Below, in pieces: positions 1 to 64,000 of a DNA stretch of 64,000 nt. The notes under the pieces were generated by a model, which saw only the letters and a list, made by a program, of their open reading frames with translations, was not told the DNA's origin and did not search any database. Numbering within the stretch: the stretch's first letter is position 1; the number at the start of each line of letters is the position of its first letter. Where the stretch lies: positions 11,972 to 75,971 of the forward strand of contig PHBI01000002.1 in assembly GCA_002841945.1 (NCBI GenBank), written 5' to 3'. Position numbers and translations under genes: made by a program. Source of the stretch: Deltaproteobacteria bacterium HGW-Deltaproteobacteria-14 (GTDB lineage Bacteria > Myxococcota_A > UBA9042 > PHBI01).

Positions 1-347
1 GCGTTCGTCGTGAAGACGGCGAGGGCCTCGCCGGCCGGACCAGTCCAGAGCCGGCGGGGCTTCAGCGCGGTGCCATCGAGGAGTTTCGCGGCCTCCGAGG
101 CACCCAGTGCGCTACCCTTCCGCCAGCCGTCGTGTAAGCCGCAGGCATCGTCGAGGACCACGTCGAGGGCGGCGCCGAGGGCATCAGGGGCGGGCTTGTC
201 GGGGTCGAGGGCCACGAGGGCCGTGCGCAAGCGATCGGCGAGCCCCCACGGGGCCTTCTCTGGGGCCGGCAGCGCGTCGAGCGCCGTCGGGGAGAGCAGG
301 TTTCCCCCATGGCGGAGCGAGGTCCAGGCGTCGTGCAGGCTGGTCAT
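1..347 (-). CDS. hypothetical protein, 5' part of the gene only (gene runs off the window start); 4th gene of the SNF2-STAND-HEPN operon
   Basis: ATG at 347-345 overlaps the TGA stop of the upstream HEPN gene (ATGA overlap). Hand translation of the minus frame gives MTSLHDAWTSLRHGGNLLSPTALDALPAPEKAPWGLADRLRTALVALDPDKPAPDALGAALDVVLDDACGLHDGWRKGSALGASEAAKLLDGTALKPRRLWTGPAGEALAVFTTN... with no stop down to position 1. Not in the ORF track because it has no in-window stop. Confidence 0.4.
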   Translation of the reverse strand, partial: MTSLHDAWTSLRHGGNLLSPTALDALPAPEKAPWGLADRLRTALVALDPDKPAPDALGAALDVVLDDACGLHDGWRKGSALGASEAAKLLDGTALKPRRLWTGPAGEALAVFTTN

Positions 348-1597
348 CGCAGGGCGTCCTCGAGTCGGTCGACGATGGCGAGGGCATTCCAGCCCACAGC
401 CGTTCCGTGTGCAAGGGCGTTACGGACGTAGCGAAGCTCGTGCATGCCATCCTTCGTTGAGCGATCGTCTGGCGACAGACCGATAACCTCGTTGAGAGAC
501 GCGGCGTCCCACTCGTCCAAGGACGCGACGCGCCCCAGCGGTGTGAGCCGATGCTCGACGGCGCTCGAGTCTTGGCGGAGCGTCTCGAGTCGCTTGCTAG
601 GGGTGCTCGGTGGTCGCCACGGTGGCGTCGCTAGCACATGGTCGCGGATGCGTTGCTCCAGGTCCATGCAGCGACCGAGGAGGCGATTGGCGAGTGGTCG
701 GCAACCCGACAACGAACTGAGAAAGCGCTTCTGAGGGTGACTTCGGTCGCGATTAAGCAGGGCTCGGGCGAGCCAGGGGGCCGGACGGTGGGAGCGTGCC
801 TCGGCGCCGGACAGGCCGATACCGAGGCGCAACGAGGGGTTGTAGCGGACTTGGTCGAGGCTCTCTCCCAGTTGCTCCTGCATCTCCTTGGGTAGCCTTG
901 CGAAGAGTGCAGCGGCGTGCTCGTTGAGAGCAGCCTCGAGCACCTGGTCGTCACCGCGCATCAGCGGTGGGAGTGCAGCGCCGACATCGATCGCGCGTTC
1001 GATGTCGCCGCCGGAGTGCCAAGCGACGCGCTCGTGCAGGTAGGCGGACCAGCGGTCGTCGTCGTCGTAGACTGCGGTCGCTTCAGCCGGCCACCCCACA
1101 TCGAGACGACAAGCGTCTCCAGGGGCATCGGGATCGCGGACAACCACCAGAAACGCGATTGCCCCTGGGCTCGGCAGCTTCTGGTGCAGGTCCACGATGA
1201 TGCGAAGCTCGTCTATCCAGGTCGCGAACGTCGCCGGGACTGGACTCGCGATGAGCAATCGTGGACGTGCGCATGTGAGCTTCGCAAGCTGCTCTGCTAG
1301 GTTGCGTTGACTCCCTGCCGGCAACCCGAGCCAGCGCCACAGTGAATCGGCCGCGCCTCCGCTACACAGCTCGGCGTCGAGCTCGTCAACGCGCACATAC
1401 CCGCCATCAGGAGCAGCACGACGGATTTCACCTCGCAGGACATCGATGAAGTCTCCTTCATTTGCTCGTGGTGCCTGGACCACGAGCGGGGCCGCTAGGG
1501 TGTCCCACGGGCCGTCTGTCATCCAGTCGGTGAGGCGTCGCGCCTCGATTAGCCGCCAGGTTCGCGACCAACCCGCCACGTGGACGAGTATGTTCAT
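344..1597 (-). CDS. 417-aa protein with C-terminal HEPN-like domain (putative RNase effector); N-terminal ~330 aa unassigned
   Basis: C-terminus ...DGMHELRYVRNALAHGTAVGWNALAIVDRLEDAL carries an R-x4-H-G motif (RNALAHG), typical of Swt1/Abi-type HEPN domains. Start ATG overlaps the stop of the upstream STAND gene (ATGA at 1594-1597). Confidence 0.55.
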   Translation of the reverse strand: MNILVHVAGWSRTWRLIEARRLTDWMTDGPWDTLAAPLVVQAPRANEGDFIDVLRGEIRRAAPDGGYVRVDELDAELCSGGAADSLWRWLGLPAGSQRNLAEQLAKLTCARPRLLIASPVPATFATWIDELRIIVDLHQKLPSPGAIAFLVVVRDPDAPGDACRLDVGWPAEATAVYDDDDRWSAYLHERVAWHSGGDIERAIDVGAALPPLMRGDDQVLEAALNEHAAALFARLPKEMQEQLGESLDQVRYNPSLRLGIGLSGAEARSHRPAPWLARALLNRDRSHPQKRFLSSLSGCRPLANRLLGRCMDLEQRIRDHVLATPPWRPPSTPSKRLETLRQDSSAVEHRLTPLGRVASLDEWDAASLNEVIGLSPDDRSTKDGMHELRYVRNALAHGTAVGWNALAIVDRLEDALR

Positions 1598-4500
1598 CCG
1601 GCGCTCGGCGGTACGATGCGGAGCACCGGGTCATCGACCCGCAGGGGGGCAACCTCGTCCAGCGGTGAACCGCTACGCGTCGGCGAGCGGGGCAGAAGCC
1701 CCAACGCGAGCAGGACCTGAATCGCGTCCCCATCCTGGGGGCCAAAGCGTCTCGGCCCTGCCTCGATGATATCTGCGCGCAACGCCGCAGCGAGGTCGTC
1801 GCCGAACTCTTCGCTCGCACGCGCCACCATGTGGATGAGCTCTCGCTCTCGCAGAGTGAGGTGTAGCTCGCTTCCCTCGGTGGTGAGCTGTGCGGCGATC
1901 TCGCCGTAGGAGGCTTCGAGTGCTGCGACGAGCCCATTGAGCGCCTCGGCATCGAGCGTTGGCGCTTCAGGGTGGGCGGTCGCTAGGAGTTCATCGAATC
2001 GAGCGACGAGGATCGGGATGCCGGCCGTGCACCGCATAATCGGATCGAGCGGATTCAGGGCCGTGAACTCCGCCGCACGACGTCTACGGAGCCAGGAGTC
2101 GACCTGGCCTTTCGACAGGCGGCCCGTGCGCGCGAGGTCGATCGGGCCCGCCCGCGATTGGAGGCGTTGTGCGCCCCGAGCCAGTTCCGACCCACCGATG
2201 AGCAGCACCGGCTCTGTTCTGGACTCGAGTGTTTCGAGCGCATTGATCGCGGCTTTGCCGGTGAGAACGCGCGTACCGTCGCTGCCGTTAGCGAGACCGA
2301 GTCGGCGTGCGAGACCGTTGTCAGCGTCGACCAAGGGGGGCAGCCAGTGTGACGCAACGGCCGCGCCTCGGACGTCGGCCTCGACTGCTAGGTCGCTCAG
2401 GCAGAAGCGGACGGACTCGAGAACGGACTCGCTGAGCAGCCAGGTGGGTTGCTGAGTTCCCCCGCTCGCACGCAGCCTCTTCAGCGCATCTCGGATGTGT
2501 CGCGCCGGTTCCCGCTGGACAAGGACAGGCAGGTGGTGCGGAAACCGCAGTCGGTACTCATCAGGCCGGTGCGAGGTCTGAACGATCAACGATCGATCGA
2601 CAAGCCCACGGAGCTCTTGCCGGACGAGGTCCGCCCACGCCTCGCCGCCAAGCTCGGTCGGATCAAACCCCTCCACCGCCTGGATGTGAGCGAGGATTCG
2701 TTCCGGGGCGTCGTCGATTGCGGCGCTCGGGACACGGCCCTGAAGCTCCATCAAGAGCCCTGCGAAGATGAGCTTGCCTCTCGGGTGACCTACGAAGTTG
2801 AGCCAGCAGATCTCGTAGATGGCGTTCTGAACCGCGTTGCTAAGGAACACGTCGACCACGTCCTTCGCGGTGACGGTCACTTGCTCGCGGTCCTGCCTTG
2901 GTCGCGTCCGTTCGAGGTGCTCGATCAGTGAGAGCCCGAACCGGATGATCACCGCCGGCTGATAGCCGCATCGGAAGGCGATGTTGTCAGCCTGCTCGCG
3001 GGCGTCGATGCCGAGACGCGCAAGGGGACCCGCGGCCAACTCGACCGCGCCGTCCGCGTCGAGCGGGCCGAGGAGGAGGACATCCCCCTTGTTCTCCCAG
3101 ACGCCGCGGTTCTGGTCCGTCCGAAGGTAGCCACAGAACACGAAGCGAATGCGGGGGAGTCCAGCCTGGTCGCGGATCTCTTCGGCGTGTCGGCTCATCC
3201 ACCAGGAAAGGGACTGCTGGCGTTCCGAGGTGGGCGACTCGATCTGCGCGGCGAAGAAGGTGTCTGCTTCGTCGAGCAGGAGCAGCAGGCTAACGTCTGG
3301 ATGCTCCGCCAGTCGCTGAGGCAGAGTGCTCTTCAGATGCTCGACCGGGTCGCTAGCGTCGAGGCCGTTCTTGACGTCGAGCAGTTCACCGACCGCGCTC
3401 AGGATCGCGCGCGCAACAGCCTGCTCGGTCTCCATGCCGGCGATGGAGCAGAACACGACGCGGAGGTTGTTGCCCGACGGCAAGGTCTTCAGATTCGGGT
3501 TGCCCTCGACGAACCGAAGTAGGGCGGTTTTCCCGAGGCGTCGCCCGGAGAAGATGCGGCTGTACGTTGCACGGGTTGCCAGTGCCTCGGCTTCGGTCTG
3601 GCGACCCACGAACATCTCGAGACGTACGTGTTGCCCCTCGACCACCTCGTACGGGCAGAAGCGACTCCACCGCTGTTGCTCCGCAACGAGCTCGAGGAGT
3701 GCGAGGAGCGGATCCGGGGCCTCACCGCCGACGTTCAGCAGGCGGCACAGGTCGAGGTCATCGATAAGGGCGACCGGGCCCGCGAGTGACGCGGTGGCGA
3801 GGCGATCGTGAATCTGACGACGCTGCTCTTCGTGCAAGCCCGGCACGAGTATGAGTGTGAGTTCCTGGTTGGTCGCTTCGCTCTGAATACGACGCGATAG
3901 GGCCGGCGAGACGCTCGGCAGAGGCGAGACCTTGAGCGACAGGGTCCGGTAGCGCGAGATCTGGGGAAGGAACGTCGGGTTGTTGACGCCCTCGACGAGC
4001 CAGGACTGGACGCTCTCGACGTCGATCTGGGAGTAGTGCGTCTTGTCCCCACGAGGCGTGTAGTTGCGCACGTGGCTCGAACGGCGTAGCGCCCTCGCCT
4101 TGAAGACCAGCTCGACGAACGCTTCGCGCAGTTTCGCGTCGTCCTGGTCCTTGAGGCGGCGACGACGCAGCTTTGATGTCGTGTCGATCCATCGGGACAC
4201 GACGTTCTTGACGTCGTTGTCGAGCTGGACGGGCTCGATGAGCCGATTGAGGGCCTCGAGCGGGTCCGGCCATCGCTTGGCAGCGTCGCGGCGATAGAGC
4301 GTGGCCCGATATCGCCGGGGACCGCTACTGTGGGGCCGCTGGCCGAGCGCTCGGAGGAGTGCGCCGATGTCGCCGGATGCCAGAATTCGGCGTGCTTCAG
4401 CCTGGCTCAGCCCCTCTTCGAGCGCCGCGGCGACCAGACGGTCAGTGAGTTGGCCTGCGCGGCGTCGGAGCTTGTCGCGACAGTGGCAGAGCCAAGCGCG

Positions 4501-6960
4501 ATCGAGTGCGGTCAGATGCGTGTCCAGCGCGTGTTCCGTGAGCGCGACCGCGTCGGCCGCGATGGAGGCTTGTCCATCGGCGAGCTCGGCGAGGCGCAAA
4601 TGCAGTTCCCTCAGCTCTGCCGCGAGTTGCTGGAGCTCATCGTCGGATCTCTGTTGGTGACGTTCGAGTTCGCGGACGATGCTTGGAGAGAGATCGTCGG
4701 ATGTCGGAAGTAGGTCAGGACGATGAGAGGCAAGCCAGTCGTCGAGTTCGCCATCCGCGACGACGACCGGCGGCCCCAACAATCGAGCGGCGGCGCGAAC
4801 TGATTCGCTCACGCGTCGCGCATCGAGCTCCGGGGAGCTCGGAGTGAAGTCGGGCCACGCCTCAACCAGCAGCGGGCGGGCATAGACCGATCCTGCGGTG
4901 AAGACGGGCTCCACGATGTCATGGCGCTCGACGCCGAGGTGGCTGCGCACAAGTCCCACGATCCAGTTGTCGATTGGTGCACCACCCGTGGAGGAGCTGG
5001 CGGCGCCGACGGCGAGGTCACTGAATCGGGGTGCGTTGGCTGCACGCCGAGCCTCGGTCTTCGCACGCGCGTGGGCGTCGCGAGCCGTCAGAACAGCGGA
5101 CGCAAGTACCACCAGTTCTTCGACGCCCTTGTCCATATGGCGACGGTCTTTCAGCTTGGCTCCGCCACGGTCGAAGATCGCACTAGACTCCTCCCGTAGT
5201 CGCGCAAGGGTGCTTCTATCCGAGTCCTCGAGCCGAGATTCCGAGATACGCGACAACGTCGGCGCAGCGCCCCCCATGAAGTTGTCCCATGCACGCCGGC
5301 AGTGCGTGGTCTGCACGGTCCCTCCGGCAGCGCTGAAGAGTCTCTTCAGCGCTTCATGCAACGCGCCTGCGGCCTCGTGCTGTGCCGCCTCGAGCGCCGT
5401 GTCGGACAGGGGGGCAGCAAGCTGCCGCTCCAGAACCGCCGCCGCCGACGAGATCCTCTGGTGAACGAGCCACTCCTCAAGCAGCGCCCTGGTGCCCTCA
5501 TTGAGTCGGAGTTGCGTGCACAACTCCGAGATCGTCTCATCAGCGAGCGGGCAGGAGCTCGTGTCCAGGGCGAGCATTACAGCCGCCAGCCAGGTTCCTG
5601 GATAGGCCGGCTCGGCGGAGCCAGACGCGATGGCGACGCGGATACGGCGAACGAGATCTACCGGCAGCTCAGGGGAGGCGGACGGGCCACGGGCGAAGGC
5701 ACGCGTCCAGTCGAGCAACCAGGCCGGAGCGGCTTCGTCGAGTGCCAACTCGGCTGCGGCGGCACCCATGACATAGGCCGTGGCCCATTCCCCCGCTAGC
5801 AGGGCATGGGACTGGGCATCCACGATGGATTCGTTGAAGTCGTCCTTCGTCCACGGCGCCGGAGCGGCTGTGCCGTCCGGCTCGAGCCAGTAGTTGGCAA
5901 CGAAGTCCCTGCGTGGTGTCGCTTCGACCACCTTGCTCCCGACATCGAGTTGCAGCGGCGGACGGTCATCAGGCCGTTCGGGCGTCTGCTCGGTGCTCGG
6001 GGTTTCGTTCGCCGCAGAAACACCGACGTCCGCCGAGAGGTCGCCTGTGTCGGCTGGCCCAACGCCGGCTTGGTCTCCGTCACCCCTGACGAGCGCTTCG
6101 GGCTGGGACGCGAGGACCCTCGCAGGTTCGGCTGAGCCGCCCAGCGTGAAAGGTCGGGGCGGCTCAGCATCGGGACGGGGGAGCGTCGGCGTCAAGGTGT
6201 CAGGGGGCGCCCCCTCTGACGACGCGTCCTGGATGTTGACTTCGTCTTGAGTCGACGCCGCTGTTGTGTACCCGCCCTCATCTTCGGCAACGTCGGCGTC
6301 AGCTGGTTCGTCTGTTTCCGCTTCACCCGCCTTCGGGCCGGCGGCGGTCCACGCTGGCTCGTCGACAGTCGCCAGGAAATCGACAAGCGCTGGCATCGCA
6401 CCTCCGAGGCCGTCGATCACTCGCTCTTGGGTGCCGTTCTCCAGGGCCCAGAACCACCGGAGCCAAGATTCGCCGGGCCCGTCGGGGCCGTCGAAGCCCG
6501 TGGTGTTCGAGGCCCCCTCGGCCAGGATCCTCTCGAGCTCGGCTGCCGCCATCTCGCGTTGCTCCTCCCATCTCCGCGCGCGCCACCCACCCACGCATCG
6601 CCCACTGCGCAGCTCCGCAGCCAGAAGGCGAATGCGCCGCTCAGGGAGCTCGACCACCAACGCGTCGAGTGCCTCCAGGGCGTCCGTGACGCGGGCCCGC
6701 AGATCGTCCATGTCTACCGGCCAGACCTCGTCTGCGCGGCCGTCGTTGCTGAGCGTCTCGTGGGCGACGTGCAACGCGTCGCGCACGCGACGACCTGAGC
6801 GAAGGACGTCGTCGAGAGCCTGCTCGGCCACCGGCCGCGCGACGTCGGCCGCCCGCTCGAGCTCCGCCACAACAGCTCCGAGGCGTGTCACTCCGTCGAT
6901 GTGGCGGTCGATCGATTCCTTGAGGTGCTCACGCAGCTCAGCTGGTGACTGGGGGACCAT
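1594..6960 (-). CDS. 1788-aa STAND/AAA_16-like P-loop NTPase with ~1000-aa N-terminal extension (includes an acidic/Pro-rich low-complexity segment) and ~400-aa C-terminal region
   Basis: The FVGRQTEAEAL motif sits immediately before Walker A (SGRRLGKTALL), and Walker B is LLLLLDEAD. This is the hallmark of STAND/AAA_16 NTPases. The NTPase core lies at about aa 1040-1400. Residues ~150-400 are Ala/Pro/Glu/Asp/Thr-rich. Stop is 9 nt from the SNF2 gene start. Confidence 0.65.
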   Translation of the reverse strand: MVPQSPAELREHLKESIDRHIDGVTRLGAVVAELERAADVARPVAEQALDDVLRSGRRVRDALHVAHETLSNDGRADEVWPVDMDDLRARVTDALEALDALVVELPERRIRLLAAELRSGRCVGGWRARRWEEQREMAAAELERILAEGASNTTGFDGPDGPGESWLRWFWALENGTQERVIDGLGGAMPALVDFLATVDEPAWTAAGPKAGEAETDEPADADVAEDEGGYTTAASTQDEVNIQDASSEGAPPDTLTPTLPRPDAEPPRPFTLGGSAEPARVLASQPEALVRGDGDQAGVGPADTGDLSADVGVSAANETPSTEQTPERPDDRPPLQLDVGSKVVEATPRRDFVANYWLEPDGTAAPAPWTKDDFNESIVDAQSHALLAGEWATAYVMGAAAAELALDEAAPAWLLDWTRAFARGPSASPELPVDLVRRIRVAIASGSAEPAYPGTWLAAVMLALDTSSCPLADETISELCTQLRLNEGTRALLEEWLVHQRISSAAAVLERQLAAPLSDTALEAAQHEAAGALHEALKRLFSAAGGTVQTTHCRRAWDNFMGGAAPTLSRISESRLEDSDRSTLARLREESSAIFDRGGAKLKDRRHMDKGVEELVVLASAVLTARDAHARAKTEARRAANAPRFSDLAVGAASSSTGGAPIDNWIVGLVRSHLGVERHDIVEPVFTAGSVYARPLLVEAWPDFTPSSPELDARRVSESVRAAARLLGPPVVVADGELDDWLASHRPDLLPTSDDLSPSIVRELERHQQRSDDELQQLAAELRELHLRLAELADGQASIAADAVALTEHALDTHLTALDRAWLCHCRDKLRRRAGQLTDRLVAAALEEGLSQAEARRILASGDIGALLRALGQRPHSSGPRRYRATLYRRDAAKRWPDPLEALNRLIEPVQLDNDVKNVVSRWIDTTSKLRRRRLKDQDDAKLREAFVELVFKARALRRSSHVRNYTPRGDKTHYSQIDVESVQSWLVEGVNNPTFLPQISRYRTLSLKVSPLPSVSPALSRRIQSEATNQELTLILVPGLHEEQRRQIHDRLATASLAGPVALIDDLDLCRLLNVGGEAPDPLLALLELVAEQQRWSRFCPYEVVEGQHVRLEMFVGRQTEAEALATRATYSRIFSGRRLGKTALLRFVEGNPNLKTLPSGNNLRVVFCSIAGMETEQAVARAILSAVGELLDVKNGLDASDPVEHLKSTLPQRLAEHPDVSLLLLLDEADTFFAAQIESPTSERQQSLSWWMSRHAEEIRDQAGLPRIRFVFCGYLRTDQNRGVWENKGDVLLLGPLDADGAVELAAGPLARLGIDAREQADNIAFRCGYQPAVIIRFGLSLIEHLERTRPRQDREQVTVTAKDVVDVFLSNAVQNAIYEICWLNFVGHPRGKLIFAGLLMELQGRVPSAAIDDAPERILAHIQAVEGFDPTELGGEAWADLVRQELRGLVDRSLIVQTSHRPDEYRLRFPHHLPVLVQREPARHIRDALKRLRASGGTQQPTWLLSESVLESVRFCLSDLAVEADVRGAAVASHWLPPLVDADNGLARRLGLANGSDGTRVLTGKAAINALETLESRTEPVLLIGGSELARGAQRLQSRAGPIDLARTGRLSKGQVDSWLRRRRAAEFTALNPLDPIMRCTAGIPILVARFDELLATAHPEAPTLDAEALNGLVAALEASYGEIAAQLTTEGSELHLTLRERELIHMVARASEEFGDDLAAALRADIIEAGPRRFGPQDGDAIQVLLALGLLPRSPTRSGSPLDEVAPLRVDDPVLRIVPPSAG

Positions 6961-6969
6961 TTGCTCTTC

Positions 6970-9900
6970 TCACCGTTCGGGAAGGCGGATCTCAACCGCA
7001 ATCGGATAGACGCGTGCCTCGCCGCGCAAGGCGTAGCGTTTGGGGAGGACCTGCTTCAGGGTGCGTTCGGCCTCGGCGGCGAGTCGCTCCTGCACCTGCT
7101 CGTAGTGGCCTTTCCGCAGGACGAGCTCGGCGTCGAGGTCGGCGAGGCGCTTCTGGACTTCCTGGTCGATATCCACGAAGAGGGCCAGCTGTCGCGCCTT
7201 CTCCCGGAGCTTGTCGGCTTCCTTCGCGATCTTTGCGAGTTGGTTCTCGCCGATCGCGCGCTCGAGCTCTTTCTTTCGTCGGTCGAAGCGCTTGCGCTCG
7301 AGATCTCGGACCGACTTGCCCGACGCCTGAAGGCGCAGCACGAGCGACTCTGTGAGTTCGGCTTGGAGGTTCCGCACGTGGGCCTTCACGGCATCCGCGA
7401 CCTCATCCCAGAGGTCGCGTGCGGCGTCGCGGTCGCCGGGAGCTCTTGGCCCATCCGAGGCTTGTGCAGGGCGATTGGACAGCGCCGCCCCGAGGGTGTC
7501 GCCGCGCACAGGCAGCACAATCGTCCGAACCCAATGGTGACACGGCTCGCGGAGCTCGTTCACCGCGAGCTCCTCGACCGTGAGCAGGACAAGGGCATCC
7601 GCATCGCTGGGAACGTCGCCGCTACGGACCGTCCAGCGCGTCGCCGCGCTCGGCCCGCCGGGGAATCGGTAGCGGGCGAAGGTCGACATGACGCGGTGGT
7701 AGAGCGCGTCGCCGAGGTGCAGCAGGCGCGAGTCGGGCTCAGGGAGGTAGACGGGCCGGCCGTTGCGAGGCTGTACGTAGTGTGCTGGGTCAAAGACGAG
7801 GGCGAGCATCGGTCCAGACGGCCCGCCGGCGCGCAGAGTGTGATCGACCAGTTCCTGCCACAGGGCCGGCACGGGGTGCACCAGGCGCTCGCGGCCCGGA
7901 CCGTCGTTCTCGAGGCGGGGACGGCCCGCTTCGATCGCGAGGGCGGTCTCGAGGGTCTCGCGCAGGCTGGCCGGTGAGAGATCGAGCTCGGTCTTGAGAG
8001 CTTCGAGATGAGCGAGGTCATCGGCGCCGGGCAGCGGTGCGCCGGCCGGCAGGTCATCCGCGACATCGGCGTTCGTTGCGTGAGCGTGGCCGATGACGCG
8101 GTCGAGCCTCTCGTCGCTGACCGCGGCATCCTCGTCCTCAGCGAAGTGGGCGAGGATCGCGTCCGAAAAGATCTCATCGGTGATGACGCGGTCTTCGCGG
8201 GTCTGGCTGCGCTTGCGTAGGACCTTGCCAAGAAAGCGCATCGAGGCGTCGTCGGTGCTGTCGAAGTGGAAGATGAAAACGTCACGCTCCTGACCGTGCC
8301 GATCGAGGCGCCCGTTGCGCTGTTCCATGCGGGCCGGGTTCCAGGGGATGTCCCAGTGCAGCATGTGGCGTGCAGCGCGTTGCAGGTTGAGCCCCTCGCC
8401 AGCGGCGTCGGTGGCGAGGAGGATGCGCGCGGGGCCCCGCGGGTCATTGAAGGCGCGCTTCACGGCATCGCGCTCTACGTCGTTCATGCCGCCGTAGAGC
8501 GTGATGAGCCACGGCCCATCGCCATAGCGGGCGCGAAGGTTGGCGCGTAGGTAGTCAAGGCTTGCCAGATACTCCGTGAAGACGATCAGGCGCTCGTCGT
8601 CCCGCCACCCCGTTGGCGTCCTCAGGGAACCATCGATCAGCGCCTCGAGAGCGCGCAGGCGAGCGTCGGCCTTCACTCGGACAGCGCGGGCGTCGACCTC
8701 AGCCATGTGGGATGCGGGGTCGAGACCCGGCGGAACACGCGTCACGCCGATCGCCGCGACGTGACGGGTCACCTCGGCGATTTCCTCGGCAACCGCTTGC
8801 TTCCATTGGCGCAGCCAGGCTCCCACGGTGCGTTCGGCGTGGCGCTGCCGGCTCTCCCGCTCGGCGTCGTTGTCGCTCTCGTCCGCGTGGGCGTTGCGAG
8901 CGCGCACGACCGTCGCCGCGGTGACGGCGTCATCAGGAGTATCGAGCCCCTCGATGAGCGCGAGCCAACTCTGGCCGAACGGCCACGGACCCGACAGAAG
9001 GCGCTTTTGCAGCACCTCCGTCGCGAAGTTCGCCGCCGTACGGTCTTGGTGGTCGGCACCCCGCAGCGCCTTCTTCAACGCACGTCGGAAGTCGCGCACG
9101 GCGAGGTGAAGCGCGCGTTCGTGGGCGCCGAAGTGAAGCGCGGGCAGCGCCTCGACGTGCCGCTCGGAGAAGCGCGGGGCCTCGCCGATGTCGGTGTAAC
9201 ATGTGTTGATCTCGCTCTTTAGCCGCCGGATGACGGCCTCTCCCACGCGACGACGGTCTTCATCGTCAAGGTCGGACTTGCGTGTGAAGCGCACCGGGTC
9301 GAGCGCCTCTAGGAGACCCGAGAACGAGCGTGTATGGCCGTTGTGAGGGGTTGCGGTGAGGAAGATCCGGTGTTCGAACCAGGGCGTGATGCGCTGGAGC
9401 ATCTTCGACAGGTCGGAGTCCGACCCGAAACTCGCGGGGGCGAGGTTGTGGGCCTCGTCGACGATGAGCAGATCCCAGCGGAGCCGTCCGTCCTCGCCCG
9501 GCTCGCTAGTGCTTCGGAACTGCTCGAGAACGTCGGGCTGCTTCAAGTAGTGGTAGCTCGCGATGATTCGCTCGTGACTGCGCCACGGGTTCGCGTCGAT
9601 GCCGATTTCGCGTTGCAGCTTGAGGGTCTGGGGCCTGTCGACGACCTCGAACGGTAGGGCGAACTTCTCCTGCATCTCGTCGCGCCATTGGGTGCGGAGC
9701 GCGGCGGGGCAGAGAACCAGCACACGCCGGATGCGGCGGCGGAGCATGAGTTCACGGAGGACCATGCCGGCCTGGATGGTCTTGCCGAGGCCGACGGCGT
9801 CGGCCAGCATCAGGGCGACGCGGGGCATCTCGAGGGCTCGGAGCACCGGCACGAGTTGGTACGCTTCCGGGTAGATCGCGCCGTAGAGTGGCGAGGCCAA

Positions 9901-10221
9901 TGGCGGCCTGTCCTCGTCGAGCCCGGAGAACGGGAGAGAGGGGGTCAGCGCCGACCAACGCGACGCGCGCACCATCGCGTCGAACTCGCGCGGTTCCATC
10001 GGCGAAGTGTGCTCGATGCGCGGGAGCGCGGCGGGCTCGAGGACATCAGTTCCGAGCTCGACCTCCCAAAGAACCTGGTCGGTCTCGACGCCGGTGCCGT
10101 CGGTATACTCCACCTCGACCAGGTGGTAGCGGCCCGCCTCCGCAGCGTCGAAGGGCTGGACGCCGGTGATCATCGCCCGGCGGTTCCTAACGACCGCCAT
10201 CATGCCCTCGCGCGGGTTCAT
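6970..10221 (-). CDS. SNF2-family (SF2) helicase/ATPase, 1083 aa, with ~400-aa C-terminal extension
   Basis: Motif I DAVGLGKTIQAG, motif II LIVDEAHNL (DEAH), motif III LTATPHNG, and helicase-C motifs (QRNGRLDRHGQ). Long coiled-coil-like C-terminus. Confidence 0.85.
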   Translation of the reverse strand: MNPREGMMAVVRNRRAMITGVQPFDAAEAGRYHLVEVEYTDGTGVETDQVLWEVELGTDVLEPAALPRIEHTSPMEPREFDAMVRASRWSALTPSLPFSGLDEDRPPLASPLYGAIYPEAYQLVPVLRALEMPRVALMLADAVGLGKTIQAGMVLRELMLRRRIRRVLVLCPAALRTQWRDEMQEKFALPFEVVDRPQTLKLQREIGIDANPWRSHERIIASYHYLKQPDVLEQFRSTSEPGEDGRLRWDLLIVDEAHNLAPASFGSDSDLSKMLQRITPWFEHRIFLTATPHNGHTRSFSGLLEALDPVRFTRKSDLDDEDRRRVGEAVIRRLKSEINTCYTDIGEAPRFSERHVEALPALHFGAHERALHLAVRDFRRALKKALRGADHQDRTAANFATEVLQKRLLSGPWPFGQSWLALIEGLDTPDDAVTAATVVRARNAHADESDNDAERESRQRHAERTVGAWLRQWKQAVAEEIAEVTRHVAAIGVTRVPPGLDPASHMAEVDARAVRVKADARLRALEALIDGSLRTPTGWRDDERLIVFTEYLASLDYLRANLRARYGDGPWLITLYGGMNDVERDAVKRAFNDPRGPARILLATDAAGEGLNLQRAARHMLHWDIPWNPARMEQRNGRLDRHGQERDVFIFHFDSTDDASMRFLGKVLRKRSQTREDRVITDEIFSDAILAHFAEDEDAAVSDERLDRVIGHAHATNADVADDLPAGAPLPGADDLAHLEALKTELDLSPASLRETLETALAIEAGRPRLENDGPGRERLVHPVPALWQELVDHTLRAGGPSGPMLALVFDPAHYVQPRNGRPVYLPEPDSRLLHLGDALYHRVMSTFARYRFPGGPSAATRWTVRSGDVPSDADALVLLTVEELAVNELREPCHHWVRTIVLPVRGDTLGAALSNRPAQASDGPRAPGDRDAARDLWDEVADAVKAHVRNLQAELTESLVLRLQASGKSVRDLERKRFDRRKKELERAIGENQLAKIAKEADKLREKARQLALFVDIDQEVQKRLADLDAELVLRKGHYEQVQERLAAEAERTLKQVLPKRYALRGEARVYPIAVEIRLPER

Positions 10222-10291
10222 TCTCGACCTCCGAGGCCATCGGTACCACGGTGTGCGCCGGTCTTCGCGGCGCCGTCGACTGCCGCCGTTT

Positions 10292-10307
10292 GAGCAACGA
10301 GTTGCTC
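10292..10307. promoter_or_regulatory. perfect 7-bp inverted repeat GAGCAAC-GA-GTTGCTC, ~70-85 bp upstream of the SNF2 operon start; candidate operator
   Basis: Palindrome read directly from the sequence, lying in the 378-bp intergenic region 10222-10598. Confidence 0.25.
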
Positions 10308-10447
10308 TGCGATTCCTCGGGGCTGCACGTCGCGACTCCTTGCCCTGGTCCGGCGGGCACCTTGTTCAGCACACCCCGACTCACTCGCTCCAACGGCTTC
10401 TACAAGCTCGACTACCACGATCCAAAGCAAGCCCTCAAGGGGAGCAC

Positions 10448-10464
10448 GGGGGGGCCATCCCCCC
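10448..10464 (-). terminator. G7-CCAT-C6 GC hairpin ~135 nt downstream of the helicase-cluster last gene; candidate terminator separating two operons
   Basis: gggggggccatcccccc at 10448-10464. No T-run, which is usual for high-GC genomes. Confidence 0.25.
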
Positions 10465-10598
10465 TCGCGAACGCTGGAAGGTGTCATGGGCGAGCGTCGC
10501 CAGGTCGCCGCCGACCGCGGCTTCAGGAGTCACCTGGGGCCGCAGGGCTCGGCCCGCCAATGCACGAGCGTGTCACATCCAGGCGTCGAACCGATAGT

Positions 10599-10985
10599 TC
10601 ATGCGCCACGCCCGAAGATGGTCACGAGTTCGGCGACCGCTGATGCGCTCCCGCGATAGTACTTGTCGAGCTGGGCGATGATGACCCAATGCTTCTTCGC
10701 GGTCGGGAGCGCGAGCCAGTACGTGTACGTCAACTCGCCGAACAGCGTGACCGAGGCGGCTCGGTGCGGCTGAGCCGCTCGGTTGGTAGCGTGGCGCCAG
10801 GCGCGGGTGAGCTCGGCGCTCGGGGCGAAGCGGCCCGGGACGGCGAGCTGGGAGGTCGCGTTCTTGCCGAGGGCGTCCTTGCCGCGAAGCATCAGGCCCT
10901 GCACGACCGCCTCGACGACGGCGTTGGCGTCTATCGGGACACGGACGTTGTTGCCTATGTCGAAGCGGGCGCTCGAGGCGGTCAT
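10599..10985 (-). CDS. 128-aa hypothetical protein, paralogous (C-terminal motif) to the ORF at 17232-17453
   Basis: 20 nt downstream of the helicase stop on the same strand. The C-terminus LTYTYWLALPTAKKHWVIIAQL is 12/20 identical to GYEYWLTVPSAEKDRFIVALLL in the 73-aa ORF. Confidence 0.45.
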   Translation of the reverse strand: MTASSARFDIGNNVRVPIDANAVVEAVVQGLMLRGKDALGKNATSQLAVPGRFAPSAELTRAWRHATNRAAQPHRAASVTLFGELTYTYWLALPTAKKHWVIIAQLDKYYRGSASAVAELVTIFGRGA

Positions 10986-11004
10986 GTAGGGACCATTGAA
11001 CCGT

Positions 11005-13089
11005 TCAGGCGGAGGCGGGCGCGGGGGCGCGGAGCAGGTCGGCGAGGAATGGAGATGGCTCGCCGGTCCACGTGACCGTGAGGTCGTCGCGGGCGCGGGT
11101 CATAGCGACGTAGAGGAGGCGGCGCTCGCGAGCGATGGCGTCGTCGCGGTCCTGGGGGTCGGGCATGAGGAGCGCGCGGCGTGTCGGGAGGCGGTCGGCG
11201 CCGACGCCGTGGACGATCACGGCCTTGAACTCGAGCCCCTTGGCGTTGTGCATGGTGGTCATGCGAACGCCGGGGCGGTCATCGCGGGCGGGCTCGTTGG
11301 GGTCGAGGCGGCACACGTCGTGACCGGCGGCGAGGAGCGCGCTCTGAAGGGCGTTGAGCTCGGCGTGGGTGTGGGCGAATACCCCGATCTCTTCCTCGCT
11401 CGCGTGACCCGCGGCCAAGATGCGTGAGACGGTCTGGCAGGCGACGCGACGTTCCTCGGCGACGTTCGACGCGGGGACGAGGGACGGGTCGGGGCCGGTC
11501 ATGACGCTGCGGGTGCCGTGGCGGTCCTCGGTGCCCTCTTCGAAGTCGTCGACGGTGTGGCCGAGGACCTGCTCGGCGGCGCGGCGGATCTGATGGGTCG
11601 TCCGGTAGTTCACGCGGAGGACGCGGGAGCGGCCGCGGGTCTCGACGCCGAGGCGGACGAGGGAGAAGCCGCCTGGGTAGATGCGCTGGCCGGCGTCGCC
11701 GACGAGCATCAGGTGGCCCGGGTGCGCGGTGGTGAGAGCGACGAGGAGGCGGATGTCGGGGACCGAGAGGTCCTGGACCTCGTCGACGATGACGGCGGTG
11801 TAAGGGGAGTGCTGACCGGTAGCGAGCGCCTCGGCGGCGGCGGTGCTGAGCGTCGGGAAGGTGTATTCGTTGGCGACGCGCATCGCGGCGAGGAAGATGC
11901 TGAAGACCTGCCACAGCGCCTTTCGCTGAGCGGCGCCGAGGCCGGTGCCGCGGCCGATGCGGCGGGCGCTGCGGTACTCGGGCCAGGTGGTGATGCCCTG
12001 GGGCATGATGACGTGGTCGAGCTCGGCCTCGATGAAGTCGAAGGGCCACGGCACGGCGGGGGCGTCGGCGATGGCGCGGTGGAGGCGGGAGCGGACCTCT
12101 GCGTTCGTCGTGAGCAGGGTCGGCCGGCGCGATCCGGCGGCGTCGACGATGTCGTAGGCGATGGCCTTGACGGTGCGGACGACGATGCGCTCGCGGGTCG
12201 TGGCGTCACAGAGGAGGTCGAGGAGGCGTTCGACGCTTCGGCAGAGGGCCTTGGTGAACGACGTCAGGAGCACGCGCTCGCCCGTCTGGGCGAGGTAGTG
12301 GGCACGGTGTACTGCGACGATGGTCTTGCCGGTGCCGGCGCTGCCGCTGACCTTGGAAGGGCCGGAGAAGTCGCGGGCGACCATGTCGCGCTGGTCGGGG
12401 TGGAGGAAGGTGATCCAGGTTTCGAGCGGCGCGGCGAGGGCACGCGCGAGGGCGTCGGCGTCCTCGGGGGCGTAGAAGCGCCGCGAGAGGTCGGGCGCGG
12501 CGGTAACCGGCTGATCCGGGGCGATGGGGGTCGGAGGGACGACCAGATCGCCGAGGCCGAGATTGAAAAGGCGCTCGCTGACGTCGGGGGCGAGCGTGGG
12601 GTCGCAGCAGAGGGTGGCGAGATCGTCTTCGGACCTGACCTCGCGAGCGAGGGGCAGCCACTCGGGCGGGAGACCGAGAGACAGGAGGTAGTCGTCCGAG
12701 TGGGCCGCAAAGCGAGGCGGGTCCTGGGTGACCGTGCGGGTGATGACGCGTTCGCGGACGCGCTCGACCTCTTGGATGTCGACGATCTCGAAGGTGCCGG
12801 TCTGGACGTTGCGGCCGGTGCGGCGGCGCTCGGCCCAGCGGTAGGCGTCATCGTGGTGGTCGACGTGGAGTAGGAGCCAGTGGTCACCGTCCCGGTAGAG
12901 GATGGCGCGGAGATCCTGACTGATTCGGGCCGACCAGACGCCGTCGCCGTGGGGGTTCTGGACGCGGTGGAGCTGAATCCCCGGGTGGGCCGGGTTCTCC
13001 TGGAAACGGGCGATGAAGGCGTTGGCCTGTGCCTGCTCAGTGGCGGCGAGGGTGGCGAGTTGGGCGAAGAGGTCGCGTGAGAGGAGCAT
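11005..13089 (-). CDS. UvrD/PcrA-like SF1 helicase (694 aa) with RelE/ParE-toxin-like N-terminal domain
   Basis: Walker A GSAGTGKT and Walker B VIVDEVQDL. The N-terminal ~90 aa (ENPAHPGIQLHRV...VWSARISQDLRAILYRDGDHWLLLHVDHHDDAY) fits the RelE/ParE pattern (...YRiiYri.d..v.il.v.hR.d.Y). Confidence 0.8.
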   Translation of the reverse strand: MLLSRDLFAQLATLAATEQAQANAFIARFQENPAHPGIQLHRVQNPHGDGVWSARISQDLRAILYRDGDHWLLLHVDHHDDAYRWAERRRTGRNVQTGTFEIVDIQEVERVRERVITRTVTQDPPRFAAHSDDYLLSLGLPPEWLPLAREVRSEDDLATLCCDPTLAPDVSERLFNLGLGDLVVPPTPIAPDQPVTAAPDLSRRFYAPEDADALARALAAPLETWITFLHPDQRDMVARDFSGPSKVSGSAGTGKTIVAVHRAHYLAQTGERVLLTSFTKALCRSVERLLDLLCDATTRERIVVRTVKAIAYDIVDAAGSRRPTLLTTNAEVRSRLHRAIADAPAVPWPFDFIEAELDHVIMPQGITTWPEYRSARRIGRGTGLGAAQRKALWQVFSIFLAAMRVANEYTFPTLSTAAAEALATGQHSPYTAVIVDEVQDLSVPDIRLLVALTTAHPGHLMLVGDAGQRIYPGGFSLVRLGVETRGRSRVLRVNYRTTHQIRRAAEQVLGHTVDDFEEGTEDRHGTRSVMTGPDPSLVPASNVAEERRVACQTVSRILAAGHASEEEIGVFAHTHAELNALQSALLAAGHDVCRLDPNEPARDDRPGVRMTTMHNAKGLEFKAVIVHGVGADRLPTRRALLMPDPQDRDDAIARERRLLYVAMTRARDDLTVTWTGEPSPFLADLLRAPAPASA

Positions 13090-13092
13090 TGC

Positions 13093-13449
13093 TCAGACCT
13101 CGGGAGCGGGGGGAAGGTCGAGCAGTGCCACCAGCTGGTCGAGCGCGTCGGGTGCCGTGGCTCGGAGCGCGATGGCGATGGTGCCATCGGCGTCGGGGCC
13201 GGCGACGGCGGTCGACGCTGCGGGGTCCTCGGCGTCGAAGAGGTGGACCACGCGGGCGCCGGTGGGTGCCCCCAGCCGGTAGACGAAGCCGGCGACGGAG
13301 CGCCTGTAGCCATCGATGAGGTCGTCGCTGTATCGGAAGACGTCCATGTCGCCTCGGCTGGACCGGCTGCGAACCGCGCACCCGTCGGGATTCGGGGGCA
13401 CGATACGCGGGCGGCCGGGGGTTGCCAACCGCGGCAGAGGTTGATGCAC
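13093..13449 (-). CDS. small hypothetical protein (118 aa; alternative start at 13347 gives 84 aa) immediately upstream of the RelE-like helicase
   Basis: ORF on the operon strand with its stop 4 nt before the helicase start. No recognisable motifs. Possible partner or antitoxin-like protein, by position only. Confidence 0.3.
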   Translation of the reverse strand: MHQPLPRLATPGRPRIVPPNPDGCAVRSRSSRGDMDVFRYSDDLIDGYRRSVAGFVYRLGAPTGARVVHLFDAEDPAASTAVAGPDADGTIAIALRATAPDALDQLVALLDLPPAPEV

Positions 13450-13491
13450 GCTCGCCGGCCGGGTGTTCCGGGGACGGGTGGAACCCCGCTG

Positions 13492-16400
13492 TCAGGGCCG
13501 AGACGTCAACTTCCGGATGTGGCGAGCCAGGTGCTTCTCGTAGAGGTCGGCCCGCACTTCGAAGCGGCAGACAGGACAGCGACCGAACCCGCCGGCGCTC
13601 GAGCTTCGGTCGAGCGGGTGGGAGGCGACGATGTGGCGCGCGAGCTGGGCCGTTCCCATTGGGGCGTTGCAGATAGGACACCCGGGGCCCACCGACCGCT
13701 TTGGGGTTGGCGCCCTGCCCTTCTTTGCGTGGCTCTTGGCCGGCGCCGCCGCTTTGACTGTGGGCGCGCGGGCGGGCAGTGCTGATGGCGTGGGGACCGA
13801 CGTTGTTGACTTCGGGGAAGGGATGCTCTCGAGCGGCGCGCCGTCGCCATCGGGCGGGCGGTCGGACTCGGCGACCAGGAGGCAACGATCGATGTCTTGG
13901 ATGATGCGCGTGAGCCTCGCGCCCTCGGTATTCGCGTCCGAACCTTTGCCGGACACCCAGAGCACCGAGCGCGCCCTGGTCATCGCGACATAGAGGTTCG
14001 TGGCGAGGATGCCGCCGGCTTTGTGCACGAACCCGTCGGCGCAGGCGACAGCGACAATCTCGGCGTCGTGCCCTTTGAAGGAGTGGGGTGTCGAGACCAC
14101 GATGGTGTCATCGCTCGAGGTCAGCTGTTCACTGGCCTGGGCGATGATCTTGGCGCCCGCGCGCTTCACCACGGGAGTAAGGGTGGCCTCGATCTTGCCG
14201 CAGTGGGAGAGCCTGTTGGCGATGATCCGTATGTCGCGCGGGCGGACACCCTCGTTGCGAATCCACTTCTCGATCTGCTGGCCGAGCGTCTCCAGCTCGG
14301 CATCCCGGGAACCGAACAGCTCGACCTGAGGCCGAGGCCCGTCGACGTGGCAGAACCTGACCCGCCACCACGGACGCTTGCCGGCGTGACCCTCTACGAC
14401 GAGGCCACGCTCGAGCAGCTCGCGATGGTCCGGGTCTTCACGCGGTGGGAGAAGCCGGTACAGCAGATTGAGCGCAAACTCGGTGATGGGCCGCGTCGAA
14501 CGAAAGCTTTCCTTCATGACCGTGGAGCGGCCTCGCATGTCGATCCCGAGGTCTGACCACTGGGGCGTCCCGCGTCCGTAGATGTTCTGGGCGTTGTCGA
14601 AGAAGATCACCGCTTGCCGCCGGTTGCTAGCCGAGTCGACCGGCTTCACGAGTTGGTGGAGCAAGCGGAGCGTCTCAGGGCCCATGTCTTGGCCTTCGTC
14701 GACGAACACGGCGTCGCACAAGGGCTTTGGTCTGCCGACGTTCGTGAGGTAGCGGGCCGCCTGGGTGTTGTAGTCGAAGGGATCACCCCGATAGTAGACC
14801 CCCGCGGCCTGCATCAAGAGCCCAAGAAGCTCCTTGATGTGAAAGTACGAGACTTGCTTCGTGGCTGGGTCGAGGCCACGCACCCGCAGGGCGTCGCTGA
14901 CCATGCCGTCGAGCAGGCCCTTCAGGGCTGCGTTTCCGTACACGATCCACAGCGCGCCACGCGGCTTCTCTTCGAGCGTCCGCGCGACCCAGGATGCCAT
15001 GACGACCGTCTTCCCGCTGCCCGCGACGCCGCGCACGAGGCGCGGGCCGCCGTCCATCCTCATGTTGCAGAGGCGCTCCTGCTCCGCGCTCAACAGCCTC
15101 AGCATGGAGCCCCGGTCGTCGAGCTGGGCGCCGAGCGTGGTGGGGTCCGACGCGCGGACCTTGGCCGAGGGTTCGTGGGCGACTTTGGCGGGCACGGCCT
15201 CCCAACGCGTTCGAGGGCCGCGGCCGCGGAGAACGCGCGGAGCGATGTGGTCGACGAGGGAAGCGAGGAATGGTTGCTGCATCTCGTCGCGACTCGCGAT
15301 GAGAAGCACGACCTGCTTGGCGCGGCTCAAGCCGACATTGACGAGTCGCATCCACTCGTGCGTGGGCCACGCCGTGCTCGACGCGTGCACCGTGTCGAAG
15401 ATCACGTAGTCGGCCTCGGCACCTTGCTGAGCATGGATCGTTGACGCCCGCCAGTGGTCGCGGGCGACGGGGTGGTTCGCCAGCCACTGACGGATCTCGC
15501 GCCCCTGGGCGACGAACGGCGACACGAAGAGCCCCGGTCCGCGCGCGAGCTTCGGGTGCGCGTCGAACACTTGGCGGAGCACATCGATGGTCATCGGCCG
15601 GTGCCAACTGCCGCCGCGTTCGGGGCGCTGCGCGCGGAAGGCGGCCGGGGACGATGCCTCTTCGTCGAGGACGTACCACAAGGCCCGAGGCTGCGACTTC
15701 AAGAGAGGATCGAGGTCGGCGCCGGCGGCGACCGCTGGGATCGGTGGGGCGTCCTCGAGCCGGCCGTCGTACTGGTAGTTGGACACGAGTTCGCGGATCT
15801 GAGGCGCCATACGCCACTGCGCGGTGAGCATCACCGTCGACGATGTGAGCGTCGTGGGCGTGAGGTGTGCGAGACTGCTCTCTCCAAGCCACCGCATCCT
15901 GCGCGGTACTTCGACGCGCGCCACGCGAGAGATCGGCGCGAGTTGTCGGGGGTCCCCGACAAGGATGACGCGGGTGCCCGCGTGGAGGGCGAGCGCTGCC
16001 GTGGCAGCTCTCGAGACCAACCCAGCCTCGTCGATGATAACCGTCGAGAAAGGCGGCGGGCCCCCCATCACCGGAGACTGTTCAGCGTCGGCGAGGATCT
16101 GTACTGCCTTGAAAGCGGTCGCAATGACGACCTGGTGTCCGGGATCGAAGAGCGCCAGGTCGGCTTCCCGGAGCTGCTTGCGTAGCGCCTCGATTTCTCG
16201 CTTGATCGCGGCGCGCTCCTCTGGTCGCGTTACGCGGTCCAACTCACGGCGCTTCGCGTTCAGCTCGGCGCGGATTGCGGTTTCGCCGCCGTCGAGGAGC
16301 TCCGTCGCGTCCGCGGCGCGGTAGCGCGTGAGGTCGGCACCGGCGCCAATCCGAAGGACCCTCGTGAGATCCGCCTTCTGTGACCTGCGACGCATCGCGC

Positions 16401-17103
16401 CAACGATACTCAGAGCGGCGCCATCGGTAGCCTTGTTCGTCGTGGAGACGACCAGAATGCGCTCGCCGGACCGCGCGGAGGCAGCCGCGACGAGCTCCCC
16501 GAGGCTGTGGGTCTTGCCGGTCCCGGGCGGACCCCAGAGCACGGTCCAGCGGTGCCCCCAAAGCGGCTCGAGCGCAGGCACTCCGAGACGCGATGCTGGA
16601 ACTGAGACAGCCGGGACCGTGCCAGCCGAGAGGCCGAGCGCCGCCCCGATGAGCCCCGCAGGTCCCCGTCCGGCCTGCTGATAGACCTCATGGAGGAACC
16701 GCGTGAACTCGAACGGCTTGACGATGAAGTCGCCGGGCGTCGGCGCGCCCGAACCGTCCTTGAGACCGATGAAGATGTCCCCAGCGTCGGCATCGATTTC
16801 ATAGACCGTCCCGCTCCATGCGTACCGGGACGCCTCGAAGGAGCCGGGACCGGCGATGTCATCGAAGTCCAAGGGGCGAAACGCGAAGCCCCCCTCCCAA
16901 CTCGAGTCGAGCTCGACGCGCCCGACGTGGACGCGGACGATGCTCTGGTCGGTCACGAGCGGGCGATCCACGCGGTGAGCGGCGATTCGAAGGCTCCGGC
17001 TACATACCCGATGTTCCGCGGCGACCGCGTCGCGTGCCTCGGCGAACCAAGTCGGACCAGCTTCGTGTCGGTGCGATGGTCTCCGGCTCGTCGACATCGC
17101 CAT
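13492..17103 (-). CDS. 1203-aa tandem SF1 helicase: Upf1/DNA2-like (AAA_11/AAA_12) core followed by UvrD-like core, with two C-terminal C2H2-like zinc fingers
   Basis: First core: GPPGTGKTH ... VIIDEAGLV ... VILVGDPRQLAPI. Second core: GVAGSGKTVV ... VFVDEGQDMG. C-terminus: CPICNAPMGTAQLARHIVASH and CPVCRFEVRADLYEKHLARH (C-x2-C-x11-H-x3/5-H). Confidence 0.8.
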   Translation of the reverse strand: MAMSTSRRPSHRHEAGPTWFAEARDAVAAEHRVCSRSLRIAAHRVDRPLVTDQSIVRVHVGRVELDSSWEGGFAFRPLDFDDIAGPGSFEASRYAWSGTVYEIDADAGDIFIGLKDGSGAPTPGDFIVKPFEFTRFLHEVYQQAGRGPAGLIGAALGLSAGTVPAVSVPASRLGVPALEPLWGHRWTVLWGPPGTGKTHSLGELVAAASARSGERILVVSTTNKATDGAALSIVGAMRRRSQKADLTRVLRIGAGADLTRYRAADATELLDGGETAIRAELNAKRRELDRVTRPEERAAIKREIEALRKQLREADLALFDPGHQVVIATAFKAVQILADAEQSPVMGGPPPFSTVIIDEAGLVSRAATAALALHAGTRVILVGDPRQLAPISRVARVEVPRRMRWLGESSLAHLTPTTLTSSTVMLTAQWRMAPQIRELVSNYQYDGRLEDAPPIPAVAAGADLDPLLKSQPRALWYVLDEEASSPAAFRAQRPERGGSWHRPMTIDVLRQVFDAHPKLARGPGLFVSPFVAQGREIRQWLANHPVARDHWRASTIHAQQGAEADYVIFDTVHASSTAWPTHEWMRLVNVGLSRAKQVVLLIASRDEMQQPFLASLVDHIAPRVLRGRGPRTRWEAVPAKVAHEPSAKVRASDPTTLGAQLDDRGSMLRLLSAEQERLCNMRMDGGPRLVRGVAGSGKTVVMASWVARTLEEKPRGALWIVYGNAALKGLLDGMVSDALRVRGLDPATKQVSYFHIKELLGLLMQAAGVYYRGDPFDYNTQAARYLTNVGRPKPLCDAVFVDEGQDMGPETLRLLHQLVKPVDSASNRRQAVIFFDNAQNIYGRGTPQWSDLGIDMRGRSTVMKESFRSTRPITEFALNLLYRLLPPREDPDHRELLERGLVVEGHAGKRPWWRVRFCHVDGPRPQVELFGSRDAELETLGQQIEKWIRNEGVRPRDIRIIANRLSHCGKIEATLTPVVKRAGAKIIAQASEQLTSSDDTIVVSTPHSFKGHDAEIVAVACADGFVHKAGGILATNLYVAMTRARSVLWVSGKGSDANTEGARLTRIIQDIDRCLLVAESDRPPDGDGAPLESIPSPKSTTSVPTPSALPARAPTVKAAAPAKSHAKKGRAPTPKRSVGPGCPICNAPMGTAQLARHIVASHPLDRSSSAGGFGRCPVCRFEVRADLYEKHLARHIRKLTSRP

Positions 17104-17231
17104 CGTGCGTCCTTTTCTTCGGCTCTTGGGGTGGTGCTCCCGAGTCAGTGCACAATGCAGGCCGGCACCTGCACCGTCGACATCGTCGAATACACGATTC
17201 GCAGCCCGTCCTCAAGTAGGGGCTCGCGGGT

Positions 17232-17453
17232 TCACAGCAACAGGGCGACGATGAAGCGGTCTTTTTCCGCGCTCGGGACCGTCAGCCAATACTCGTACCC
17301 GGAACCTCCTAACAACCCGTTGGGCGCGGAACTCAACTCCTGGCCGGACAGCGCCACCTCGCCTGACTCGCTAATCTCCAGGTCGACGTACACCGACATC
17401 GGACCTTCGAGACCTTCGAGACCAACCAAAATCGCCCCGTGTGACAATGGCAC
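17232..17453 (-). CDS. 73-aa ORF, paralogue (possibly truncated) of the 128-aa protein at 10599-10985; first ORF of the helicase cluster
   Basis: Shares the YxYWLxxPxAxK..hIVALLL motif. Lies 129 nt upstream of the tandem-helicase start. It is short, so it could be a remnant. Confidence 0.3.
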   Translation of the reverse strand: MPLSHGAILVGLEGLEGPMSVYVDLEISESGEVALSGQELSSAPNGLLGGSGYEYWLTVPSAEKDRFIVALLL

Positions 17454-18034
17454 TCTCCGGTGTCACGCGTCGCCACTTTCGAGGAGCACGCTCGTTCGTT
17501 TTTCTCTTTTTGCGCCGGGATGATGTCCTGTTGATGCCCCGCTGTCACGGGAAGCAGGGACCGGGATCGGTTGATCGACACGCTCATCATGGCCTCTCGA
17601 ATTGGAACAGCCTCCGCGCGAATTGGGCTGCTGGAGAGCGAGCACCGGTGGAGTGCGACCACCGCGGCGAATTCAGATGTTCAGTGCACGACTCGGCGAC
17701 ATGGGGGTGGTAGCAAGATCCGGAGGAGGGTCGTTCGGGCCCCCAGTCCTTCTCTTCGGCCCTGGAGTCCCCGTGCCCCCCAGCGCGCCCCTATGTGGGT
17801 CACGCGAGCCTTGCAGGACAACGCCCCGAAGCATTCGACCTCGTCCCGAACTTGGCGGGTCGCGCTCGGAACGGGGCTGTGCCATGCTGCCATGCAGCAT
17901 GATTCGACGCCGCCACAACTATGCGTCTCGGCCGAGGTTTGGCGTTCCGACCTCGTCAGGCCATCGGGTTGCCCCGCAGTCCGTTGACCGAGGCGTGATC
18001 CTCGTTAGGTGCTATCCTGCGGGAGTAGACGCTC
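17454..18034. promoter_or_regulatory. 581-bp divergent intergenic region (helicase cluster on minus, zorA on plus); relatively AT-richer; presumed divergent promoters
   Basis: No credible ORF. Local GC is lower (e.g. ttcgtttttctctttttgcg). Sits between two divergently oriented operons. Confidence 0.4.
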
Positions 18035-20731
18035 GTGAGTGAAAGCAACCCAAGCGAAGCCACCATCCCAACCGCGGCAGCGCTTCGCCAACCCAGCATG
18101 ACCGGCACAGCGGCCGCGATGATAATCATCATCGTGCTGGTCGGCGTGGTGACCTTCGCATCAGGTCATTCGCTCATCGCGTCGCTTGTTGACGCGATGT
18201 CGAGCCCCGTGACGTGGGTGGTCTTCGCACTCGTGGTTTCGCTCGCGCTGGTGGGCGGGCACCTGCGAGGCCGGGGCCACCTTGCCGCGAAAGGAGTCGT
18301 GACGACCGCGAGGAGGATCGCCCGGCAACACGAACCAGCGGACGCGGACAGAGGGATCCCTCCTATCAAGCTCGATTCATTCGAGAGTGAGATCACCGAG
18401 CCGTATCTCATCGGGGTCTGGAAGGAATTCCGACGGAGTCTCGTGGACCGCGATGGGCGCTACTTCAAGGTCATGGACGCGAGCCGCTTCTTCGAAGACG
18501 ACGGGCTCGCGAGCGCCATCAAAGGGAGCGTGTGGCGGGCCGAGCCCAGCTACTCCTTCATCCACGAGTTGCCGGGCTTCATGGTCGGCCTCGGAATGCT
18601 CGGGACCTTCATTGGTATCGCCGTTGGGCTCGGACAACTCCAAGGGGTTGCGCAGGACGGCCAAGGCTTAGCCGTCGAGGGAGTGCAGAAGATCGCGCAG
18701 CACAGCACAGCCATCGTCGACAAGATTCCAAGCGTGATCGCTGGACTCGCGTCGGCGTTTTGGACGAGCATAATCGGCCTCATCGGGGCATCCCTGATGA
18801 CGTGGTTCAACCACAAGTCGGATAGTGCCCTGGGCAGCGCAATGGCGCTCTTTCGCCTCGAGCTCGACCGGTGCATCCCGCGGTCGAGCCAAGAGTTCTT
18901 CCTACGTCAGCAGACCTCGGCTCTACGAGAGATCAAGGACCTCCACGAGCAGGCGAATGACTTTCTTGGCGAAATGACGAACGATCTCGCAGACGAGATC
19001 GCGCGCGGCACTGGTGAGGTCATCGTCGGGCAGCTCTCCCCGATCCTGCACGGCATCGAGCGGGCCGTCAGAGAACAGATCGAGAACGCGGCTGTGCGCT
19101 CCGAGGACATGCTCCTTGCGCTCGTCGAGGAGCTGAAGGACAAGTTCGTAGCCGGATTGGACAACAGCGTCACCAAGATGGCGGCCCAGAACGAGCAGAT
19201 GACGAGCGCGTTCTCAGCGGTGACGCGCGACCTCGAGACGCACGTCGCAGGTGCGGTCTCCACATTCAGAGAGGGGATCGAGGGCGCCGGCGAGCACATG
19301 AACAAGGTGTTCGGCGAGACCTCGGACGCGTTCGCGGCAAAGCTCGGAGACGCGTCGACGGCGGTCGCCGAGTCACTCGGGGACAGCTCCAAGGCTCTCG
19401 CCAGCACGCTTGGCGTGGCGTCGAGCTCGTTGGCGTCATCGCTGGGCGACACATCTACCGCGTTCGCGAAGACGCTCGGCGAGTCCTCGAACGCCGTTGC
19501 GAACACGCTCGGGACGGCGTCGAGCTCGCTCGCTTCCTCGCTCGGGGACACCTCCAGGGCCTTCGCCAACACGCTCGGCGAATCCTCGAGCGCCGTTGCG
19601 AGCTCACTCGGGACGGCGTCGAAAGCATTGGCATCCTCACTCGAGAGTACGTCGAGCGCCTTCTCCGACAAGCTCAGCGAGGCTTCCGCCAATGTCGCAA
19701 CGTCGCTCGCGAGCGCTGCGACGAGCATGGCAGAGACCCTCGATGGTACAGTTGCCCGCGTCCGCGATGGGGTCTCCGACCTCGGAAGCCAGATGACTGA
19801 CGCGCTCACCGAGGCGACGACGGCAATGCGTCGGGGAATCGAAGGCGCACTGACGCCCCTCGAAGCCACCCTGCATACGCTCTCCGACGTCGTTGGCGCG
19901 CTTGGCGAGCAAGCGAGGATCCACGTCGACCTCCTCGAGCGCCACCAAACCACGGCTACGACCATGGGCGAGGCCGCGGAGAGGATAGCGCCCGCCCTCG
20001 AGTCCATCGTCGGTAGCCACCGCGAGTTGGCGTCGACGGTCCGCTCCCTCGAGCTGTTGTTCGACGAGCTCAGGACCACGCGAGACGCGCTCGCGGTCGT
20101 ACCCGGGGAGATTCGCGCTGGCCTCGGCGCCGCGACCGCGGAGCTGGCTGGAGCCGCGAACTCGCTGGCACCTGTGGCGGCCCAACTCGAGCGCTGGGGC
20201 GCGACCGTAGGCGAGTCACTCGAGGCACTCGAGAAGCAGGCCCAACTCCAACGCGAACAGCTCGAACAGCAGCGCGCAGCGACGAGGGAGCTCGGAGTTG
20301 TCGTCACGTCGTTCACGCCTGCGCTGAAGCAGGTCATTGGCTTCACGCAACAGCTCGAGGAGGTCGTCACGAGTATGGACGACGGGCTGGCCGAGCTCGC
20401 CGCCACACGCGGGACTCTCGAGAAGACGAACCTCGCGATCACGACCGGCCTCCGAACAGCGAGCGCGAACCTCAACGCCACAGCCGCTGGCCTCGGCCCT
20501 CTGACGGTGCAGATGCAGCGTTGGGCTGAAGCCAGCGGGAAGTCCCTCGAGGTGTTCGGCGCTACCATGCATGCGCACCTGCGCGATGCGCTGTCCGCGT
20601 TCGATGGCGCGCTGAGCGAGTCGGTTCGAGGGTTGGCGGAGGCCGGGGAGGAACTCATCGGAGTCGCCGACCGGATCAGCTTGCGGGTCGAGAGCATCGA
20701 GCGTTCAAACCCGCCACCGCGAGCCGCATAG
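18035..20731 (+). CDS. zorA: ZorA (MotA/TolQ/ExbB-like proton-channel subunit with ~600-aa repetitive tail), type I Zorya
   Basis: N-terminal TM helices. MotA/ExbB channel signature LPGFMVGLGMLGTFIGIAVGL. Long C-terminal tail of 11-residue repeats (SLGDTSxAFAxTLGESSxAVA...). Followed by a MotB-like gene. Confidence 0.8.
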   Translation: MSESNPSEATIPTAAALRQPSMTGTAAAMIIIIVLVGVVTFASGHSLIASLVDAMSSPVTWVVFALVVSLALVGGHLRGRGHLAAKGVVTTARRIARQHEPADADRGIPPIKLDSFESEITEPYLIGVWKEFRRSLVDRDGRYFKVMDASRFFEDDGLASAIKGSVWRAEPSYSFIHELPGFMVGLGMLGTFIGIAVGLGQLQGVAQDGQGLAVEGVQKIAQHSTAIVDKIPSVIAGLASAFWTSIIGLIGASLMTWFNHKSDSALGSAMALFRLELDRCIPRSSQEFFLRQQTSALREIKDLHEQANDFLGEMTNDLADEIARGTGEVIVGQLSPILHGIERAVREQIENAAVRSEDMLLALVEELKDKFVAGLDNSVTKMAAQNEQMTSAFSAVTRDLETHVAGAVSTFREGIEGAGEHMNKVFGETSDAFAAKLGDASTAVAESLGDSSKALASTLGVASSSLASSLGDTSTAFAKTLGESSNAVANTLGTASSSLASSLGDTSRAFANTLGESSSAVASSLGTASKALASSLESTSSAFSDKLSEASANVATSLASAATSMAETLDGTVARVRDGVSDLGSQMTDALTEATTAMRRGIEGALTPLEATLHTLSDVVGALGEQARIHVDLLERHQTTATTMGEAAERIAPALESIVGSHRELASTVRSLELLFDELRTTRDALAVVPGEIRAGLGAATAELAGAANSLAPVAAQLERWGATVGESLEALEKQAQLQREQLEQQRAATRELGVVVTSFTPALKQVIGFTQQLEEVVTSMDDGLAELAATRGTLEKTNLAITTGLRTASANLNATAAGLGPLTVQMQRWAEASGKSLEVFGATMHAHLRDALSAFDGALSESVRGLAEAGEELIGVADRISLRVESIERSNPPPRAA

Positions 20732-20742
20732 CGAGGACGTGA

Positions 20743-21882
20743 ATGGGACGCCGGAGAGGTCAGCCCCTGTGGCAGAGCTACGCCGACCTGGCGATGGGGC
20801 TCATGGCGGTGTTCGTTCTGATTCTGGTCATTCTCCTGTGGGACCAGAACAGGCTCACGACCGACTTAGCTCAATCGAAGGAGCGGGCCGAGCAGGCACT
20901 CGAGGATGCGATGAAGCAACGGCAGCTCACGGAAGAGGCGCTTGAGTCCGTGACTCTCGAGAGGGCCGCGCTCGAGTCCGAGCGAGGGACCTTCGCCATT
21001 GAGCTGATGGAGCTGTTCGAAACGACGTACGACCTCGTACTCGCTCAGGATAACGCAGAGAACTGGCTCACTGCGGTCTTCGAGGAGGGCGACTGCCGGT
21101 TACGTATGACTGAGCGAGGTGAGCTGGTCATCGCGACGCCGGACGGCGGACGGGCTGCGGCCAGTCTGTACGAGTCGGGGCAGTTCGTCCTCAGCGTTGA
21201 GGGTCGTCAGGCGCTGCTCACGTGTCGGGACAATTTCCTGAAGCTCGCGCACTGTCTCACCCCCGAGGACAACGTCCCCGAGGCGGTGAGTGAGAGGCGC
21301 AAGCGGCTGTGCCCCGGTGTTGGGGTCCACAGCCTCGACATGGCTGTCCCGGTCTTGCGGGCGGGGATCGAGGCGCTCGTCCTGGAAGGAAACACCGACC
21401 AGATCCCGCTCGGAGGCGGTACCCCGAGCATCCGGGCCGGCGGCTACGGGGTGACTTACCCCACACCCGTGGCGCTGAGCTTCGTCGAGAACGCCTACCT
21501 TGGTGCGGAGCGGGCTCGGCAGGCGCTCGGGAACCTCATCGCGTTGGTCGCAGACGCGAATGAGGACCAGTGGGACGCGCTCGAGGTGATGATGAGCCGC
21601 GTCCGGATCGAGAGTCCGAGTTTCGGCCGCTTCCAGGCCGGTCCCCAAGAATGGCGGGAAGCAGGATGCGAGGGACCCGGGAGTTGCGCGGCGGCGCGGA
21701 ACCTGGCGCTCCGCGTACGGTGGCAGAAGCGTGCCCTCCGCCGGCCGTTCGAGCTCGTCCGTGAGCGGATCTGCGGGTTGCTCGTGACGCCCGACTCCTC
21801 GTTCGCAAAGGGACTCCTGAGCCAAGGACACACCCTCTTAGCCGAGCGCGAGCGCTTCGGCTGCCCGGAGACCGTCCCGTGA
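20743..21882 (+). CDS. zorB: ZorB (MotB-like stator subunit with single TM and periplasmic domain)
   Basis: N-terminal YADLAMGLMAVFVLILVILL has a conserved Asp at the MotB-like TM start. Gene sits 11 nt after zorA. Size 379 aa. Confidence 0.7.
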   Translation: MGRRRGQPLWQSYADLAMGLMAVFVLILVILLWDQNRLTTDLAQSKERAEQALEDAMKQRQLTEEALESVTLERAALESERGTFAIELMELFETTYDLVLAQDNAENWLTAVFEEGDCRLRMTERGELVIATPDGGRAAASLYESGQFVLSVEGRQALLTCRDNFLKLAHCLTPEDNVPEAVSERRKRLCPGVGVHSLDMAVPVLRAGIEALVLEGNTDQIPLGGGTPSIRAGGYGVTYPTPVALSFVENAYLGAERARQALGNLIALVADANEDQWDALEVMMSRVRIESPSFGRFQAGPQEWREAGCEGPGSCAAARNLALRVRWQKRALRRPFELVRERICGLLVTPDSSFAKGLLSQGHTLLAERERFGCPETVP

Positions 21883-23120
21883 CATCGTTGCCACCCATCC
21901 CGACGCTCGCGACGTTCTCGCTACCTCGGCCCGTCGGACTGCGGCGCCTGAACCAGCGTGTTTTCCGGGGAGCCGGCGTGAAACCGCGGCCGTCGCAGCT
22001 CGAGCAGGCGCGCAAGCTGCTTGCCAGCGCGAAAGCAGGCGCACAGGTCGAGGTGACGTCGTCGGTGCTGTGCCGATGTCTCGTGTACATCCTCGGGGAA
22101 CGCCCAGACGACACGGAGCGTGACCTCATCGGGAGGCTCGTTCTCGGTTCACCACACGCGCGAGCCCGAGAACTGCTCGCGCTGTGGGAGAACGTGCCAT
22201 CGCGGCGCGCCGCGATCGCTGTGGCGCTCTCGTCGGCGCTCGACGCTCGCTCACGCCCTTTTGTGATGCCCGACTGGTTGCCCCGCACCGAACCCGAACG
22301 GCGCAGAGCCCTGGTAGCCCCGCATGCGTTCTGCCTTCGAGGGCTCGAGCGTAATCTTGGTTCCATCGACACCGTCGGGGACAGACTCGGCGTCGTCCTG
22401 CACAGCAGACTCGGCCATGAGCTCCTATTGCACGCGTTGGTGCACGGCTCTGACCGGTTCTGGGGGGCCCTTGGGTCCCCACTTGAGCTGCGAGAATGGG
22501 CTCGCCCCCGCGACACCCGAACCCAAGCGGCCATTGCGGACCGCCAACTCGTCGCCATTGGGCGCGGCGTAACCGCACCATACAACCTCCCGGATGACGC
22601 CGAGACCAAGCACCTGACCGAATGGGTCTTCTCGACGCTCCGATCGCCGGACACTCACGCTGCGCGCTGGGACGGCGTGTCCGATCGGGGGCGTGAGGTC
22701 TTCGACTGGCTGCTCATCCGAGATGAGATTGTCAAGATTCTCGCGCTCTTTGAGCAGCAGGCGACGCAGTCGGACCGGGGGGAGTTCTGGAAGAAGCAAG
22801 CGCACCGGATCCGCGACGCACGCTTCGTGGACCTTGATGAGATGGCGGTCTGTCTGATCGTGATTGGGGAGACCCTGGTCGTCGAGTTCGGAGACTACGC
22901 CAACGCGGGGTACGTGTACGGAGTGCCCGCGCATTCACCGTCGGTGAGGCGGCCAGCGAACCTTCCAAATAGGGCGGGGAGCTTCAAGCAGCGTGGATAT
23001 CACCTGAAAATCGGAGCGGTCGTGTACCCGTTCAAGGACCGGATCATCCACGCGGGGGACTGGCAGACGCGGACCGGACAGGCCATCGCACAGTGGGCGG
23101 CAGGGTGGAGCCGGCGGTAG
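21879..23120 (+). CDS. zorC: ZorC candidate (413 aa), by position between zorB and zorD
   Basis: Start overlaps the zorB stop (ATGA). No motif recognised by eye. Assignment is by synteny of type I Zorya (zorABCD). Confidence 0.45.
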   Translation: MTSLPPIPTLATFSLPRPVGLRRLNQRVFRGAGVKPRPSQLEQARKLLASAKAGAQVEVTSSVLCRCLVYILGERPDDTERDLIGRLVLGSPHARARELLALWENVPSRRAAIAVALSSALDARSRPFVMPDWLPRTEPERRRALVAPHAFCLRGLERNLGSIDTVGDRLGVVLHSRLGHELLLHALVHGSDRFWGALGSPLELREWARPRDTRTQAAIADRQLVAIGRGVTAPYNLPDDAETKHLTEWVFSTLRSPDTHAARWDGVSDRGREVFDWLLIRDEIVKILALFEQQATQSDRGEFWKKQAHRIRDARFVDLDEMAVCLIVIGETLVVEFGDYANAGYVYGVPAHSPSVRRPANLPNRAGSFKQRGYHLKIGAVVYPFKDRIIHAGDWQTRTGQAIAQWAAGWSRR

Positions 23121-23133
23121 TTGGCTGCTGAAG

Positions 23134-26100
23134 GTGGAGGATTGCGTGAGTTCCTACGACCAGCGTGGCGTACACCTTGAACTTTCAGGGGTGCCGCTCT
23201 CCACAGTGGCAACCGCGGCGCTGCGTGACGAGGGCTTCATTCCGTGGCGCGTCGCTCTCTCCGTGCTCGACGAAGCGTGCGACCTGAACGAGGTTTCGGC
23301 CCGGCTTTCGGCGCTCGACGGGACGTTCTCCGAGGAAGACCGCTCCGCGCTCGAGGCGCCTCTGGCCCAGCTCATGCCTCCCACAGTGCCCATGACCCTG
23401 TCGGTAGCCGTTCGTGGGGTGGCAGGACGGACTCGCTACGCGCTCTTAGGCGAGTGGGTAGGCCGGGATGGCTACCGAGTTGACCCGCCACCCGAGCGGC
23501 TGTCACCGGGGATCGTCCGGTGGCGGGAGTCCGACTGGCGCATTACCGCATCACAACTGGAGGTACTCGACTCGCTCGACGGCGTCGAGGGGCTGGGAGC
23601 AAATCGAAGCACCGACCTGGCGCACACCGAGCGGGTGACGTCGGCGGTGCTCGGCGGCGATGCCTCGGTAACACTCGGGCCAGGCTTGCGGTCTAGTCGG
23701 TTCGTTCGCGTCGACGCTGTGGCACCGATGTTTGCCCAGGCCGCACCAGGACGATATCGCATGATGCCAACGGTCGAGGGCATCACAAACGAGACGCTGT
23801 GGGGACAACTGCGGCGGAGCCGCGGGGCCGAGCAGGTGGTGTCGTACCGAGACCCAGATGGCGTCGCAACGAGAGTCGTCTTCACGAGTCGCGCGCAGGC
23901 CGCGATTGCAGATGTCCGCCGCGAAGCCGCACAGATGCTCACGCCACGTCGGGTCGCGCAGATCATGACGCGGCCACAAGACATCCTCGGAGAGAACCTC
24001 GACCTCTCCGGCTTGTCGGAGCGGGTGACGGGCTTCGGCCCGGTGGTGCTCGACGTGAGCTTCGAACCAGGCGAACTCGGCGGACGGGACTGGTGGGACT
24101 TCGACACAACTCTCGTGCTCGACGATGGAGTCGACACGTCGCTCGCCCTCGATCTGAGGGACGAGAACGTCGTACGCACCCTGGAGACCGCTATCGCTGC
24201 GGCGGACGCCGACGGCTCGGCCTTTATCCCGTGCCCCAACCGGGACGCGCTCATGCCGCTGACTGCGCTCCTACGCCAGGCAGTGGCCACGGCACGCGAA
24301 CGCCTGGATGGACTCAAGCCGGAACGGGCGGAGCCACAAGGTTTTCAGATCATCTACAACATCGAGGAGCTCGAGTTCGAGCAGTCGGAGGTAACGCCGG
24401 GCGGAACACCTCCGAGGAAGCCGCGGGGGCTGGCGCCAGGGTTCGAACTCCACGACCACCAGTTGGTCGGATTCTCATGGTTGCATGCGCTCGCGACGGC
24501 GCCAGGGGGCTCGCGGGGGGCGTTGCTCGCCGACGACATGGGGCTCGGGAAGACGCTTCAGGTCCTCGCGCTGCTCTCGGACATGCTCGAAGGGGGGCGT
24601 CCCGGCCCCCATCTGGTCGTTGGACCAGTCGCCGTTCTGACCAACTGGATGAGGGAGGCACGGCGGTTCTTCCAGGAACGACTGCCGTGCCTGCAAATCC
24701 AAGGTCAGTTCCTGCGCGGTGCGTCGCCGGCGATGTCCGCATCCGCACTGCAAACCCAGCGCGTCGTCGTCGCGAGCTACGAGACCCTACGCGTCAACGA
24801 GATCGCGTTCGCGAAGGTGAAGTGGGACACCGTCATCCTGGACGAAGCCCAGAAGGCGAAGAACCCAACGACCCAGATCGCTCGCGTCTTGAGGACGCTT
24901 CAAGCGCGCTTCCGGCTCGCCGTGACGGGTACCCCTGTCGAGAACAGCCTACGAGACCTGTGGACTCTGTACGACTGGGCTGTACCCGGTCTGCTTGGGC
25001 CACTCCGACAATTCCGTACCCGCTTCATGAAACCACTCGGCGACGGCGCGGATAGCGTGCAGCGCCGGGTACTCGCCGACGAGCTAACGAGCACGATCAA
25101 GCCGGTCTTCATGCGACGGCTCAAAGAAGACGCGCTCCAGGGGCTACCACCGATCCACCGGCACGACCACGTCGTCCCGCTCTCGCATGAGCAGGAACTC
25201 ATGTACGCCGCCGTCATCCGGTCGGTAGTTGACGGACGCGAGAAGCCCCTGGGGAGCCTCCCGCGGTTGTTCGGGATGTGCGCGCATCCAGACCTGACTC
25301 CGTGGTTCGACGACCTCCGTGCGCTTGCGGCGAGTTCTTTCCCAAAGGGTCAGAAGCTCTTCGAGCTCCTGGATGACGTCGCGGCGCGCGGCGAAAAGGC
25401 GCTTGTCTTCGCGAACCGGAAGGCCGTCCAACGTTGGATCGCGGACGAAGTCGCTCGCCGATACCAGGTTGCACGGCCTTTCGTTATCAATGGTTGCCTC
25501 GATGACTCGGCCGAGCGGTTGAGGCTCGTCGACTTGTTCCAGAGCCGCCCGGGCTTCGGGTGCATCGTCTTGGCTCCGCGTGCGGCCGGCGTTGGCCTCA
25601 ACATCACGGCGGCAAACCACGTCATCCACTACATGCGCGAGTGGAACCCCGCGGTCGAGAACCAGGCGACGGACCGCTGCTACCGCATTGGGCAGGTCCG
25701 CCCAGTCCATGTGCACACGATAACCGCACGTTCGCCGCGCGGCGTGACGGTCGAGGAGCGACTCGCGGAGCTACTCGAGGCCAAGCGCCGGCTGTTCGCC
25801 GACTTCATCGTGCCGCTTGGCGATGTTGAGGTCGCCCAAAGCGACCTGGTCAACACGGAGGGCTGGGACGAGACGACGGTGGACGGCGACGCAGATCTGT
25901 TCACCGACGCGATGTGGCCAGTTTTACGCTCGGTGCTCGAAGCCGACGCATCGATGCGCGCTGAGCCGCCCTGCGAACACCTCGATGGAGGCCGCGTGAT
26001 CGGGCTCGACGACGGGACCCTGTTCGCAGGCACGAAGGTGGTCCGGCTCGTCGATGGGACCCGCAGGGACGCGGACCGCCTCGAAGCGGCGCTCCGCAAG

Positions 26101-26181
26101 AAGGGGGAGTCAGTGGAGGTGGTGGATACGCGACATCCGACACTCGCGGCGCGGGCGCTGGGGCGTGCGCTGACGTGCTGA
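23134..26181 (+). CDS. zorD: ZorD (SNF2-like helicase, 1015 aa, helicase core in C-terminal half)
   Basis: LADDMGLGKTLQVLAL, VILDEAQKAKN, LAVTGTPVENSL and helicase-C motifs. ~430-aa N-terminal extension. Last gene of the zor operon. Confidence 0.7.
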   Translation: MEDCVSSYDQRGVHLELSGVPLSTVATAALRDEGFIPWRVALSVLDEACDLNEVSARLSALDGTFSEEDRSALEAPLAQLMPPTVPMTLSVAVRGVAGRTRYALLGEWVGRDGYRVDPPPERLSPGIVRWRESDWRITASQLEVLDSLDGVEGLGANRSTDLAHTERVTSAVLGGDASVTLGPGLRSSRFVRVDAVAPMFAQAAPGRYRMMPTVEGITNETLWGQLRRSRGAEQVVSYRDPDGVATRVVFTSRAQAAIADVRREAAQMLTPRRVAQIMTRPQDILGENLDLSGLSERVTGFGPVVLDVSFEPGELGGRDWWDFDTTLVLDDGVDTSLALDLRDENVVRTLETAIAAADADGSAFIPCPNRDALMPLTALLRQAVATARERLDGLKPERAEPQGFQIIYNIEELEFEQSEVTPGGTPPRKPRGLAPGFELHDHQLVGFSWLHALATAPGGSRGALLADDMGLGKTLQVLALLSDMLEGGRPGPHLVVGPVAVLTNWMREARRFFQERLPCLQIQGQFLRGASPAMSASALQTQRVVVASYETLRVNEIAFAKVKWDTVILDEAQKAKNPTTQIARVLRTLQARFRLAVTGTPVENSLRDLWTLYDWAVPGLLGPLRQFRTRFMKPLGDGADSVQRRVLADELTSTIKPVFMRRLKEDALQGLPPIHRHDHVVPLSHEQELMYAAVIRSVVDGREKPLGSLPRLFGMCAHPDLTPWFDDLRALAASSFPKGQKLFELLDDVAARGEKALVFANRKAVQRWIADEVARRYQVARPFVINGCLDDSAERLRLVDLFQSRPGFGCIVLAPRAAGVGLNITAANHVIHYMREWNPAVENQATDRCYRIGQVRPVHVHTITARSPRGVTVEERLAELLEAKRRLFADFIVPLGDVEVAQSDLVNTEGWDETTVDGDADLFTDAMWPVLRSVLEADASMRAEPPCEHLDGGRVIGLDDGTLFAGTKVVRLVDGTRRDADRLEAALRKKGESVEVVDTRHPTLAARALGRALTC

Positions 26182-26184
26182 CTG

Positions 26185-26210
26185 CGCCTTGCTTGAATGT
26201 GCAAGGGCGC
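26185..26210 (+). terminator. GC hairpin 4 nt after the zorD stop (gcgccttgc-ttgaatgt-gcaagggcgc)
   Basis: Inverted repeat read from the sequence. Lies in the convergent intergenic region 26182-26399. Confidence 0.3.
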
Positions 26211-26340
26211 CCACCCCTGCCACGCCTCGCATGGCGTCTGGGCCGATAACGGATCGGACGAGGACGGGCAATTTCCGCGGTGGTTCGGGCGGCCGCAGCG
26301 GTGTCGCATCTGTAGGCAGCGCCTACCTGACGGCCCGGCA

Positions 26341-26367
26341 GCCCCGCCCTCGCGAATGGAGCGGGGC
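26341..26367 (-). terminator. GC hairpin (gccccgc - 13 nt loop - gcggggc) 33 nt downstream of the GmrSD-like gene stop
   Basis: Inverted repeat read from the sequence. Confidence 0.25.
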
Positions 26368-26399
26368 TGTCGTGCATCGTCCTCGTCCTCGTCCTTGCC

Positions 26400-28352
26400 T
26401 CACGTGTTGGGGTTCGCGGCCACGGTTCCGTCGACGCGGGGTGGGCGGGGCCAGAGAGCCAGCGCCTCCTCGAAGAGTCGGCGGCCACGGGTCCGAATCG
26501 CTGCCTCGTCCCAGGTCTCGGCGTCCTGGAACCAGGTGTTGATGCGAATGAGGCTTTGCTGGGCGATCTCGGGCCGCTTGGTGGCGTAGGGGCCGTTGCT
26601 CACCGACGAGTTGAGGGCCTGGGTAAGAAGTGTCAGGTTTCCGAACGTGTGGATGACGCGGTTTCGCTGCTCGATCGCCGACTCGTGCCCGTCGACGACC
26701 TCGACCTCAGCCGGCGCGGGCCACGCGGTCTCCCACCTGACCGGCATGACGTGCTCGACCGAGAGTGGGCCAATGTACTGGATGTTCTCCTGCTTCACGC
26801 CGTGGAGCTGTCGGTTCAGCGCTTGGAGGATGAGCGCGACGCGGCTGCTCTGCACTTCGTTGTAGATGGGTCGATCCAGCCAATGGCGCTCAAAGAGGGC
26901 GTCATCCGGCCAGACCATCGCGCTGGAGTGGCCTTCTGCGAGGTAGTCGCTCACGAGGCCGCGGTCGATCTTGTCCGCGGCGTGCAGGCGTCGGAGCAGG
27001 CCGACAAAGACCTTCACGTAGCTCTTGGTGGGGAGGTTGCACACGAAACGGCGTACGAGATACGACTCCAGGTCGCAGAAGATGCCGGGCAGCGCGTCGG
27101 GATCGACACGATCGCCGGCGCTGACCATGAGGAAGAGGAGAATCGGGTACACGCTGCTGATGTCGAGCCCCTTGAGGCGTCGTGCGAACGCGGCCCACGG
27201 GAAATCGTCCTTGGGCTCCACCAGGTTTGCGAACACGTCGCTGTGGGTGCGGATGAACAGGAGCGCATCCTCCGCGTCGCGCTCTTCGGTCCCCTCCCAC
27301 CAGTCTCGGAACGCTCGGTACAGTCGGCCGACGCTGATCTCGTCGTCCATCTGCGACTGGAGATAGTGGTAGATGAAGATGTCCAGCATGGGCTGCTTCG
27401 CACCACCCAGGCGGACACGGCGCTTCCAGAAACGTTCCTCGGCTTTGCTCCCAGGCGTGGTCACTGGGCGCTCGTCGTACTCGCGCCAGAAGGTGTTGTA
27501 GAGTTCCGTCTGGTCCTTGCCTTGGGCCGTCGCTCGCATGAACGCGAAGTTACGGATGAGGTCTGATGGGAGCAGCGGCTCTCCACGCGCGTTCAGCGAC
27601 TCGAAGATCACCTGCGGGTCATCATCGTTCTGGAGCTCGATCTGTACCAGCAGGACATGCCGCCGGAGCGCGTTGTAGAGGGCCTGGGCGCGAGCCGCCA
27701 TCATCGCGTCGATGCCGTCCTCGACGTCGGTAAAGAACCCGTCCATCACGTCGTGGAAGTAGAGATACGCCTCGACAAGCGCGGGCCGCGGATCGGGTTG
27801 CCGTGCGTACTTGCGTCGTTTGAGCGGGAACGCATCCATCGCGGCAGCTGGGGAGCCGGCCGTCATCAGCTTCTCGAAGACGGTGCGATCGGTGTTCGTC
27901 GGCCAGACCTTGAAGACCTCGTGGGCGCCTCCGACGACTCCCTCATTGCGGGTCAGCCGAGCGAGGTCGTTGACGATCGCCTTGAGCGGATCCTGGCCTT
28001 GGTCTTCCGGCCTGGGGGCGTTCGCCAGACAATCGCGGAAGGCCGCCAGCACGATCTGCAAGGTCGTGAGGCGCTGCTGGCCATCGATGACCTCGGCGGC
28101 GTCGATGTGTGAGCCGAACGTCGCGAGCTGCCGGGTGACGATGGCGCCGAGGAAGTGGTTCTGCACGACGCCGTTCTTCTTGCCGGAGCGGCCCTCGTGG
28201 TCGAGGACCGCTCGGGCCCGCTCCACGATGTCGTTCCAGAGCGGCTGCCACTGCTTGTCCTTGGACCACACGTAGGGTCGTTGGAACAACGGCACGCAGT
28301 ACTGGCGCTCCTTGCGGAAGATGTCGAAGATGGCCGTCTTGCTCGTCTCCAT
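26400..28352 (-). CDS. GmrSD/BrxU-like type IV (modification-dependent) restriction enzyme, DUF262 (ParB-like NTPase) + DUF1524 (His-Me finger)
   Basis: N-terminus FDIFRKERQYCVPLFQRPYVW (DUF262 signature). C-terminus ...SVEHVMPVRW... (DUF1524 HNH-like). 650 aa. Confidence 0.8.
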   Translation of the reverse strand: METSKTAIFDIFRKERQYCVPLFQRPYVWSKDKQWQPLWNDIVERARAVLDHEGRSGKKNGVVQNHFLGAIVTRQLATFGSHIDAAEVIDGQQRLTTLQIVLAAFRDCLANAPRPEDQGQDPLKAIVNDLARLTRNEGVVGGAHEVFKVWPTNTDRTVFEKLMTAGSPAAAMDAFPLKRRKYARQPDPRPALVEAYLYFHDVMDGFFTDVEDGIDAMMAARAQALYNALRRHVLLVQIELQNDDDPQVIFESLNARGEPLLPSDLIRNFAFMRATAQGKDQTELYNTFWREYDERPVTTPGSKAEERFWKRRVRLGGAKQPMLDIFIYHYLQSQMDDEISVGRLYRAFRDWWEGTEERDAEDALLFIRTHSDVFANLVEPKDDFPWAAFARRLKGLDISSVYPILLFLMVSAGDRVDPDALPGIFCDLESYLVRRFVCNLPTKSYVKVFVGLLRRLHAADKIDRGLVSDYLAEGHSSAMVWPDDALFERHWLDRPIYNEVQSSRVALILQALNRQLHGVKQENIQYIGPLSVEHVMPVRWETAWPAPAEVEVVDGHESAIEQRNRVIHTFGNLTLLTQALNSSVSNGPYATKRPEIAQQSLIRINTWFQDAETWDEAAIRTRGRRLFEEALALWPRPPRVDGTVAANPNT

Positions 28353-29204
28353 CGTGCCTCCGTGTGCAAGGCACGACAGCTACTATCGCCCGCCGCGACT
28401 GTCCAGCCGACGGGAGCGGTGCGCGTCGTGACGCAGGTGCTGTTGCGCACCGCGGCGACTTGCTGGGCTGCGTCTCTGGCGCCGCTGAGCCTGGGGAGCG
28501 TCAACTCTGGACACGTTCCCTTCGCAGGCGTCCGGTTCAGAGGACGCCTTCTTCAGGTGCCCGGCGACGTGGCAACTGCATGCCTCTTCATCGACTACTC
28601 CCGTGCAGTTGGCGCGGGCCCCGCTGACGATGGTGACCGACGCGCAGCTGCGCTGGCTCGCCAGCGGCTACCCGGTCGAGTTCGTCGGTGCCGGCACCCC
28701 CCACCATCGACCAACCCGGTCGTCACCGGCTTCGACTCGCCGCCCAAGACGGCCCCAGGGCACGCGTGACACGCTGGTTCGCGGTGCCAGTGTGCACGGT
28801 GGTTGCAGTCCACCGGCGTGCACCACGGCCGTCAGCGGCCTTCTCGGCGATGTACTCGCGGAGCGCAGCGACGATGTCCCCGTGACGGTGTCGGTCATCC
28901 GAGATGCGGGTCGAGCCTCCGCCCTACAGAGCGTAGGGCCTTCACTTCGCGACGCGGCTTGCGCGCCGGCGGCGCCACGACCGTCTCCAGCGTCTACGAC
29001 CCCGCGAGCCTCGAGCGCGTTCGGCGACCGCGCCACCCCGGACCCGGTCATGGACCACGAGCGCAGCGACCCAATCCGGGTACCAATTTTGTACCAATCC
29101 CCCACAAAACCACTCGAAAACCAGCCACAGGCCGCGACAAGCCAGGATGCCATATGTGAACGATTCCAGTAATCTACAACACACGGCAACACCTGACAAC
29201 AGGA

Positions 29205-29258
29205 GTCCTGTCCGACTTTTAATCCGATGGTCGGGGGTTCGAGTCCCCCGCGACCCAA
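29205..29258 (+). other. tRNA/tmRNA 3'-end-like fragment (T-arm GGGGG-TTCGAGT-CCCCC + acceptor 3' strand GCGACCCA) without a matching 5' half; putative att-site remnant
   Basis: ggtcgggggttcgagtcccccgcgaccca. No complementary 5' acceptor strand and no valid anticodon stem upstream. Confidence 0.5.
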
Positions 29259-29363
29259 CGACTTCTCCGCTCGCCCGGCGGTCCTCCCCCCCCGCCCGTC
29301 GGCGCCCCGCGCTCTCGCGTGCCTTAGCTTGTCCGGGGGCGCGGCCGCTGGTACCGTCGCGAA

Positions 29364-29567
29364 ATGACTTTGCACGTCGAGACCGAGCTCGAGGACGATG
29401 GGCGTTGGATCGGCGCCGTGCCCGAGCTGCCCGGCGTGCTCGTCTACGCCGACACCCGCGAGGGCGCGGTCAACGCGGCCGTGACGCTGGCGCTCCGCGT
29501 GCTGGCGGACCGGGCCGAGCACGGCGAGGCGGTGACGCTGCCGTTCACGTTGGCCTTGGTCGCTTGA
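29364..29567 (+). CDS. hicB: HicB-family antitoxin (67 aa)
   Basis: MTLHVETELEDDGRWIGAVPELPGVLVYADTREGAVNAAVTLALRV... is a typical HicB/UPF0150 N-terminal fold. Immediately followed by a HicA-like ORF. Confidence 0.65.
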   Translation: MTLHVETELEDDGRWIGAVPELPGVLVYADTREGAVNAAVTLALRVLADRAEHGEAVTLPFTLALVA

Positions 29568-29776
29568 GCGAGTGGCGAGCGACGAAGGCTCGCCGCGTGC
29601 TCGCCGCGTTGCGGCGCATCGGGTGGTCGGAGAAGCGGGCGACCGGCTCGCACCGGGTGCTCGAGCGTGAGGGCTGGCCCAACGTCGTCTTCGCCTTCCA
29701 CGACGGCGAGGAGATCGGCCCCAAGATGCTCGCTCGGCTGGCCCTCGCGACCGGGCTGACCCCGGACGACCTGTAG
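29564..29776 (+). CDS. hicA: HicA-family mRNA-interferase toxin (~70 aa, TTG start overlapping the hicB stop)
   Basis: ...RATKARRVLAALRRIGWSEKRATGSHRVLEREGWPNVVFAFHDGEEIGPKMLARLALATGLTPDDL has the GSH motif and the HicA dsRBD-like pattern. In frame within ORF 29147..29776. Confidence 0.6.
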   Translation: MSEWRATKARRVLAALRRIGWSEKRATGSHRVLEREGWPNVVFAFHDGEEIGPKMLARLALATGLTPDDL

Positions 29777-30074
29777 CGCGCTGGCTTCCGCACCCACGCA
29801 TCGCGGTCGCGCTCGAGCAGATCGGCGCTCGAGTTGATCCAGATTGTGGCTCACGACGACACCATCAGGCGCTTGGTCAGCTCGTCGAGAAGTCGGATGC
29901 CGAGGCTCCCGTTGACTCTCGCTGGGCGTCGCCCAGTGCGGCGAACGCCCGGAGATCTTGCTATCTTGGTCCTCTCTCACGGCACCGACAGCTTGCTGTA
30001 CGCGCCCGCCTGGTAAAGAATCCGTTCCTAGTCCCGCGGCTTAGGAACGGGGCCGTTACCACGCGGAGGACCCC

Positions 30075-31253
30075 GTGAGAGATCGCGAAGCGGGAAGCTA
30101 CGAGATAACGGCGGTGGCCGGTGAGGCGGTGCGGGCGTTCGTGCCCGCCCCGCTGCCCCCTGGGGCGCCGCCGCTCGACCTCGCCGGCACGCTGCTCGCG
30201 CGCGTCCGCACCGCCGAGGAGGCCATCGTCCGCCTCGAGCTCGCCGGCGCGATGGTGCCGTCGTTGGACTGGTTCATCTACGCCTTCGTGCGCAAGGAAG
30301 CCGTCCTGTCCACACAGATCGAGGGGACCCAGACAACCCTGATGGACCTGCTGACCTTCGAAGCCCCGGACACCAGCGACCAGCCCCCGCCCAACGCCGA
30401 CGTCGAGGAGGTCTGCAACTACCTCGAGGCGATGAGGTTCGCCCGCGAGCAGCTGGCCGACCCGCGCGGCCTGCCGCTCTCCATGCGTCTGCTCAACGCC
30501 ACCCACGCCCTGTTGATGCGCGGCGTCCGCGGCGCCCAGAAGCGCCCGGGCGAGGTACGGCAGAGCCAGAACTGGCTCGGCGGGAGCCGCCCGGGGAACG
30601 CGCTCTACGTCCCGCCGCCCCCTCACCTGCTGCCCGCCCTCCTCGGCGACTTCGAACAGTACATCCACGCCGACGATGGCCTCCCGCCGCTCGTCCGCGC
30701 CGGGCTCCTCCACGTCCAGTTCGAGAGCCTCCACCCGTACCTCGACGGCAACGGGCGCCTCGGCCGCCTGCTCGTCGCGCTGCTGCTCGAACACTGGGGC
30801 CTGCTCAGCCAGCCGCTGCTGTACCTCAGCCTGTTCTTCAAGCGTCACCGCCCGACCTATTACCAACGCCTCGACGCCGTGCGCGCCGAGGGCGACTGGG
30901 AGGGCTGGCTCGACTTCTTCCTCGACGGCGTCGCGACGGTCGCTGACGAAGCCGTCGCGAGCGCGCGCGACCTGTTCGCCCTGGTGGCGGACGACCGCCG
31001 CCGGGTCCTCGCGCACGACGGCACGACCGTCGTGGCGGCGCGCCTCTTCGAGCTCCTGCCGCGCCACCCGATCGTCACCAACGCCTGGGCCGTCGCGCAC
31101 CTGGCCACGACGAAGCCGACCGCCGCGCGCGCGATCGAGGCGCTGGTGGGCGCCGCCGTCCTGGTCGAGGTCACCGGCCGCAAGCGCGACCGCAGCTACG
31201 CCTACCGAGCCTACCTCGACCGCCTCCGCGTCGGCACCGAGCTCGACGCCTGA
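30075..31253 (+). CDS. Fic-family protein (class II-like, with N-terminal inhibitory S-x-x-x-E-G motif), 392 aa
   Basis: Fic motif HPYLDGNGRLGR. Upstream STQIEG matches the [S/T]xxxE[G/N] alpha-inh motif. GTG start. Confidence 0.8.
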   Translation: MRDREAGSYEITAVAGEAVRAFVPAPLPPGAPPLDLAGTLLARVRTAEEAIVRLELAGAMVPSLDWFIYAFVRKEAVLSTQIEGTQTTLMDLLTFEAPDTSDQPPPNADVEEVCNYLEAMRFAREQLADPRGLPLSMRLLNATHALLMRGVRGAQKRPGEVRQSQNWLGGSRPGNALYVPPPPHLLPALLGDFEQYIHADDGLPPLVRAGLLHVQFESLHPYLDGNGRLGRLLVALLLEHWGLLSQPLLYLSLFFKRHRPTYYQRLDAVRAEGDWEGWLDFFLDGVATVADEAVASARDLFALVADDRRRVLAHDGTTVVAARLFELLPRHPIVTNAWAVAHLATTKPTAARAIEALVGAAVLVEVTGRKRDRSYAYRAYLDRLRVGTELDA

Positions 31254-31296
31254 CCAGACAGGAGGCCACAGGGCCGCATCGAGGCCCGTCGCGGTG

Positions 31297-31404
31297 GTCT
31301 CCGTCGACACCCGCGAGGGCGCGGTCAGCGCCGCCTTGGCGCTGGCGCTCCACGTGCTGGCGGACCGGGCCGAGCACGGCGAGGCGGTGGCGCTGCCCTG
31401 CTGA
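31297..31404 (+). pseudogene. duplicated fragment of hicB (3' ~100 bp), direct repeat of 29442-29549
   Basis: DNA and translated (...VDTREGAVSAALALALHVLADRAEHGEAVALPC*) similarity to the hicB C-terminus (...YADTREGAVNAAVTLALRVLADRAEHGEAVTLPF), ~85 % nt identity by eye. Confidence 0.5.
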
Positions 31405-31454
31405 GGCGTTTCGGGTCCACCGACGGCAGGCCAGGACGGCCTTGCGCAGGTTCA

Positions 31455-33104
31455 TCACGCGTCGAGGTGGTGCACGGCGGCCGCGGCGAAGGCGTCGTGG
31501 GCGGTCGTCTTGTCGGCGAGGTGCTGCTCCAGCCGGTCGAGCAGGCCCGTCAGCTCATCGACCTTCGCGACGATGCGCTTCTGCTCCGCCATCGGAGGGA
31601 TGCCGACCTGCGCTCCGAGCAGTACCGGCTGGGTCAACTTTCGGCGATTCGTGGTGCCCGAAGTTGCATCAATGAACGGGTAGAACATCAGCATCATGTT
31701 GAGATACTGCGGCGCCACAGCAACGCTCGGTCGCAAGACGTGTGCATGGTTGTTGACCCATGTTCGGCCCTCGATGAGGTAGGAAAATGGCTTGGTTCGC
31801 CCGATGAACGTCTCGTCCTCCACGACCAACACAAGGGGCTCATCGAACAACGCCTCGTCTATCCACCCCACCTGACCGTTGGCCCCATAGTAGGGCACAT
31901 CGCCCGCTCTCTCCGCCCTCTTGGCCTTGCTGACGGGAACACGAAGATGGTCGTAGGAGTAGGCGATGTCGTAGACGCACGCATCGGCCCACTCGACGGG
32001 CGGTTGCCACTCCCGCCGAATCCGCACTCCTGGGTGCTTCGCGAGCCTGATCCGCTTCTGCTGCGCCATTTCCGTGCGCTCGGCCTTCGCCCGCTCCAGC
32101 AGCGCGCTGGCCGGCTCGTCGTTCGGGTCCTGCGGCACCAGCCGACCGCGCACGGCGAGCTGGAGCACGGTCTGCCGCAGCGGGTCCACGTCGGCGGGGG
32201 CGGTGAACAGGTCGTCCATCCGCTCCGCGATGCGGTCCCACGCGACCTCGACCTCATCCGGGGTCTCGGCGTCCCGAAGGGCGGCGAGCGCGGCGTCGCG
32301 CAGTGCCGTGCGGGTGGCCTCGCGGGCGTTCCGGGCGGCCTCCAGCCGGTCGAGCAGGCCCATCAGCTCATCGACGCGGGCGACGATGCGCTTCTGCTCG
32401 GCGAGGGGGGGCACGGGTACCGCGTAGGCCGCCAGGGATCTGCCAGTGAGGTGCTTGATTGTCGCACCCGTGAACAGGTCTGCGAGACGCCCTCCCGACG
32501 AGTCGCACCGCAGGAGGTAGGCCAAGTACCACGACGAGATGCCACAGTAGGGCCGGGCTCGGTGCAGCGCCTTCTGGTAAACCATGCCGGCGACCGACTC
32601 GTCGCAGACCGCAGCACGGCCTGGCTCGCCTCCTTCGCAGATGACCAGGTCGCCGACTGCGAGTGAGCACTCGTCAACCTCACTGTCCTCCAGACGAAGC
32701 TGTTTGAGGTCGTCGAGTACGAACTCGAACCACTGGAGATTGGCGTTCCGAAGGTATGGACGGAGCGGACCCGAGTTCTTTGCCTTGTCGAGCATCTTGC
32801 CCAAGCGAGCATCGGTGATGGTTCCGAATCGTGTCCAAGCCCACCCTTCCGGCACGTCGAACGGAGTCTCGTCCCTCGAAACCCCCGTCGTCGCCTTCGG
32901 GGTTCGGATCTCACCGGCCTTGTGGAGCCGCGCCTTCTCCGCCGCGATGCGCTTGAGCAGCACGCTTGCAGGTTCGTCCTCGGGGTCCTGCGGCACGAGC
33001 TTTCCGCGCACCGCGAGCTGGAGCACCAGTTCCCGCAGTCGCTTCACCCCGTCCGGGGCTTCAGCCAGCGTGTCGAACGCCGCGATCAAGTCCTGCGGCG
33101 TCAT
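31455..33104 (-). CDS. hsdS: Type I R-M specificity subunit HsdS (two TRDs)
   Basis: Two repeats of the conserved ...PPLAEQKRIVA..VDELMGLLD..LE motif. 549 aa. Start overlaps the hsdM stop. Confidence 0.85.
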   Translation of the reverse strand: MTPQDLIAAFDTLAEAPDGVKRLRELVLQLAVRGKLVPQDPEDEPASVLLKRIAAEKARLHKAGEIRTPKATTGVSRDETPFDVPEGWAWTRFGTITDARLGKMLDKAKNSGPLRPYLRNANLQWFEFVLDDLKQLRLEDSEVDECSLAVGDLVICEGGEPGRAAVCDESVAGMVYQKALHRARPYCGISSWYLAYLLRCDSSGGRLADLFTGATIKHLTGRSLAAYAVPVPPLAEQKRIVARVDELMGLLDRLEAARNAREATRTALRDAALAALRDAETPDEVEVAWDRIAERMDDLFTAPADVDPLRQTVLQLAVRGRLVPQDPNDEPASALLERAKAERTEMAQQKRIRLAKHPGVRIRREWQPPVEWADACVYDIAYSYDHLRVPVSKAKRAERAGDVPYYGANGQVGWIDEALFDEPLVLVVEDETFIGRTKPFSYLIEGRTWVNNHAHVLRPSVAVAPQYLNMMLMFYPFIDATSGTTNRRKLTQPVLLGAQVGIPPMAEQKRIVAKVDELTGLLDRLEQHLADKTTAHDAFAAAAVHHLDA

Positions 33105-34638
33105 CCCTGGCCTCCGCCCGCGAGGGCCGCGGCGAGCACCTGGCGCAGCTCCTCACGCAGCGCCGCCGCTGCCGCCCGCTCCTTGTCGAAGCGCGCCAGC
33201 AGGTCGTCGGGGTCCTCGTGATTCGTGCCCGGGGCGTTCGGGTTGGTGATGTCGAGGTTGAAGCCGCGCTCGCGGAGCTGGTCGAGGCTGACCTTCCAGG
33301 CGTTCTCGCTCTCCTGGCGGTCGTTCCACCACGCCTTCTCGGGCGCGAACTCCTCGATGCGCATGGGCTTGGTCTTCGAGTAGCTCTTGTAGCCCGGCGG
33401 GTACGGGTGCTCGTAGTACCAGACCTCGGTGGTCGGGCGGCCCTTCTCGAAGAACAGCACGTTGGTCTTGATGCTCGTGTAGGGCGCGAAGACGCCCTTG
33501 GGCAGCCGGACGATGGTGTGCAGGTCGCACTCGGCCAGCAGGCGCTCCTTGATGCGGGTCTTGACGCCCTCGCCAAACAGCGTCCCGTCCGGCAGCACGA
33601 CGGCGGCCCGGCCGCCGGGCTTGAGCAGCTCGATGATGAGGACGAGGAACAGGTCGGCCGTCTCCCGGGTGCGGAAGTCGGCCGGGAAGTTGTTCTCGAT
33701 GCCGTCCTCCTCCATCCCGCCAAACGGCGGGTTGGTGACCACCACGTCCACGCGGTCGCGCATGGAGATGTCGCGCAGCGGGCGCGACAGGGTGTTGTCG
33801 TGAACCACGCCGACCGGCACGTCGATGCCGTGGACGATCATGTTGGTGACGCACAAGAGGTGCGGCAGCGGCTTCTTCTCGACCCCGCGGACGCTGGCCT
33901 GGAGCTGGGCCTCCTGGTCGGGGGTCCGCACGTCGCGCTTGCGAATGTTCTCGATGGCGCAGGCGAGGAAGCCGCCGGTGCCGCAGGCGGGGTCGAGGAT
34001 GATCTCGCCGAGGCGCGGGTTCACCATGTCCACGGCGAACTGCGTGACCGCGCGCGGGGTGTAGTACTCGCCCGCGTTGCCCGCGCCCTGCAGATCCTTG
34101 AGGACCTTCTCGTAGAGGTCGCCGAAGAGGTGCCGGTTGGTGGCGTCGTTGAAGTCGATGTCGCCCTGCATCTTGTTGATGACCTGCCGCAGCAGGGTGC
34201 CGGACTTCATGTACTGGTAGGCGTCGGCGAACACGCCCTTGACGAGGAGACGGCGGCGGCGGAGAGCCTGCGCGGCCCGCGCCTCCGCGTCGTCGGCCTC
34301 GATCTTGGGGCCGACCTCCATGCCCTTGAGCGCGGAGAACAGGGTGTTGTTGGCGAAGTCGAGCAGCCTGTCCCCGGTGATTCCCTCGGGGTCGGAAGCC
34401 CAGGCGGACCAGCGCAGGTCCTTGGCCGTCTGGGTCTCGCCGCCCTCCTGCCAGGTGACGTTCACCAGGGGGGAGGCGAAGTCCGGCTCCATCAGCGCCA
34501 GCTCTTGCTCGCGGTCGTCCCAGATCTTGAGGAAGAGGAGCCAGACGAGCTGGCCGATGCGCTGGGCGTCGCCGTCGACGCCGACGTCCTTGCGCATGAT
34601 GTCCTGGATGGACTTGACGGTGGTGTTCAGGGACACGG
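33101..34638 (-). CDS. hsdM: Type I R-M N6-adenine DNA methyltransferase HsdM (start probably GTG at 34638 or ATG at 34594, not the ORF-track start at 34798)
   Basis: NPPFG motif IV, DPACGTGGFL motif I, and N-terminal HsdM_N-like QRIGQLVWLLFLKIWDD. The longest ORF would overlap the hsdR 3' end by 61 nt, so an internal start is preferred. Confidence 0.8.
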
Positions 34639-34736
34639 GGTAGGCCTCGGTCAGGGATGGCAGTGGATGGGCGGGGCGACGGGCGGGGCGATGTCGGGGC
34701 GGCGGCGCTCGCCAGCGCCCGAGACAAGGCGGCGCG

Positions 34737-37067
34737 TCAGCCCGTCGGGCGGTACAGCTCGGTCTCCAGCTCGCGCACGGCGGCGCGATAGGCGTCAAGG
34801 GTGCCGAAGCGGTTGACCAGCTGCACGGGCGTTCCCAGCGCGGAGATGGGCTGCACGCGGAGGATGGCGGGGTCCTCGACCGGCGCCAGGCCCTCGTCGG
34901 CGTACTTGTCGAGCAGGGCGTTCAGCACGGCGCGGGCGGGCTCGCCGTACTTCGTGAAGACGTCGCGCTTCTTGACGTTGTCGGCGCGCTCGCGGCGGGT
35001 GAGCGGCGGGCGGCCGTAGACGACGTGGCAGACCAGGTCGAAGGCGTCCAGGTCGCGGCCGACCTGCTCTCGCAGCTCCTCGAACAGGACGCCCTGCTCG
35101 GCCAGCTCGTCGATGACGGCGGCCTTCCGCTCGGCGGCGGTCCAGCGGCGGAGGAAGTCGTCGAGGCTGGCGAACTGCTGCAACACGGTCTGCTTGGTGT
35201 AGTCGACGAGGGACTCGGTGATGAGCTTGCCGTCCTTGCCGTAGTACTGCACGCGCTCGCCCAGGACCTGGACCCGGACCGGGGTGACGACGTAGCGGGT
35301 CGCGCCGTCGGTGGACGGGTCGCCGAGGGGGTCGCCGTCGCCGGGGGTGTCGTCAGGGGGCGTGGGCGGGTCGTAGGGGCCCGGCTCGTAGATGATGACC
35401 GGGTCGCCGTCGAAGCTCGGGTCGGCGAACAGCTCGGTCGCCTTCTTGAAGTCCATGATGGTGAACCAGAGCTTGTCGGCCGCTTCGTGGATGCGGGTGC
35501 CGCGGCCGATGATCTGCTTGAACTCGATCATCGACTCGATCCGCTGGTCGAGGACGATGAGCTTGCAGGTCTTGGCGTCGACGCCAGTTGTCAGGAGCTT
35601 CGAGGTCGTGGCGATGACCGGGTAGCGGTGCTCGGGGTGGATGAAGTTGTCGAGCTGCCCCTTGCCTTCGTCGTTGTCGCCGGTGATGCGGACGATGAAC
35701 CTCGCGGTGTTGGTGGCCTCGTCGGGGCGGCGGAGCGCTACCTCGTTGGCCAGGGCAGAGCGCATGCGCTCGGCGTGGTCGATGTCCTGGCAGAAGACGA
35801 TGGTCTTGCCGTAGGGGTCGGTGGCGCCGAGGTAAGCGACGACCTTCTCGGCGACGCGCTTGGTGCGTTGGTTGAGCACGAGCACGCGGTCCATGTCTTT
35901 TTGGTTGTAGACGCGGTCCTCGATCTCCTGACCGAGGTCGTCTTTCATCCCCTTGGGGGGGCGCCAGCCTTGGAGGTCGACGTCGAGGTCGATGCGGACG
36001 ACCTTGTAGGGGGCGAGGAAGCCATCGTCGATGCCCTGCTTGAGGCTGTACTCGTAGACCGGGTCGCCGAAGTAGCTGAGCGTCGAGACCTCCTTGGTCT
36101 CCTTGGGAGTCGCGGTGAGGCCGAGCTGGATGGCGGGCTCGAAGTAGTCGAGGATCTCGCGCCACGCGCTGTCCTCGCGGGCGCTGCCGCGGTGGCACTC
36201 GTCGATGACGATGAGGTCGAAGAAGTCGGGGCTGAACTGCTTGTAGACGTTCTTCTCCTCCTCGGTCCCGGTGACGGCCTGGTAGAGCGCGAGGTAGACC
36301 TCGTAGGCCGGATCCATGTCGCGGTTTCTGACCTTGGTCATCACCGACCCGAACGGCTTGAAGTCGTTGGTGATGGTCTGGTCGGCCAGGATGTTGCGGT
36401 CGACGAGGTAGAGCACCCGCTTGACGCGCTCGGCCTTCCAGAGGCGCCAGATGATCTGGAAGACGGTGAGGGTCTTGCCCGTGCCGGTGGCCATCACGAG
36501 GAGGATGCGGCGCTGGCCGGCGGCGATGGCCTCGACCGTGCGCTGGACGGCGATGCGCTGGTAGTAGCGCGGCTCCTTGCCGCCGGGGTCGTCGTAGTAC
36601 GGCTGGCGAGCGAGCTTCTCGGTCGCGTCGGTGAGGCCCTTCCACGCACGGTAGCGGGTCCAGAGGTCTTCGGGCGACGGGAACGCGTCGAGCGCGAGCG
36701 AGCGCTCGAGGGGCTGGGAGAGGCCGGTCCTGTCGTGGAACAGGAAACCATCGCCGTTGGACGCGAAGACGAAGGGGACGTCGAGGGTTTCGGCGTACCC
36801 GAGCGCCTGCGCCATGCCACCACCCACGGGGTGGTGGTTGTCCTTGGCCTCGACGACGGCGAGGGGGAGGTTCGCCTGGTAGAAGAGCAAGTAGTCGGCG
36901 CGCTTCTTCTTACCCCGATGGGCGAGCTTTCCACGGACGATGACCCGCCCGGCGGTGAAGGAGAACTCGCGGCGGATCTGCGTGTGCTTGTCCCAGCCGG
37001 CCTGGATGATCGCCGGCGTGATGAAGTTCTGGCAGATCTCGGTCTCGTTCTGGGACTTCTTGCTCAC
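34737..37067 (-). CDS. hsdR: Type I restriction enzyme R subunit HsdR (776 aa)
   Basis: N-terminal PD-(D/E)xK nuclease region (..DYLLFY...AVVEAKD..). SF2 motifs [11 protein letters not shown] and [10 protein letters not shown]. Confidence 0.85.
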
Positions 37068-37186
37068 GCAGGCGGCCTCCCAACGTCGTGCCGCGGTCGC
37101 GACCGCAGCGGCGCGAGCCTCTCACGCCGGTCGCCAAGGTTCAACGTCACCCGGCCCCCCCCCGCGCGACCGCACCCCAGGCCGAT

Positions 37187-37330
37187 CCGGAACGGCATCG
37201 ACCCGATCCCGAACGGCATCGAGCCGATCCCGAACGGTATCGGGCCGATCCCGAACGGCATCGGGCCGATCCCGAACGCTCTCGACCCGATCCCGAACGG
37301 CATCGGGCCGATCCCGAACGCGGGATCAGG
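37187..37330. repeat. 21-bp tandem repeat x ~7 (consensus ccgatcccgaacggcatcggg) between the hypothetical gene and the hsdR upstream region
   Basis: Direct reading gives seven head-to-tail 21-bp units with point variants, starting immediately after the stop of the 37326.. gene. Confidence 0.8.
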
Positions 37331-38090
37331 TCGTTGGGGCTGGTGCGTCGGCGGGCGGAGCCTGGCGGGCTCGGCGCTTCTGGTTCAGCCGCTGGTTGCG
37401 CTCGTAGGCGCTCGCGAAGCGGCGGGCGTCGGCGGTGTTGCGGAAGGCGTAGCGGCCGGCGTCGCGGATGTCGGTCATGGCGTCGTCGAGCGCCGTCCAG
37501 GCGCGGTCGCGCAGCGCCAGGGCGCTCGCCATCGCCTCGTCCGTCCGGTACTCCGCCAGCCCGGCGCGGATGGCGTCGGACAGCTGGCGCAGCTGGGTCA
37601 CCGCCCCCTCGGCGTCGAAGGTCTGGTCCGACGCGAAGCCGGCGAGCTGCTGCTGCACCAGCTCGCCGAGGTCGACCAGGTCCTGCACCAGGTCCGCCAC
37701 GCCCACGCCCTCGACGATGCGGTCGAGCGCCCCCATCACCAGCCGCGCGTCGCGCAGGTTCCAGCGGATGGCCGCGACCACGCTCGCCCGCAGGGCCAGG
37801 CCCTCGTCCTCGAGCGCCCGCTGCTCCTCGGGCTTGCGCGGCGAACGCACCGCCGCCCAGCGCGCCTGCGCCTCCCGCGCCGCCTCGAGACGCTGGCGCG
37901 CCTCACCGAGACGCTCCGCCGGCAGACCGACCGCCGTCAGCTTCGCCGACACCTCGGCCGGCTCGAGCCAGACCAGCGCGTCCAACGCCTCCTGAAAGTA
38001 GATGTGGGCCGGGATGTCCGGCCGCCGCACCTCGGCCGCAGGGATCGCCTCGAGCTCAGCACGCAACGCCTCAAGAACAGTCGCAGACAC
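37326..38090 (-). CDS. alpha-helical hypothetical protein (~254 aa; start GTG at 38090 preceded by GGAGG)
   Basis: The long ORF (to 38576) runs through the 51-bp tandem repeats. The internal GTG with an SD-like GGAGGT 4 nt upstream is the preferred start. No motif recognised. Confidence 0.35.
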   Translation of the reverse strand: MSATVLEALRAELEAIPAAEVRRPDIPAHIYFQEALDALVWLEPAEVSAKLTAVGLPAERLGEARQRLEAAREAQARWAAVRSPRKPEEQRALEDEGLALRASVVAAIRWNLRDARLVMGALDRIVEGVGVADLVQDLVDLGELVQQQLAGFASDQTFDAEGAVTQLRQLSDAIRAGLAEYRTDEAMASALALRDRAWTALDDAMTDIRDAGRYAFRNTADARRFASAYERNQRLNQKRRARQAPPADAPAPTT

Positions 38091-38469
38091 AGGAACCTCC
38101 GGGTGGACAAGGGTTGAGCCTCGACCCTGCAAGACCCCCGCGACACGCGCAACCGCCCCGGCCGACAGCGATTGATCGTCGGGGCCCGGATGGCGCGCTG
38201 CAAAAAGACATCCGCGGCGAGCCGATTCGCGCTCGTCCCCCGTCGCAAGCTGCCGGCCTTCGGCGGGGCGTTTTCGAAGCGCGCAAAGTGCCTTTGCGCC
38301 GCGCAATCGCGCTGGCGACCGGCCGGTGGGCGAGGCCCACGGCCCGCCGTCACGTCCGCGAAGATCGACCGCCGGGTCGCCCAACAGCTCGCCGCGCTGC
38401 CGCTCATTCGCTCGGCACTCGCCGAAGGGCACCTCGGGCTGGTCAATTGCCGAGCTGCTCGCCCGCGAG

Positions 38470-38581
38470 GCCACCGGAGCGCCCGGCGCGGATGGCGGGC
38501 GGGACGCCCACCGTCCGAACGCCACCGGAGCGCCCGGCGGGGGTGGCGGGCGGGACGCCCACCGTCCGAACGCCACCGCGG
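38470..38581. repeat. 51-bp tandem repeat x2.2 (gccaccggagcgcccggcg..gatggcgggcgggacgcccaccgtccgaac)
   Basis: Direct reading. Lies in the non-coding stretch between the giant helicase gene stop (38623) and the hypothetical gene start. Confidence 0.75.
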
Positions 38582-38622
38582 ATCAGCGCCCCCCGAGCGG
38601 CCAGAGACAGCGCGCTGACCGG

Positions 38623-41600
38623 TCAGCTGCCGGGCGAGCTGACGGCTGGCCGAATGGCGTCGCCGACGAGCTCGACGCGCCTGTGGCTGACGAGGTATTC
38701 GATGCCTGCCTCCATGGCCGCGCGGACCTTCTTGCCGGTCGTTCGGTAGCCGAAGAGGCGCGACAGCTCCGTCACCAGCTCGTCGTGGGCGATGGAGCCG
38801 GATTGTGAGACCAGCCACTCGGCCGCGTTGGCGACCTCCTGGGGGGGCAGGTGCTCGGCCGCCCGGCGGGTGTCGTTGTCGGGATGGAGGCGGAAGACGC
38901 GCCACGTCGTCGGGTCGACGTCCGGCGGCCAGAGGAAGTCCCCGCGCGTGACCGGCCGCAGCACCTTCGCGATGCGCATCGCCGCGACCTGGACCTTTTC
39001 GACGCTGCGCTTGGTCGCCTTCAACGCCCCCCAGGACGCCGCGACCCGGCGGGTGGCCTCTTCGATGTGAATGGGCCCCTCGGTCGCCACCACGCTGACG
39101 AGCCGCTCGGCGAGCGCAGGGCCGATTCGCGGGTCGTCCCACAGCTCCCGCTCGCCAAGCGCCGGTGTCTCGGCCTGGCGGTAGTCGATCGCGTGCTCGG
39201 GCAACGTCGGCTCGGCGGAGTCGGCCCCGAGGAGCGCGTCGATGTCGACCCTCGCGGACGCCAAAGCCGGCGCGGTCTCCACGGCGGCGGACTCGCCGTT
39301 GCCACCGCCATTGCCCCCATTGGACGCGCCGACGGTGGTTTGCACCGCCTCTCGGGCTTCGGTCAGGGCCTGCCGCAACCGCACCATCACCCGCTCACGG
39401 TCGTACCACCAGTCGAGCGACCAGATGCGGAACAGGCGCCACCCCAGAGATTCGAGCACCGCCTGGCGGAGGCGGTCACGGTCACGCGCGGAGCGCGCCG
39501 AGTGATAGGTCGCACCGTCGCACTCCACGCCGAGCAAGTAGCTCCCGGGCCGGTCCGGATGCTTCACGCCGAGGTCGATCCTGTAGCCGGCGCAGCCGAC
39601 CTGCAGATCGACCTGGAACCCCTCCGCCCGCAGCCGCTTGCACACGGCCTCCTCGAACGGGCTCTCGAAGTCGGCGCCCGAGTCGAGCGCCACAGCCTCG
39701 TCGATGGCCCGCGGCCCGCGCTTCGCATAGTCGAGGAAGGTCTTCAGGTGGGCGACGCCGACCGCCTTGGTGCGCGCCAGGTCGATCTGGTCGTGCGTCA
39801 GCGTGGAGAAGACGACCAACAGCTCGCGCGCCCGAGTGATTGCGACGTTCAAGCGCCGCTCACCCCCATCGCGGTTGAGCGGGCCGAAGTTCATCGCGAG
39901 CTTCCCGATTCGGTCGGGGCCGTAACAGATGCTGAAGAGCATCACGTCGCGCTCGTCGCCCTGGACGTTCTCCAGGTTCTTGACGAACACCGGCTCGGGC
40001 ACGGCGTCGGTGAAGAAGCGCTCGAGGCGCTCGTTGCGCTGTCGCAGGCCGTCGAGGAGGTCGAGGATGAGCGTCTGCTGCGCCTGGCTGAAGGTCACGA
40101 CGCCGATGCTCTTCTGCGACAACGCCGGGTCGGCGAGGCGGCGCGCGATCTCGGCTACGACCGCCTCAGCCTCGGCCTGGTTGGTGCGAGATTTCCCCTT
40201 GTCGTAGAAGCCCTTCGGAATGTGGCGCCACTTTACGCCGAGTGCTGGCACATCCGAGTCGGCCGCGGGGAAGATGTGCAGGCGGTTCTCGTAGTAGTGG
40301 TGGTTGCTGAACGCGATCAGCGACTCATGGCGGCTGCGGTAGTGCCACTTGAGCGAGTGCGAGACGAACCCGGCGCGGACGCACTCGTCGAGGATGCTCT
40401 CCAGCTCCTCCATGTCGTCGTCGTCGGGAGGGGCGTCGTCGTCGGCCTTCTGGAAGAAGTTGGTCGGCGGGAGCTGCTTGCTGTCTCCGACCACGATCAT
40501 CTGGCGCCCGCGCGCGATGGCTCCGATGGCGTCCCAGGGCGGGATCTGCGAGGCCTCGTCGAAGACGATGGCGTCGAAGAGCGACATGGACGGATCCAGA
40601 TACTGCGCCACCGACAGCGGGCTCATCAGGACACAGGGCTTCAGCTTCATCAGGGTGTGCGGGATACGGGAGAAGAGCTTGCGGATCGGCATGTGGCGGC
40701 GCTGCTTCTTCAGCTCCGTCCGCAGGAGCGCCAGCTCGCCGGGTCCGCTGATCGCCGGCAGGCGCGCAGCGAGGCGCGAGCGGATCTCTTCACGGGCAAC
40801 GGCCTGCATCTCCAGGTCGAGCTTCCGGAAGCGCTCGATGCGCGCGTCCTGTGAAGTGCCGCGGAACTCGCGCAGGGCAGGCACGCCGCTGACGGCCTCG
40901 TCGATCCACCACGTCGCCAGCCCGCGCTCGAAGCTCGGCAGCAGCGACTGGCCGTCGAGTTCACCTTCGGCGTGCGCCGCGAGAAGGCCGGCCACCGCGC
41001 CGTCCGTCGCGGCCCGCTCGACCGCGTCGCGCCACGCACACCAGCTGCGAAGCTCGCGGATGGCGCCGCGCCAGCCCTGAAAATGCGCGGTCGCCAGAGG
41101 AAGATCGGCCAACGTGCTGGTGAACCGGCCGCTGCCCTCGTTCAGCCGCAGGAGCTCCAAGAGCGTGGTTCGCGCAGCGCGGTAGGCGCTCCACGCCTCG
41201 CGATAGCGACGCACCGCCTGACCTCGGGGGCGGCTCGCTGCGAGCAGCTCGCGCTCGTCGGTCACGAGCGCGAGCAATCGCTCGCGTCCCTCCCGCCCGG
41301 CGAGGAGGGCCCCGCCGGCCATGTCATCGCCCAGGTCAAGCGCTACCGTGCGGTAGGCCTCGGCCCAGCGGATCATCGCGTCGATGGCGTCCCAGTCGGT
41401 GTCGAGCCCCTGCCAAAACGGACCGAGGAAGGCCTCGACCGCGTCGGACTGGCGCGCGATGGCCTCGTCCCGCTCCTTCACCGTCACGGCCCGCTCGAGG
41501 TCCTCGTGTGCTTGCAGGTTGGGCGGGACCTTGCCGTCTTTCGCGACCCGCTTGAGCGAACGCCGGGCGCTCCAGAGCATGAAAAACGCGATCAAGAAGA

Positions 41601-44600
41601 ACGTATGGGCCCACTTCCCGAACTTCGCGTTCAGCTCGCCGAGGTCCATCGAGAGCAGCCCCGCAGCGAAGTGCTCGTCGACGCCCGACCAGATGTCGCG
41701 GCGCTCTCGAACCGTCGCCTCGATGCCCTTGGCGCGCTGTCGATCGCTGGACCAGTTCGACGTTTGGAGCATCTCGCGGGGCGGTCCGGGTGAGCCGACC
41801 AGGACGTCTGCGGCGCGGTCGAGGCGGTCGAGCACGGCGTCCGTCAGCGCCGGCAAGGTGAGCCCCAACGCTTGCGCGGCCTCCGGGGCGGCGGCGTTGA
41901 CCGCGCGACCGCTCTCGAGCGCAGCGTCGAGGGCCTCGGTGATGGCGCGCTCGGCGTGCGGCGTCCAGTTGCCGACCGGTACGCCGCGCCAGGGATGGGC
42001 CGACGGGAGGCCGACGTCGCGAGCCGCGACTTCGACGGCTTCGAGTTGCTTGCGAATCTGGTCGACGCGTTGCGAGTTGACACTCCGCGGCGGGTCCAGC
42101 GGCACCGCGATCGCCGGAGCGGCTTCGTGCTTGAGCACGGCCGACGTGGCCTGGAAGACCGAGGCGCCATAGGGGCCAGGGATGTGAAGGGCCTCGGCGA
42201 AGCGATTGAGCGAGGTCCGCAGGCCGCGGAGCTCGTCGGCACGCAGCGCCCACTCGCTCGCGCCCCGCTTGCCGGCGAGCTCGAACGGGGCGGCCAACTG
42301 CCGGATCACCTCGGTCTTGTTCGACTTGTTCGAGTGGAGCTCGAGGCAGAACTCGCCGATGCCCGCGAGCTTCAGGCGCCGATGGACGACCTCGAGGGCG
42401 GCCATCTTCTCGGACACGAAGAGCACGGTCTTGCCATCGCCGACCAGCTGCGCGACGAGGTTGGTGATGGTCTGCGACTTCCCCGTTCCCGGCGGGCCTT
42501 GGAGGACGTAGCTGTTGCCATCCTTGGCAGCGAAGACCGCCGCGAGCTGGGATGAGTCGGCGTCAACGACGCAGAGGTCGTCGTGGACGGGCCGGTCGTC
42601 GTCGATGTTCGCCGCGGAGACGAAGGGGCGGGCGAGCGGGAAGGACGCCCCCTTGCCCTCCATGATGTGCTCGAAGAGCGGGTTCGCCAGCAGCGTCTGG
42701 GTGCGGTCCTCGAGGTCGGTCCACATCAGGTATTTGGAGAAGGAGAACTCGCCGATGGCCGCGGTCGCCTTGACGTCCCAGCGCGGGATGTCCATCACGG
42801 CGCGGCGGAAGCGATTGAGGATCAAAGGAATATCGAGCCCCGATGCGTCCTCGGGCAGCTCGTCGAGGCCGCGCACGTCGACGCCGAAGTCGGTCTCCAA
42901 TTTCTTGAGGAGGGTGACGTTGATGCGCGGGTCGTCGTCGGTGACGCTGACCCGGAATGGCTCGTGGGCCGAGCCTCGGTGGAGCTCGACCGGCAAGAGG
43001 ATCACCGGCGCGAAGCGCTCGGTCTCGGAGTTGTCGGCCTCGAACCAAGAGAGAAAGCCGACGGCGAGGTAGAGGGTGTTGGAGCCGGTCTCCTCGAGGG
43101 CGGTGCGCGAGTCCCGGTAGAGCTTGGTGAGGCGGCTCTGGAGATCGGCGGCGGCCAGGTCGGCGTGGAGACGACGGCGCTCGAGGGCGGCGGCGAGGAA
43201 GGCCCGTGCGGCGTCTTCGTTGACCCGCTGCTCCATCAGCTGGCCGCTGCGGGGACCGAACACCTCGCGCTCGTCGGGGCGAGGGAGCAGCGCGAGCTTC
43301 GACCCGCCGGCGAGGACGTCTTCGAGCGCCCCGACGTCGGCGCTCTTGAGGGGAATGATCGACTTCAGGGTGAAGCGGACGTTGAGCAGGCGGTTGCGCA
43401 ACGAGAGGTCGAGGAGCTTGCCCTTCCAGCGATCCAGCCGCGAGCGGGTGGACTCGACGCTGACGTGGTCGTCCGTCTCCGGGAGGTGGAGCTGCGGGAC
43501 GGTAGACGCGGGGAGCTGCGACGAGGGCTCGAGGACGCGTTCGGCAAACGCTTGCCACCCCGCCTCGGTCCGGCGGAGGGGGAGCGGGCGGATCTTCGCG
43601 ATTCGAGCGCGCTTGACGTCGATGGCGCAGACGAACTTGTCGGTGTCCTCGAGGTAGCGGCGGGCGACGTCGGAGGCGTGCCGGAAGTCGCTCTTCATGG
43701 CCGCCGCCGAGGAGTCGAATACGAGCGCCTCCTCGCCATCGACGCGCTTGCGGACCGCCGTCGGGTCGAAGATCGACGGGTCGGGGAGCGAGAAGTCGTC
43801 GAGCCAGACACCGGGGAACGCGTGGCCCTCGATGACGTTCAGGAACGGGTTCAGTCCGGTCTGCTCGAGGCACGCCGCGAACAGGACCGTGAGGTCGAGG
43901 CAGGTGCCCATCTGGTCAGCCAGGAGCTGGTCCGGGAGGCGGATCTTCTGGCCCTCTTGTTCGAAGCTGGCCGGCGGGTTGACGTAGCTGACCCCGAGCT
44001 CCTGGACGGCGCCGTAGATGGCCGCGCTCATCGCGACGACGCGCTGGCGGCTGCGCTCCTGGTAGCCGCTGAAGGTCGGGTCGCCGACCAGCCGCTCGAG
44101 GTGTCGCCGCGCGACCTTCAATACGGTCGCGATGGCCGGCTGGTTGGGCAGCACGAAGGCGGCGAGGAGCTCCGGGACCGAGCGCAGGCCGCTCCAGTGA
44201 TTGAAGGCGAGGATCTCGAAGTCGAGGGTCGTGGTGCCTGCAGACCGGCCGGCCACGAAGGCCTCCAGTCGGATGCGACCCGACTCGCTCTCGATCTGTG
44301 CGGCGAGCCGATCGGCCGATAGGGCCAGCGGGAGCGAGCGTAGGTTGTAGGTCGCGCCAGCGTCGATCGACGCGATGCGGGTGACCCAGGGCTCGAACAC
44401 CAGCGGGTCCGCGCTCACCCGGACCTCGACGTCCTCGACCCGCGTGTCGGCGAGGTTGTCGATCCTCAGGAGCCGAATGATGGGGACGTCGTTCTGTTGC
44501 AGAGCGAAGTTCACGCGGGGGTCGTAATCGCACTGGAGTCGTAGCTGAGTGGTCACTGCGTCTTCCCCTTGTGTCCGCGGCGGCGCCAAGGCTCGTGTGT

Positions 44601-44709
44601 GCGAACGGTACAGATGAAGATAGCAGCTCGCGGTTCGAGCGAACACCGCCCACGCGGCAGGCCCGTCGTCAGCCTCACCGCGGATGGTGCTCGCCGCGTC
44701 GCACCGCAA
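38623..44709 (-). CDS. 2028-aa multidomain protein: transglutaminase-like Cys/His/Asp core, DUF4011-like motif, Upf1-like SF1B helicase (AAA_11/AAA_12), C-terminal Vsr/DUF559-type endonuclease-like domain
   Basis: TGase-like GTCLDLTVLFAACLEQTGL...GHAFPGVWLDD. DUF4011-like WKGKLLDLSLRNRLLN. Walker A GPPGTGKSQT and Walker B VFDEASQ...VVGDSKQLPPT. C-terminus GVECDGATYHSARSARDRDRLRQAVLESLGWRLFRIWSLDWW. Confidence 0.8.
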   Translation of the reverse strand: MRCDAASTIRGEADDGPAAWAVFARTASCYLHLYRSHTRALAPPRTQGEDAVTTQLRLQCDYDPRVNFALQQNDVPIIRLLRIDNLADTRVEDVEVRVSADPLVFEPWVTRIASIDAGATYNLRSLPLALSADRLAAQIESESGRIRLEAFVAGRSAGTTTLDFEILAFNHWSGLRSVPELLAAFVLPNQPAIATVLKVARRHLERLVGDPTFSGYQERSRQRVVAMSAAIYGAVQELGVSYVNPPASFEQEGQKIRLPDQLLADQMGTCLDLTVLFAACLEQTGLNPFLNVIEGHAFPGVWLDDFSLPDPSIFDPTAVRKRVDGEEALVFDSSAAAMKSDFRHASDVARRYLEDTDKFVCAIDVKRARIAKIRPLPLRRTEAGWQAFAERVLEPSSQLPASTVPQLHLPETDDHVSVESTRSRLDRWKGKLLDLSLRNRLLNVRFTLKSIIPLKSADVGALEDVLAGGSKLALLPRPDEREVFGPRSGQLMEQRVNEDAARAFLAAALERRRLHADLAAADLQSRLTKLYRDSRTALEETGSNTLYLAVGFLSWFEADNSETERFAPVILLPVELHRGSAHEPFRVSVTDDDPRINVTLLKKLETDFGVDVRGLDELPEDASGLDIPLILNRFRRAVMDIPRWDVKATAAIGEFSFSKYLMWTDLEDRTQTLLANPLFEHIMEGKGASFPLARPFVSAANIDDDRPVHDDLCVVDADSSQLAAVFAAKDGNSYVLQGPPGTGKSQTITNLVAQLVGDGKTVLFVSEKMAALEVVHRRLKLAGIGEFCLELHSNKSNKTEVIRQLAAPFELAGKRGASEWALRADELRGLRTSLNRFAEALHIPGPYGASVFQATSAVLKHEAAPAIAVPLDPPRSVNSQRVDQIRKQLEAVEVAARDVGLPSAHPWRGVPVGNWTPHAERAITEALDAALESGRAVNAAAPEAAQALGLTLPALTDAVLDRLDRAADVLVGSPGPPREMLQTSNWSSDRQRAKGIEATVRERRDIWSGVDEHFAAGLLSMDLGELNAKFGKWAHTFFLIAFFMLWSARRSLKRVAKDGKVPPNLQAHEDLERAVTVKERDEAIARQSDAVEAFLGPFWQGLDTDWDAIDAMIRWAEAYRTVALDLGDDMAGGALLAGREGRERLLALVTDERELLAASRPRGQAVRRYREAWSAYRAARTTLLELLRLNEGSGRFTSTLADLPLATAHFQGWRGAIRELRSWCAWRDAVERAATDGAVAGLLAAHAEGELDGQSLLPSFERGLATWWIDEAVSGVPALREFRGTSQDARIERFRKLDLEMQAVAREEIRSRLAARLPAISGPGELALLRTELKKQRRHMPIRKLFSRIPHTLMKLKPCVLMSPLSVAQYLDPSMSLFDAIVFDEASQIPPWDAIGAIARGRQMIVVGDSKQLPPTNFFQKADDDAPPDDDDMEELESILDECVRAGFVSHSLKWHYRSRHESLIAFSNHHYYENRLHIFPAADSDVPALGVKWRHIPKGFYDKGKSRTNQAEAEAVVAEIARRLADPALSQKSIGVVTFSQAQQTLILDLLDGLRQRNERLERFFTDAVPEPVFVKNLENVQGDERDVMLFSICYGPDRIGKLAMNFGPLNRDGGERRLNVAITRARELLVVFSTLTHDQIDLARTKAVGVAHLKTFLDYAKRGPRAIDEAVALDSGADFESPFEEAVCKRLRAEGFQVDLQVGCAGYRIDLGVKHPDRPGSYLLGVECDGATYHSARSARDRDRLRQAVLESLGWRLFRIWSLDWWYDRERVMVRLRQALTEAREAVQTTVGASNGGNGGGNGESAAVETAPALASARVDIDALLGADSAEPTLPEHAIDYRQAETPALGERELWDDPRIGPALAERLVSVVATEGPIHIEEATRRVAASWGALKATKRSVEKVQVAAMRIAKVLRPVTRGDFLWPPDVDPTTWRVFRLHPDNDTRRAAEHLPPQEVANAAEWLVSQSGSIAHDELVTELSRLFGYRTTGKKVRAAMEAGIEYLVSHRRVELVGDAIRPAVSSPGS

Positions 44710-45069
44710 GCCCCAGTGAGGTGGTGGGAACGCGGTCCCCCGAGCCCGACGACGAGCGCCGCACCCTCCAGGTCACCGTCGACCGCTCCAACCTGGTCGG
44801 CCTCTGCGTGACCTGCCACCTCGAGTTGCTCCACCAGCGGCGGCTTCGAGGCGGCGGGACAGCTCAGGCGAGCGGGTGGACGCTGGGGCGCGGCGGGCTC
44901 CTCACGGTCCACGGCCGGACCCGCGCGTGAAGACCAGCTACGCCCGCCACCACCGCGGCCGACGCCGTCGCCATCGTGCGGACCCTCCTCGCCGCACACC
45001 CGTGAACCGGAACACGGATGGACAAGGGGCGGGGCGTCGGCCATCCTCGCGGCGACCGACCGAGGACCG

Positions 45070-45783
45070 ATGACAACCCCCTCCCGCGCAGGCGCCAGCA
45101 CCCTCACCGCACCATCCCCCGAGCCGCCGCGCTCGCGTGGTCGCGCTCAGGCGGAAGGCGTGATCCCCGACCAGGTGCTGGTCGCGCGGCTGCGGGCGGG
45201 CGACGAGGCGGCCTTCACCTGGCTGCTCGACCGCTACCACGGGCCGCTGATGCGCTTGGCGCGGACCTTCGTCGCGAGCGCCGCCGTGGCCGAGGAGGTC
45301 GTGCAGGAGACGTGGCTCGGGCTGCTCAAGGGCCTCGACGGGTTCGAGCAGCGCGCGACGCTCAAGACGTGGCTCTTCCGGGTCCTGGTCAACCGCGCCA
45401 AGACCCGCGGCGTGCGCGAGGCGCGCTCGGTGCCGTGGTCGGCGCTCGGACCCGAGGACGAGGGCGAGCCCGCCGTCGATCCCACCCGGTTCAACGCCCG
45501 CGGGCGCTGGACCAGCCCGCCCCAACCCTGGGAGGACGACACCCCGGAGGCCCTGCTGCTGCGCCGCGAGACCCGCGCGCAGCTCGAGGCCGCGATCGAG
45601 GCGTTGCCGCCGCGACAGCGGACGGTGCTGGTCCTCAGAGACATCGAAGGGGTCGCGCCCGACGAGGTGTGCGGCATGCTGGGGCTCAGCGACGCGAACC
45701 AACGCGTGCTGCTGCATCGCGCCCGCGCGGCGCTGCAGCGCGCCCTGGAGCGCCACCGGGCCGAGGAGGACGAGCGATGCTGA
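45070..45783 (+). CDS. ECF (sigma-70 family group 4) RNA polymerase sigma factor
   Basis: Region 2 (LLDRYHGPLMRLARTFVASAAVAEEVVQETWLGL) and region 4 (VLVLRDIEGVAPDEVCGMLGLSDANQRVLLHRAR) motifs. Confidence 0.8.
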   Translation: MTTPSRAGASTLTAPSPEPPRSRGRAQAEGVIPDQVLVARLRAGDEAAFTWLLDRYHGPLMRLARTFVASAAVAEEVVQETWLGLLKGLDGFEQRATLKTWLFRVLVNRAKTRGVREARSVPWSALGPEDEGEPAVDPTRFNARGRWTSPPQPWEDDTPEALLLRRETRAQLEAAIEALPPRQRTVLVLRDIEGVAPDEVCGMLGLSDANQRVLLHRARAALQRALERHRAEEDERC

Positions 45784-46022
45784 GCTGCCAGGAGCTGACG
45801 GAGCTCGTCACGGCATACCTCGAGGGGCGCCTGGGCCTGCTGGATCGGCTGCGCTTTCGAATGCACATCGGCATGTGCCAACACTGCCGCACGTACCTGC
45901 GCGAGCAAAAGCTGGTCATCGCCGCCGTGGGACACCTCCCCGCCGAACCCATCCCGGACGGGGTGCGCGACGAGCTGCTCGACCGCTTCCGGGACTGGAA
46001 GGGCGAGGACCCCAAGCCCTGA
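45777..46022 (+). CDS. anti-sigma factor, zinc-finger (zf-HC2) type, 81 aa
   Basis: Start overlaps the sigma-factor stop (ATGCTGA). The H-x3-C-x2-C motif (HIGMCQHCRTYL) is typical of ECF anti-sigma N-terminal domains. Confidence 0.6.
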   Translation: MLSCQELTELVTAYLEGRLGLLDRLRFRMHIGMCQHCRTYLREQKLVIAAVGHLPAEPIPDGVRDELLDRFRDWKGEDPKP

Positions 46023-46082
46023 GCGCACCACGAAGGGACGCTGGGCGTGAGGACGCGGGCGCAAAACCGCTGACGCCCGGTG

Positions 46083-48404
46083 CTACGGCAGGACGGGCTC
46101 GAGCGCGCCGCCGTGGTCCTCGAGCAGGAGCAGGTGAAACCCCCGCTTGGTCCCGAGCCGTATGAACCCCTCGTACTTGGTCAGCGAGCTCTGCAGCCCC
46201 AGCACCCACGAGCGGGCCTCCCCGGGCGAGGTGCGCGAGCGGTAGGTCGCGAGGGCCTCCTCCGTGAAGCTCGGCGCGACCAGCAGGGCCGCGCCGACGT
46301 CGCCCGTCTTGAGGCGCGCCGTCTTGGCGGCGATGACGTCCTCTACGAAGGCGTCGAGCGCCTCGGTCGTCCCGCGCGCGACGCGGCGGACGAGGTGCAG
46401 GACCTTGCCGTCCTCGTCGGCGGTGACCGCGTCGAAGAAGTCCCGCTCGGCCGCATGTGGGCGTTGCAGCTCGTGGTAGACCCACGCGCGGCGGGCCAGG
46501 GGTACCCAGCGGACCAGGTACTTCCAGCCGCCCTCGCGCCCGCGCTCCTCGAAGTAGGGGACGGCGTCGTCGAGGAGCCAGCGGAGGACGCGGCATGCCG
46601 GGTCGCCGCCGAGCAGGTGCTGCATCGTCTCCGACCCGCGCTGGCGCACGCCGACGGCCTGCATCACGACCGCCGGGAGGGGCCCCGTCCGGGTGCGCCC
46701 CGACCCCGACCCGGGCGACGTCTCGGCGCGCCGGATCTCCAGGGTGGCGTCGCGCAGCTCGCGACGATAGCTGATGAGCGGGAGCCGGACCTGGTGCTCC
46801 TCGACGCTCGCGGTGGCGTCGCGCTCCTCGACCCAGGTCGTCCAGGGCGCCCGGGGCAGCCCCGCGTCCATCAGCTCGAAGATGATCTCGCCGCGGTGGA
46901 AGATGATCCAGCCCTCGTCTTGGGCCACGCGCAGCCGCAAGACGCCGTCGAAGGCCTCCGCGGCGAGCTTGTCGGCGAGCCGCGGGAGGTGGGTCACGGT
47001 CGCGTCGAGCCCGCCGAGCCGCACCTCGGGAGGGAACAAGAGCGACGCGAGCGCGGGGATCAGCGCCGGAGAACGCTCGGCGGGCCGCAGATAGAGCGTC
47101 GGCGAGGTCATCGTCGCGAGCCCCTCGAGGGCCTCGTCGCCGAGCGCCCCGTCGCGCCCGAACGCGCCGTGGACGAGGCCGTCGCCGATCAGCAGGGTGG
47201 CCTCGCGCAGGACGAGCGCCCCCGAGAACGCGGCCGCGTGGAGGGGGCGATCGAGGAGCCGCTCGAGCAGCGCGTCGATCGGCTGCTCAGGCAGCGGGCG
47301 CGCCTCCCAGCCCGCGACGACTCCCGAGACCCGGCGCTGAGCGTCGCCGCCGAGGGCCTCGACCGGGGAGAGCGCGGCGAGGGTGTCGTCGCCGGGCCGC
47401 ACCGCAGCCGCACCCTGGGCCATGACCGTCCCCGCCGTGGCGGCCGCGTGGGGCGACGCCTCGGGCGCGACGGCGCGGAGCTCGCCAGCCATCTCCCGGG
47501 CCGAGGCGAAGCGAGCGGCGGGGTCCTTGGCGAGCCCGCGCGCGAGGAACCGCTCGAGCGCCGGAGACACCGCGGGGCGCAGCGAACGCGCCAGCGGTGG
47601 GGGCGTGTTGACCACCGCGTGGAGGAGCGTGAGGATCTCCTCGGAGTCGAAGGGCGGCTGCCCGGTCGCCATGACGAAGAGCACGACGGTCAGCGCGTAG
47701 AGGTCGGCGCGCCCGTCGACCGCCCGGCCCGCGAGCTGCTCGGGCGCCGCGAACGCCGGCGTGCCGACGACGAGGCCCGCTTGGGTCTGCACCACGCGGG
47801 AGCGCTGCACGCGGGCGATGCCGAAGTCGGTGATCTTGAGGCGCCCGTCGGCCAACACCATGATGTTGCCCGGCTTGACGTCGCGGTGCACCACGCCCGC
47901 CGCGTGGGCCGCCTCGAGCGCGTCGCACAGCACCAGGCCGCTGGCGATGATCCGCTGCTCCGGCTGCGGTCCCTCGCGCTCGAGGAGGTCCTCGAGCGTC
48001 TCGCCCTCGAGCCACTCCATCGCCATGAACGGGACGCCGCGCTCCACGCCCGCGCCGTAGATGGTCGTGACGGCGGGGTGCGAGATGGCCGCGGCGGCGC
48101 GCGCCTCTTGCACGAAGCGCCGGCTCAGCTCGTCAGCGCCCGACGCGTCGAAGCGACCGAGGAGCTCCGGGCGCACCGTCTTGATCGCGACCGCGCGGTC
48201 GAGCACCGGGTCGCGGCCGCGGTAGACGATGCCCATCGCGCCCTCCCCCACCTGCGCCTCGACGCGATACGGGAAGGTCGGCGTGGGCTCGGGCGGCGGG
48301 AAACCAAGGCTCGGTTCGGGGGGCATGGCGGGCCACTCCGTCAAGGGCGTCGGGGGCGGCGTGCGGTCGGGAGTGAGCGCACACGGGCGTCGCGGCGGGC
48401 GCAC
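46083..48404 (-). CDS. Ser/Thr protein kinase (Hanks-type) with long C-terminal region; true start possibly 48326
   Basis: GEGAMGIVY, AIK, HRDVKPGNIMV, DFGIA and APE motifs. Confidence 0.85.
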   Translation of the reverse strand: MRPPRRPCALTPDRTPPPTPLTEWPAMPPEPSLGFPPPEPTPTFPYRVEAQVGEGAMGIVYRGRDPVLDRAVAIKTVRPELLGRFDASGADELSRRFVQEARAAAAISHPAVTTIYGAGVERGVPFMAMEWLEGETLEDLLEREGPQPEQRIIASGLVLCDALEAAHAAGVVHRDVKPGNIMVLADGRLKITDFGIARVQRSRVVQTQAGLVVGTPAFAAPEQLAGRAVDGRADLYALTVVLFVMATGQPPFDSEEILTLLHAVVNTPPPLARSLRPAVSPALERFLARGLAKDPAARFASAREMAGELRAVAPEASPHAAATAGTVMAQGAAAVRPGDDTLAALSPVEALGGDAQRRVSGVVAGWEARPLPEQPIDALLERLLDRPLHAAAFSGALVLREATLLIGDGLVHGAFGRDGALGDEALEGLATMTSPTLYLRPAERSPALIPALASLLFPPEVRLGGLDATVTHLPRLADKLAAEAFDGVLRLRVAQDEGWIIFHRGEIIFELMDAGLPRAPWTTWVEERDATASVEEHQVRLPLISYRRELRDATLEIRRAETSPGSGSGRTRTGPLPAVVMQAVGVRQRGSETMQHLLGGDPACRVLRWLLDDAVPYFEERGREGGWKYLVRWVPLARRAWVYHELQRPHAAERDFFDAVTADEDGKVLHLVRRVARGTTEALDAFVEDVIAAKTARLKTGDVGAALLVAPSFTEEALATYRSRTSPGEARSWVLGLQSSLTKYEGFIRLGTKRGFHLLLLEDHGGALEPVLP

Positions 48405-48577
48405 AGAGCATGCGCAGCGCGCGCCCGGTTATAGACCGTCGGACACGAGTTCGTTACCGCCTCCGCGGGCCTCGAGGGCCGCGCGCTGCCGGATTCGGTC
48501 GGCGGCCGCCCCCCCGCACCTCGATGGACGTGCGTTCACGGGCCCGCGGGAGGGTGGGCGTCCCGATCGACCCCGGG

Positions 48578-49630
48578 TCAGTCCCCAGAGACGCGCACGG
48601 CGTGGCCGTCGGGATCGAGAAAGACCATCGCCCGCTGACCGAGCGAGCAGGTCTGGCAGCGCCCGACACGACGCGAGACCGGCGTGGCCCCCGAGGCCCT
48701 CAGCGTCGCGATGGTCGCGTCGAGATCGGGCACGTGCACCGTCGTCTCCCAGTAGCCGACCGCCGTCGGCGCCCGCGGCGGGGGTGCCGCACCCGGCCCG
48801 GGCTGCTCGTACTCGAGCAGCTCGACCCCGGGCCCCGACGGCCCGCCGAGGCCGGTGATGCGCACCCGCGCCCCGTCGACGCCGCTGAGCGCCGCTTGCT
48901 CCACGCCCTCGTTGAGGCTCTCGCCGCGCACCTGGAGCCCGATCTCCCCCTCGTAGAACGCGCGGCTCCGCCCCGTGTCCGCCACGGCGATGGCGGTGTG
49001 GTCGACGCCGAGCAGCAGCGGGCCGGCCGTGGCATGCCAGCGCGGGTCGCCCTTGTCGGCTGGATACCAGATCAGCTCGAGCGCCCGCTGGTCCCGATCC
49101 CGAAAGTAGAAGGCCCGTATGCCCGCGGCCGCCGGGTTCGTATCGGGGATGCGCTGCGGACCGCCGACGGAGACCGACGCCACTCCGGCTGGGGTCACCC
49201 GCGTGTGCATCGCGTCCATGTCGCGCACCACCAGCGCGATGTGCTGAAAGTCCAGGTCGTTACTGCGTGCGCCGGTCCTGGCCGGGGCACCGGCGGGCGC
49301 GACGACCTGCAGCAGCGAGAGCCGCTCGGCGCCGAGCCGCAAGGCGCGGACCCGGAGTCGGACGTCGGAGACGCCGAGCAAGGCGTCGACCTCCGCGCCG
49401 GCGACGTCCTCGGTGCCGAGGACCTCGGCGCCCAGCGTGTCGACAAAGAAGCGCGTCGAGGCGTCGAGGTCTGCGACCGTCGTCGCGATCTCGGTGACGA
49501 AGGCCGCGGGCCGGGCGGCCGGCGCCGGTGCCGCCGACGGGTGCTGGGCGGGCGTCGCACAGCCCGCCACGAGCCCCAGGACTAGCGCGAAGAGGGCCGC
49601 GCGGCCCGTCGTCGGGCGGGAGCTGTTCAT
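48578..49630 (-). CDS. VOC (glyoxalase/bleomycin-resistance/dioxygenase) family lipoprotein, two VOC domains
   Basis: Internal start MNSSRP... with signal peptide and lipobox LVAGC. Two glyoxalase-like halves. Confidence 0.6.
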   Translation of the reverse strand: MNSSRPTTGRAALFALVLGLVAGCATPAQHPSAAPAPAARPAAFVTEIATTVADLDASTRFFVDTLGAEVLGTEDVAGAEVDALLGVSDVRLRVRALRLGAERLSLLQVVAPAGAPARTGARSNDLDFQHIALVVRDMDAMHTRVTPAGVASVSVGGPQRIPDTNPAAAGIRAFYFRDRDQRALELIWYPADKGDPRWHATAGPLLLGVDHTAIAVADTGRSRAFYEGEIGLQVRGESLNEGVEQAALSGVDGARVRITGLGGPSGPGVELLEYEQPGPGAAPPPRAPTAVGYWETTVHVPDLDATIATLRASGATPVSRRVGRCQTCSLGQRAMVFLDPDGHAVRVSGD

Positions 49631-51627
49631 GAATCCTCCGGGGTGGGGGCGAGCGTCGTCCAAGCCCGCAGCGTCTCGGCCACAGACCAAGCCTGGGCGG
49701 GGCAACCGCGCGGGAGATGGGGCGGTGCGCCGTCGAAGATCTCGGCGATCGAGCCGACTCCGTGGGCGCCGAGGTGGTCGACGAGCGGCTCGAGCAGCGC
49801 ACGCGCCGCCGCGGCGTCGCCGTAGACCCGGTGATGGGCCAGCGCGTAGGGCCCGAGGAGCCACCCCCACACCGTGCCCTGGTGGTACGCGCCGTCGCGG
49901 GCGAGCGGATCCCCGCCGTAGCGGGGCCGATAGGCCGGGTCGTCCGGCGCCAGGCTACGCAGCCCGTGCGACGTCAGCAGCGCGCGGGCGCAGGCGTCGA
50001 CGACCGCGCGCTGGCGCTCGGGGGCGAAGGCGCTCGCGGCCAAGGACACAGCAAAGATCTGGTTCGGTCGCAGGCTGGCGTCGTCGCCGGCCGGCCCGTC
50101 GAGGACGTCGTAGAGGTGGCCAGCCGCCGCACACCAGAACCGCTCCATGCCGACCTCGACCCGCGCGGCGCGCGCGCGCCAGGGCGCCGCGTCCCGTCCC
50201 AGCTCCGCCGCAAGCTCCGCCAGCGCCACGAGCCCGTTGAACCACAGCGCGTTGATCTCGACGCACTTCCCGGTGCGCGGCGTGACCACCCAGTCGCCCA
50301 CCTTGGCGTCCATCCAGGTGAGCTGCACCCCGGCTTCCCCGGAGCGCAGCAGGCCGTCGTCGGGATCGACCCCGATGCCGAAGCGCGTGCCGGCCTCGTG
50401 CTCGGTGACGATCGCGTCGAGGACCGGCCACAGCTCGCCCGCCAGGGCCAGGTCGCCGGTCGCCGCGACGTAGGCGCGGACGGCCTCGATGAACCACAGC
50501 GTCGCGTCGACCGTGTTGTACTCGGGGGCCCCGCCGGCGTCCGGGAAGCGGTTGGGCAGCATCCCGCGGTCGACGAAGCGCGCGTAGGTGACCAGGACGT
50601 CCCGCATGAGCTCCGGTCGCCCGGCGCTGAGCGCGAGCCCCGGCAGCGCGATCATCGTGTCGCGACCCCAGTCGCCAAACCACGGGTAGCCCGCGATGAC
50701 CGTCGCGCCGCGGTGCCCGGCGACGTCGCGGCGGACGACGAACTGGTCGGCGGCGAGGGCGAGCCGAGCGCCCACGGCGTCCGCCTGCGCGCCCTGGGCC
50801 TGCCCATAGCGGGCGAGGACGTCGGCCTCGTGGCGCGCCGCCCGGGCCAAGGCCGTGGCCGCGTCGACGTCGCCCGCCGCGGCGGAGAGCAGCAGCGTGA
50901 CCTCGTCGCCCACGGCCAGCTCGCCGCTCGCCGTCACCACGTGCAGCGCGTCGTCGCGGCTGTCGAGGCCGCGGTCGCGCTCGCGCCCGAGCGAGAAGCC
51001 TTCGTACCAGGTGTGCGCGGGCGCCAGCGACAGCCCGTCGCCGCTGACCCGCAGCGGTCGCGCGCCGGGGAACGCGGTGACCACGACGTCCGCCCCGCTC
51101 GCGGCCACGTCCATCGACCAGCCGTCGCCGCGGGTCGTCGCGTGGAAGTCGCGGTAGGTCGCGAGCAGCTTCAGGGTGAGGCGAACCGGCGCGGCGGCGC
51201 GGACGAGGCGATAGCGGAGCACCGTGACGTCGCGACCGGGCTCCATCACCACGCGCTTCTCGAGGCACACCGCGCCGATCGCGAAGCGCCACACCGGGAC
51301 CTGCCCCTCGAGCCAGAACGCCTCGGTGTGCGCGAAGCCGCGCGGGCTGACGCTGTCGTCCCACCAGCGCGACGCGTGGAGCGGCGTGTCGACGTCCCCG
51401 ACGGTGAGGCCCTCGTGGACGTCGGTCGCCATGACCGTGCGCCCGAGCGGCGCGTCGAGGGCCGCGACCAGGAGCCCGTGGTAGCGGCGGGTGCGGATCC
51501 CCGCCACCGTGCCGGAGGCGAACCCGCCGGCGCCGTTGGTCACCAGCCACTCGAGGGACTCGGCGCGCCCGAGGTCCGCGCAGTCGTGGCGGCCGAGCCG
51601 GAGGGAGAGCGGGGGCGGCGCGGTCAT
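49627..51627 (-). CDS. glycogen-debranching-enzyme-like amylo-alpha-1,6-glucosidase family protein (~666 aa; internal start MTAPPPL)
   Basis: GYPWFGDWGRDTMIALPGL and (alpha/alpha)6-barrel-like C-terminal half, typical of GDE_N/GDE_C proteins. Confidence 0.65.
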   Translation of the reverse strand: MTAPPPLSLRLGRHDCADLGRAESLEWLVTNGAGGFASGTVAGIRTRRYHGLLVAALDAPLGRTVMATDVHEGLTVGDVDTPLHASRWWDDSVSPRGFAHTEAFWLEGQVPVWRFAIGAVCLEKRVVMEPGRDVTVLRYRLVRAAAPVRLTLKLLATYRDFHATTRGDGWSMDVAASGADVVVTAFPGARPLRVSGDGLSLAPAHTWYEGFSLGRERDRGLDSRDDALHVVTASGELAVGDEVTLLLSAAAGDVDAATALARAARHEADVLARYGQAQGAQADAVGARLALAADQFVVRRDVAGHRGATVIAGYPWFGDWGRDTMIALPGLALSAGRPELMRDVLVTYARFVDRGMLPNRFPDAGGAPEYNTVDATLWFIEAVRAYVAATGDLALAGELWPVLDAIVTEHEAGTRFGIGVDPDDGLLRSGEAGVQLTWMDAKVGDWVVTPRTGKCVEINALWFNGLVALAELAAELGRDAAPWRARAARVEVGMERFWCAAAGHLYDVLDGPAGDDASLRPNQIFAVSLAASAFAPERQRAVVDACARALLTSHGLRSLAPDDPAYRPRYGGDPLARDGAYHQGTVWGWLLGPYALAHHRVYGDAAAARALLEPLVDHLGAHGVGSIAEIFDGAPPHLPRGCPAQAWSVAETLRAWTTLAPTPEDS

Positions 51628-52439
51628 GACAGCCTCACGAGGTCGCTGTGGGCGAACACGCCCGGGACGGCCAGAGCGAGCGGCGGCCGGGCGTAGAGCT
51701 GAGGCGGGACGCCGATGTCCGCGAGGTAGAGCTCGCCGACGAGGCCCAGGTCGAGGCCGGCGCGGAGCCCTCGTTTCGGCAGCGCCAGGGTCATCGTGGC
51801 GGCGGCGCGGAGGACCGGGTCGGCCGCGGCGCCGGTGGTGCTGTCGAGGCCGGACGGGACGTCGAGCGCCAGCACCGGGGCGGGGCTGGCGTTGGCGGCG
51901 CGGATGAGGTCCGCCGCGCGGCCGCGTGGGGCGCCGCGCAGGCTGTAGCCGATGATCCCGTCGAGGATCAGGTCCGGCGCGTCGTCCTCGGGGGGCAGCG
52001 TCGCCGTGTCGCTGGCGTACACCCCCAGCCGCGTGAGGATCCCGAGCTGGTGACGCGGCACCTCGGCGAAGCGCGCGGGCGGGGCCGCGAGCAGGACGCT
52101 GACGCGCGCGCCCCAAGCGGCGAGCCGGCGGGCCGCGACGAGCGCGCCGCCGCCGTTGCCGCCCGGGCCGGCGAGGACCATGACCCGGCGACCGCTGGCG
52201 GAGCCGTCGAGGAAGCGCACGCGGGCGAGGTGGGCGAGGTGGCGGCCGGCGTGCTCCATCATCTGGAGCAGCGCGATGCCGAAGTCGTCGACCATGGCGC
52301 GGTCCACCTCGATCATCTGCGCGACCGTGAGCCACGGCAGGGCGGCGAGGACGTCGGCGGCGCCAGTTGGGATGGTGGGGATGGTGGGGATGGTGGGGAT
52401 GGTGGTCATCGTCGTCATCGCAGGCGCTCCAGGAGGTGA
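51624..52439 (-). CDS. NAD(P)H-hydrate epimerase (YjeF N-terminal domain) with 9-bp repeat-encoded IPT x4 at its N-terminus
   Basis: LTVAQMIEVDRAMVDDFGIALLQMMEHAG...VMVLAGPGGNGGGALVAAR. The start region contains (ACCATCCCC)x4. Confidence 0.65.
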   Translation of the reverse strand, partial: SPPGAPAMTTMTTIPTIPTIPTIPTGAADVLAALPWLTVAQMIEVDRAMVDDFGIALLQMMEHAGRHLAHLARVRFLDGSASGRRVMVLAGPGGNGGGALVAARRLAAWGARVSVLLAAPPARFAEVPRHQLGILTRLGVYASDTATLPPEDDAPDLILDGIIGYSLRGAPRGRAADLIRAANASPAPVLALDVPSGLDSTTGAAADPVLRAAATMTLALPKRGLRAGLDLGLVGELYLADIGVPPQLYARPPLALAVPGVFAHSDLVRLS

Positions 52440-53986
52440 TCGCCGACGCGCAGGGCGTTCGCCATGATGGTGAGCGCGGGGTTCACCGCGGAGCTGCTGG
52501 GGAAGAAGCTCGCGTCGACGACGTAGAGGTTGTCGAGGTCGTGGGCCTTGCAGTGGACGTCGAGCACCGAGGTCGCGGGGTCGTGGCCGAAGCGCAGGGT
52601 GCCGTTCTGGTGGGCGACGCCGGCGAGCGGGATGCGCTGGCCGAGGAAGAGGTTGCGGGCGAAGAAGCCCTGGTGGCAGGCGTCGCCGTGCAGCTCGCAC
52701 TTGCGGCGCGCCTTGAGCAGCGCCTTGAGCTTGGCGATGAGGTGCTTGTGCCCCTCCTCGTTGTTGGGCTGGTAGGAGAGCACGATCTCGCCGTCGGCGT
52801 TGAGGGTGACGCGGTTGTCGGGGTCGGGCAGGTCCTCGCTGGTCAGCCAGAAGTCGAGGGAGTGGCGGGCCATCAGGTCGAGCGTCCAGCCGGGGGCGAT
52901 GGCGGGGGCGCCGCCCTCGAGGGTCACGCCGTCGAGCTTGCCGACAAACGAGATGTGGCCCATCGGGTGAGGCCACTCGGGGGAGCCGAAGTAGAAGTCG
53001 TTGATGCCGAGCGTCTTCTGAAAGACGGTGGGGTTGGCGCACTTCGAGAGCGCCATCAGCACGGTGTTGAGGTGGCCCATGTAGTGGCGGCCGACGAGGT
53101 CGGAGCTGTTGGCGAGGCCGCTCGGGTGGCGGTCGTTCGCCGAGCGGAGCAGCAGCGCCGCCGAGTTGATGGCGCCGCAGGCGACCACGACGAGGTCGGC
53201 CGAGAGCGTCAGCGTCTCGTCCCCGCGGGAGGCGATCACGTGTGTGACGCGGCGGCCCGTGGCGTCGGTGACGAGGCGGTCGACGCGGGCGCCGGTCAGC
53301 AAGGTGACGTTGGCGTAGGCGAGCGCTGGGTCGACGCCGCAGGTCTGCGCGTCGGCCTTGGCGTCGAGCAGGCAGGGGAAGCCGTCGCAGGTGTCGCAGC
53401 GGATGCAGCGGCTCGTGCGGGGCGCGGCCTCGTCGAGCATCACGCCGAGCGGGACCGAGAACGGGCGCACCCCGAGCGCGGTGAGGTCGTCGTGGAGCTC
53501 AAGAATGCGCGGCTCGTGCGAGACCGGGGGGTGGGGATAGGGCGCGGAGCGGGGCGGGTCGGTGGGGTCGACGCCGTGCTGGCCGTGGACGTGGTGGAGC
53601 CGCTCGGCTTCGCTGTAGTAGGGCTCGAGGTCGGCGTAGGCGATGGGCCAGGCGGGGGAGACGCCGCCGGCGTGCTGCACTGCGTCGAAGTCCTCGGCGC
53701 GCATGCGGAAGAGCGCGGCGCCGTAGAACTTGGTGTTGCCGCCGACGTTGTAGTTCGTGTGCGGGTGCAGCGCCTTGCCGGCGCCGTCGCGCCACACCTC
53801 CTTGGTCGCGTAGGCGCCCTCGACGTTGACGGCGCGCGGGTCCCAGTTCGCCTTCTCGCGCGGGACGTAGTCGCCGCGCTCGAGGAGCAGGATGCGCTTG
53901 CCGCTGGGGGCGAGCTTGCGCGCGAGGGTGCCGCCGCCGGCGCCGGTCCCGATGATGATGACGTCGTAGGGGCTGTGCTCAGGCAT
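52415..53986 (-). CDS. GMC-family FAD-dependent oxidoreductase
   Basis: N-terminal YDVIIIGTGAGGGTLARKLA (FAD-binding GxGxxG) and GMC-type C-terminus. Confidence 0.8.
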   Translation of the reverse strand: MPEHSPYDVIIIGTGAGGGTLARKLAPSGKRILLLERGDYVPREKANWDPRAVNVEGAYATKEVWRDGAGKALHPHTNYNVGGNTKFYGAALFRMRAEDFDAVQHAGGVSPAWPIAYADLEPYYSEAERLHHVHGQHGVDPTDPPRSAPYPHPPVSHEPRILELHDDLTALGVRPFSVPLGVMLDEAAPRTSRCIRCDTCDGFPCLLDAKADAQTCGVDPALAYANVTLLTGARVDRLVTDATGRRVTHVIASRGDETLTLSADLVVVACGAINSAALLLRSANDRHPSGLANSSDLVGRHYMGHLNTVLMALSKCANPTVFQKTLGINDFYFGSPEWPHPMGHISFVGKLDGVTLEGGAPAIAPGWTLDLMARHSLDFWLTSEDLPDPDNRVTLNADGEIVLSYQPNNEEGHKHLIAKLKALLKARRKCELHGDACHQGFFARNLFLGQRIPLAGVAHQNGTLRFGHDPATSVLDVHCKAHDLDNLYVVDASFFPSSSAVNPALTIMANALRVGDHLLERLR

Positions 53987-54791
53987 GGGGGGCCTCGTGG
54001 TGGTCGTCGTCGCGCGGGTAGTCGCACGCGAAGATGCAGCGCTCGTGGTTGTCGTGATGGAGCTTGGCGCACAGCACCCGGTGGGTGCCGGGGGCGTGGC
54101 GGTAGACCTCGACGGCGGCGAGCATCCCCAGCGCGGGCGCCGCGAAGTAGATCCAGAGGTCGGTCCACACCCCGCCCACCAGCGCCGAGGCGAAGGAGCG
54201 CGCGGGGTTGAGGCTCATGCCGGACCACGGCGCCTCGAACGTGATGTAGATCACGAGCAGCGCGGCGACGACGAGCCCGGTGTAGCGGTTGATCCGCGGG
54301 CGGTTCGCCACCACCAACACCACCAGCATGAGGACGAACGCGATCGCGACCTCTGCGGCGAACGCGGCGGCGAGGCCGTGCGGCCCGGGGACGGTCGCGA
54401 CGGAGTTGACGTGCGGGTCGGCGAGCGCGCCCGCGAGCGCGAGGCGGGCGAGCCCGAGCCCGGCGAGCCCGCCGGCGAACTGGGCGACGATGTAGAACAG
54501 GGCGTCCCAGCGCGCGACCTTGGCGAGGCGCAGAAAGCTCAGGGTGAAGGCCGGGTTGAAGTGCGCACCGGAGCGCTTGCCCCAGCGCGAGTAGACCAGC
54601 AGCGCCGCCGTGCCGCCCATGGCGAGGCCCATGAGCAGCCGGCGCAGCCAGGGGTCGGGGAGCGCCGCGCGGGCGGGCGACGCGGGGTGCTCGAGCAGCG
54701 TGGCGAAGAGCGCCGCCGAGATCATGAAGATCCCGAGCCCGGCCGCCTCGATCAGATACTCCGGCCAGTGCTGTCGCAGTGCGGTTCGCAT
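53979..54791 (-). CDS. aquaporin / MIP-family channel
   Basis: Two NPA boxes (HFNPAFT and NPARSF), six predicted TM segments. Confidence 0.85.
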   Translation of the reverse strand: MRTALRQHWPEYLIEAAGLGIFMISAALFATLLEHPASPARAALPDPWLRRLLMGLAMGGTAALLVYSRWGKRSGAHFNPAFTLSFLRLAKVARWDALFYIVAQFAGGLAGLGLARLALAGALADPHVNSVATVPGPHGLAAAFAAEVAIAFVLMLVVLVVANRPRINRYTGLVVAALLVIYITFEAPWSGMSLNPARSFASALVGGVWTDLWIYFAAPALGMLAAVEVYRHAPGTHRVLCAKLHHDNHERCIFACDYPRDDDHHEAPHA

Positions 54792-54801
54792 CGCTGTTCG
54801 C

Positions 54802-55908
54802 CTAGAGGTCCGAGACCTGGACGTAGACCTTCACGGCCCGCTTCTCCTCGGTCAGGAGGCGGATCATCTCGGCGTGCCGCTCGAGCCCGTCGACGCGGTG
54901 GGTCAAGAGCCGTTTGAGCCAGCCGGGCCACAGCGCCTCGGCCATGACGAGGTCCTGGACCCCGCGCTCGAAGTCCTGCCGGGCGGCGTTGACGCTGCCG
55001 ACGACCACCTTGTTGCCGAGCACGAACCCCTGCAGGATGTGGTCGGCGTGGACCGCGTCGGCTTGGTGATCGCCGCCGGCGATGCCGGTCAGGACCAGCA
55101 CGCCGTTGTTGCCGAGGCGCTCCATGGCCTCGAAGACGAGGGGGCTGTAGCCGGTCGCCTCGACGATCAGGTCGACGTTGCCCAGCGCCGCCGCGGTGGC
55201 CTTCAGGCTCGCGTCCCGGGCGCTGACGTAGCGCGCACCGAGCGCCTCGGCCAAGGCGCCGTTGAGGTTCGGCAGCCGCTCGCGCGCGAAGGTCACGACC
55301 TCGAGGCCGCGCGCGCGCAGCGCCATGGTCGCGAGCAGGCCGAGGGGCCCCGCCCCGAGCACGATGGCGCGCTGCGGGCGCCACACCCCGAGCCGCCGCT
55401 GGATCTCGTAGGCCTGCCGGATCGCCTTCTCGGCGACGGACGTCGGCTCGAGCAGCACGCCGAGCAGGCCGAGCGAGCGCGGGACCTTCACCGCGAAGTC
55501 GGCGTGGTCGACGACGCGCTCTGTCAAATAGCCGTGGCGCAGCGAGATGCCGCGCTCGAAGTAGACCGCGTCGGTGGTCATGTCCTGGTAGCCGATCTGG
55601 TCGTAGACCGACGTGCCCGGCCGGCGCACGCTGAAGACGACCAGATCGCCCGGGGCGACGTGGTGCACGCGGGGGCCGACCGCCTCGACGACGCCGAGGC
55701 TCTCGTGGCCGAGCACGAGGAAGTCCGAGCCCGGCGGGGCGGCGCCGTACTCGGCGGCGTTGATCTCGCGGTCGGTCGCGTCGACGCCGACCGCGACGAC
55801 GCGCGCGAGGACGCCGTGGCCGTCGGCGACGTCGGCGAGGGAGGGCGGCGGCAGCTCGGCGAGGTGGATGCTCCCGGCGACGCCGGGGTGGACTGCGATG
55901 GCTTTCAT
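54802..55908 (-). CDS. zinc-dependent medium-chain dehydrogenase (glucose/alcohol dehydrogenase-like)
   Basis: GroES-like N-terminus (GHESLGVV) and Rossmann fold (VLGAGPLGL). Confidence 0.7.
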   Translation of the reverse strand: MKAIAVHPGVAGSIHLAELPPPSLADVADGHGVLARVVAVGVDATDREINAAEYGAAPPGSDFLVLGHESLGVVEAVGPRVHHVAPGDLVVFSVRRPGTSVYDQIGYQDMTTDAVYFERGISLRHGYLTERVVDHADFAVKVPRSLGLLGVLLEPTSVAEKAIRQAYEIQRRLGVWRPQRAIVLGAGPLGLLATMALRARGLEVVTFARERLPNLNGALAEALGARYVSARDASLKATAAALGNVDLIVEATGYSPLVFEAMERLGNNGVLVLTGIAGGDHQADAVHADHILQGFVLGNKVVVGSVNAARQDFERGVQDLVMAEALWPGWLKRLLTHRVDGLERHAEMIRLLTEEKRAVKVYVQVSDL

Positions 55909-58658
55909 GAGGGCTCACCTTGGGTCGAAACGGGCGCGGCCGCCTCGGCGAGCAGCGTCGCGACGAGGCCGGTCCAGCCGGTCTGGTGCGAGGCGCCGAC
56001 GCCGCGGCCGCTGTCGCCGTGGAAGTACTCGTAGAAGAGGACGTGGTCGCGGAAGTGCGGGTCGCTCTGGAGCAGCGGGTCGTCCCCGAGGGCGGCCCGG
56101 CGGCCGTCGGCGTCGCGCAGGAAGAGCCGGCACAGGCGCGCGGACAGCGCGGCGGCGATCTCGGCGAGGCTCAGGCGGGTGCCGGAGCCGGTCGGGAACT
56201 CCACGCGGAAGTCGTCGCCGTAGTAGGTGTGGAACTTCCGCAGCGACTCGACGAGCAGGTAGTTGACCGGCATCCAGATCGGGCCGCGCCAGTTCGAGTT
56301 GCCGCCGAACAGGCCGCTGTCCGACTCGCCCGGCTGGTAGCTGACGCTGTGGCTCACGCCGCCGACGTCGAAGCGGTAGGGGTGCTCGGCGTGGTGCTTG
56401 GAGAGCCCGCGCACGCCGTAGTCGGAGAGGAACTCGGCCTCGTCGAGCATGCGGCGCAAGAGCAGCTTCATGCGATGCCCGCGCAGCAGCGAGAGCAGGT
56501 GTCGGCTGCCTTGGCCCGGGACCTCCCAGCGCGACGTCAGCGCCGCGAGCTCGGGGCGGTGCTCGAGAAACCAGTGCATGCGGTCGCGGAAGCCCGGGAC
56601 GCGGTCGAGCAGCTCGGGGCCGATGGTCTCGACGGCCAGGAGCGGGAGCAGCCCCACCAGCGAGCGGATCCTCAGGGGCACCGTCTCGCAGCGCTGCGCC
56701 GCCGGGTCGTCGTAGTGGAGGACGTCGTAGTAGAAGCCGTCCCGCTCGTCCCAGAGGTCAATGCCGTGACCGCCGACGTTCTTCATCGCACCTGCGATAT
56801 AGAGAAAGTGCTCGAAAAACTTGGTCGCGATGTCCTCATAGACGGGGCGATGCTGCGCTAGCTCGAGCGAGATCCGCAGCAGGTTCAGCGCGTACATCGC
56901 CATCCACGAGGTGCCGTCGGCCTGCTCGATGTGGCCGGCGACCGGCAGCGGCGCGCTGCGGTCGAAGACGCCGATGTTGTCGAGGCCGAGGAACCCGCCC
57001 TGGAAGAGGTTCAGGCCGTGGGCGTCCTTGCGGTTGACCCACCAGGTGAAGTTGAGCAGCAGCTTGTGGAGGACCCGCTCGAGGAAGTCGAGGTCGCCGG
57101 CGTCCCCGCGCTGGGCGCGGTCGATCTCGAAGACGCGCCAGGTCGCCCAGGCGTGGACCGGCGGGTTGACGTCGCCAAAGGCCCACTCGTAGGCCGGGAG
57201 CTGGCCGTTGGGGTGCATGTACCACTCGCGCGTGAGCAGCAGCAGCTGGTCTTTGGCGAAGTCGGCGTCGACCTGGGCGAGCGGGAGGCAGTGAAACGCG
57301 AGGTCCCACGCCGCGTACCAGGGGTACTCCCAGGTGTCCGGCATCGAGATGATGTCGGCGTTGTTGAGGTGGCCCCAGCCGTGGTTGCGGCCTTGTTTAC
57401 GCCCCTCGGGGGGCGCGGGCTGGCCGGGGTCGCCGTCGAGCCAGCGCGGGACGTCGAAGTAGTAGTACTGCTTGCTCCACAGCATGCCCGCGAGGGCCTG
57501 CCGCTGAACGCGCCGCTCGTCCGGGTCACGCACGCCGCCATGGACCGCGTCCCAGTAGCCCTCCGCCTCGGCCTCGCGGCGGGCGAAGGTCGCGTCGAAG
57601 TCGGCGAAGGCCCCGGCGCGCCCGGGCCGGGTGAGGCGCACGCGGAGCTCGACCTCGCCGCCAGCGGGCACGACGCGGCGCCAGATGGCGCCGACCTTGG
57701 TCCCGACCTGCGCCGGGTTCACGGCGCCCTCGTCACCGTCGACGATCAAGGCGTGGAGGCCGTCCTTGAAGAAGCCCGCGCCGTCCTGTTCCGTCGCGCC
57801 GTACAGGCGCCGGTGGTGGGTGTCGTTGTCGCAGAAGGCGAGGCGATCGGGCGCGTCGGCGGCGAGCTCGAAGGCTCCGAGCGTCGGGTGGGTGAGCGCG
57901 ACGCGGCCGGCGTCGACCGCGCGCATGCTCGGCCGCTCGGCCCCGTCGCCCCCGTCACCCCACGACCAGGTGTTGCGAAACCACGCCTGGGGCACGACCA
58001 CGACCGGCGCGTCGTCGGGGCCGCGGTTGCAGACGCGAACGCGCATCAGGACGTCCTCGGGGCCGCCCTTGGCGTACTCGATGAAGACGTCGAAGTAGCG
58101 GCCGTCGGCGAAGGCCCCGGTGTCGACGAGCTCGAGCTCCGGATCGGCCTTGCCGCGCGCGCGGTTGCCTGCGACGAGCTGTTCGTACGGGTAGGCCGCC
58201 TGCGGGTACTTGTAGAGCATCCGCATCCAGGCGTGCGAGGGGGTGGCGTCGAGGAAGTAGTAGAGCTCCTTGACGTCCTCGCCGTGGTTGCCCTCCGGGC
58301 CGGTGAGGCCGAAGAGGCGCTCCTTCAGAATCGGGTCGCGGGTGTTCCAGAGGGCCACCCCCAGGCACAGGCGCTGCTGGGCGTCGCTGAAGCCGCCGAG
58401 CCCATCTTCACCCCAGCGGTAGGCGCGGCTGCGGGCGTGGTCGTGGGGGAAGTAGTCCCAGGCGGTGCCGTCGGGGCTGTAGTCCTCGCGCACCGTGCCC
58501 CACTGCCGCTCGCTGAGGTAGGGACCGAACAGGCGCCAGGCGTCGCTGCCGGCCCGCGTCTGGTCCATGCGCGTCCGCTCGGCGGTCGCCACGCCAGCGG
58601 CGCTAGGGTCGCCCGGAGCGTGGTCGGGATCGTTCGGGGCGAGCTCGGGTGCGGGCAT
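55905..58658 (-). CDS. large glycoside hydrolase, GH63/MGH-like (alpha/alpha)6-barrel glucosidase family (917 aa)
   Basis: C-terminal half resembles GH63-type catalytic barrels (..[26 protein letters not shown]..). Assignment is to family level only. Confidence 0.5.
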
Positions 58659-59015
58659 GGGGCGCCTCCGTGACAGCGGTGGGGACGGTCCGGGGCGCTG
58701 CGACCGAGCGCGTGGACATGAACCTGTGTCTTCGTCCCGGCCGAATTGTTACACGCGTCGGTCCGATTGCGCCGACCAGGCCCCCCTCCGACGTCGGTTC
58801 ACGAACGGCCCCGTGGTCCCTACCCGAGCCCGTATTTCTCACCATCTTCCGGCTGCGAGCGGCGGATACCCGGGAGCTGCGCCCCCGCGCCCCGCCACGG
58901 TGGCGTTCTCCCGCCGCCGGCTTGCGGAGTACGCTCGGCACACCTCAGCCGGCTCTGGTCCGAGCACGCCGATATCACCTACGTCTCCTTGCTCTCGCTC
59001 GAAATCTGGTAAGAA

Positions 59016-61772
59016 ATGCGGGCTAGCCGCTTAACCAGGTCGGGAGGGGTATTGACCGCACTGCCGGACATCCGCGCGAGCGAGCGCCGCAACGTGATCG
59101 GCGCCTTCCTCACCCTCTTCGGGGTGCTCGCCGCGCACGTCGTCACCGAGACCGCGCGCGACGCCCTCTTCCTGAGCCGCCTCCCCGCTCAGCAGCTCCC
59201 GTGGGTCTACCTCGCCATCGCGGTCATCGCTGCGCTCGTGGCCCGCCCGCGCGCCGGCGCCCGCGAGGTCGGCCAGGGCGCCCTCGGGAGCTGGCTGCTC
59301 GCGAGCTCCGCCATCACCGTCGGCTTCTGGTTGCTCGCCGCCCCGGACCGCCCCTGGGCCCTGTACCTCCTCTACGCCTGGAGCGGCGTCTTCGGGACGC
59401 TCACCCTCACGTGGTTCTGGCTCCTCCTCGGCGAGCTCTTCACCGTCACCGAGGCGAAGCGCCTCTACGGCGCCATCGGGGCCGGCGCCGTCGTCGGCGC
59501 CGTGGCCGGCGCCGGCCTCGCGAGCCTCCTCGCCCGCGCGTTCCCGGCCGAGCACCTGCTCCTCGCCTCGGCCAGCCTGCTCGCGGTCACCGCCGCCGCC
59601 CCCGCCCTCATCCTCCGCCGCCCGACCGACGCCCCTCCCCGCCGACCGCCGGCTACCGTGCCCGAGGTGCGTCTGTGCGCCCGCACCGTGATCAGGACCC
59701 GCTACATCCGCCGCCTCGCTGGCCTCGTCATCATCTCGACCCTCACGCTGAGCATCGTCGACTACGTCTTCAAGGTCACGGTCGCCGCGGAGGTGCCGCC
59801 CGACGAGCTCGGCGCCTGGTTCGCCACCTTCTACCTCGCCCTCAACGCCCTCGCCCTCGTCGCCCAGGTGCTCGTCACCGGCGCCGTCATGCGCCACCTC
59901 GGCGTCCACCGCGCCCTGCTCTTCCTGCCGCTGCTGCTCCTCGGCGGCGCCGCCGCGGTCTTCATCGTCGGCGGCCTCGTCGGCGCGCTGATCCTGAAGG
60001 GGGCCGACGGGAGCCTCCGTCACTCCCTGCACCGGACCTCGACCGAGCTGCTCTTCCTGCCCATCCCGGAGCGCCTGCGCCGCCACTCCAAGGCCTTCAT
60101 CGACGTCCTCCTCCAGCGCAGCGCCCAGGCCGTCGCCTCGCTGGCCATCTTGCTCGCGGTGGCGGCCGGCGCCAGCACGACCGCCCTGGTCGCGGTCACC
60201 GCAGCCCTCGCCGGGATCTGGCTCGTGGCCGCCGTCTCGCTGCGCCCGCACTACCTCGAGATGTTCCGCGTCAGCCTGCGCCAGGGCAGCATCGACACCA
60301 GCCGGGAGCTGCCCGAGCTCGACATCAGCTCCCTCGAGGCCCTCATGCGCGCCCTCAACCACGACGACGCCGAGGTCATCGCCGCGATGGAGATCCTCGC
60401 CCGCGAAGGCCGCACCGACCTCATCCCCGCGCTCATCCTCCACCACCCCGCCGAGGAGGTCGTGCTGCGCGCCCTCGATCTCTTCGCGAAGGCCGGCCGC
60501 GGTGACTTCGTCCCGGTCGCCGACCGGCTGCTCGCGAGCGACCCGCGGCCCCGGATCCGCGCCGCCGCCATGCGCGCGCGGCACGCCGTCGCGCCCGATC
60601 CGACCCGCCTCCGCGCCTACACCGACGACCGCGACGCCCTCGTGCGCACGACCGCGTGCGCGTCGCTGCTGTCGACCGCCACCCTCGACGGCGCGGAGGC
60701 GCGCATGGCCCTCGACGCCTGCCGGCGGGGCGCGACCGTGGACGAGCACGTCGCGGTCCTCAGCGCCATCGCCCTGCAGCCGCTGCGCGCCTTCGAGGCC
60801 GTCGTGCTCGACCTCGGCGCGCACCCGGAGCGCGCCGTGCAGCTCGCGGCGGCCGACGCGATGGGAGCGGTGGACTCCCCGACCATGCTGCCGGCGCTCG
60901 TGGCCATGCTCGGCGAGCGCGCGCTGCGGCTCCGGGCGCGCGACGCCTTGCTGCGCCATGGCGACGACGCCCTCGCGCACCTCCGCGCCGCCCTCGCCGA
61001 CCTCACCCTGCCAGACGCCGTGCGCGTGCACATCCCCCGGACCATCAGCCGCTTCGGCGGTCAGGCCGCGGTCGACATCCTGACCGCTCGGCTCCGCGAC
61101 GAGCCCACCGAGATCGTGCGCTTCAAGATCCTCCGCGGCCTCGGGCGACTCGTCACCGACGGCGCCCAGCTCAGCGTCGACCGCGCCACCCTCCGCGCCG
61201 CCCTCGATCGCGATCTCGCCGCCGCCTTCACGCTCCTGCACCAGCAGCGCGTGCTCGCGGACGGCCTCGCCGAGGATCCGGCCCGCGCGACGAGCGGCCA
61301 CGAGCTGCTCTCGACCCTGGTGCGCGACAAGCTCGTCCACGCCACCGAGCGCGTCTTCCGGCTGTTCGGTTTGCTGCATCGCAGCGAGGACTTTCAGACG
61401 CTCTACCGCAGCGCCATCGGCGCGTCGCGGGCGCGACGCGCCAACGCGTTCGAGCTGCTCGAGCACGTCGTCGACGCCGACGTCCGCGAACCGCTGCTCG
61501 CCCTGGTGTCCGACGCCCCGCTCGACGTGCGCCTCGCCGCGGGCGGGCCCCTCCTCGGCGCCGTGCCAGAGGGCTACGAGGCGCTGCTCGCCTCGCTCGC
61601 CGCGGGATCGAGCGCGACCCTCGCCGCCCTCGCGGCCTACCACCGCCGCGAGCTCGGTCTCGCCGCTGCCCCGCTGGCGCCCGCTCCCTGGCGCGCCCCG
61701 CGAACGGCGGCGCGAGACGGTGGCGGCGTGCTCGCCTCGCTCTTGGGGCAGGAGCCGGCCCATGTCCGATAG
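59016..61772 (+). CDS. fusion protein: N-terminal ~430-aa polytopic membrane transporter-like domain (MFS/TLC-like) + C-terminal HEAT-repeat domain
   Basis: About 12 hydrophobic segments, then repeated ...AAxALGxIG.. / HEAT-like helical repeats (DAEVIAAMEILAREGRTDLIPALILHHPAEEVVLRALDLFAK). Confidence 0.55.
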   Translation: MRASRLTRSGGVLTALPDIRASERRNVIGAFLTLFGVLAAHVVTETARDALFLSRLPAQQLPWVYLAIAVIAALVARPRAGAREVGQGALGSWLLASSAITVGFWLLAAPDRPWALYLLYAWSGVFGTLTLTWFWLLLGELFTVTEAKRLYGAIGAGAVVGAVAGAGLASLLARAFPAEHLLLASASLLAVTAAAPALILRRPTDAPPRRPPATVPEVRLCARTVIRTRYIRRLAGLVIISTLTLSIVDYVFKVTVAAEVPPDELGAWFATFYLALNALALVAQVLVTGAVMRHLGVHRALLFLPLLLLGGAAAVFIVGGLVGALILKGADGSLRHSLHRTSTELLFLPIPERLRRHSKAFIDVLLQRSAQAVASLAILLAVAAGASTTALVAVTAALAGIWLVAAVSLRPHYLEMFRVSLRQGSIDTSRELPELDISSLEALMRALNHDDAEVIAAMEILAREGRTDLIPALILHHPAEEVVLRALDLFAKAGRGDFVPVADRLLASDPRPRIRAAAMRARHAVAPDPTRLRAYTDDRDALVRTTACASLLSTATLDGAEARMALDACRRGATVDEHVAVLSAIALQPLRAFEAVVLDLGAHPERAVQLAAADAMGAVDSPTMLPALVAMLGERALRLRARDALLRHGDDALAHLRAALADLTLPDAVRVHIPRTISRFGGQAAVDILTARLRDEPTEIVRFKILRGLGRLVTDGAQLSVDRATLRAALDRDLAAAFTLLHQQRVLADGLAEDPARATSGHELLSTLVRDKLVHATERVFRLFGLLHRSEDFQTLYRSAIGASRARRANAFELLEHVVDADVREPLLALVSDAPLDVRLAAGGPLLGAVPEGYEALLASLAAGSSATLAALAAYHRRELGLAAAPLAPAPWRAPRTAARDGGGVLASLLGQEPAHVR

Positions 61773-62712
61773 GGCGCTCGTCACGTCGCTGGAGCGGCTC
61801 CTCGCGCTGCGGCGCAGCGAGCTCTTTCGCGACCTCCCGACCCGCGACCTCGAGGTCCTCGCCGGGCTCCTGCGCGAGGCGGTGTTCCGCGCCGGGGAGG
61901 TGATTCAGCCCGCCGATCAGCCGGCCACGACGCTCCACCTCATCGTCGAGGGCGCGATCGAGCTCGTCCGTGACGAGGTCGTGCGGCGGCGCGTCGAGGC
62001 GCCCTTCGCCCTGGGTTCCCTCGCCGTGTTCGCCGGCCGCGACGGCGGCACACGCGCGACGGCGCTGACGGAGGTCGTCGCCCTGCGGATCCCGGCCGAC
62101 GTCATCGCCGAGGTCGTCGAGGACCACTTCAACGTCCTCGACCAGCTCCTCCGCGCCACCGCGCGGCAGCTCATCAGCGAGGTGCGGCTCCTCACCGGCG
62201 ACCGCGTCGTGCCCGGCCCAGCCGACCGGCCGCCGTGCCGCGTCTTCGAGCGGCCCCTCGATCTCGTCGAGCGGCTCATCTTCCTCCGGCGCATGCCGAT
62301 GTTCGCGCCGGCGAGCCTCGACTCCGTGGCGGAGATCTCGACTCACTTCAGAGAGCTGAGATATCCGGCCGGCCACGAGCTGTGGCGTGAGGGGGAGCGC
62401 CCCGTCGACATCCTCTGCCTCGTCCACGGCGCCGTGCGCGGCACGACGGCGGCCCACCCGGGAGTCGTGCTGTACCGTGATTACGCGATGTTGGGCGCGC
62501 TCTCGGTCCTGGGCCAGGCGCCACACTATCAGCGCTGCGTGACAGACACCCCGGTCGTGGTGCTCGCTGTCGCGGGCGGCCAGATCCTCGACGCCCTCGA
62601 GGACAACTTCGAGATGGCCATGGTCCTGCTCGGTGGCCTCGCCCGCGAGACCTTCGACGTCGAGCGGCGGCTGCACGAGCAGCGGGCGCTTCAGTCCGAC
62701 GCCCAGCCCTAG
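61762..62712 (+). CDS. cyclic-nucleotide-binding (cNMP/CAP-like) domain protein, two cNMP domains
   Basis: Two blocks with the FGE/A-like ...GE..GL.A...R.AT..A pattern. Start overlaps the upstream gene end by 11 nt. Confidence 0.55.
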   Translation: MSDRALVTSLERLLALRRSELFRDLPTRDLEVLAGLLREAVFRAGEVIQPADQPATTLHLIVEGAIELVRDEVVRRRVEAPFALGSLAVFAGRDGGTRATALTEVVALRIPADVIAEVVEDHFNVLDQLLRATARQLISEVRLLTGDRVVPGPADRPPCRVFERPLDLVERLIFLRRMPMFAPASLDSVAEISTHFRELRYPAGHELWREGERPVDILCLVHGAVRGTTAAHPGVVLYRDYAMLGALSVLGQAPHYQRCVTDTPVVVLAVAGGQILDALEDNFEMAMVLLGGLARETFDVERRLHEQRALQSDAQP

Positions 62713-62758
62713 CGGATCCCGACGAGGAAGGCGTCCGCGCCGCGGTGGCCGAGGCGAC

Positions 62759-64000
62759 TCAGCGGTCGGGCGGGTCGTCGGGCGCAGGGGACTCCGGGCG
62801 CTCGAGCCCAACGATGCGGAGCTCCGCCGCACCGTGCTGATAGAGGTGGACCCGCACCGGGGGGCCAGGGCGGAGCGCGTTGGCGTGTACGTCGACGATG
62901 AGATAGCGGGGGCCGTCGCCCGCGACCTCGGGGAGCGTGACGCAGACGGTCGCCGCGGCGGGCGTTCGCGGCGAGAGCGTCACCGGCGCCCGCTGGTCCG
63001 CGACCCAGGCGCGGCCGCTGTAGCTCCGCGCCTCGGTAGCCACCGTGGCGGACGCGACGGCCAGGTCGGTCAGGCACAGCTCCCCGCCCACGACGCGCGG
63101 GTCTGCGAGCGGCGACAGCGCGGTGAGGAAGCGGTCGAGGATCTTCTTGCGCCGGCCCAGGAGCGCGGTGCGCAGCTGCTCGCGGACGGTGTCGTCGTGG
63201 AGCTTGCCGGTCTCGATCAGCGCGTCGATCCGGGTGACGCTGAAGCGCGCGATGATGCGCGCCATCCACGCGGCGTCCCGCTCGGTCATCCGGCTGAAGG
63301 CGGGGTTCGGGTACTCGTTGAACCAGGCGTCGGGGTCGAAGCGCTCGACGTCGTAGTAGCCGAGGACGTCGCCGCCGGGCCCGAACTCCGTGTCGTCCCA
63401 GGGGCGCACGAGGGCCCCGAAGGTGAAGAGGTCGGCGAGGATGTGTTGGGGGTAGAAGAAGTAGCTGTGCCCCCAGCGCCGCGACAGGCTGTCCCACTGC
63501 CAGAGCGAGCCGAAGCAGTCGCCGAAGTCGATGTAGTGGTGCCTGACGAAGCCCCGGCCCTGCGCGGTGGCGATCCACATGTCGAGGGTGTTCTGCTCGC
63601 GCGAGTCGAAGTGGTTCACCCAGGCGGCGAGCACCGCGGCGCCTCGCAGCTCGCGCCGGTCCTCGTGGGCGATGACGTCGTTGCGGTCGTCGTCACGAGT
63701 GGACTCGTAGCGCCAGGGGCCCAGCGGCGTGCCGCTGAGGTAGAGGCTGGCGTTGCCGCGGTAGCGGCCGTCGGAGAGCCTCATCGCGCGGTCGAACGCG
63801 GCCGAGACCATCGCCTCGGTCAGCGGCTCCTTGGTGCCGTCGGACCGCTCGGAGGTCGCACCCGGCTCGATGGTCAGGATCGCGCGGTCGAACTCGACGA
63901 TGCGGTTGCAGGGCACGTGATAGCCGGCGACCCAGTAGATGCGCGACACGACGGCGTCCGCGGCGGTGGCGCGCGGCTGCTGCTCCGCGCCGTCGAACTT
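62759..64000 (-). CDS. hypothetical protein, partial (extends beyond the window end)
   Basis: Long minus-strand ORF with natural-looking composition. No motif recognised. Confidence 0.4.
   Translation of the reverse strand, partial: KFDGAEQQPRATAADAVVSRIYWVAGYHVPCNRIVEFDRAILTIEPGATSERSDGTKEPLTEAMVSAAFDRAMRLSDGRYRGNASLYLSGTPLGPWRYESTRDDDRNDVIAHEDRRELRGAAVLAAWVNHFDSREQNTLDMWIATAQGRGFVRHHYIDFGDCFGSLWQWDSLSRRWGHSYFFYPQHILADLFTFGALVRPWDDTEFGPGGDVLGYYDVERFDPDAWFNEYPNPAFSRMTERDAAWMARIIARFSVTRIDALIETGKLHDDTVREQLRTALLGRRKKILDRFLTALSPLADPRVVGGELCLTDLAVASATVATEARSYSGRAWVADQRAPVTLSPRTPAAATVCVTLPEVAGDGPRYLIVDVHANALRPGPPVRVHLYQHGAAELRIVGLERPESPAPDDPPDR

Follow-up and report, generated by a model that had tools for sequence, protein, structure and literature searches.

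A conserved pair of a giant STAND-like ATPase and a predicted HEPN-type RNase encoded within and outside DISARM/ARMADA-type operons

A stretch of 64,000 nucleotides of contig PHBI01000002.1 from Deltaproteobacteria bacterium HGW-Deltaproteobacteria-14 was analysed as a whole, and is referred to here as the window. The gene under study (the target) lies near its beginning on the minus strand, between a methyltransferase gene that runs off the window and the gene of a giant ATPase, as listed below in positions of the window.

1..347, minus strand: 5' end of a DrmMI/PglX-like methyltransferase gene, starting at the target stop codon (ATGA) and running off the window
344..1597, minus strand: target gene, an ORF of 417 aa with an ATG start, member of an unnamed family
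347..796, minus strand: HEPN-like C-terminal domain of the target, residues 268-417 (from DSSP of the models and sub-threshold HEPN matches)
404..424, minus strand: RNALAHG (R392-N393-x3-H397-G398), holding the Arg and His predicted to be catalytic in a HEPN RNase
644..658, minus strand: EQRIR (E314-x3-R318), second HEPN motif Ex3[KR], in predicted helix-2 (from conservation and the model)
797..1072, minus strand: middle helical region of the target, residues 176-267 (from conservation; helices at 179-252 in the AF2 model)
1073..1597, minus strand: N-terminal alpha/beta domain of the target, residues 1-175, predicted AAA+/STAND-like fold (from Foldseek)
1594..6960, minus strand: giant partner gene, an ORF of 1788 aa, in ATGA overlap with the target and translationally coupled to it
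2521..3663, minus strand: STAND/AAA_16-like NTPase module of the giant, residues ~1100-1480 (from motifs)
3262-3285, minus strand: Walker B of the giant, LLLLDEAD
3526-3549, minus strand: Walker A of the giant, SGRRLGKT
6970..10221, minus strand: DrmD/ArmA-type SNF2 helicase gene, 1083 aa, 9 nt upstream of the giant

A first-pass annotation of this DNA had reported an R-x4-HG motif at the C-terminal end of a 417-aa protein, and the minus-strand ORF bears this out: its translation ends in KDGMHELRYVRNALAHGTAVGWNALAIVDRLEDALR, with the motif R392-x4-H397 (...LRYVRNALAHG...). The 417-aa start was considered correct because the homologues align from residue 1, with W14, W25 and W31 conserved, and because the ATG overlaps the stop codon of the upstream giant gene (ATGA); the JGI gene call of 350 aa is too short. 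The target is not the last gene of its operon: the methyltransferase gene begins at its stop codon. No match to the window's target protein was found in Pfam, PADLOC or NCBIfam. There are 17 close homologues, and its family comprises ~298 representative clusters at 50% identity. The family has a uniform architecture of ~410-450 aa, predicted from the AF2 full-length model (pLDDT 88.2, pTM 0.84) to run from a pseudo-NTPase domain through a helical middle to a C-terminal domain of HEPN-like type. A scan of the GTDB species representatives recovered only two loci, both in Myxococcota/Deltaproteobacteria MAGs, because the search patterns used were narrow.

The pattern R[NHDQ]xxxH appeared anywhere in 16.6% of shuffles of the target protein and within the last 40 aa in 1.5% of them, so the motif by itself is not significant and its conservation is what counts. 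Conservation in orthologues, set beforehand as a test by the first-pass annotation, was scored on 139 full-length homologues with a median identity of 26%. R392, N393 and H397 were each present in all of them (139/139), as was E314 (139/139), and these four were the only invariant positions; G398 was found in 135/139 and [KR]318 in 127/139. In the wider set of 158 family sequences the motif lay within the last 80 aa in 154, the other four being truncated fragments. [quoted passage not shown]

HEPN domains are defined by a conserved Rx4-6H motif, whose R is directly followed by a polar residue (N, D or H) and which lies where helix-3 ends or the loop starts, and by a second acidic residue in helix-2, typically as Ex3[KR]; the superfamily has a metal-independent endoRNase activity that depends on the R and the H (PMC3710099). 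The motif and helix layout predicted for the target matches this published description point by point. [quoted passage not shown] E314 falls within the long helix 300-321, R392 and the polar N393 end helix 379-396, and H397 and G398 open the loop, after which one final helix follows. The model of the isolated domain (pLDDT 84) has the same layout. The C-terminal ~150 aa of the target thus appear, in sequence and predicted secondary structure, to show every signature of a catalytically competent HEPN domain.

Profile and fold searches were performed with the family as well as with the single protein. Among 72 C-terminal domains scanned against Pfam, 12 matched HEPN_Swt1, eight DUF4145, six HEPN_RiboL-PSP and three HEPN_MAE_28990, and these four HEPN families were the only ones matched more than once. 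All these matches were below the gathering score and local to the motif-bearing helix-3/loop/helix-4, the best one with E = 0.0011 and 19.6 bits against a cutoff of 27.5 bits; Pfam gave no HEPN match for the window's target protein or for the family consensus. Searches with hmmsearch, using full-length and domain profiles against PDB sequences, yielded spurious matches only, and the C-terminal-domain profile, run against 5.8 billion proteins at E <= 10, recovered fragments of the same family and no relatives outside it. Foldseek found nothing significant for the C-terminal model in PDB and BFVD: the top match of the isolated domain was a clamp-loader subunit (8val_E, E = 0.58), and five of the 36 weak PDB matches were HepT/HEPN chains (8xeh_D, 1wwp_A, 5yep_C, 7bxo_F and 6m6w_G; E-values 3-9, TM 0.25-0.35). 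The HEPN RNase reading of the first-pass annotation held in its invariant motifs, its helix layout and the first place of the Swt1-like family among the recurrent Pfam matches, whereas the profile match that it had proposed as a check was obtained only below threshold.

The ~330 aa preceding this domain had been described as having no recognisable motif, a description that was too narrow, as residues 1 to ~175 are predicted to adopt an AAA+/STAND-like fold lacking Walker motifs. Foldseek aligned the full target model with ORC3/4, Cdc6/Orc1, ZAR1, NRC2/3, p97 and FtsH with E-values down to 4e-5 and probabilities of 0.98-1.0, yet with a TM of only 0.2-0.3. A Walker A GK[ST] was present in the N-domain of only 3/139 members, and no conserved acidic residue follows strand 113-117 as a Walker B would require in these 139 sequences. 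If the fold assignment holds, the N-domain would be a pseudo-NTPase that has lost both Walker A and Walker B, and a docking or regulatory role is proposed for it. It does not appear to be a paralogue of the giant's NTPase (hhalign of family against family, probability 0.4%). The middle region carries a conserved block, W183-x2-Y186-x-H188-x-R190-x2-W193-x3-G197, together with D217/E221, at at least 90% in the 139 sequences.

These folds bear on a reading in which the target is an ORC/STAND-type protein whose C-terminal region would be a helical lid or a winged-helix-like tail instead of HEPN, with conserved E/R/N/H residues that would contact, for example, the nucleotide of the partner or DNA. 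The full-length model does align with ORC, Cdc6 and NLR proteins over 280-480 columns, helical domains included, and the clamp-loader match at the top of the isolated-domain search, with no significant HEPN profile or fold match, points the same way. [quoted passage not shown] The degenerate NTPase site of the target also excludes that these residues play a sensor-2-like role in cis. We consider this reading improbable, and the C-terminal domain of the family is very probably a HEPN-type RNA-cutting domain, as predicted.

The giant encoded upstream is presumably of the STAND class, an assignment made from motif order only. Besides the Walker motifs, its NTPase module contains FVGR..E..L, PRIRFVFCGY, GDVLLLGPL and LRFPHHLP, and seven giant orthologues have in common SGR[RK]LGK[TS], hLDEAD, PRIRF..GY, [DE]VLxLxPL and LRFPH[HQ]LP. 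One orthologue was matched by AAA_22 (E = 1.1e-5), and there was a PDC-S27 match at 0.0017; the length of the giant varies among the loci from ~1800 to 2050 aa. PADLOC and NCBIfam, Avs included, gave no match to either the giant or the target. No second HEPN motif of the form R[NHDQ]xxxH was found in the giant; its conserved RLRFPH (R1470-H1475) was discarded as such, having a proline inside and a hydrophobic residue after the R, and would rather be the His motif of a STAND winged helix.

With the NTPase module alone recognisable in the giant, and its ~1000-aa N-terminal and ~300-aa C-terminal parts without a recognisable match, the real effector could be contained in those 1000+ residues. The C-terminal domain of the target would then be HEPN-derived but act as a sensor or adaptor, either by binding RNA or nucleotides or by cleaving one particular regulatory RNA, and the strongly conserved blocks of the target outside the HEPN motifs (W183..G197 and D217/E221) would be compatible with such a role. 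Non-catalytic HEPN domains do exist, as in MtlR, although such families characteristically lose Rx4-6H (PMC3710099), whereas E314, R392, N393 and H397 are here the only invariant residues, which argues for a predicted catalytic role and against a sensor or adaptor. Neither Pfam nor PADLOC revealed a nuclease, protease, TIR or other effector signature in the giant. An effector in the giant seems unlikely to us, and the target is preferred as the RNase of the pair.

The gene pairing was examined by tblastn and gene calls in nine informative loci (the window, L001, L003, L005, L007, L010, L012, L014 and L004, the last with a giant remnant); L018, a fragmented locus, and L009, too short, were not counted. 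The giant was upstream of the target in all of them (9/9), down to a target identity of 28%, with start/stop overlaps mostly of 4 bp (11 bp in L014). DISARM-type genes flanked the pair in three loci (the window, L005 and L010), whereas the other six (L001, L003, L004, L007, L012 and L014) had no DISARM-type gene within the available flanks. Elsewhere the neighbours included AbiEii, GmrSD_N and ParE or PIN toxin-antitoxin genes, and in L014 a tyrosine-recombinase trio and IS21, and the window itself also holds Zorya I, GmrSD and a type I R-M system. The pair is thus set in defence islands or on mobile elements.

In the window and in L005, the pair is located between DrmD and the DrmMI-like methyltransferase, with the genes overlapping or nearly abutting, and L010 has a distant pair immediately followed by UvrD-DrmA-DrmB-DrmC. 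The helicase encoded at 6970..10221 on the minus strand scored 625.9 bits with NCBIfam DISARM_DrmD (cutoff 610 bits) and E = 1e-184 with PADLOC DrmD. The methyltransferase is 1621 aa long in the source contig and shares 59% identity with the L005 gene, for which PADLOC gave REase_MTase_IIG (1e-73) and DrmMI (4e-46); the methyltransferase gene of L006 has MmeI_Mtase, Eco57I and N6_Mtase domains. A YprA-like DEAD/Helicase_C/DUF1998 helicase is also part of the operon in the window, with a UvrD-like helicase nearby. The host operon, which has components of its own, is an array of the DISARM class I/ARMADA type. The DrmD-type helicase, missing beside the pair in L001, L003, L007, L012 and L014, is host-operon context and lies outside the conserved pair.

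The HEPN protein had been proposed as the toxic effector of the operon; the loci recast it as half of an autonomous module with the giant, a module found without DISARM as well. The opposite reading, that the pair is a dedicated DISARM/ARMADA accessory that regulates or targets the SNF2 helicase, the methyltransferase or the YprA-like helicase, draws on the DISARM-type context of 3/9 loci, which recurs across about 28% identity. The pair without any such gene in its available flanks at 6/9 loci speaks against it, as do the descriptions of DISARM and ARMADA, which include no giant ATPase or HEPN-like component, one paper making no mention of HEPN or ATPase and ARMADA II functioning with four genes only (Bell et al., bioRxiv 10.1101/2025.09.15.676423; mBio PMC13463889). 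Membership of the target or the giant among the known DISARM/ARMADA components (DrmA-E, DrmMI/II and ArmA-D) was discarded on the absence of PADLOC and NCBIfam matches and on those same six loci. A dedicated accessory is, in our judgement, very unlikely.

Several known systems resemble the autonomous pair in part. The Swt1/Abi2 clade (HEPN_Swt1, PF18731), the best and most frequent, yet sub-threshold, profile match of the family, shares with the target the R-N-x3-H-G near the C-terminus and the Ex3[KR], as well as the link to an AAA+/STAND-type NTPase and to defence operons with a SNF2 helicase and a methylase. HEPN domains of this clade are also found in STAND-ATPase fusions, and in the bacterial Ava_2192 type, encoded alongside SNF2 helicases in R-M operons, the HEPN is joined to an AAA+ ATPase in one protein (PMC3710099, Table 1). 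In contrast, the active NTPase is here on a separate giant, the HEPN protein keeps a degenerate NTPase-like domain, and the target has no DUF499 match and belongs to a uniform family of its own. The anticodon nucleases PrrC and RloC carry an N-terminal ABC-type NTPase and a C-terminal HEPN on one protein; PrrC lies inside the EcoprrI type Ic R-M locus as a proposed second line of defence, and NTPase and HEPN proteins linked to R-M systems form a recurrent theme of multi-pronged defence (PMC3710099). The likeness to PrrC is that of a predicted HEPN RNase and an NTPase in the middle of an R-M-type operon, here between helicase and methyltransferase genes. The NTPase of the pair is, however, STAND/AAA-like rather than ABC/Rad50-like and encoded in trans, the N-domain of the target has no P-loop, no sequence similarity to PrrC/RloC was detected, and 6/9 loci have no linked R-M or DISARM genes.

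The giant resembles Avs and NLR-like proteins as a large NTPase of the STAND type whose long extensions look sensor-like, with a defence-island context and a partner predicted to degrade nucleic acids, and the N-domain of the target resembles plant NLR and ORC NTPase folds. The Avs effector is normally fused to the NTPase, whereas here it would be a separate protein with its own pseudo-NTPase, and the STAND label of the giant comes from motif order. The likeness to DISARM class I/ARMADA is that of the host operon, with its SNF2 helicase, methyltransferase, and YprA-like and UvrD-like helicases. The GAP1 proteins of the DO-GTPase conflict systems have three domains, with C-terminal effector domains that vary, and their genes lie directly downstream of that of an NTPase partner (Kaur et al. 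2020, PMC7159879). Of the GAP1-N/M/C profiles in Pfam, only GAP1-M matched the family consensus, over half of its length and with E = 8e-4 and 20 bits (cutoff 24 bits); membership was discarded, as the match is partial and sub-threshold, the partner is a Walker A/DEAD-type ATPase and not a double GTPase, and no GASH/FNIII components were found.

Taken together, the target is best explained as an RNase subunit that forms, with the translationally coupled, upstream giant STAND-like ATPase, an autonomous defence module of two genes, a reading to which we assign a probability of roughly 0.55. The conserved motifs, the predicted architecture, the pairing of the genes and their contexts are what the analysis shows, whereas RNase activity, docking, ATPase-driven activation and a role of the pair in defence are what we infer. 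The giant would sense infection, and ATP binding or hydrolysis would alter its conformation or oligomeric state, with the target docking on it via its pseudo-NTPase domain and its middle region. This would bring two HEPN domains together, a step proposed because the juxtaposition of two Rx4-6H motifs is a general requirement of HEPN RNases. The site so formed would act as a metal-independent endoRNase cutting host and/or phage RNA, leading to growth arrest or abortive infection. Inside DISARM/ARMADA-type operons, as in the window and two other loci, the pair may plausibly serve as a second defence line, like PrrC in EcoprrI.

The module is best read as a variation on the known theme of an NTPase plus a HEPN RNase. 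A more ambitious proposal, which we hold as a tentative and rather doubtful one, is that of an undescribed and widespread (~300 clusters) anti-phage pair in which the HEPN RNase is switched on in trans by a STAND-like NTPase, by way of a degenerate NTPase domain that co-assembles with the active one, and which would be a PrrC-like guard in DISARM/ARMADA, firing when phage neutralise the DNA-targeting system. If the module reading is true, an unnamed defence module has been overlooked by Pfam, NCBIfam and PADLOC alike, and it would be another solution of the NTPase switch plus HEPN RNase kind, with the active NTPase and the RNase on separate polypeptides and an RNase subunit that retains a dead NTPase-like domain, presumably for docking. 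Its recurrence in DISARM/ARMADA operons would offer a testable case of layered immunity, in which DNA targeting is backed by RNA targeting, and DISARM/ARMADA loci annotated from their core genes alone may hold extra functional cargo.

The first-pass annotation had placed a HEPN-like R-x4-HG motif at the extreme C-terminus of a 417-aa protein, and the translation of this ATG-initiated ORF does end in ...KDGMHELRYVRNALAHGTAVGWNALAIVDRLEDALR, with the RNALAHG segment encoded at 404..424(-). The gene follows that of a giant ATPase and, farther upstream, two helicases:

344..1597, minus strand: 417-aa HEPN-like protein
1594..6960, minus strand: giant ATPase, 1788 aa, its stop codon overlapping the start codon of the HEPN-like gene
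6970..10221, minus strand: DrmD/ArmA SNF2 helicase (NCBIfam DISARM_DrmD)
11005..13089, minus strand: UvrD-like helicase

Judged from the sequences, the long, 417-aa start is the correct one, since the alignment with homologues extends to residue 1 (W14, W25 and W31 being conserved) and the ATG overlaps the upstream stop codon (ATGA); one public gene call of 350 aa (P0001) was too short. The pattern R[NHDQ]xxxH occurred anywhere in 16.6% of shuffles of the protein and within the last 40 residues in 1.5%, and the motif taken alone would be weak evidence. A word-indexed search returned only 17 homologues; an exhaustive profile search recovered 298 representative clusters (50% identity), almost all of them full-length proteins of 410-450 aa, and in public sources no member was named beyond 'hypothetical protein'. 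Aligning 139 full-length members, which share a median 26% identity with the query, left exactly four invariant columns (E314, R392, N393 and H397), among them the R and H of the motif whose conservation in orthologues the annotation had made its test; G398 was retained in 135/139 and W403 in 136/139. The motif fell within the last 80 residues in 154 of 158 family sequences, the four exceptions being truncated. At the sequence level it is this conservation, not the motif by itself, that makes the motif a real feature.

AlphaFold2 models were confident for the full-length protein (pLDDT 88.2, pTM 0.84) and for residues 262-417 alone (pLDDT 84). In the predicted structure a long helix (300-321) bears E314-QRI-R318, with [KR]318 in 127 of the 139 members, and is followed by a 57-residue insert with short helices; helix 379-396 has R392-N393 at its end, H397 and G398 start the loop, and the last helix is 403-416. 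[quoted passage not shown] 2013, PMC3710099). As modelled, the four invariant residues would sit at the published positions and make up precisely the catalytic constellation of HEPN.

Scanned against Pfam, 72 diverse C-terminal domains of the family gave repeated matches (two or more members) to HEPN families only, namely HEPN_Swt1 (12), DUF4145 (8), HEPN_RiboL-PSP (6) and HEPN_MAE_28990 (3); every other match was a singleton. These matches spanned only helix-3, the loop and helix-4, against the motif-bearing portion of each profile. The HEPN profile comparison proposed as a check in the annotation gave recurrent matches that all stayed below threshold (best E = 0.0011, 19.6 bits vs a cutoff of 27.5); neither the window protein itself nor the family consensus had a HEPN match in Pfam. 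The profile evidence is consistent with HEPN, yet sub-threshold. That no HEPN match is significant would suit a helical tail of an ORC/STAND-like protein instead, but the motif and topology agree point by point with HEPN and only HEPN families recur, which makes such a tail unlikely; the family very probably belongs to the HEPN superfamily. An active RNase is favoured over a non-catalytic HEPN, since no positions are better conserved than the predicted catalytic residues. A HEPN-derived sensor or adaptor, the real effector being concealed in the giant ATPase, is similarly doubtful, given that the catalytic residues alone are invariant.

A strong subfamily split was observed at residues 194, 305, 352, 399 and 400: most of the family carries E194, E305, Y352 and, directly after the catalytic H397-G398, H399-Y400 ('RNALAHGHY'), and in the clade of the window protein these positions read H, R, T, T and A, respectively. 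This co-varying cluster beside the active site may reflect differing substrate specificity or regulation.

The region ahead of the C-terminal part, described earlier as without recognisable motif, proved richer. In the model an alpha/beta domain takes up residues 1 to ~175, and the best PDB matches of the full model were ORC3/ORC4, Cdc6/Orc1, the plant NLRs ZAR1 and NRC2/3, p97 and FtsH (E-values as low as 4e-5 and probabilities close to 1, but TM only 0.2-0.3). Neither a Walker A (GK[ST] in only 3/139 members) nor a conserved Walker B acid was found in the family alignment, and the domain would be a pseudo-NTPase if the fold assignment holds. The middle helical region (176-267) contains a highly conserved block, W183..Y186.H188.R190..W193...G197, as well as D217 and E221.

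The sole recognisable part of the giant is a P-loop module (residues ~1100-1480) with the motifs FVGR..E..L, SGRRLGKT (Walker A), LLLLDEAD (Walker B), PRIRFVFCGY, GDVLLLGPL and LRFPHHLP, all kept in seven orthologues, in an order that we take to be that of STAND/AAA_16-type NTPases; AAA_22 matched one orthologue (E = 1e-5). Profile-profile comparison gave no support for paralogy between the HEPN-like protein and the giant (probability 0.4%).

The stop codon of the HEPN-like gene overlaps the start of the next gene, which continues past the window edge and in the source contig (L006) encodes a 1621-aa MmeI/Eco57I-type methyltransferase; next come a 349-aa protein and one of >2000 aa that bears DEAD, Helicase_C and MZB (DUF1998) domains. 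The SNF2 helicase preceding the giant passed the DISARM_DrmD equivalog cutoff (625.9 vs 610 bits). The gene set marks the host operon as a DISARM class I/ARMADA-type array; neither paper on these systems (Bell et al., bioRxiv 10.1101/2025.09.15.676423; mBio PMC13463889) describes a giant ATPase or HEPN protein in such arrays. The order over window 1-17103(-) and L006 is UvrD-like helicase, 128-aa ORF, DrmD/ArmA, giant and HEPN-like pair, methyltransferase, 349-aa protein and >2000-aa helicase, the last being a DrmA-DrmB fusion or ArmC-like. The rest of the defence island includes:

13492-17103, minus strand: 1203-aa protein, tandem SF1 helicase modules (AAA_11/AAA_12, then UvrD-like), C-terminal zinc-finger-like match
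18035-26181, plus strand: complete type I Zorya-like operon, ZorA (898 aa), ZorB (379 aa), ZorC, ZorD
26400-28352, minus strand: GmrSD/DUF262-type type IV restriction enzyme (PADLOC Orf5 2.4e-94, mREase_IV 1.6e-77)
31455-37067, minus strand: type I restriction-modification system, HsdS 31455..33104, HsdM 33101..34798, HsdR 34737..37067
38623-44709, minus strand: 2028-aa protein, DUF4011, SF1 helicase (AAA_11/12), MTES_1575 Vsr-type REase, DUF3320

The 1203-aa protein (PADLOC MkoA 1.5e-40, also NERD+UvrD candidates) may belong to a Mokosh-like or other helicase-based system. The ZorC match was weak (413 aa, EH signature), and ZorD has 1015 aa (PADLOC 4.7e-149). The MTES_1575 architecture is sometimes fused to Swt1-clade HEPN domains (PMC3710099). 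G+C content steps at ~44000-46000 from ~0.65-0.70 over 1-44 kb, the defence island, to ~0.72-0.76 over 46-64 kb, suggesting that the island was horizontally acquired; no tRNA genes were found anywhere in the 64-kb window.

The giant precedes the HEPN-like gene in all nine informative loci (window/L006, L005, L001/2, L003, L007, L010/11, L012/13, L014-17 and L004) and usually overlaps it by 4 bp (by 11 bp in L014), and the pairing persists down to 28% identity of the HEPN-like protein. DISARM-type genes lie beside the pair in three:

Window: DrmD, pair, MTase, 349 aa, YprA-like helicase
L005: DrmD, pair, MTase
L010: pair, UvrD, DrmA, DrmB, DrmC

The remaining six hold the pair alone, as far as the available flanks extend, with neighbours including AbiEii, GmrSD_N and ParE/PIN toxin-antitoxin genes, and in L014 it lies within an element that also carries genes for three tyrosine recombinases and an IS21 transposase. 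The constant pairing, with DISARM-type genes in only three of nine loci, indicates a mobile two-gene module that is autonomous and has repeatedly settled in DISARM/ARMADA operons. A dedicated DISARM/ARMADA accessory is improbable in view of the six standalone loci; these also speak against casting the HEPN-like protein, as the annotation did, simply as the toxic effector of its operon. The gene is not the last of that operon, as a methyltransferase gene starts at its stop codon.

In L014 (552-3485 and 12909-17776), the distant pair (2055 aa + 442 aa) sits between the tyrosine-recombinase trio and more integrase and IS21 (Mu-transposase/IstB) genes; the collection records the identical 442-aa protein in 38 blocks, pointing to a mobile element or to an often-sampled organism. 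In L004 (1041-2135) all that is left of the giant upstream of an intact 420-aa HEPN-like gene is a C-terminal piece (residues ~1380-1742, 47% identity), with ParE and PIN toxin-antitoxin genes around them; this may be a decaying module, or a HEPN-like gene kept on its own.

Our overall reading, a STAND-like giant sensor/switch with a HEPN RNase subunit in defence (probability about 0.55), starts from the observed conservation, predicted architecture, pairing and context, from which we infer activity, interaction, activation and the defence role. HEPN RNases generally need a composite active site of two HEPN domains (RNase L, Csm6, Cas13, HepT). The giant would be sensor and switch and the 417-aa protein its RNase subunit, docked through its pseudo-NTPase and middle domains; nucleotide-dependent rearrangement or oligomerisation would let two HEPN domains meet in a composite active site, and RNA cleavage would arrest the infected cell. 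NTPase-coupled HEPN RNases in R-M contexts are already a known theme. The searchable literature appears to contain no description of the putative split architecture, in which the giant supplies an active NTPase in trans and the RNase subunit keeps a dead NTPase-like domain, or of the repeated insertion into DISARM/ARMADA; the family is fairly widespread, unannotated and without an entry in Pfam, NCBIfam or PADLOC. Within a DISARM/ARMADA operon, the module would provide an RNA-level back-up for a DNA-targeting system, the same logic as that of PrrC-EcoprrI, which has been extended to at least 16 R-M-linked HEPN clades (PMC3710099).

Follow-up and report, generated by a model that had tools for sequence, protein, structure and literature searches.

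A UvrD-like helicase gene raises the question of whether a fold of the RelE/ParE toxin superfamily has been joined to a DNA helicase and, if so, whether the small open reading frame (ORF) beside it encodes an antitoxin. The gene lies in a 64,000-nucleotide stretch of contig PHBI01000002.1, here called the window. An earlier note, made from the sequence, had read the N-terminus as RelE/ParE-like (the peptide quoted there is residues 25-89 of the 694-aa ORF) and the upstream ORF as an antitoxin-like partner. The 694-aa protein is identical to a public entry (P0121) from the Deltaproteobacteria HGW-14 MAG, annotated 'DNA helicase UvrD'. Our analysis indicates that the ORF probably encodes an ArmD-family protein, the fourth component of the anti-phage system ARMADA type II, in which a YoeB/RelE-fold N-terminus precedes an SF1A UvrD/GajB-like helicase, and that this is an orphan copy whose cassette has been broken up. 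The layout of the gene is as follows (positions are those of the window).

11005..13089, minus strand: armD ORF, 694 aa, intact (ORF calling); RelE/YoeB-like domain, helical linker, UvrD/GajB-like SF1 helicase
12826..13089, minus strand: RelE/YoeB-fold core, aa 1-88; beta1, alpha1, alpha2, four-stranded sheet, alpha3 (AF2, Foldseek, YoeB profile matches)
12736..12825, minus strand: family-specific extension, aa 89-118; beta-hairpin then helix, consensus RRxxxRHxxTGxLQxVE (AF2 secondary structure)
12550..12702, minus strand: small helical linker domain, aa 130-180; motif DDYLLSLGVPxxWLP (AF2 helices 132-178, pLDDT 81-92)
11020..12417, minus strand: UvrD/GajB-like SF1A helicase core, aa 225-690 (Pfam, PADLOC, Foldseek)
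12322..12345, minus strand: Walker A GSAGTGKT; K255 = E. coli ArmD K266 (motif position and alignment)
11770..11787, minus strand: Walker B VDEVQD; D436 = E. coli ArmD D454 (motif position and alignment)
13093-13449, minus strand: upstream 118-aa ORF (ORF calling)

The N-terminal domain and its YoeB-type residues

In an AF2 model of aa 1-225, residues 1-105 had a pLDDT of ~90 and the topology beta-alpha-alpha-beta4-alpha. AF2 and Foldseek together describe a compact alpha/beta domain with two N-terminal helices on an antiparallel sheet, which is the fold of the RelE/ParE superfamily. The top 50 Foldseek matches in the PDB were all RelE, YoeB, YafQ, HigB, ParE or Cami1, the best being M. jannaschii RelE (3bpq_B; target-normalised TM 0.77, rmsd 2.5 Å over 86 columns); a different fold, named in the earlier note as an outcome that would count against it, was not seen.

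A profile of aa 1-225 that included the homologues' helicase starts (A1) found only PcrA, via the helicase part, and a domain-only profile (A3) was needed. When this was compared with PDB sequences, the top six matches were YoeB-type toxins (8yxv_F, E 8.9e-4). In hhalign the domain matched E. coli YoeB with 83.5% probability (E 8.4e-6), while E. coli RelE gave 0.1% and no match; the affinity of the domain lies with YoeB. Matches to PF05015 (HigB-like/RelE), although weak, were found for 45 of 55 homologues at E<=0.1 (best 8.4e-5). The N-terminus of the window protein itself reached no Pfam gathering cut-off (PF24732, 18.9 vs 24.4 bits; PF05016, 15.4 vs 23; both of these sub-threshold matches are ParE-type), no NCBIfam or PADLOC model covers it, and a single-sequence phmmer search of aa 1-110 against the PDB returned spurious matches only.

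In the helicase part, residues 230-675 match PF00580 (UvrD-helicase, 60.6 bits against a cut-off of 23) and PF13361 (UvrD_C, 74.8 against 25.6); with both UvrD domains and the Walker A and B motifs present, and all helicase motifs intact, this is a UvrD-like SF1A helicase. PADLOC GajB models match it at E 5e-29, and Foldseek places UvrD, PcrA and Rep at the head of its list (E ~1e-21). Four independent lines (PF05015 matches of homologues, the AF2 model, Foldseek and the domain-only profile) support the RelE-type fold, far beyond chance, and with the Pfam helicase matches they bear out the fusion that the earlier note had proposed: a RelE/ParE-superfamily domain stands at the N-terminus of a UvrD-like helicase.

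The full-length AF2 model (pLDDT 87.4, pTM 0.70) shows how the two parts are connected. The extension at aa 89-118 is not present in free YoeB/RelE toxins, and its residues R88, R89, H94, T97, G98 and Q101 are conserved among ArmD-like homologues. The linker domain has the invariant residues Y134, S137, L138, G139, P141 and W144 and is followed by a low-confidence linker (aa ~181-224, with pLDDT <50 at 202-220). The N-terminal domain is conserved like the helicase, with a mean pairwise identity of 0.58 vs 0.59. No stand-alone, free-toxin form of the domain was found, the short candidates being frameshifted or truncated ArmD-like genes. An exhaustive search of representatives was meant for the N-terminus alone; sequence weighting gave a full-length profile of 693 positions, so this search measures the whole fusion and not the domain.

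Residue conservation was counted over 301 homologous N-termini from more than 10 phyla. Three segments carry the positions that correspond to the active site of YoeB.

12961..12975, minus strand: QLHRV, including H41, aligned with the YoeB general base Glu46 (hhalign)
12898..12936, minus strand: WSARISQDLRAIL, including R55 and R61, aligned with YoeB Arg59 and Arg65 (hhalign and HMMER)
12841..12858, minus strand: HHDDAY, including H79 and Y83; H79 aligned with the YoeB general acid His83

All five positions (H/E41, R55, R61, H79 and Y83) are at least 98% conserved in the 301 homologues, where the earlier note had foreseen that their absence from orthologues would speak against its reading. Of 299 sequences, 297 have His (158) or Glu (139) at position 41; R55 is present in 294 of 299, R61 in 297 of 300, H79 in 295 of 297 and Y83 in 297 of 299. 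In YoeB, Glu46 is the general base and His83 the general acid, and the general bases of YafQ and YoeB are His or Glu, the same two residues that are allowed at position 41 (PMC3814384). The window protein has His at this position and E. coli ArmD has Glu (E48). Judged from the alignments, the domain appears to have the residues of a YoeB-type ribosome-dependent RNase, with counterparts of Glu46, Arg59, Arg65 and His83; Y83 is a candidate counterpart of Tyr84, shifted by a 3-residue insertion, an equivalence that we infer because Y83 lies outside the aligned region.

ParE-type members of the superfamily are not RNases, and the RNase catalytic residues are missing in them. Because catalytic-type residues are conserved here, the domain is specifically YoeB/RelE-like and not ParE-like. 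The 'RelE/ParE' signature of the earlier note accordingly stands for the superfamily fold and for the YoeB/RelE-like residues, and falls for its ParE half. A gyrase-poisoning ParE toxin was likewise rejected: the ParE models stay below their cut-offs, the RNase-type residues are kept and the best sequence relatives are YoeB proteins. What is new here is the assignment of the domain to the YoeB type, together with a near-invariant set of predicted catalytic-type residues across the family. The corresponding E. coli ArmD residues (E48, R62, R68, H88 and Y92) are concrete targets for mutation and make the role of the domain testable.

ArmD membership and the possible role of the domain

The same fusion was sought in other genomes, as the earlier note had advised, and it is not confined to this one: the protein is ArmD, already published as part of ARMADA II (Bell et al. 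2025 bioRxiv, PMC12458937; OI-172 study, mBio 2026, PMC13463889). No new architecture has therefore been discovered. BLASTP against E. coli ArmD (WP_000218177.1) aligned residues 3-682 with 10-701 at 33% identity (E 4e-110), and the accessions of the E. coli O157:H7 cassette are exactly the ArmA-D accessions of Table S2 of the paper. Homology covers the full length, including the RelE-like N-terminus, and both the Walker A Lys and the Walker B Asp are kept. In E. coli the system consists of the BrxHII/RapA-like SNF2 helicase ArmA, the PglX-like methyltransferase ArmB, the YprA-like helicase-nuclease ArmC and ArmD, four genes only and no antitoxin; it gives direct, non-abortive protection from phage for which all four genes are required, K266A in ArmD abolishes defence and D454N causes partial loss (PMC12458937).

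The closest relatives of the window protein (52% identity) lie in cassettes of the form YprA (1840 aa)-ArmD-SNF2 (962)-MTase (1345), with genes that abut or overlap. The canonical order in relatives is YprA-like ArmC, ArmD, SNF2 ArmA and methyltransferase ArmB: a YprA/DruE-like gene lies within 160 nt upstream in ~34 of 80 loci, an SNF2 gene lies directly downstream in 24 of the 80, and a PglX-like methyltransferase gene follows the SNF2 gene. Helicases like ArmD are found outside ARMADA as well, either behind Type III-like Res/Mod pairs or fused to nuclease-helicase modules; in some of these proteins (P0273, P0324) the fusion partners are a nuclease and an Upf1-like helicase.

What might the RelE-like domain contribute to such a system? 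It is quite possible, if short of probable, that it is a competent RNase with H/E-R-R-H-Y as its active site, and that it reaches its substrate only under the control of the helicase or the ARMADA complex. The domain would be a working site for binding phosphate or RNA, and probably an RNase capable of catalysis. Restraint would be exerted in cis by the helicase or the complex and not by an antitoxin. Its action would be confined to nearby RNA, such as phage transcripts or RNA associated with ribosomes or RNAP that the helicase encounters as it translocates, and the cell as a whole would not be shut down; global mRNA cleavage is disfavoured because ARMADA II defence is non-abortive. If this model is correct, ARMADA II, so far a DNA-level relative of DISARM and Druantia, would include an RNA-cleaving or ribosome-coupled step.

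The same non-abortive defence is also consistent with a domain that is catalytically inert and has been repurposed for RNA or DNA binding or for docking, for example as a tether to ribosomes, RNA polymerase or ArmC. We regard this as a serious, though tentative, proposal. ParE-type proteins offer a precedent for superfamily members without RNase activity, and the chain of ArmD runs on past the His...Tyr pair. In free YoeB, His-Tyr forms the flexible C-terminus; in ArmD this is replaced by an internal motif, with a 3-residue insertion before the Tyr and a conserved helix and hairpin after it, so the geometry of the active site may differ. The restriction of position 41 to His or Glu, the general bases of YafQ and YoeB, would however be unusual for a purely structural module.

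Probable gene relics and a broken cassette

The genes on either side of ArmD do not have the canonical arrangement.

13117..13263, minus strand: putative relic of the armC 3' end, inside ORF 13093-13449 (profile HMM match)
13400..13428, minus strand: promoter-like site TTGGCA-17-TATCGT in the armC relic (118-aa ORF), ~310 nt ahead of the start of armD
13492..17103, minus strand: tandem SF1 helicase, 1203 aa, upstream in the place of armC; Upf1-like and UvrD-like, C-terminal zinc finger
10773..10967, minus strand: putative relic of armA, from an internal segment, within the downstream 128-aa ORF 10599-10985 (profile HMM match)
6970..10221, minus strand: DrmD/ArmA-like SNF2 helicase, 1083 aa, same orientation, downstream of armD; may be a surviving ArmA-equivalent or a substitute for it

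Searches of the window with ArmC, ArmA and ArmB proteins (tblastn) showed no relics beside ArmD, and family HMMs alone found them. With an HMM built from the C-terminal 260 aa of 30 ArmC-like proteins, and the six-frame translation of the whole window as background, the C-terminal ~50 residues of the 118-aa ORF matched, in the syntenic frame, the very end of ArmC (positions 207-255 of the 258 in the profile, E 4.8e-5; next noise match E 0.008). A gap of 3 nt separates the stop codon of this ORF from the ArmD ATG, a junction as tight as that of ArmC and ArmD in relatives. An HMM of 17 ArmA-like SNF2 proteins likewise matched the downstream ORF in the syntenic frame (positions 608-669 of 937; E 5.7e-5 with the whole window as background, next noise match E 2), and tblastn matches of this ORF fall within the SNF2 genes of five related loci (L020, L018, L038, L010 and L005). 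In absolute terms both matches are weak (17-18 bits), and they are short. Taken together, these comparisons indicate that the two small ORFs beside ArmD are what is left of armC and armA and not parts of a toxin-antitoxin module. The promoter-like site is a hint only, with 9 of 12 matches and 2 sites in the region against 0.3 expected.

Apart from the ~50-residue C-terminal relic of ArmC, no YprA-like gene (for a DEAD/DEAH helicase with MZB, DUF1998) exists anywhere in the window. ArmB is likewise missing: what follows the SNF2 gene is a gene for 1788 aa without a methyltransferase motif or family match. The sole weak ArmB-like match in the window is a Type I HsdM gene 20 kb away. Base composition at third codon positions (GC3) is 0.91 for ArmD, 0.84-0.88 for the relics, 0.71-0.83 for the flanks (0.82 for the 1203-aa helicase) and ~0.95 for the host core. 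In the window the canonical cassette has been broken up, and the gene stands in a mosaic defence island with compositionally different flanks. Since only ~50 residues of armC and ~65 of armA are left as relics and armB is absent, the window copy of ArmD is most likely an orphan, unable to give ARMADA defence alone. It is a weaker possibility that intact orphan copies of this kind keep a function independent of ArmA-C.

The ArmD ORF itself is undecayed, retaining 102 of 108 columns that are invariant in orthologues, and stands with the ArmA-like SNF2 gene in an array of seven same-strand ORFs with short gaps. These features have led us to consider that ArmD is no orphan and belongs to a re-wired, functional cassette with the tandem SF1 helicase, the DrmD/ArmA-like SNF2 protein, the 1788-aa P-loop protein and a 417-aa protein, although we think this unlikely. 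The SNF2 protein exceeds the NCBIfam DISARM_DrmD cut-off (625.9 vs 610 bits) and is as near to E. coli ArmA as are the SNF2 proteins of canonical relatives, with a better match (28.8% identity over 532 aa, E 1e-45) than theirs (E 1e-23 to 1e-26). The 1203-aa helicase has Pfam AAA_11, AAA_12 and UvrD domains and is MkoA-like in PADLOC (E 1.5e-40), and the ArmD-like fusions P0273 and P0324 carry an Upf1-like helicase, a domain class that is also found in this neighbour. The neighbour resembles the C-terminal partners in those fusions only at a generic helicase level, however, and we claim no orthology. The methyltransferase and the YprA helicase, both essential in E. coli, are missing, and the composition is mosaic. 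Moreover, among 80 related loci there is no orthologue of the 1203-aa, 1788-aa, 417-aa or 118-aa product, the 1203-aa helicase adjoins ArmD in none of the 80, and a search for homologues of the 1788-aa protein returned only itself. We favour the orphan reading, by which the locus illustrates the turnover of defence islands: a single component persists intact where the partners essential to it have been overwritten.

It is now very improbable that the N-terminal domain is a RelE/ParE toxin neutralised by the product of ORF 13093-13449, a toxin-antitoxin-like arrangement for which the 3-nt junction, the coding-like GC pattern of the ORF and the catalytic-type residues of the domain could be cited. 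Pfam, NCBIfam and PADLOC contain no model that matches the 118-aa product, suggested in the earlier note as the antitoxin-like partner; 80 related genome loci have no counterpart of it, and its C-terminal part matches that of ArmC. In canonical loci the gene that abuts the helicase start encodes a ~1850-aa YprA-like helicase (ArmC) and no small ORF is found there, and the four-gene system of E. coli lacks an antitoxin. An adjacent, co-conserved antitoxin gene, as expected of a type II system, was found in none of the 80 loci or the canonical cassettes; the ArmD family has no cognate antitoxin gene. Family-wide synteny already contradicts this arrangement, and the relic finding corrects what was a tempting reading of the locus. 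That the protein is an ordinary housekeeping repair helicase (UvrD/PcrA/Rep), as its public annotation, Pfam UvrD domains and structural neighbours might hint, is already contradicted and scarcely credible, given NCBIfam equivalog scores for UvrD, PcrA, Rep and HelD of 43-80 bits against cut-offs of 419-1144 (62-80 against 911-1144 for pcrA, uvrD and rep), the additional domains at its N-terminus, its place in a defence island and the conserved ARMADA synteny.

Comparison with known systems

The N-terminal domain shares with the YoeB/RelE toxins (E. coli YoeB, 2a6q; S. pneumoniae YoeB, 8yxv; M. jannaschii RelE, 3bpq) its fold, its YoeB profile similarity and the Glu46/Arg59/Arg65/His83 positions. 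While those toxins are free proteins of ~85 aa, the ArmD domain has no antitoxin gene and leads into a helix, a hairpin and the helicase. A precedent is Cami1 (8phj), the CARF-RelE protein of type III CRISPR signalling, in which an RNase of RelE fold is also fused to a regulatory or sensor module in immunity without an antitoxin; its partner is however a CARF domain and not an SF1 helicase, its activator is cA4, and homology does not extend beyond the RelE fold.

With GajB of Gabija and with UvrD, PcrA and Rep the window protein shares an SF1A helicase core with all motifs. It differs in having ~225 extra N-terminal residues, and its scores are far under the equivalog cut-offs for UvrD, PcrA and Rep. 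Gabija was rejected as an identity for the gene: GajB models match, but no gene for GajA (the OLD-family nuclease) is adjacent. The SNF2 protein of the window passes the NCBIfam cut-off for DrmD of DISARM class I, and the ArmC proteins of relatives match PADLOC DruE models of Druantia (E 1e-98). Neither DISARM nor Druantia as defined has a RelE-UvrD helicase, and the window is without DrmA, DrmB, DrmC and DruE.

ARMADA II of E. coli differs from the locus in gene order, which is A-B-C-D there and C-D-A-B in the relatives of the window protein, and in its completeness: the window has no ArmB, ArmC only as a relic, and an armA relic followed by a different, DrmD-like SNF2 gene. E. coli ArmD nevertheless has the same full-length architecture of RelE-like domain, linker and GajB/UvrD-like helicase, with the E/H, R, R, H, Y set kept, and a Zorya system lies near the window gene, as in E. 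coli OI-172.

The RelE-like domain and its helicase

The fused protein and the small open reading frame (ORF) ahead of it lie as follows; residue numbers refer to the window protein unless stated otherwise.
11005-13089, minus strand: armD ORF, 694 aa (the window protein)
13093-13449, minus strand: small ORF directly upstream of armD, 118 aa

Pfam placed a UvrD-type SF1 helicase at residues 230-675, with PF00580 (60.6 bits) and PF13361 (74.8 bits) both far over cut-off, and the full-length model (pLDDT 87.4, pTM 0.70) had UvrD, PcrA and Rep as structural neighbours. For the N-terminal 110 residues, ParE-type Pfam scores stayed below threshold (PF24732, 18.9 versus 24.4; PF05016, 15.4 versus 23) and neither NCBIfam nor PADLOC gave a match for the domain, so the RelE/ParE fold proposed in the earlier note needed independent support.

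Residues 1-225 as query recovered a large, well-conserved family with the consensus ...FWSvRVsrDiRiIvHk...llaYVDHHDdAYkWAERRRie.Hp.TGa.QiVEv...; several members carry the JGI label 'RelE' or 'YoeB', and 45 of 55 matched PF05015 (HigB-like/RelE) at E<=0.1. An AlphaFold2 model from the family alignment (pLDDT ~90 across residues 1-105) showed a strand, two helices, a four-stranded sheet and a helix, followed by a hairpin and helix. The top 50 Foldseek matches in the PDB all belonged to the RelE superfamily (RelE, YoeB, YafQ, HigB, ParE and the RelE domain of Cami1), the best being M. jannaschii RelE (3bpq_B; target-normalised TM 0.77, rmsd 2.5 A, 86 columns). When a profile built from the N-terminal domain alone (A3) was compared with PDB sequences, the six best matches were YoeB-type toxins (first 8yxv_F, E 8.9e-4). 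With hhalign, E. coli YoeB matched with a probability of 83.5% (E 8.4e-6), and E. coli RelE gave no match to the N-terminal-domain profile. The model, the structural matches and both profile comparisons bear out the RelE/ParE-superfamily fold and, with the Pfam helicase scores, establish the fusion as real. YoeB/RelE-like is the description that fits the domain best; the ParE-like half of the original description did not hold. A housekeeping UvrD reading of the window protein was contradicted.

The ArmD family and its putative active site

ARMADA type II, as set out in Bell et al. 2025 (PMC12458937), combines ArmA (BrxHII/RapA-like SNF2 helicase), ArmB (PglX-like methyltransferase), ArmC (YprA-like helicase) and ArmD as fourth component. 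The RelE-like annotation of ArmD in that account rests on an HHpred match to 3BPQ_D (E 0.0085), the same structure, 3BPQ, that gave the best Foldseek match here. According to the same source, each of the four genes is essential in E. coli and protection is direct and non-abortive; defence needs ArmD and its ATP-binding site, being abolished by ArmD K266A and reduced by D454N. The ArmD requirement was confirmed by a second group (PMC13463889).

A homologue of the window protein occurs on E. coli plasmids and chromosomes, and the cassette of O157:H7 strain F6667 (WP_001041505.1, WP_001229642.1, WP_000937974.1, WP_000218177.1) carries exactly the ArmA-D accessions of Table S2 of PMC12458937. Residues 3-682 aligned with residues 10-701 of the E. 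coli ArmD type at 33% identity (E 4e-110), K255 and D436 corresponding to K266 and D454. Searching with the full-length sequence recovered the window protein (P0121, 'DNA helicase UvrD', Deltaproteobacteria HGW-14 MAG) together with over 120 clusters of ~690-aa proteins that align over full length at 46-52% identity; an exhaustive search found the complete architecture in some 130 clusters at 50% identity. The same fusion, which the earlier note had suggested seeking in other genomes, was present in several phyla, with family members at no fewer than 480 loci (Myxococcota, Planctomycetota, Cyanobacteria, Acidobacteriota, Deinococcota, Chlorobiota, Bacteroidota and Proteobacteria). The window protein is an ArmD-family member; the fusion architecture is already published, and this is a divergent ArmD in a decayed context.

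Residues were paired with YoeB from the A3 profile and hhalign alignments.

Active-site positions, with counts over 301 family N-termini (E. coli YoeB; window protein; E. coli ArmD; conservation)
Glu46; H41; E48; His in 158, Glu in 139
Arg59; R55; R62; 294/299
Arg65; R61; R68; 297/300
His83; H79; H88; 295/297
Tyr84 (probable); Y83; Y92; 297/299

YoeB relies on Glu46 as general base and His83 as general acid, on Arg59 and Arg65 to stabilise the transition state, and on Tyr84 to orient the RNA; YafQ has a histidine in place of the glutamate (PMC3814384). Y83 lies three residues beyond the position of Tyr84, outside the aligned block, and is probably its equivalent. The catalytic-type residues are near-invariant in relatives, and the N-terminal domain and helicase core are equally conserved (mean pairwise identity 0.58 versus 0.59). 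These values show that an RNase-like site is under strong purifying selection. We propose that the domain may provide a functional RNA/phosphate-binding site, probably an RNase site, whose activity the helicase or complex would restrain in cis and whose effect would be local. Conservation is no proof of activity, and the domain may alternatively be an inert, repurposed docking module. The main use of these results is that they make the ArmD RelE-like domain directly testable.

A degraded cassette in a defence island

Other minus-strand features of the window cassette
13492-17103, minus strand: tandem SF1 helicase, 1203 aa, first in minus-strand order, followed by the small ORF and armD
13117-13263, minus strand: armC relic in the upstream ORF (ArmC C-terminus, HMM positions 207-255 of 258)
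10599-10985, minus strand: downstream ORF, 128 aa, directly after armD
10773-10967, minus strand: armA relic in the downstream ORF (ArmA HMM positions 608-669 of 937)
6970-10221, minus strand: DrmD-like SNF2 helicase (NCBIfam DrmD 625.9, cut-off 610)
1594-6960, minus strand: 1788-aa P-loop protein, sixth in minus-strand order
344-1597, minus strand: 417-aa protein, no family match, last in order

Neither a YprA-like helicase nor the cassette methyltransferase was found in the window. Both relic matches lie on the correct strand, in frame and in syntenic position; against a six-frame whole-window background, E was 4.8e-5 for armC (next noise match 0.008) and 5.7e-5 for armA (next noise match 2). 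The matches to the ArmC and ArmA family HMMs show the small flanking ORFs to be cassette remnants. The upstream ORF, once proposed as an antitoxin-like partner, instead matches the ArmC C-terminus, and no small conserved ORF precedes armD at any related locus. An antitoxin is absent from ArmD family loci, and the toxin-antitoxin reading is contradicted.

Codon-position GC supports a mosaic (GC3 0.91 in armD, 0.84-0.88 in the relics, 0.71-0.83 in the flanks and ~0.95 in the host core). The window ArmD looks intact, keeping 102 of 108 columns invariant among orthologues, its six deviations being the most of any member. The DrmD-like SNF2 helicase matched E. coli ArmA at E 1e-45, a similarity at least that of canonical relatives' SNF2 proteins, so an ArmA-equivalent may persist. 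Because ArmB and ArmC are lacking, this copy would be unable to give ARMADA defence; less probably, it works with the helicases next to it in a re-wired cassette.

The 1203-aa helicase has Upf1-like AAA_11/AAA_12, a UvrD-like domain and a C-terminal zf-Di19-like zinc finger, and matched PADLOC MkoA-like (E 1.5e-40). Its stop codon, TGA, shares a reading frame with the armC-relic ORF that comes next, which could be coincidence (1 in 3 chance). Among 5.8 billion clusters, the 1788-aa protein had no homologue but itself. Its sequence includes a P-loop-like GRRLGKT and an LLLLLDEAD motif, and its one family match was a sub-threshold AAA_22 on the C-terminal third (23.2 versus 27 bits).

With further defence genes, the island spans at least 45 kb.
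18035-26181, plus strand: type I Zorya system, adjoining the ArmD cassette
25906-26160, plus strand: ZorD C-terminus
26400-28352: GmrSD
30075-31253: Fic
31455-37067: complete Type I R-M system, HsdS/HsdM/HsdR
38623-44709: DUF4011/MTES_1575/DUF3320 helicase-nuclease, Hhe-like, 2028 aa

ZorA matched NF033914/NF033915 and ZorD NF041790 (E 9e-103), and the places of ZorB and ZorC are taken by two unassigned ORFs. In E. coli OI-172, too, ARMADA II and Zorya are reported to co-localise (PMC13463889). The ZorD C-terminus resembles the last ~90 residues of ArmC-like proteins, a DUF559/Vsr-like region (tblastn E 3e-7, HMM E 1.9e-9), a sequence likeness that suggests a nuclease-like module common to Zorya and ARMADA components.

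Gene order in relatives and in published ARMADA II

In the closest relatives (52% identity), a YprA-like helicase (1840 aa; DEAD, Helicase_C, MZB), ArmD, an SNF2 protein (962 aa) and an N6_Mtase/Eco57I-type methyltransferase (1345 aa) follow one another, with stops and starts abutting or overlapping. Among 80 genome loci, a YprA/DruE-like gene lay <=160 nt upstream of armD at about 34 and an SNF2 gene directly downstream at 24; in relatives, a PglX-like methyltransferase comes next after the SNF2 gene. At L081-L084, the closest canonical relatives, the genes beyond ArmB encode a DUF4325 protein, a 432-aa unknown and an SF1 helicase of ~1248 aa (AAA_11/AAA_19/UvrD_C_2), and an HTH gene precedes the cassette; these flanking genes may form a conserved extended island.

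Short 'stand-alone' matches to the N-terminal domain proved to be frameshifted or truncated ArmD-like genes. The armD-like genes at L022, L032, L087 and L089 are likewise broken: in-frame stops or frameshifts interrupt them, or the helicase part has been lost. Decay of ArmD may be common, and MAG assembly errors may account for some cases. P0273 (1951 aa) and P0324 (2017 aa), 42% identical to one another over full length, join an ArmD-like part to C-terminal sequence that bears Cas4/RecB-like nuclease motifs (IIDMKR; CEWCPY..HC) and to an Upf1-like SF1B helicase.

A second ArmD-like subfamily (36-39% identity; L039, L040, L050, L087, L089 and about 18 of the 80 loci) sits directly behind a Type III R-M-like pair of ResIII(+RE_endonuc) and N6_N4-methyltransferase genes, sometimes followed by DrmD, a PIF1-like helicase or DUF6361, which sets it apart from the ARMADA II genes described in PMC12458937. 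The relatives' cassette is the ARMADA II gene set: the order ArmC-ArmD-ArmA-ArmB was found in Myxococcota, Planctomycetota and other relatives (L001, L003, L008 and L081-L084; versus L086), a cyclically permuted form of A-B-C-D, the order described as strict in PMC12458937 for ARMADA II of the E. coli type.

What the first reader, a model, noticed from the sequence alone, without database searches (positions are those of the whole stretch)
13492..17103. Single polypeptide carrying two complete SF1 helicase cores of different subfamilies plus two C2H2-like zinc fingers
The first core is Upf1/DNA2-like (GPPGTGKTH...VILVGDPRQLAPI). The second has an independent Walker A/B (GVAGSGKTVV / VFVDEGQDMG) and is UvrD-like. 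The C-terminus has CPICN-x11-H-x5-H and CPVCR-x11-H-x3-H. SF1B (5'-3') plus SF1A (3'-5') in one protein could form a bipolar translocase resembling RecBCD logic. C2H2 fingers are uncommon in bacteria.
Basis: seen in the sequence. Interest (0 to 1): 0.6.

Follow-up and report, generated by a model that had tools for sequence, protein, structure and literature searches.

The report
Two-motor helicase in a defence island
One bacterial gene encodes two different, apparently working helicase motors joined head to tail; it belongs to a widespread but unstudied protein family that often sits among anti-virus genes, and its zinc-finger tail is a local add-on.

Summary
The ORF 13492-17103 (-) is a real 1203-aa gene. 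It encodes a complete Upf1/Dna2-type SF1B unit (barrel and stalk, then motifs I-VI; res 1-625), a conserved linker, and a second complete SF1 core with UvrD-type motifs (res ~670-1055). A basic Pro/Ala/Lys linker and two C2H2 fingers follow.

Both cores are conserved. 162 of 261 retrieved relatives carry both P-loops 482-545 residues apart, and all catalytic motifs are near-invariant, so the second core is not a dead duplicate. It is not a canonical UvrD, however. It is compact, its predicted fold best matches the Schlafen-11/14 helicase domain, and its nearest stand-alone relatives are NERD+UvrD candidate defence helicases.

The zinc fingers pass Pfam's zf-Di19 threshold but occur only here and in the closest homologue. 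Most relatives carry a different C-terminal domain.

The gene has no conserved partner. It lies in a ~44-kb defence island with DrmD, Zorya, GmrSD, type I RM and an Hhe-like gene. Seven of 13 contexts are defence or mobile islands, and some relatives fuse the module to STAND NTPases.

No Pfam, NCBIfam or PADLOC model and no paper found describes the family.

The most likely function is a stand-alone dual-motor defence helicase. Opposite polarity and RecBCD-like action are plausible but untested, and no nuclease is present.

The parts
13492..17103 (-). Whole gene, 1203 aa plus stop codon (stop at 13492-13494)
   Evidence: ORF list and translation. It is 100% identical to P0001 from a JGI metagenome contig of 101,897 bp. 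The conserved N-terminal helix (A23, A26, E30) shows that the ATG at 17103 is the right start, not the JGI start 44 aa downstream.
16549..17103 (-). N-terminal domain, res 1-185: helix, beta-barrel and stalk helices (1B/stalk of Upf1-like helicases)
   Evidence: AF2 model with pLDDT 81.5. The best Foldseek PDB matches are Upf1, IGHMBP2, Dna2 and Sen1, but they are marginal (E 8e-4, TMq 0.37). Conserved W69-E70-G71, W96 and P130-F131-x-F133. No Pfam hit.
15229..16548 (-). Core 1, res 186-625: Upf1/Dna2/MkoA-type SF1B motor (P-loop GPPGTGKT at 16510-16533)
   Evidence: Pfam AAA_11 at 2e-22 and AAA_12 at 7e-27. PADLOC MkoA at 1.5e-40 over res 188-610. PDB sequence hits to IGHMBP2, Upf1/Nam7, Sen1 and Dna2. 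Motifs are invariant in homologues.
15097..15228 (-). Inter-core segment, res 626-669. The conserved helix just before it (ASRxEMxxPFLxxLxxxLxPRVL, res 602-625) ends core 1, and the segment leads into the Q motif of core 2
   Evidence: Conservation profile. The spacing between the two P-loops is 482-545 aa in 162 proteins.
13939..15096 (-). Core 2, res 670-1055: compact UvrD-lineage SF1 motor of the SLFN / NERD-helicase type (P-loop GVAGSGKT at 15007-15030)
   Evidence: AF2 pLDDT 92.6, pTM 0.89. Foldseek ranks SLFN11/14 first (E 4.5e-14), then PcrA/UvrD/Rep (TMq up to 0.62), ahead of Upf1/RecD2/Dna2 (TMq 0.42-0.49). PADLOC C3a187 NERD+UvrD at 3.6e-27. BLASTP aligns motifs II-IV to the neighbouring UvrD-like protein. 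All motifs are conserved.
13684..13878 (-). Low-complexity basic linker, res 1076-1140 (Pro 20%, Ala 17%, Ser 12%, Lys 9%; pI 10.3)
   Evidence: Composition. Not alignable to most homologues.
13618..13680 (-). C2H2 finger 1, res 1142-1162: CPIC-x11-H-x4-H
   Evidence: Sequence. Pfam zf-Di19 at 29.7 bits against a cut-off of 27.5 for the isolated tail. Conserved in P0002 only.
13519..13578 (-). C2H2 finger 2, res 1176-1195: CPVC-x11-H-x3-H
   Evidence: Sequence. Pfam zf-Di19 and zf-C2H2_4. P0002 has CPVCSFNVKQTKYLEHLARH at the same place.

Best explanation
The gene encodes a single-chain, two-motor SF1 helicase from a conserved and so far undescribed family.

Shown:
- Residues 1-625 are a full Upf1/Dna2/MkoA-type unit, with a 1B barrel, stalk and RecA 1A/2A domains.
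- Residues ~670-1055 are a second, compact SF1 core with UvrD-type motifs. Its nearest stand-alone relatives are NERD+UvrD candidate defence helicases, and its fold best matches the Schlafen group III helicase domain.
- Both ATP sites and all nucleic-acid-contacting motifs are conserved, and the two cores are held at a fixed spacing.
- The C-terminal ~130 residues are a swappable module. Here they are a basic linker plus a Di19-type pair of C2H2 fingers.

Inferred:
- The protein acts alone, with no conserved partner gene, as an innate-immunity helicase against phage or plasmid nucleic acid.
- The C-terminal module docks it on nucleic acid.
- The two motors are presumed to run 5'-3' (Upf1-like) and 3'-5' (UvrD lineage). 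They would engage the two strands of an end or fork, or an RNA and a DNA strand.
- Together they would drive processive unwinding or protein stripping that blocks replication of the invader or exposes it to host nucleases.
For: - Domain calls and motif conservation.
- Family size and fixed architecture: 292 homologues; 192 representatives at E<=1e-30 for core 2 alone; 162 of 261 proteins with both P-loops 482-545 aa apart.
- Each half is closest to defence-linked helicases: MkoA at 1.5e-40 and C3a187 NERD+UvrD at 3.6e-27. The ~680-aa stand-alone relatives of core 2 match the whole NERD+UvrD model.
- Context in the window: a ~44-kb island with DrmD, type I-like Zorya, GmrSD, type I RM and an Hhe-like gene. 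Island GC is 64-70% against 72-75% in the flank.
- Context of homologues: next to type III-B CRISPR-Cas; type III RM, GmrSD and RhuM; an OLD-like ATPase-TOPRIM gene and recombinases; SNF2, Abi_2, MTase, Res and an integrase; ABC-3C, a PLD-like gene, ArdC and a resolvase.
- A small XRE HTH gene is conserved near the helicase in three loci, directly upstream in L072 and L074.
- The tandem module is fused to an N-terminal STAND NTPase in P0175.
- No conserved neighbour across the 13 contexts.
Against: - Six of 13 contexts show no defence genes. Examples are uvrB/hrpB, flagellar genes and metabolic genes.
- No nuclease or other effector domain is present.
- Polarity, substrate (DNA or RNA) and even unwinding activity are untested. 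The closest solved fold for core 2 (SLFN11/14) does not unwind in vitro (PMC9482658, PMC12135189).
- No PADLOC or NCBIfam anti-phage model covers the whole protein.
- The defence-island argument is guilt by association from a small sample.
Confidence: 0.5

Rival explanations
1. It is a housekeeping genome-maintenance helicase. It would be an end- or fork-processing motor analogous to RecBCD, AddAB or AdnAB, working with host nucleases in lineages such as Planctomycetota, Chloroflexota and Myxococcota. Its presence in defence islands would be incidental.
For: About half of the contexts are not defence-like, including a locus between uvrB and hrpB. The family is conserved at 40-50% identity across several phyla. 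Pairing an SF1B with an SF1A-lineage motor is the RecBCD recipe (established knowledge).
Against: The protein has no nuclease domain and no conserved nuclease neighbour. It recurs on integrative or mobile islands alongside RM, CRISPR, ABC-3C and ArdC genes. STAND-NTPase fusions exist. The C-terminal module is swappable, and an XRE regulator recurs nearby. The window copy sits in a low-GC island.
Confidence: 0.22
2. It is an RNA-DNA dual-substrate machine. The Upf1/MkoA-like core would translocate on RNA and the UvrD/SLFN-like core on DNA. The protein would then act on R-loops, transcription complexes or replication-primer hybrids, in the manner of Sen1 or HelD, and not on the two strands of a duplex.
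For: The closest solved relatives of core 1 are RNA or RNA/DNA helicases: IGHMBP2, Upf1/Nam7 and Sen1. MkoA is annotated as the Mokosh RNA helicase (my own knowledge of Millman et al. 2022). Core 2 also matches HelD bound to RNA polymerase in Foldseek (6zca). This reading is compatible with a defence role.
Against: Dna2 is an equally good match, and Upf1-like enzymes often act on DNA. Nothing in the sequence discriminates RNA from DNA. No RNase or RNA-binding domain was found.
Confidence: 0.15
3. Only one core is a working motor. The other would be a regulatory or nucleic-acid-clamping pseudo-helicase, as in Brr2, AddB, the TraI vestigial helicase or SLFN11.
For: The best structural match of core 2 is the SLFN11/14 helicase domain, which lacks 1B/2B and shows no ATPase or unwinding activity in vitro (PMC9482658, PMC12135189). 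Tandem helicases with one inactive cassette are the common precedent (bioRxiv 10.1101/758698 abstract, seen).
Against: The Walker A, Walker B, Q, III, V and VI residues of both cores are invariant across the family. That is not the pattern seen in degenerate cassettes.
Confidence: 0.08
4. It is a subunit of a multi-gene system with its window neighbours: the UvrD-like 694-aa gene, DrmD, and the 1788-aa and 417-aa unknowns.
For: These genes share the strand, and the neighbour lies only 402 bp downstream. SNF2 helicases also lie near homologues in L010, L072 and L073.
Against: No neighbour is conserved across contexts. Those SNF2 proteins are only ~30% identical to DrmD and are divergently oriented. 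The closest homologue, P0002, has none of these neighbours. A promoter-like site lies in the 402-bp gap.
Confidence: 0.05

Closest known systems
RecBCD (RecB SF1A plus RecD SF1B bipolar helicase-nuclease)
   Same: It combines an SF1B-type and a UvrD-lineage SF1 motor in one machine. This is the only well-known precedent for pairing the two polarities.
   Different: RecBCD has three separate subunits, a RecB nuclease domain, and RecC with Chi recognition. Its SF1B motor is RecD-type, not Upf1-type. Here there is one polypeptide, no nuclease, and a compact core 2 without 1B/2B.
Mokosh MkoA (PADLOC PDLC03920) and eukaryotic Upf1-like helicases (Upf1, IGHMBP2, Sen1, Dna2, ZNFX1)
   Same: Core 1 matches the MkoA helicase region at E 1.5e-40 and solved Upf1-like structures. 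The N-terminal barrel and stalk are of the Upf1 type. ZNFX1 also pairs a Upf1-like core with zinc fingers (from memory).
   Different: There is no MkoB PLD partner, apart from one PLD-like neighbour in L010. An extra second helicase core is present. No kinase-like N-terminus.
NERD+UvrD candidate defence helicases (PADLOC C3a187; DRT-associated NERD-Hel)
   Same: These are the closest stand-alone relatives of core 2, at 34-38% identity.
   Different: The N-terminal NERD region is replaced here by a complete Upf1-like helicase.
Schlafen group III helicase domain (SLFN11, SLFN14)
   Same: This is the best structural match of core 2 (E 4.5e-14, TMq 0.57). It is a compact UvrD-related core without 1B/2B, found in an antiviral protein.
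   Different: Sequence identity is only 11-15%. SLFN proteins carry an N-terminal RNase and have partly degenerate or occluded ATP sites. Here all motifs are intact.
Tandem-helicase polypeptides: TraI (two RecD-like), HELZ2 (two Upf1-like), Brr2/ASCC3 (two Ski2-like)
   Same: Two helicase cassettes in one chain.
   Different: In those proteins both cassettes belong to the same subfamily, and often one is inactive. Here the two belong to different SF1 lineages and both look active.

Membership tests
Upf1-like SF1B helicases (core 1) | Helicase motifs I-VI with the Upf1-type signature (GPPGTGKT, DEA, VGDxxQLxP, QYRM, QGxE, NVAxTRA); Pfam AAA_11 plus AAA_12 | tested here: met
   AAA_11 at 80.6 bits and AAA_12 at 94.7 bits, each above the cut-off of 27. 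Motifs seen in the sequence and conserved in homologues.
Upf1-like SF1B helicases (core 1) | 1B beta-barrel and stalk helices next to RecA1 | tested here: inconclusive
   The AF2 model of res 1-195 (pLDDT 81.5) best matches Upf1, IGHMBP2, Dna2 and Sen1. The scores are marginal (E 8e-4, TMq 0.37).
Upf1-like SF1B helicases (core 1) | 5'-3' translocation | not testable with these tools
   This needs biochemistry.
UvrD/Rep/PcrA SF1A helicases (core 2) | UvrD-type motifs: Q, GxGKT, DExQD, GDxxQxIY, NYRS, TxHxxKGLE, YVxxTRA | tested here: met
   The motifs are LSAEQ, GVAGSGKT, DEGQD, DNAQNIYGRG, SFRST, TPHSFKGHDAE and LYVAMTRARS, and they are conserved. Motifs II-IV align with the neighbouring Pfam-positive UvrD-like protein.
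UvrD/Rep/PcrA SF1A helicases (core 2) | Pfam UvrD-helicase and UvrD_C both above their gathering scores | tested here: inconclusive
   On the isolated core, UvrD-helicase scores 26.1 (cut-off 23) but covers only the P-loop region. UvrD_C scores 17.6 (cut-off 25.6). AAA_12 scores 31.9 (cut-off 27). The homologue P0003 passes both UvrD models.
UvrD/Rep/PcrA SF1A helicases (core 2) | 1B and 2B accessory domains that bind duplex DNA | tested here: not met
   The core is only ~390 aa, against ~640 aa in UvrD. The model has short inserts only. The best fold match is SLFN11/14, which lack 1B/2B (PMC9482658, PMC12135189).
UvrD/Rep/PcrA SF1A helicases (core 2) | 3'-5' translocation | not testable with these tools
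   This needs biochemistry.
RecBCD/AddAB-type helicase-nuclease | A PD-(D/E)XK nuclease domain coupled to the motors | tested here: not met
   No nuclease family was found in Pfam, NCBIfam or PADLOC scans of the protein. No conserved nuclease neighbour was found.
Mokosh | MkoA helicase together with an MkoB PLD nuclease (type I), or a fused PLD (type II) | tested here: not met
   There is no PLD domain in the protein or in the window neighbours. A PLD-like gene follows the homologue only in L010.
C2H2 zinc finger (Pfam zf-Di19 pair) | Two C-x2-C...H-x3-5-H units scoring above the Pfam cut-off | tested here: met
   29.7 bits against a cut-off of 27.5 on the isolated tail, and 33.6 bits for the tail of P0002. 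In the whole-protein scan the score was 22.3, below the cut-off.
C2H2 zinc finger (Pfam zf-Di19 pair) | Cys/His conserved in orthologues | tested here: not met
   The fingers are present only in the query and in P0002, out of 261 family and related proteins. Within that pair all eight ligands are conserved.
DISARM | The tandem helicase as a conserved component alongside DrmD, DrmA, DrmB and DrmC | tested here: not met
   DrmD is present in the window, but no DrmA, DrmB or DrmC was seen. DrmD orthologues are absent from the homologue contexts.

The most novel reading that the evidence does not exclude
This would be the first single-polypeptide bipolar SF1 motor. A 5'-3' Upf1-type engine and a 3'-5' UvrD-lineage engine would be rigidly linked and would track the two strands of an invader's DNA end or fork, or its RNA and DNA. 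The protein would provide nuclease-free, stand-alone immunity, with swappable C-terminal targeting modules: C2H2 fingers here, and STAND NTPase control in some relatives.
Probability: 0.2. Interest if true: 0.8.

Novelty: new variant of a known kind. Interest (0 to 1): 0.55.

Why it matters
Helicases of opposite polarity are known to cooperate only as separate subunits, as in RecBCD. Known tandem-helicase proteins duplicate one subfamily and often keep one dead copy.

Here a conserved family joins two different, apparently active SF1 motors in one chain. At least 160 distinct sequences were retrieved, and 192 representative clusters match core 2 at E<=1e-30. The family would be a simple, single-protein model for how coupled motors handle nucleic acid.

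Three observations make it a credible untested anti-phage gene:
- its enrichment in defence islands,
- its fusion to STAND NTPases in some relatives,
- the kinship of each half with defence helicases (MkoA and NERD-UvrD).

The structural kinship of core 2 with the Schlafen helicase domain adds another possible bacterial link to animal antiviral proteins.

Tried and rejected
- **Zn-finger tail search.** Searching the 5.8-billion-protein index with the 76-aa tail returned nothing. The wider distribution of this finger pair in bacteria stays unknown.
- **Core 2 against PDB sequences.** Phmmer gave only weak hits (best E 0.004, to a Upf1-like protein's motif V-VI region). That is not enough to classify core 2.
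- **Core-2-only profile.** Extracting one from alignment A1 failed because the fragment's first residues were misaligned far upstream. The idea was dropped.
- **Genome scan.** It therefore gives no census of taxonomic spread.
- **Split gene pairs.** I looked for stand-alone core 1 and core 2 genes side by side, as Rosetta-stone evidence. None was found in 60 loci.
- **Conserved neighbours.** The PLD-like, ABC-3C and other neighbours of L010 and L004 are not shared between loci. Only an XRE HTH gene recurs.
- **Viral contigs.** IMG/VR has no tandem relatives, so a phage origin was rejected.
- **Literature.** Six searches found no description of this architecture.
- **Sequencing or assembly fusion artefact.** Rejected, because the same fusion occurs in more than 160 independent sequences with constant spacing.
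- **The JGI start codon 44 aa downstream.** Rejected, because it cuts a conserved helix.


Full report

The minus-strand ORF 13492..17103 is 1203 codons long with an ATG start. An AAAGGA ribosome-binding-like site lies a few bases upstream.

It is not a chance ORF of high-GC DNA. A search of 5.8 billion proteins found 292 homologues at E<=1e-10, and the best 120 are all 990-1364 aa and cover 74-96% of the query at 40-52% identity. P0001 is the same protein, from a JGI metagenome contig of 101,897 bp. Its called start lies 44 residues downstream and would cut a conserved N-terminal helix (A23, A26 and E30 are near-invariant). The ATG at 17103 is therefore the better start.

**2. Anatomy**

*N-terminal domain.* Residues 1-185 have no Pfam hit. 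The model has pLDDT 81.5 and folds as a helix, a beta-barrel and stalk helices. Its best PDB matches are Upf1, IGHMBP2, Dna2 and Sen1. These are marginal (E 8e-4, TMq 0.37), but they fit the 1B-barrel-plus-stalk that marks Upf1-like helicases.

*Core 1.* Residues 186-625 pass Pfam AAA_11 and AAA_12 (80.6 and 94.7 bits, cut-off 27). They match solved IGHMBP2, Nam7/Upf1, Sen1 and Dna2 by sequence. They also match the helicase part of the Mokosh protein MkoA in PADLOC at E 1.5e-40.

*Linker.* A conserved helix (ASRxEMxxPFLxxLxxxLxPRVL) ends core 1, and a short segment leads into the Q motif of core 2.

*Core 2.* Residues ~670-1055 contain the following motifs:

| Motif | Sequence |
|---|---|
| Q | LSAEQ |
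| I | GVAGSGKT |
| Ia | IVYGNAAL |
| II | VDEGQD |
| III | FFDNAQNIYGRG |
| IV | ESFRSTRPI |
| V | STPHSFKGHDAE |
| VI | LYVAMTRARS |

*Tail.* Residues 1076-1140 form a basic linker rich in Pro, Ala, Ser and Lys (pI 10.3). Two C2H2 units follow: C-x2-C-x11-H-x4-H at 1142-1162 and C-x2-C-x11-H-x3-H at 1176-1195. The isolated tail passes the Pfam zf-Di19 gathering score (29.7 against 27.5).

**3. Is the second core an inactive duplicate?**

No. In alignments of 51 and 120 homologues, the catalytic and nucleic-acid-contacting residues of both cores are invariant or near-invariant. Of 261 proteins retrieved in two independent searches, 162 carry both P-loop signatures. The spacing between the P-loops is 482-545 residues, with a median of 499. 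That points to a fixed two-motor architecture under selection. It also excludes an assembly or frameshift artefact.

**4. Which kind of SF1 core is the second one?**

The motif signatures are of the UvrD type: DExQD, D-x-x-Q-x-IY, (N/S)(Y/F)RS, HxxKG and YVxxTRA. BLASTP aligns motifs II-IV with the neighbouring 694-aa protein, which passes Pfam UvrD-helicase and UvrD_C (27% identity, E 5e-7).

An AF2 model of residues 640-1075 is confident (pLDDT 92.6, pTM 0.89). Foldseek against the PDB ranks three groups:
- human SLFN11 and SLFN14 helicase domains first (E 4.5e-14, TMq 0.57, rmsd ~5 Å);
- then PcrA, UvrD, Rep and UvrD1 (TMq 0.54-0.62);
- then Upf1, RecD2, RecD and Dna2, which score lower (TMq 0.42-0.49).

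An exhaustive HMMER scan of 1.84 billion representatives with core 2 alone found 192 proteins at E<=1e-30. Roughly the first hundred are the tandem family. The next class is ~680-aa stand-alone proteins at 34-38% identity. Those match Pfam UvrD-helicase, UvrD_C and SLFN-g3_helicase, and they match the whole PADLOC model C3a187 'NERD+UvrD'.

Pfam on the isolated core 2 is nevertheless mixed: AAA_12 at 31.9 bits, UvrD-helicase at 26.1 and UvrD_C at 17.6.

My reading is that core 2 belongs to the UvrD lineage but is a stripped-down core of the SLFN / NERD-helicase type. It is not a canonical UvrD/Rep/PcrA enzyme. Its 3'-5' polarity is an inference from lineage, and even strand-separating activity cannot be assumed.

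**5. The zinc fingers**

Only the query and its nearest homologue carry them. That homologue, P0002, is 52% identical and has three fingers, two of them in the same positions. Most relatives end instead in a different conserved ~125-aa domain (QEP..GEIxAEPLFWF..ACFG..LED.G), which has no Pfam match. Others have N-terminal DnaJ or C-terminal FGE-sulfatase additions.

The fingers are therefore a real but lineage-specific C-terminal swap. Together with the basic linker, they are most simply read as a nucleic-acid-docking module. A search with the tail alone found nothing.

**6. Context**

The window is a ~44-kb defence island. In window order it contains:
- two large proteins with no hits (417 and 1788 aa);
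- DrmD (NCBIfam 625.9 bits, cut-off 610);
- a UvrD-like 694-aa gene;
- the tandem helicase;
- a divergent type I-like Zorya operon (ZorA, ZorB, a weak ZorC, ZorD);
- GmrSD;
- type I RM genes hsdS, hsdM and hsdR;
- a 2028-aa Hhe-like protein (DUF4011, AAA_11/12, MTES_1575 nuclease).

Housekeeping genes at higher GC follow. A flanking glycogen-debranching gene is at most 70% identical to named sequences, and those come from Gemmatimonadota and 'Deltaproteobacteria' MAGs. The host is therefore an uncultured high-GC bacterium.

Across 13 distinct contexts of family members no neighbour is conserved. Seven of the 13 are defence or mobile islands:
- the window itself;
- type III-B CRISPR-Cas;
- type III RM with GmrSD and RhuM;
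- an OLD-like ATPase-TOPRIM gene with recombinases;
- SNF2, Abi_2, MTase and Res with an integrase;
- SNF2, an AAA_13 ATPase, MTase and Res with ArdC and an integrase;
- ABC-3C, a PLD-like gene, ArdC and a resolvase.

The other six look ordinary. A small XRE HTH gene recurs near the helicase in three Planctomycete loci, directly upstream in two of them.

In P0175 (1854 aa) the whole tandem module follows an N-terminal STAND NTPase. In P0259 a STAND NTPase precedes a core-2-like domain, and in P0238 a Ser/Thr kinase does. No tandem relatives were found in IMG/VR viral contigs.

**7. Mechanism**

What is shown: one chain, two intact SF1 ATPase motors of different lineages at fixed spacing, a variable C-terminal module, and no nuclease.

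What is inferred: the protein acts alone as an immune helicase. The C-terminal module tethers it to nucleic acid. The Upf1-type motor (5'-3' in all characterised members) and the UvrD-lineage motor (3'-5' in characterised SF1A enzymes) work on the two strands of an end or fork, or on an RNA and a DNA strand. The result would be processive unwinding or protein displacement that blocks invader replication or feeds host nucleases.

I put about 0.5 on the defence dual-motor reading as a whole. I put about 0.2 on the specific bipolar, RecBCD-like geometry. The rivals are a housekeeping repair motor, an R-loop or transcription-complex remodeller, a design with one active and one regulatory core, and membership of a neighbouring multi-gene system. 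They are listed with their evidence in the Rival explanations section.

**8. Comparison with the known, and novelty**

The protein works most like RecBCD in pairing SF1B-type and UvrD-lineage motors, but it fails that family's defining nuclease and three-subunit features. Core 1 is a member of the Upf1-like family. Core 2 has the UvrD motifs but lacks the 1B/2B domains. Mokosh membership fails for lack of a PLD partner.

Known tandem-helicase polypeptides (TraI, HELZ2, Brr2, ASCC3) duplicate a single subfamily. No Pfam, NCBIfam (June 2026) or PADLOC model covers the whole protein, and six full-text searches found no description of it.

I rate it a new variant of a known kind, of moderate interest. 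It is a widespread, unstudied and experimentally tractable two-motor helicase that probably belongs to bacterial immunity.

Noticed in passing
window 1594-6960 (-) and 344-1597 (-): A 1788-aa protein and a 417-aa protein lie directly downstream of DrmD, the 1788-aa gene starting 10 bp after it and the two genes overlapping by 4 bp. Neither has any Pfam, NCBIfam or PADLOC hit. The 1788-aa gene sits where a DISARM methyltransferase (DrmMI) would be expected, yet no methylase domain was detected. This may be an undescribed DrmD-associated system.
   Followed up: partly
window 11005-13089 (-): A UvrD-like helicase of 694 aa has an unassigned N-terminal extension of ~230 aa. Its best matches are PADLOC C3a187 (NERD+UvrD), GajB and helicase IV. 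It lies 402 bp downstream of the tandem helicase on the same strand, and a promoter-like site sits in the gap at 13428-13400. It is not a conserved neighbour of the family elsewhere.
   Followed up: partly
window 18035-26181 (+): A type I-like Zorya operon is divergent from the tandem helicase. It has an unusually long ZorA (898 aa, with an apolipoprotein-like coiled-coil tail), a long ZorB (379 aa), a 413-aa gene with only a faint ZorC 'EH signature' match, and a ZorD that scores far below the NCBIfam equivalog cut-off (345 against 1500 bits). The ZorD also matches the SCO1167/SCO6262 helicase model.
   Followed up: no
window 26400-44709: The rest of the island holds GmrSD (26400-28352), two genes with no hits (28668-29801 and 29961-31310), type I RM hsdS/hsdM/hsdR (31455-37067), and a 2028-aa Hhe-like protein with DUF4011, AAA_11/12, MTES_1575 nuclease and DUF3320 (38623-44709). 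Island GC is 64-70%, against 72-75% in the housekeeping flank beyond ~45 kb.
   Followed up: partly
L010 5759-14381; L072 7653-7991; L074 7650-7982: In Planctomycete loci a small XRE-type HTH gene (55-67% identical between loci) accompanies the tandem helicase. In L010 an ABC-3C pair (CTD7 protein and DUF3732 ATPase) is inserted between the HTH gene and the helicase. A PLD-like gene starts 2 bp after the helicase stop, an arrangement reminiscent of Mokosh.
   Followed up: partly
P0175 (1854 aa), P0259 (2055 aa), P0238 (967 aa); L038 10001-13195: There are other architectures built on the same cores. P0175 is a STAND NTPase followed by the full tandem module. P0259 is a STAND NTPase with a core-2-like domain. 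P0238 is a Ser/Thr kinase (PD-T4-6-like) with a NERD+UvrD-like helicase. L038, from a Syntrophorhabdaceae MAG, carries a distant two-core relative at 24% identity.
   Followed up: partly
C-terminal ~125 aa of most family members (e.g. P0003 res 1080-1203): Most relatives carry a conserved C-terminal domain (GxEHRxWL...QEP..GEIxAEPLFWF..ACFG..LED.G) with no Pfam match, in place of the zinc fingers. Its fold and function are unknown.
   Followed up: no
window 49627-52335 (-): The mechanical ORF for the glycogen-debranching enzyme is 902 aa, but homologues and the JGI gene call are ~626-690 aa. The true start is probably ~230-275 codons downstream of the first in-frame start codon.
   Followed up: no
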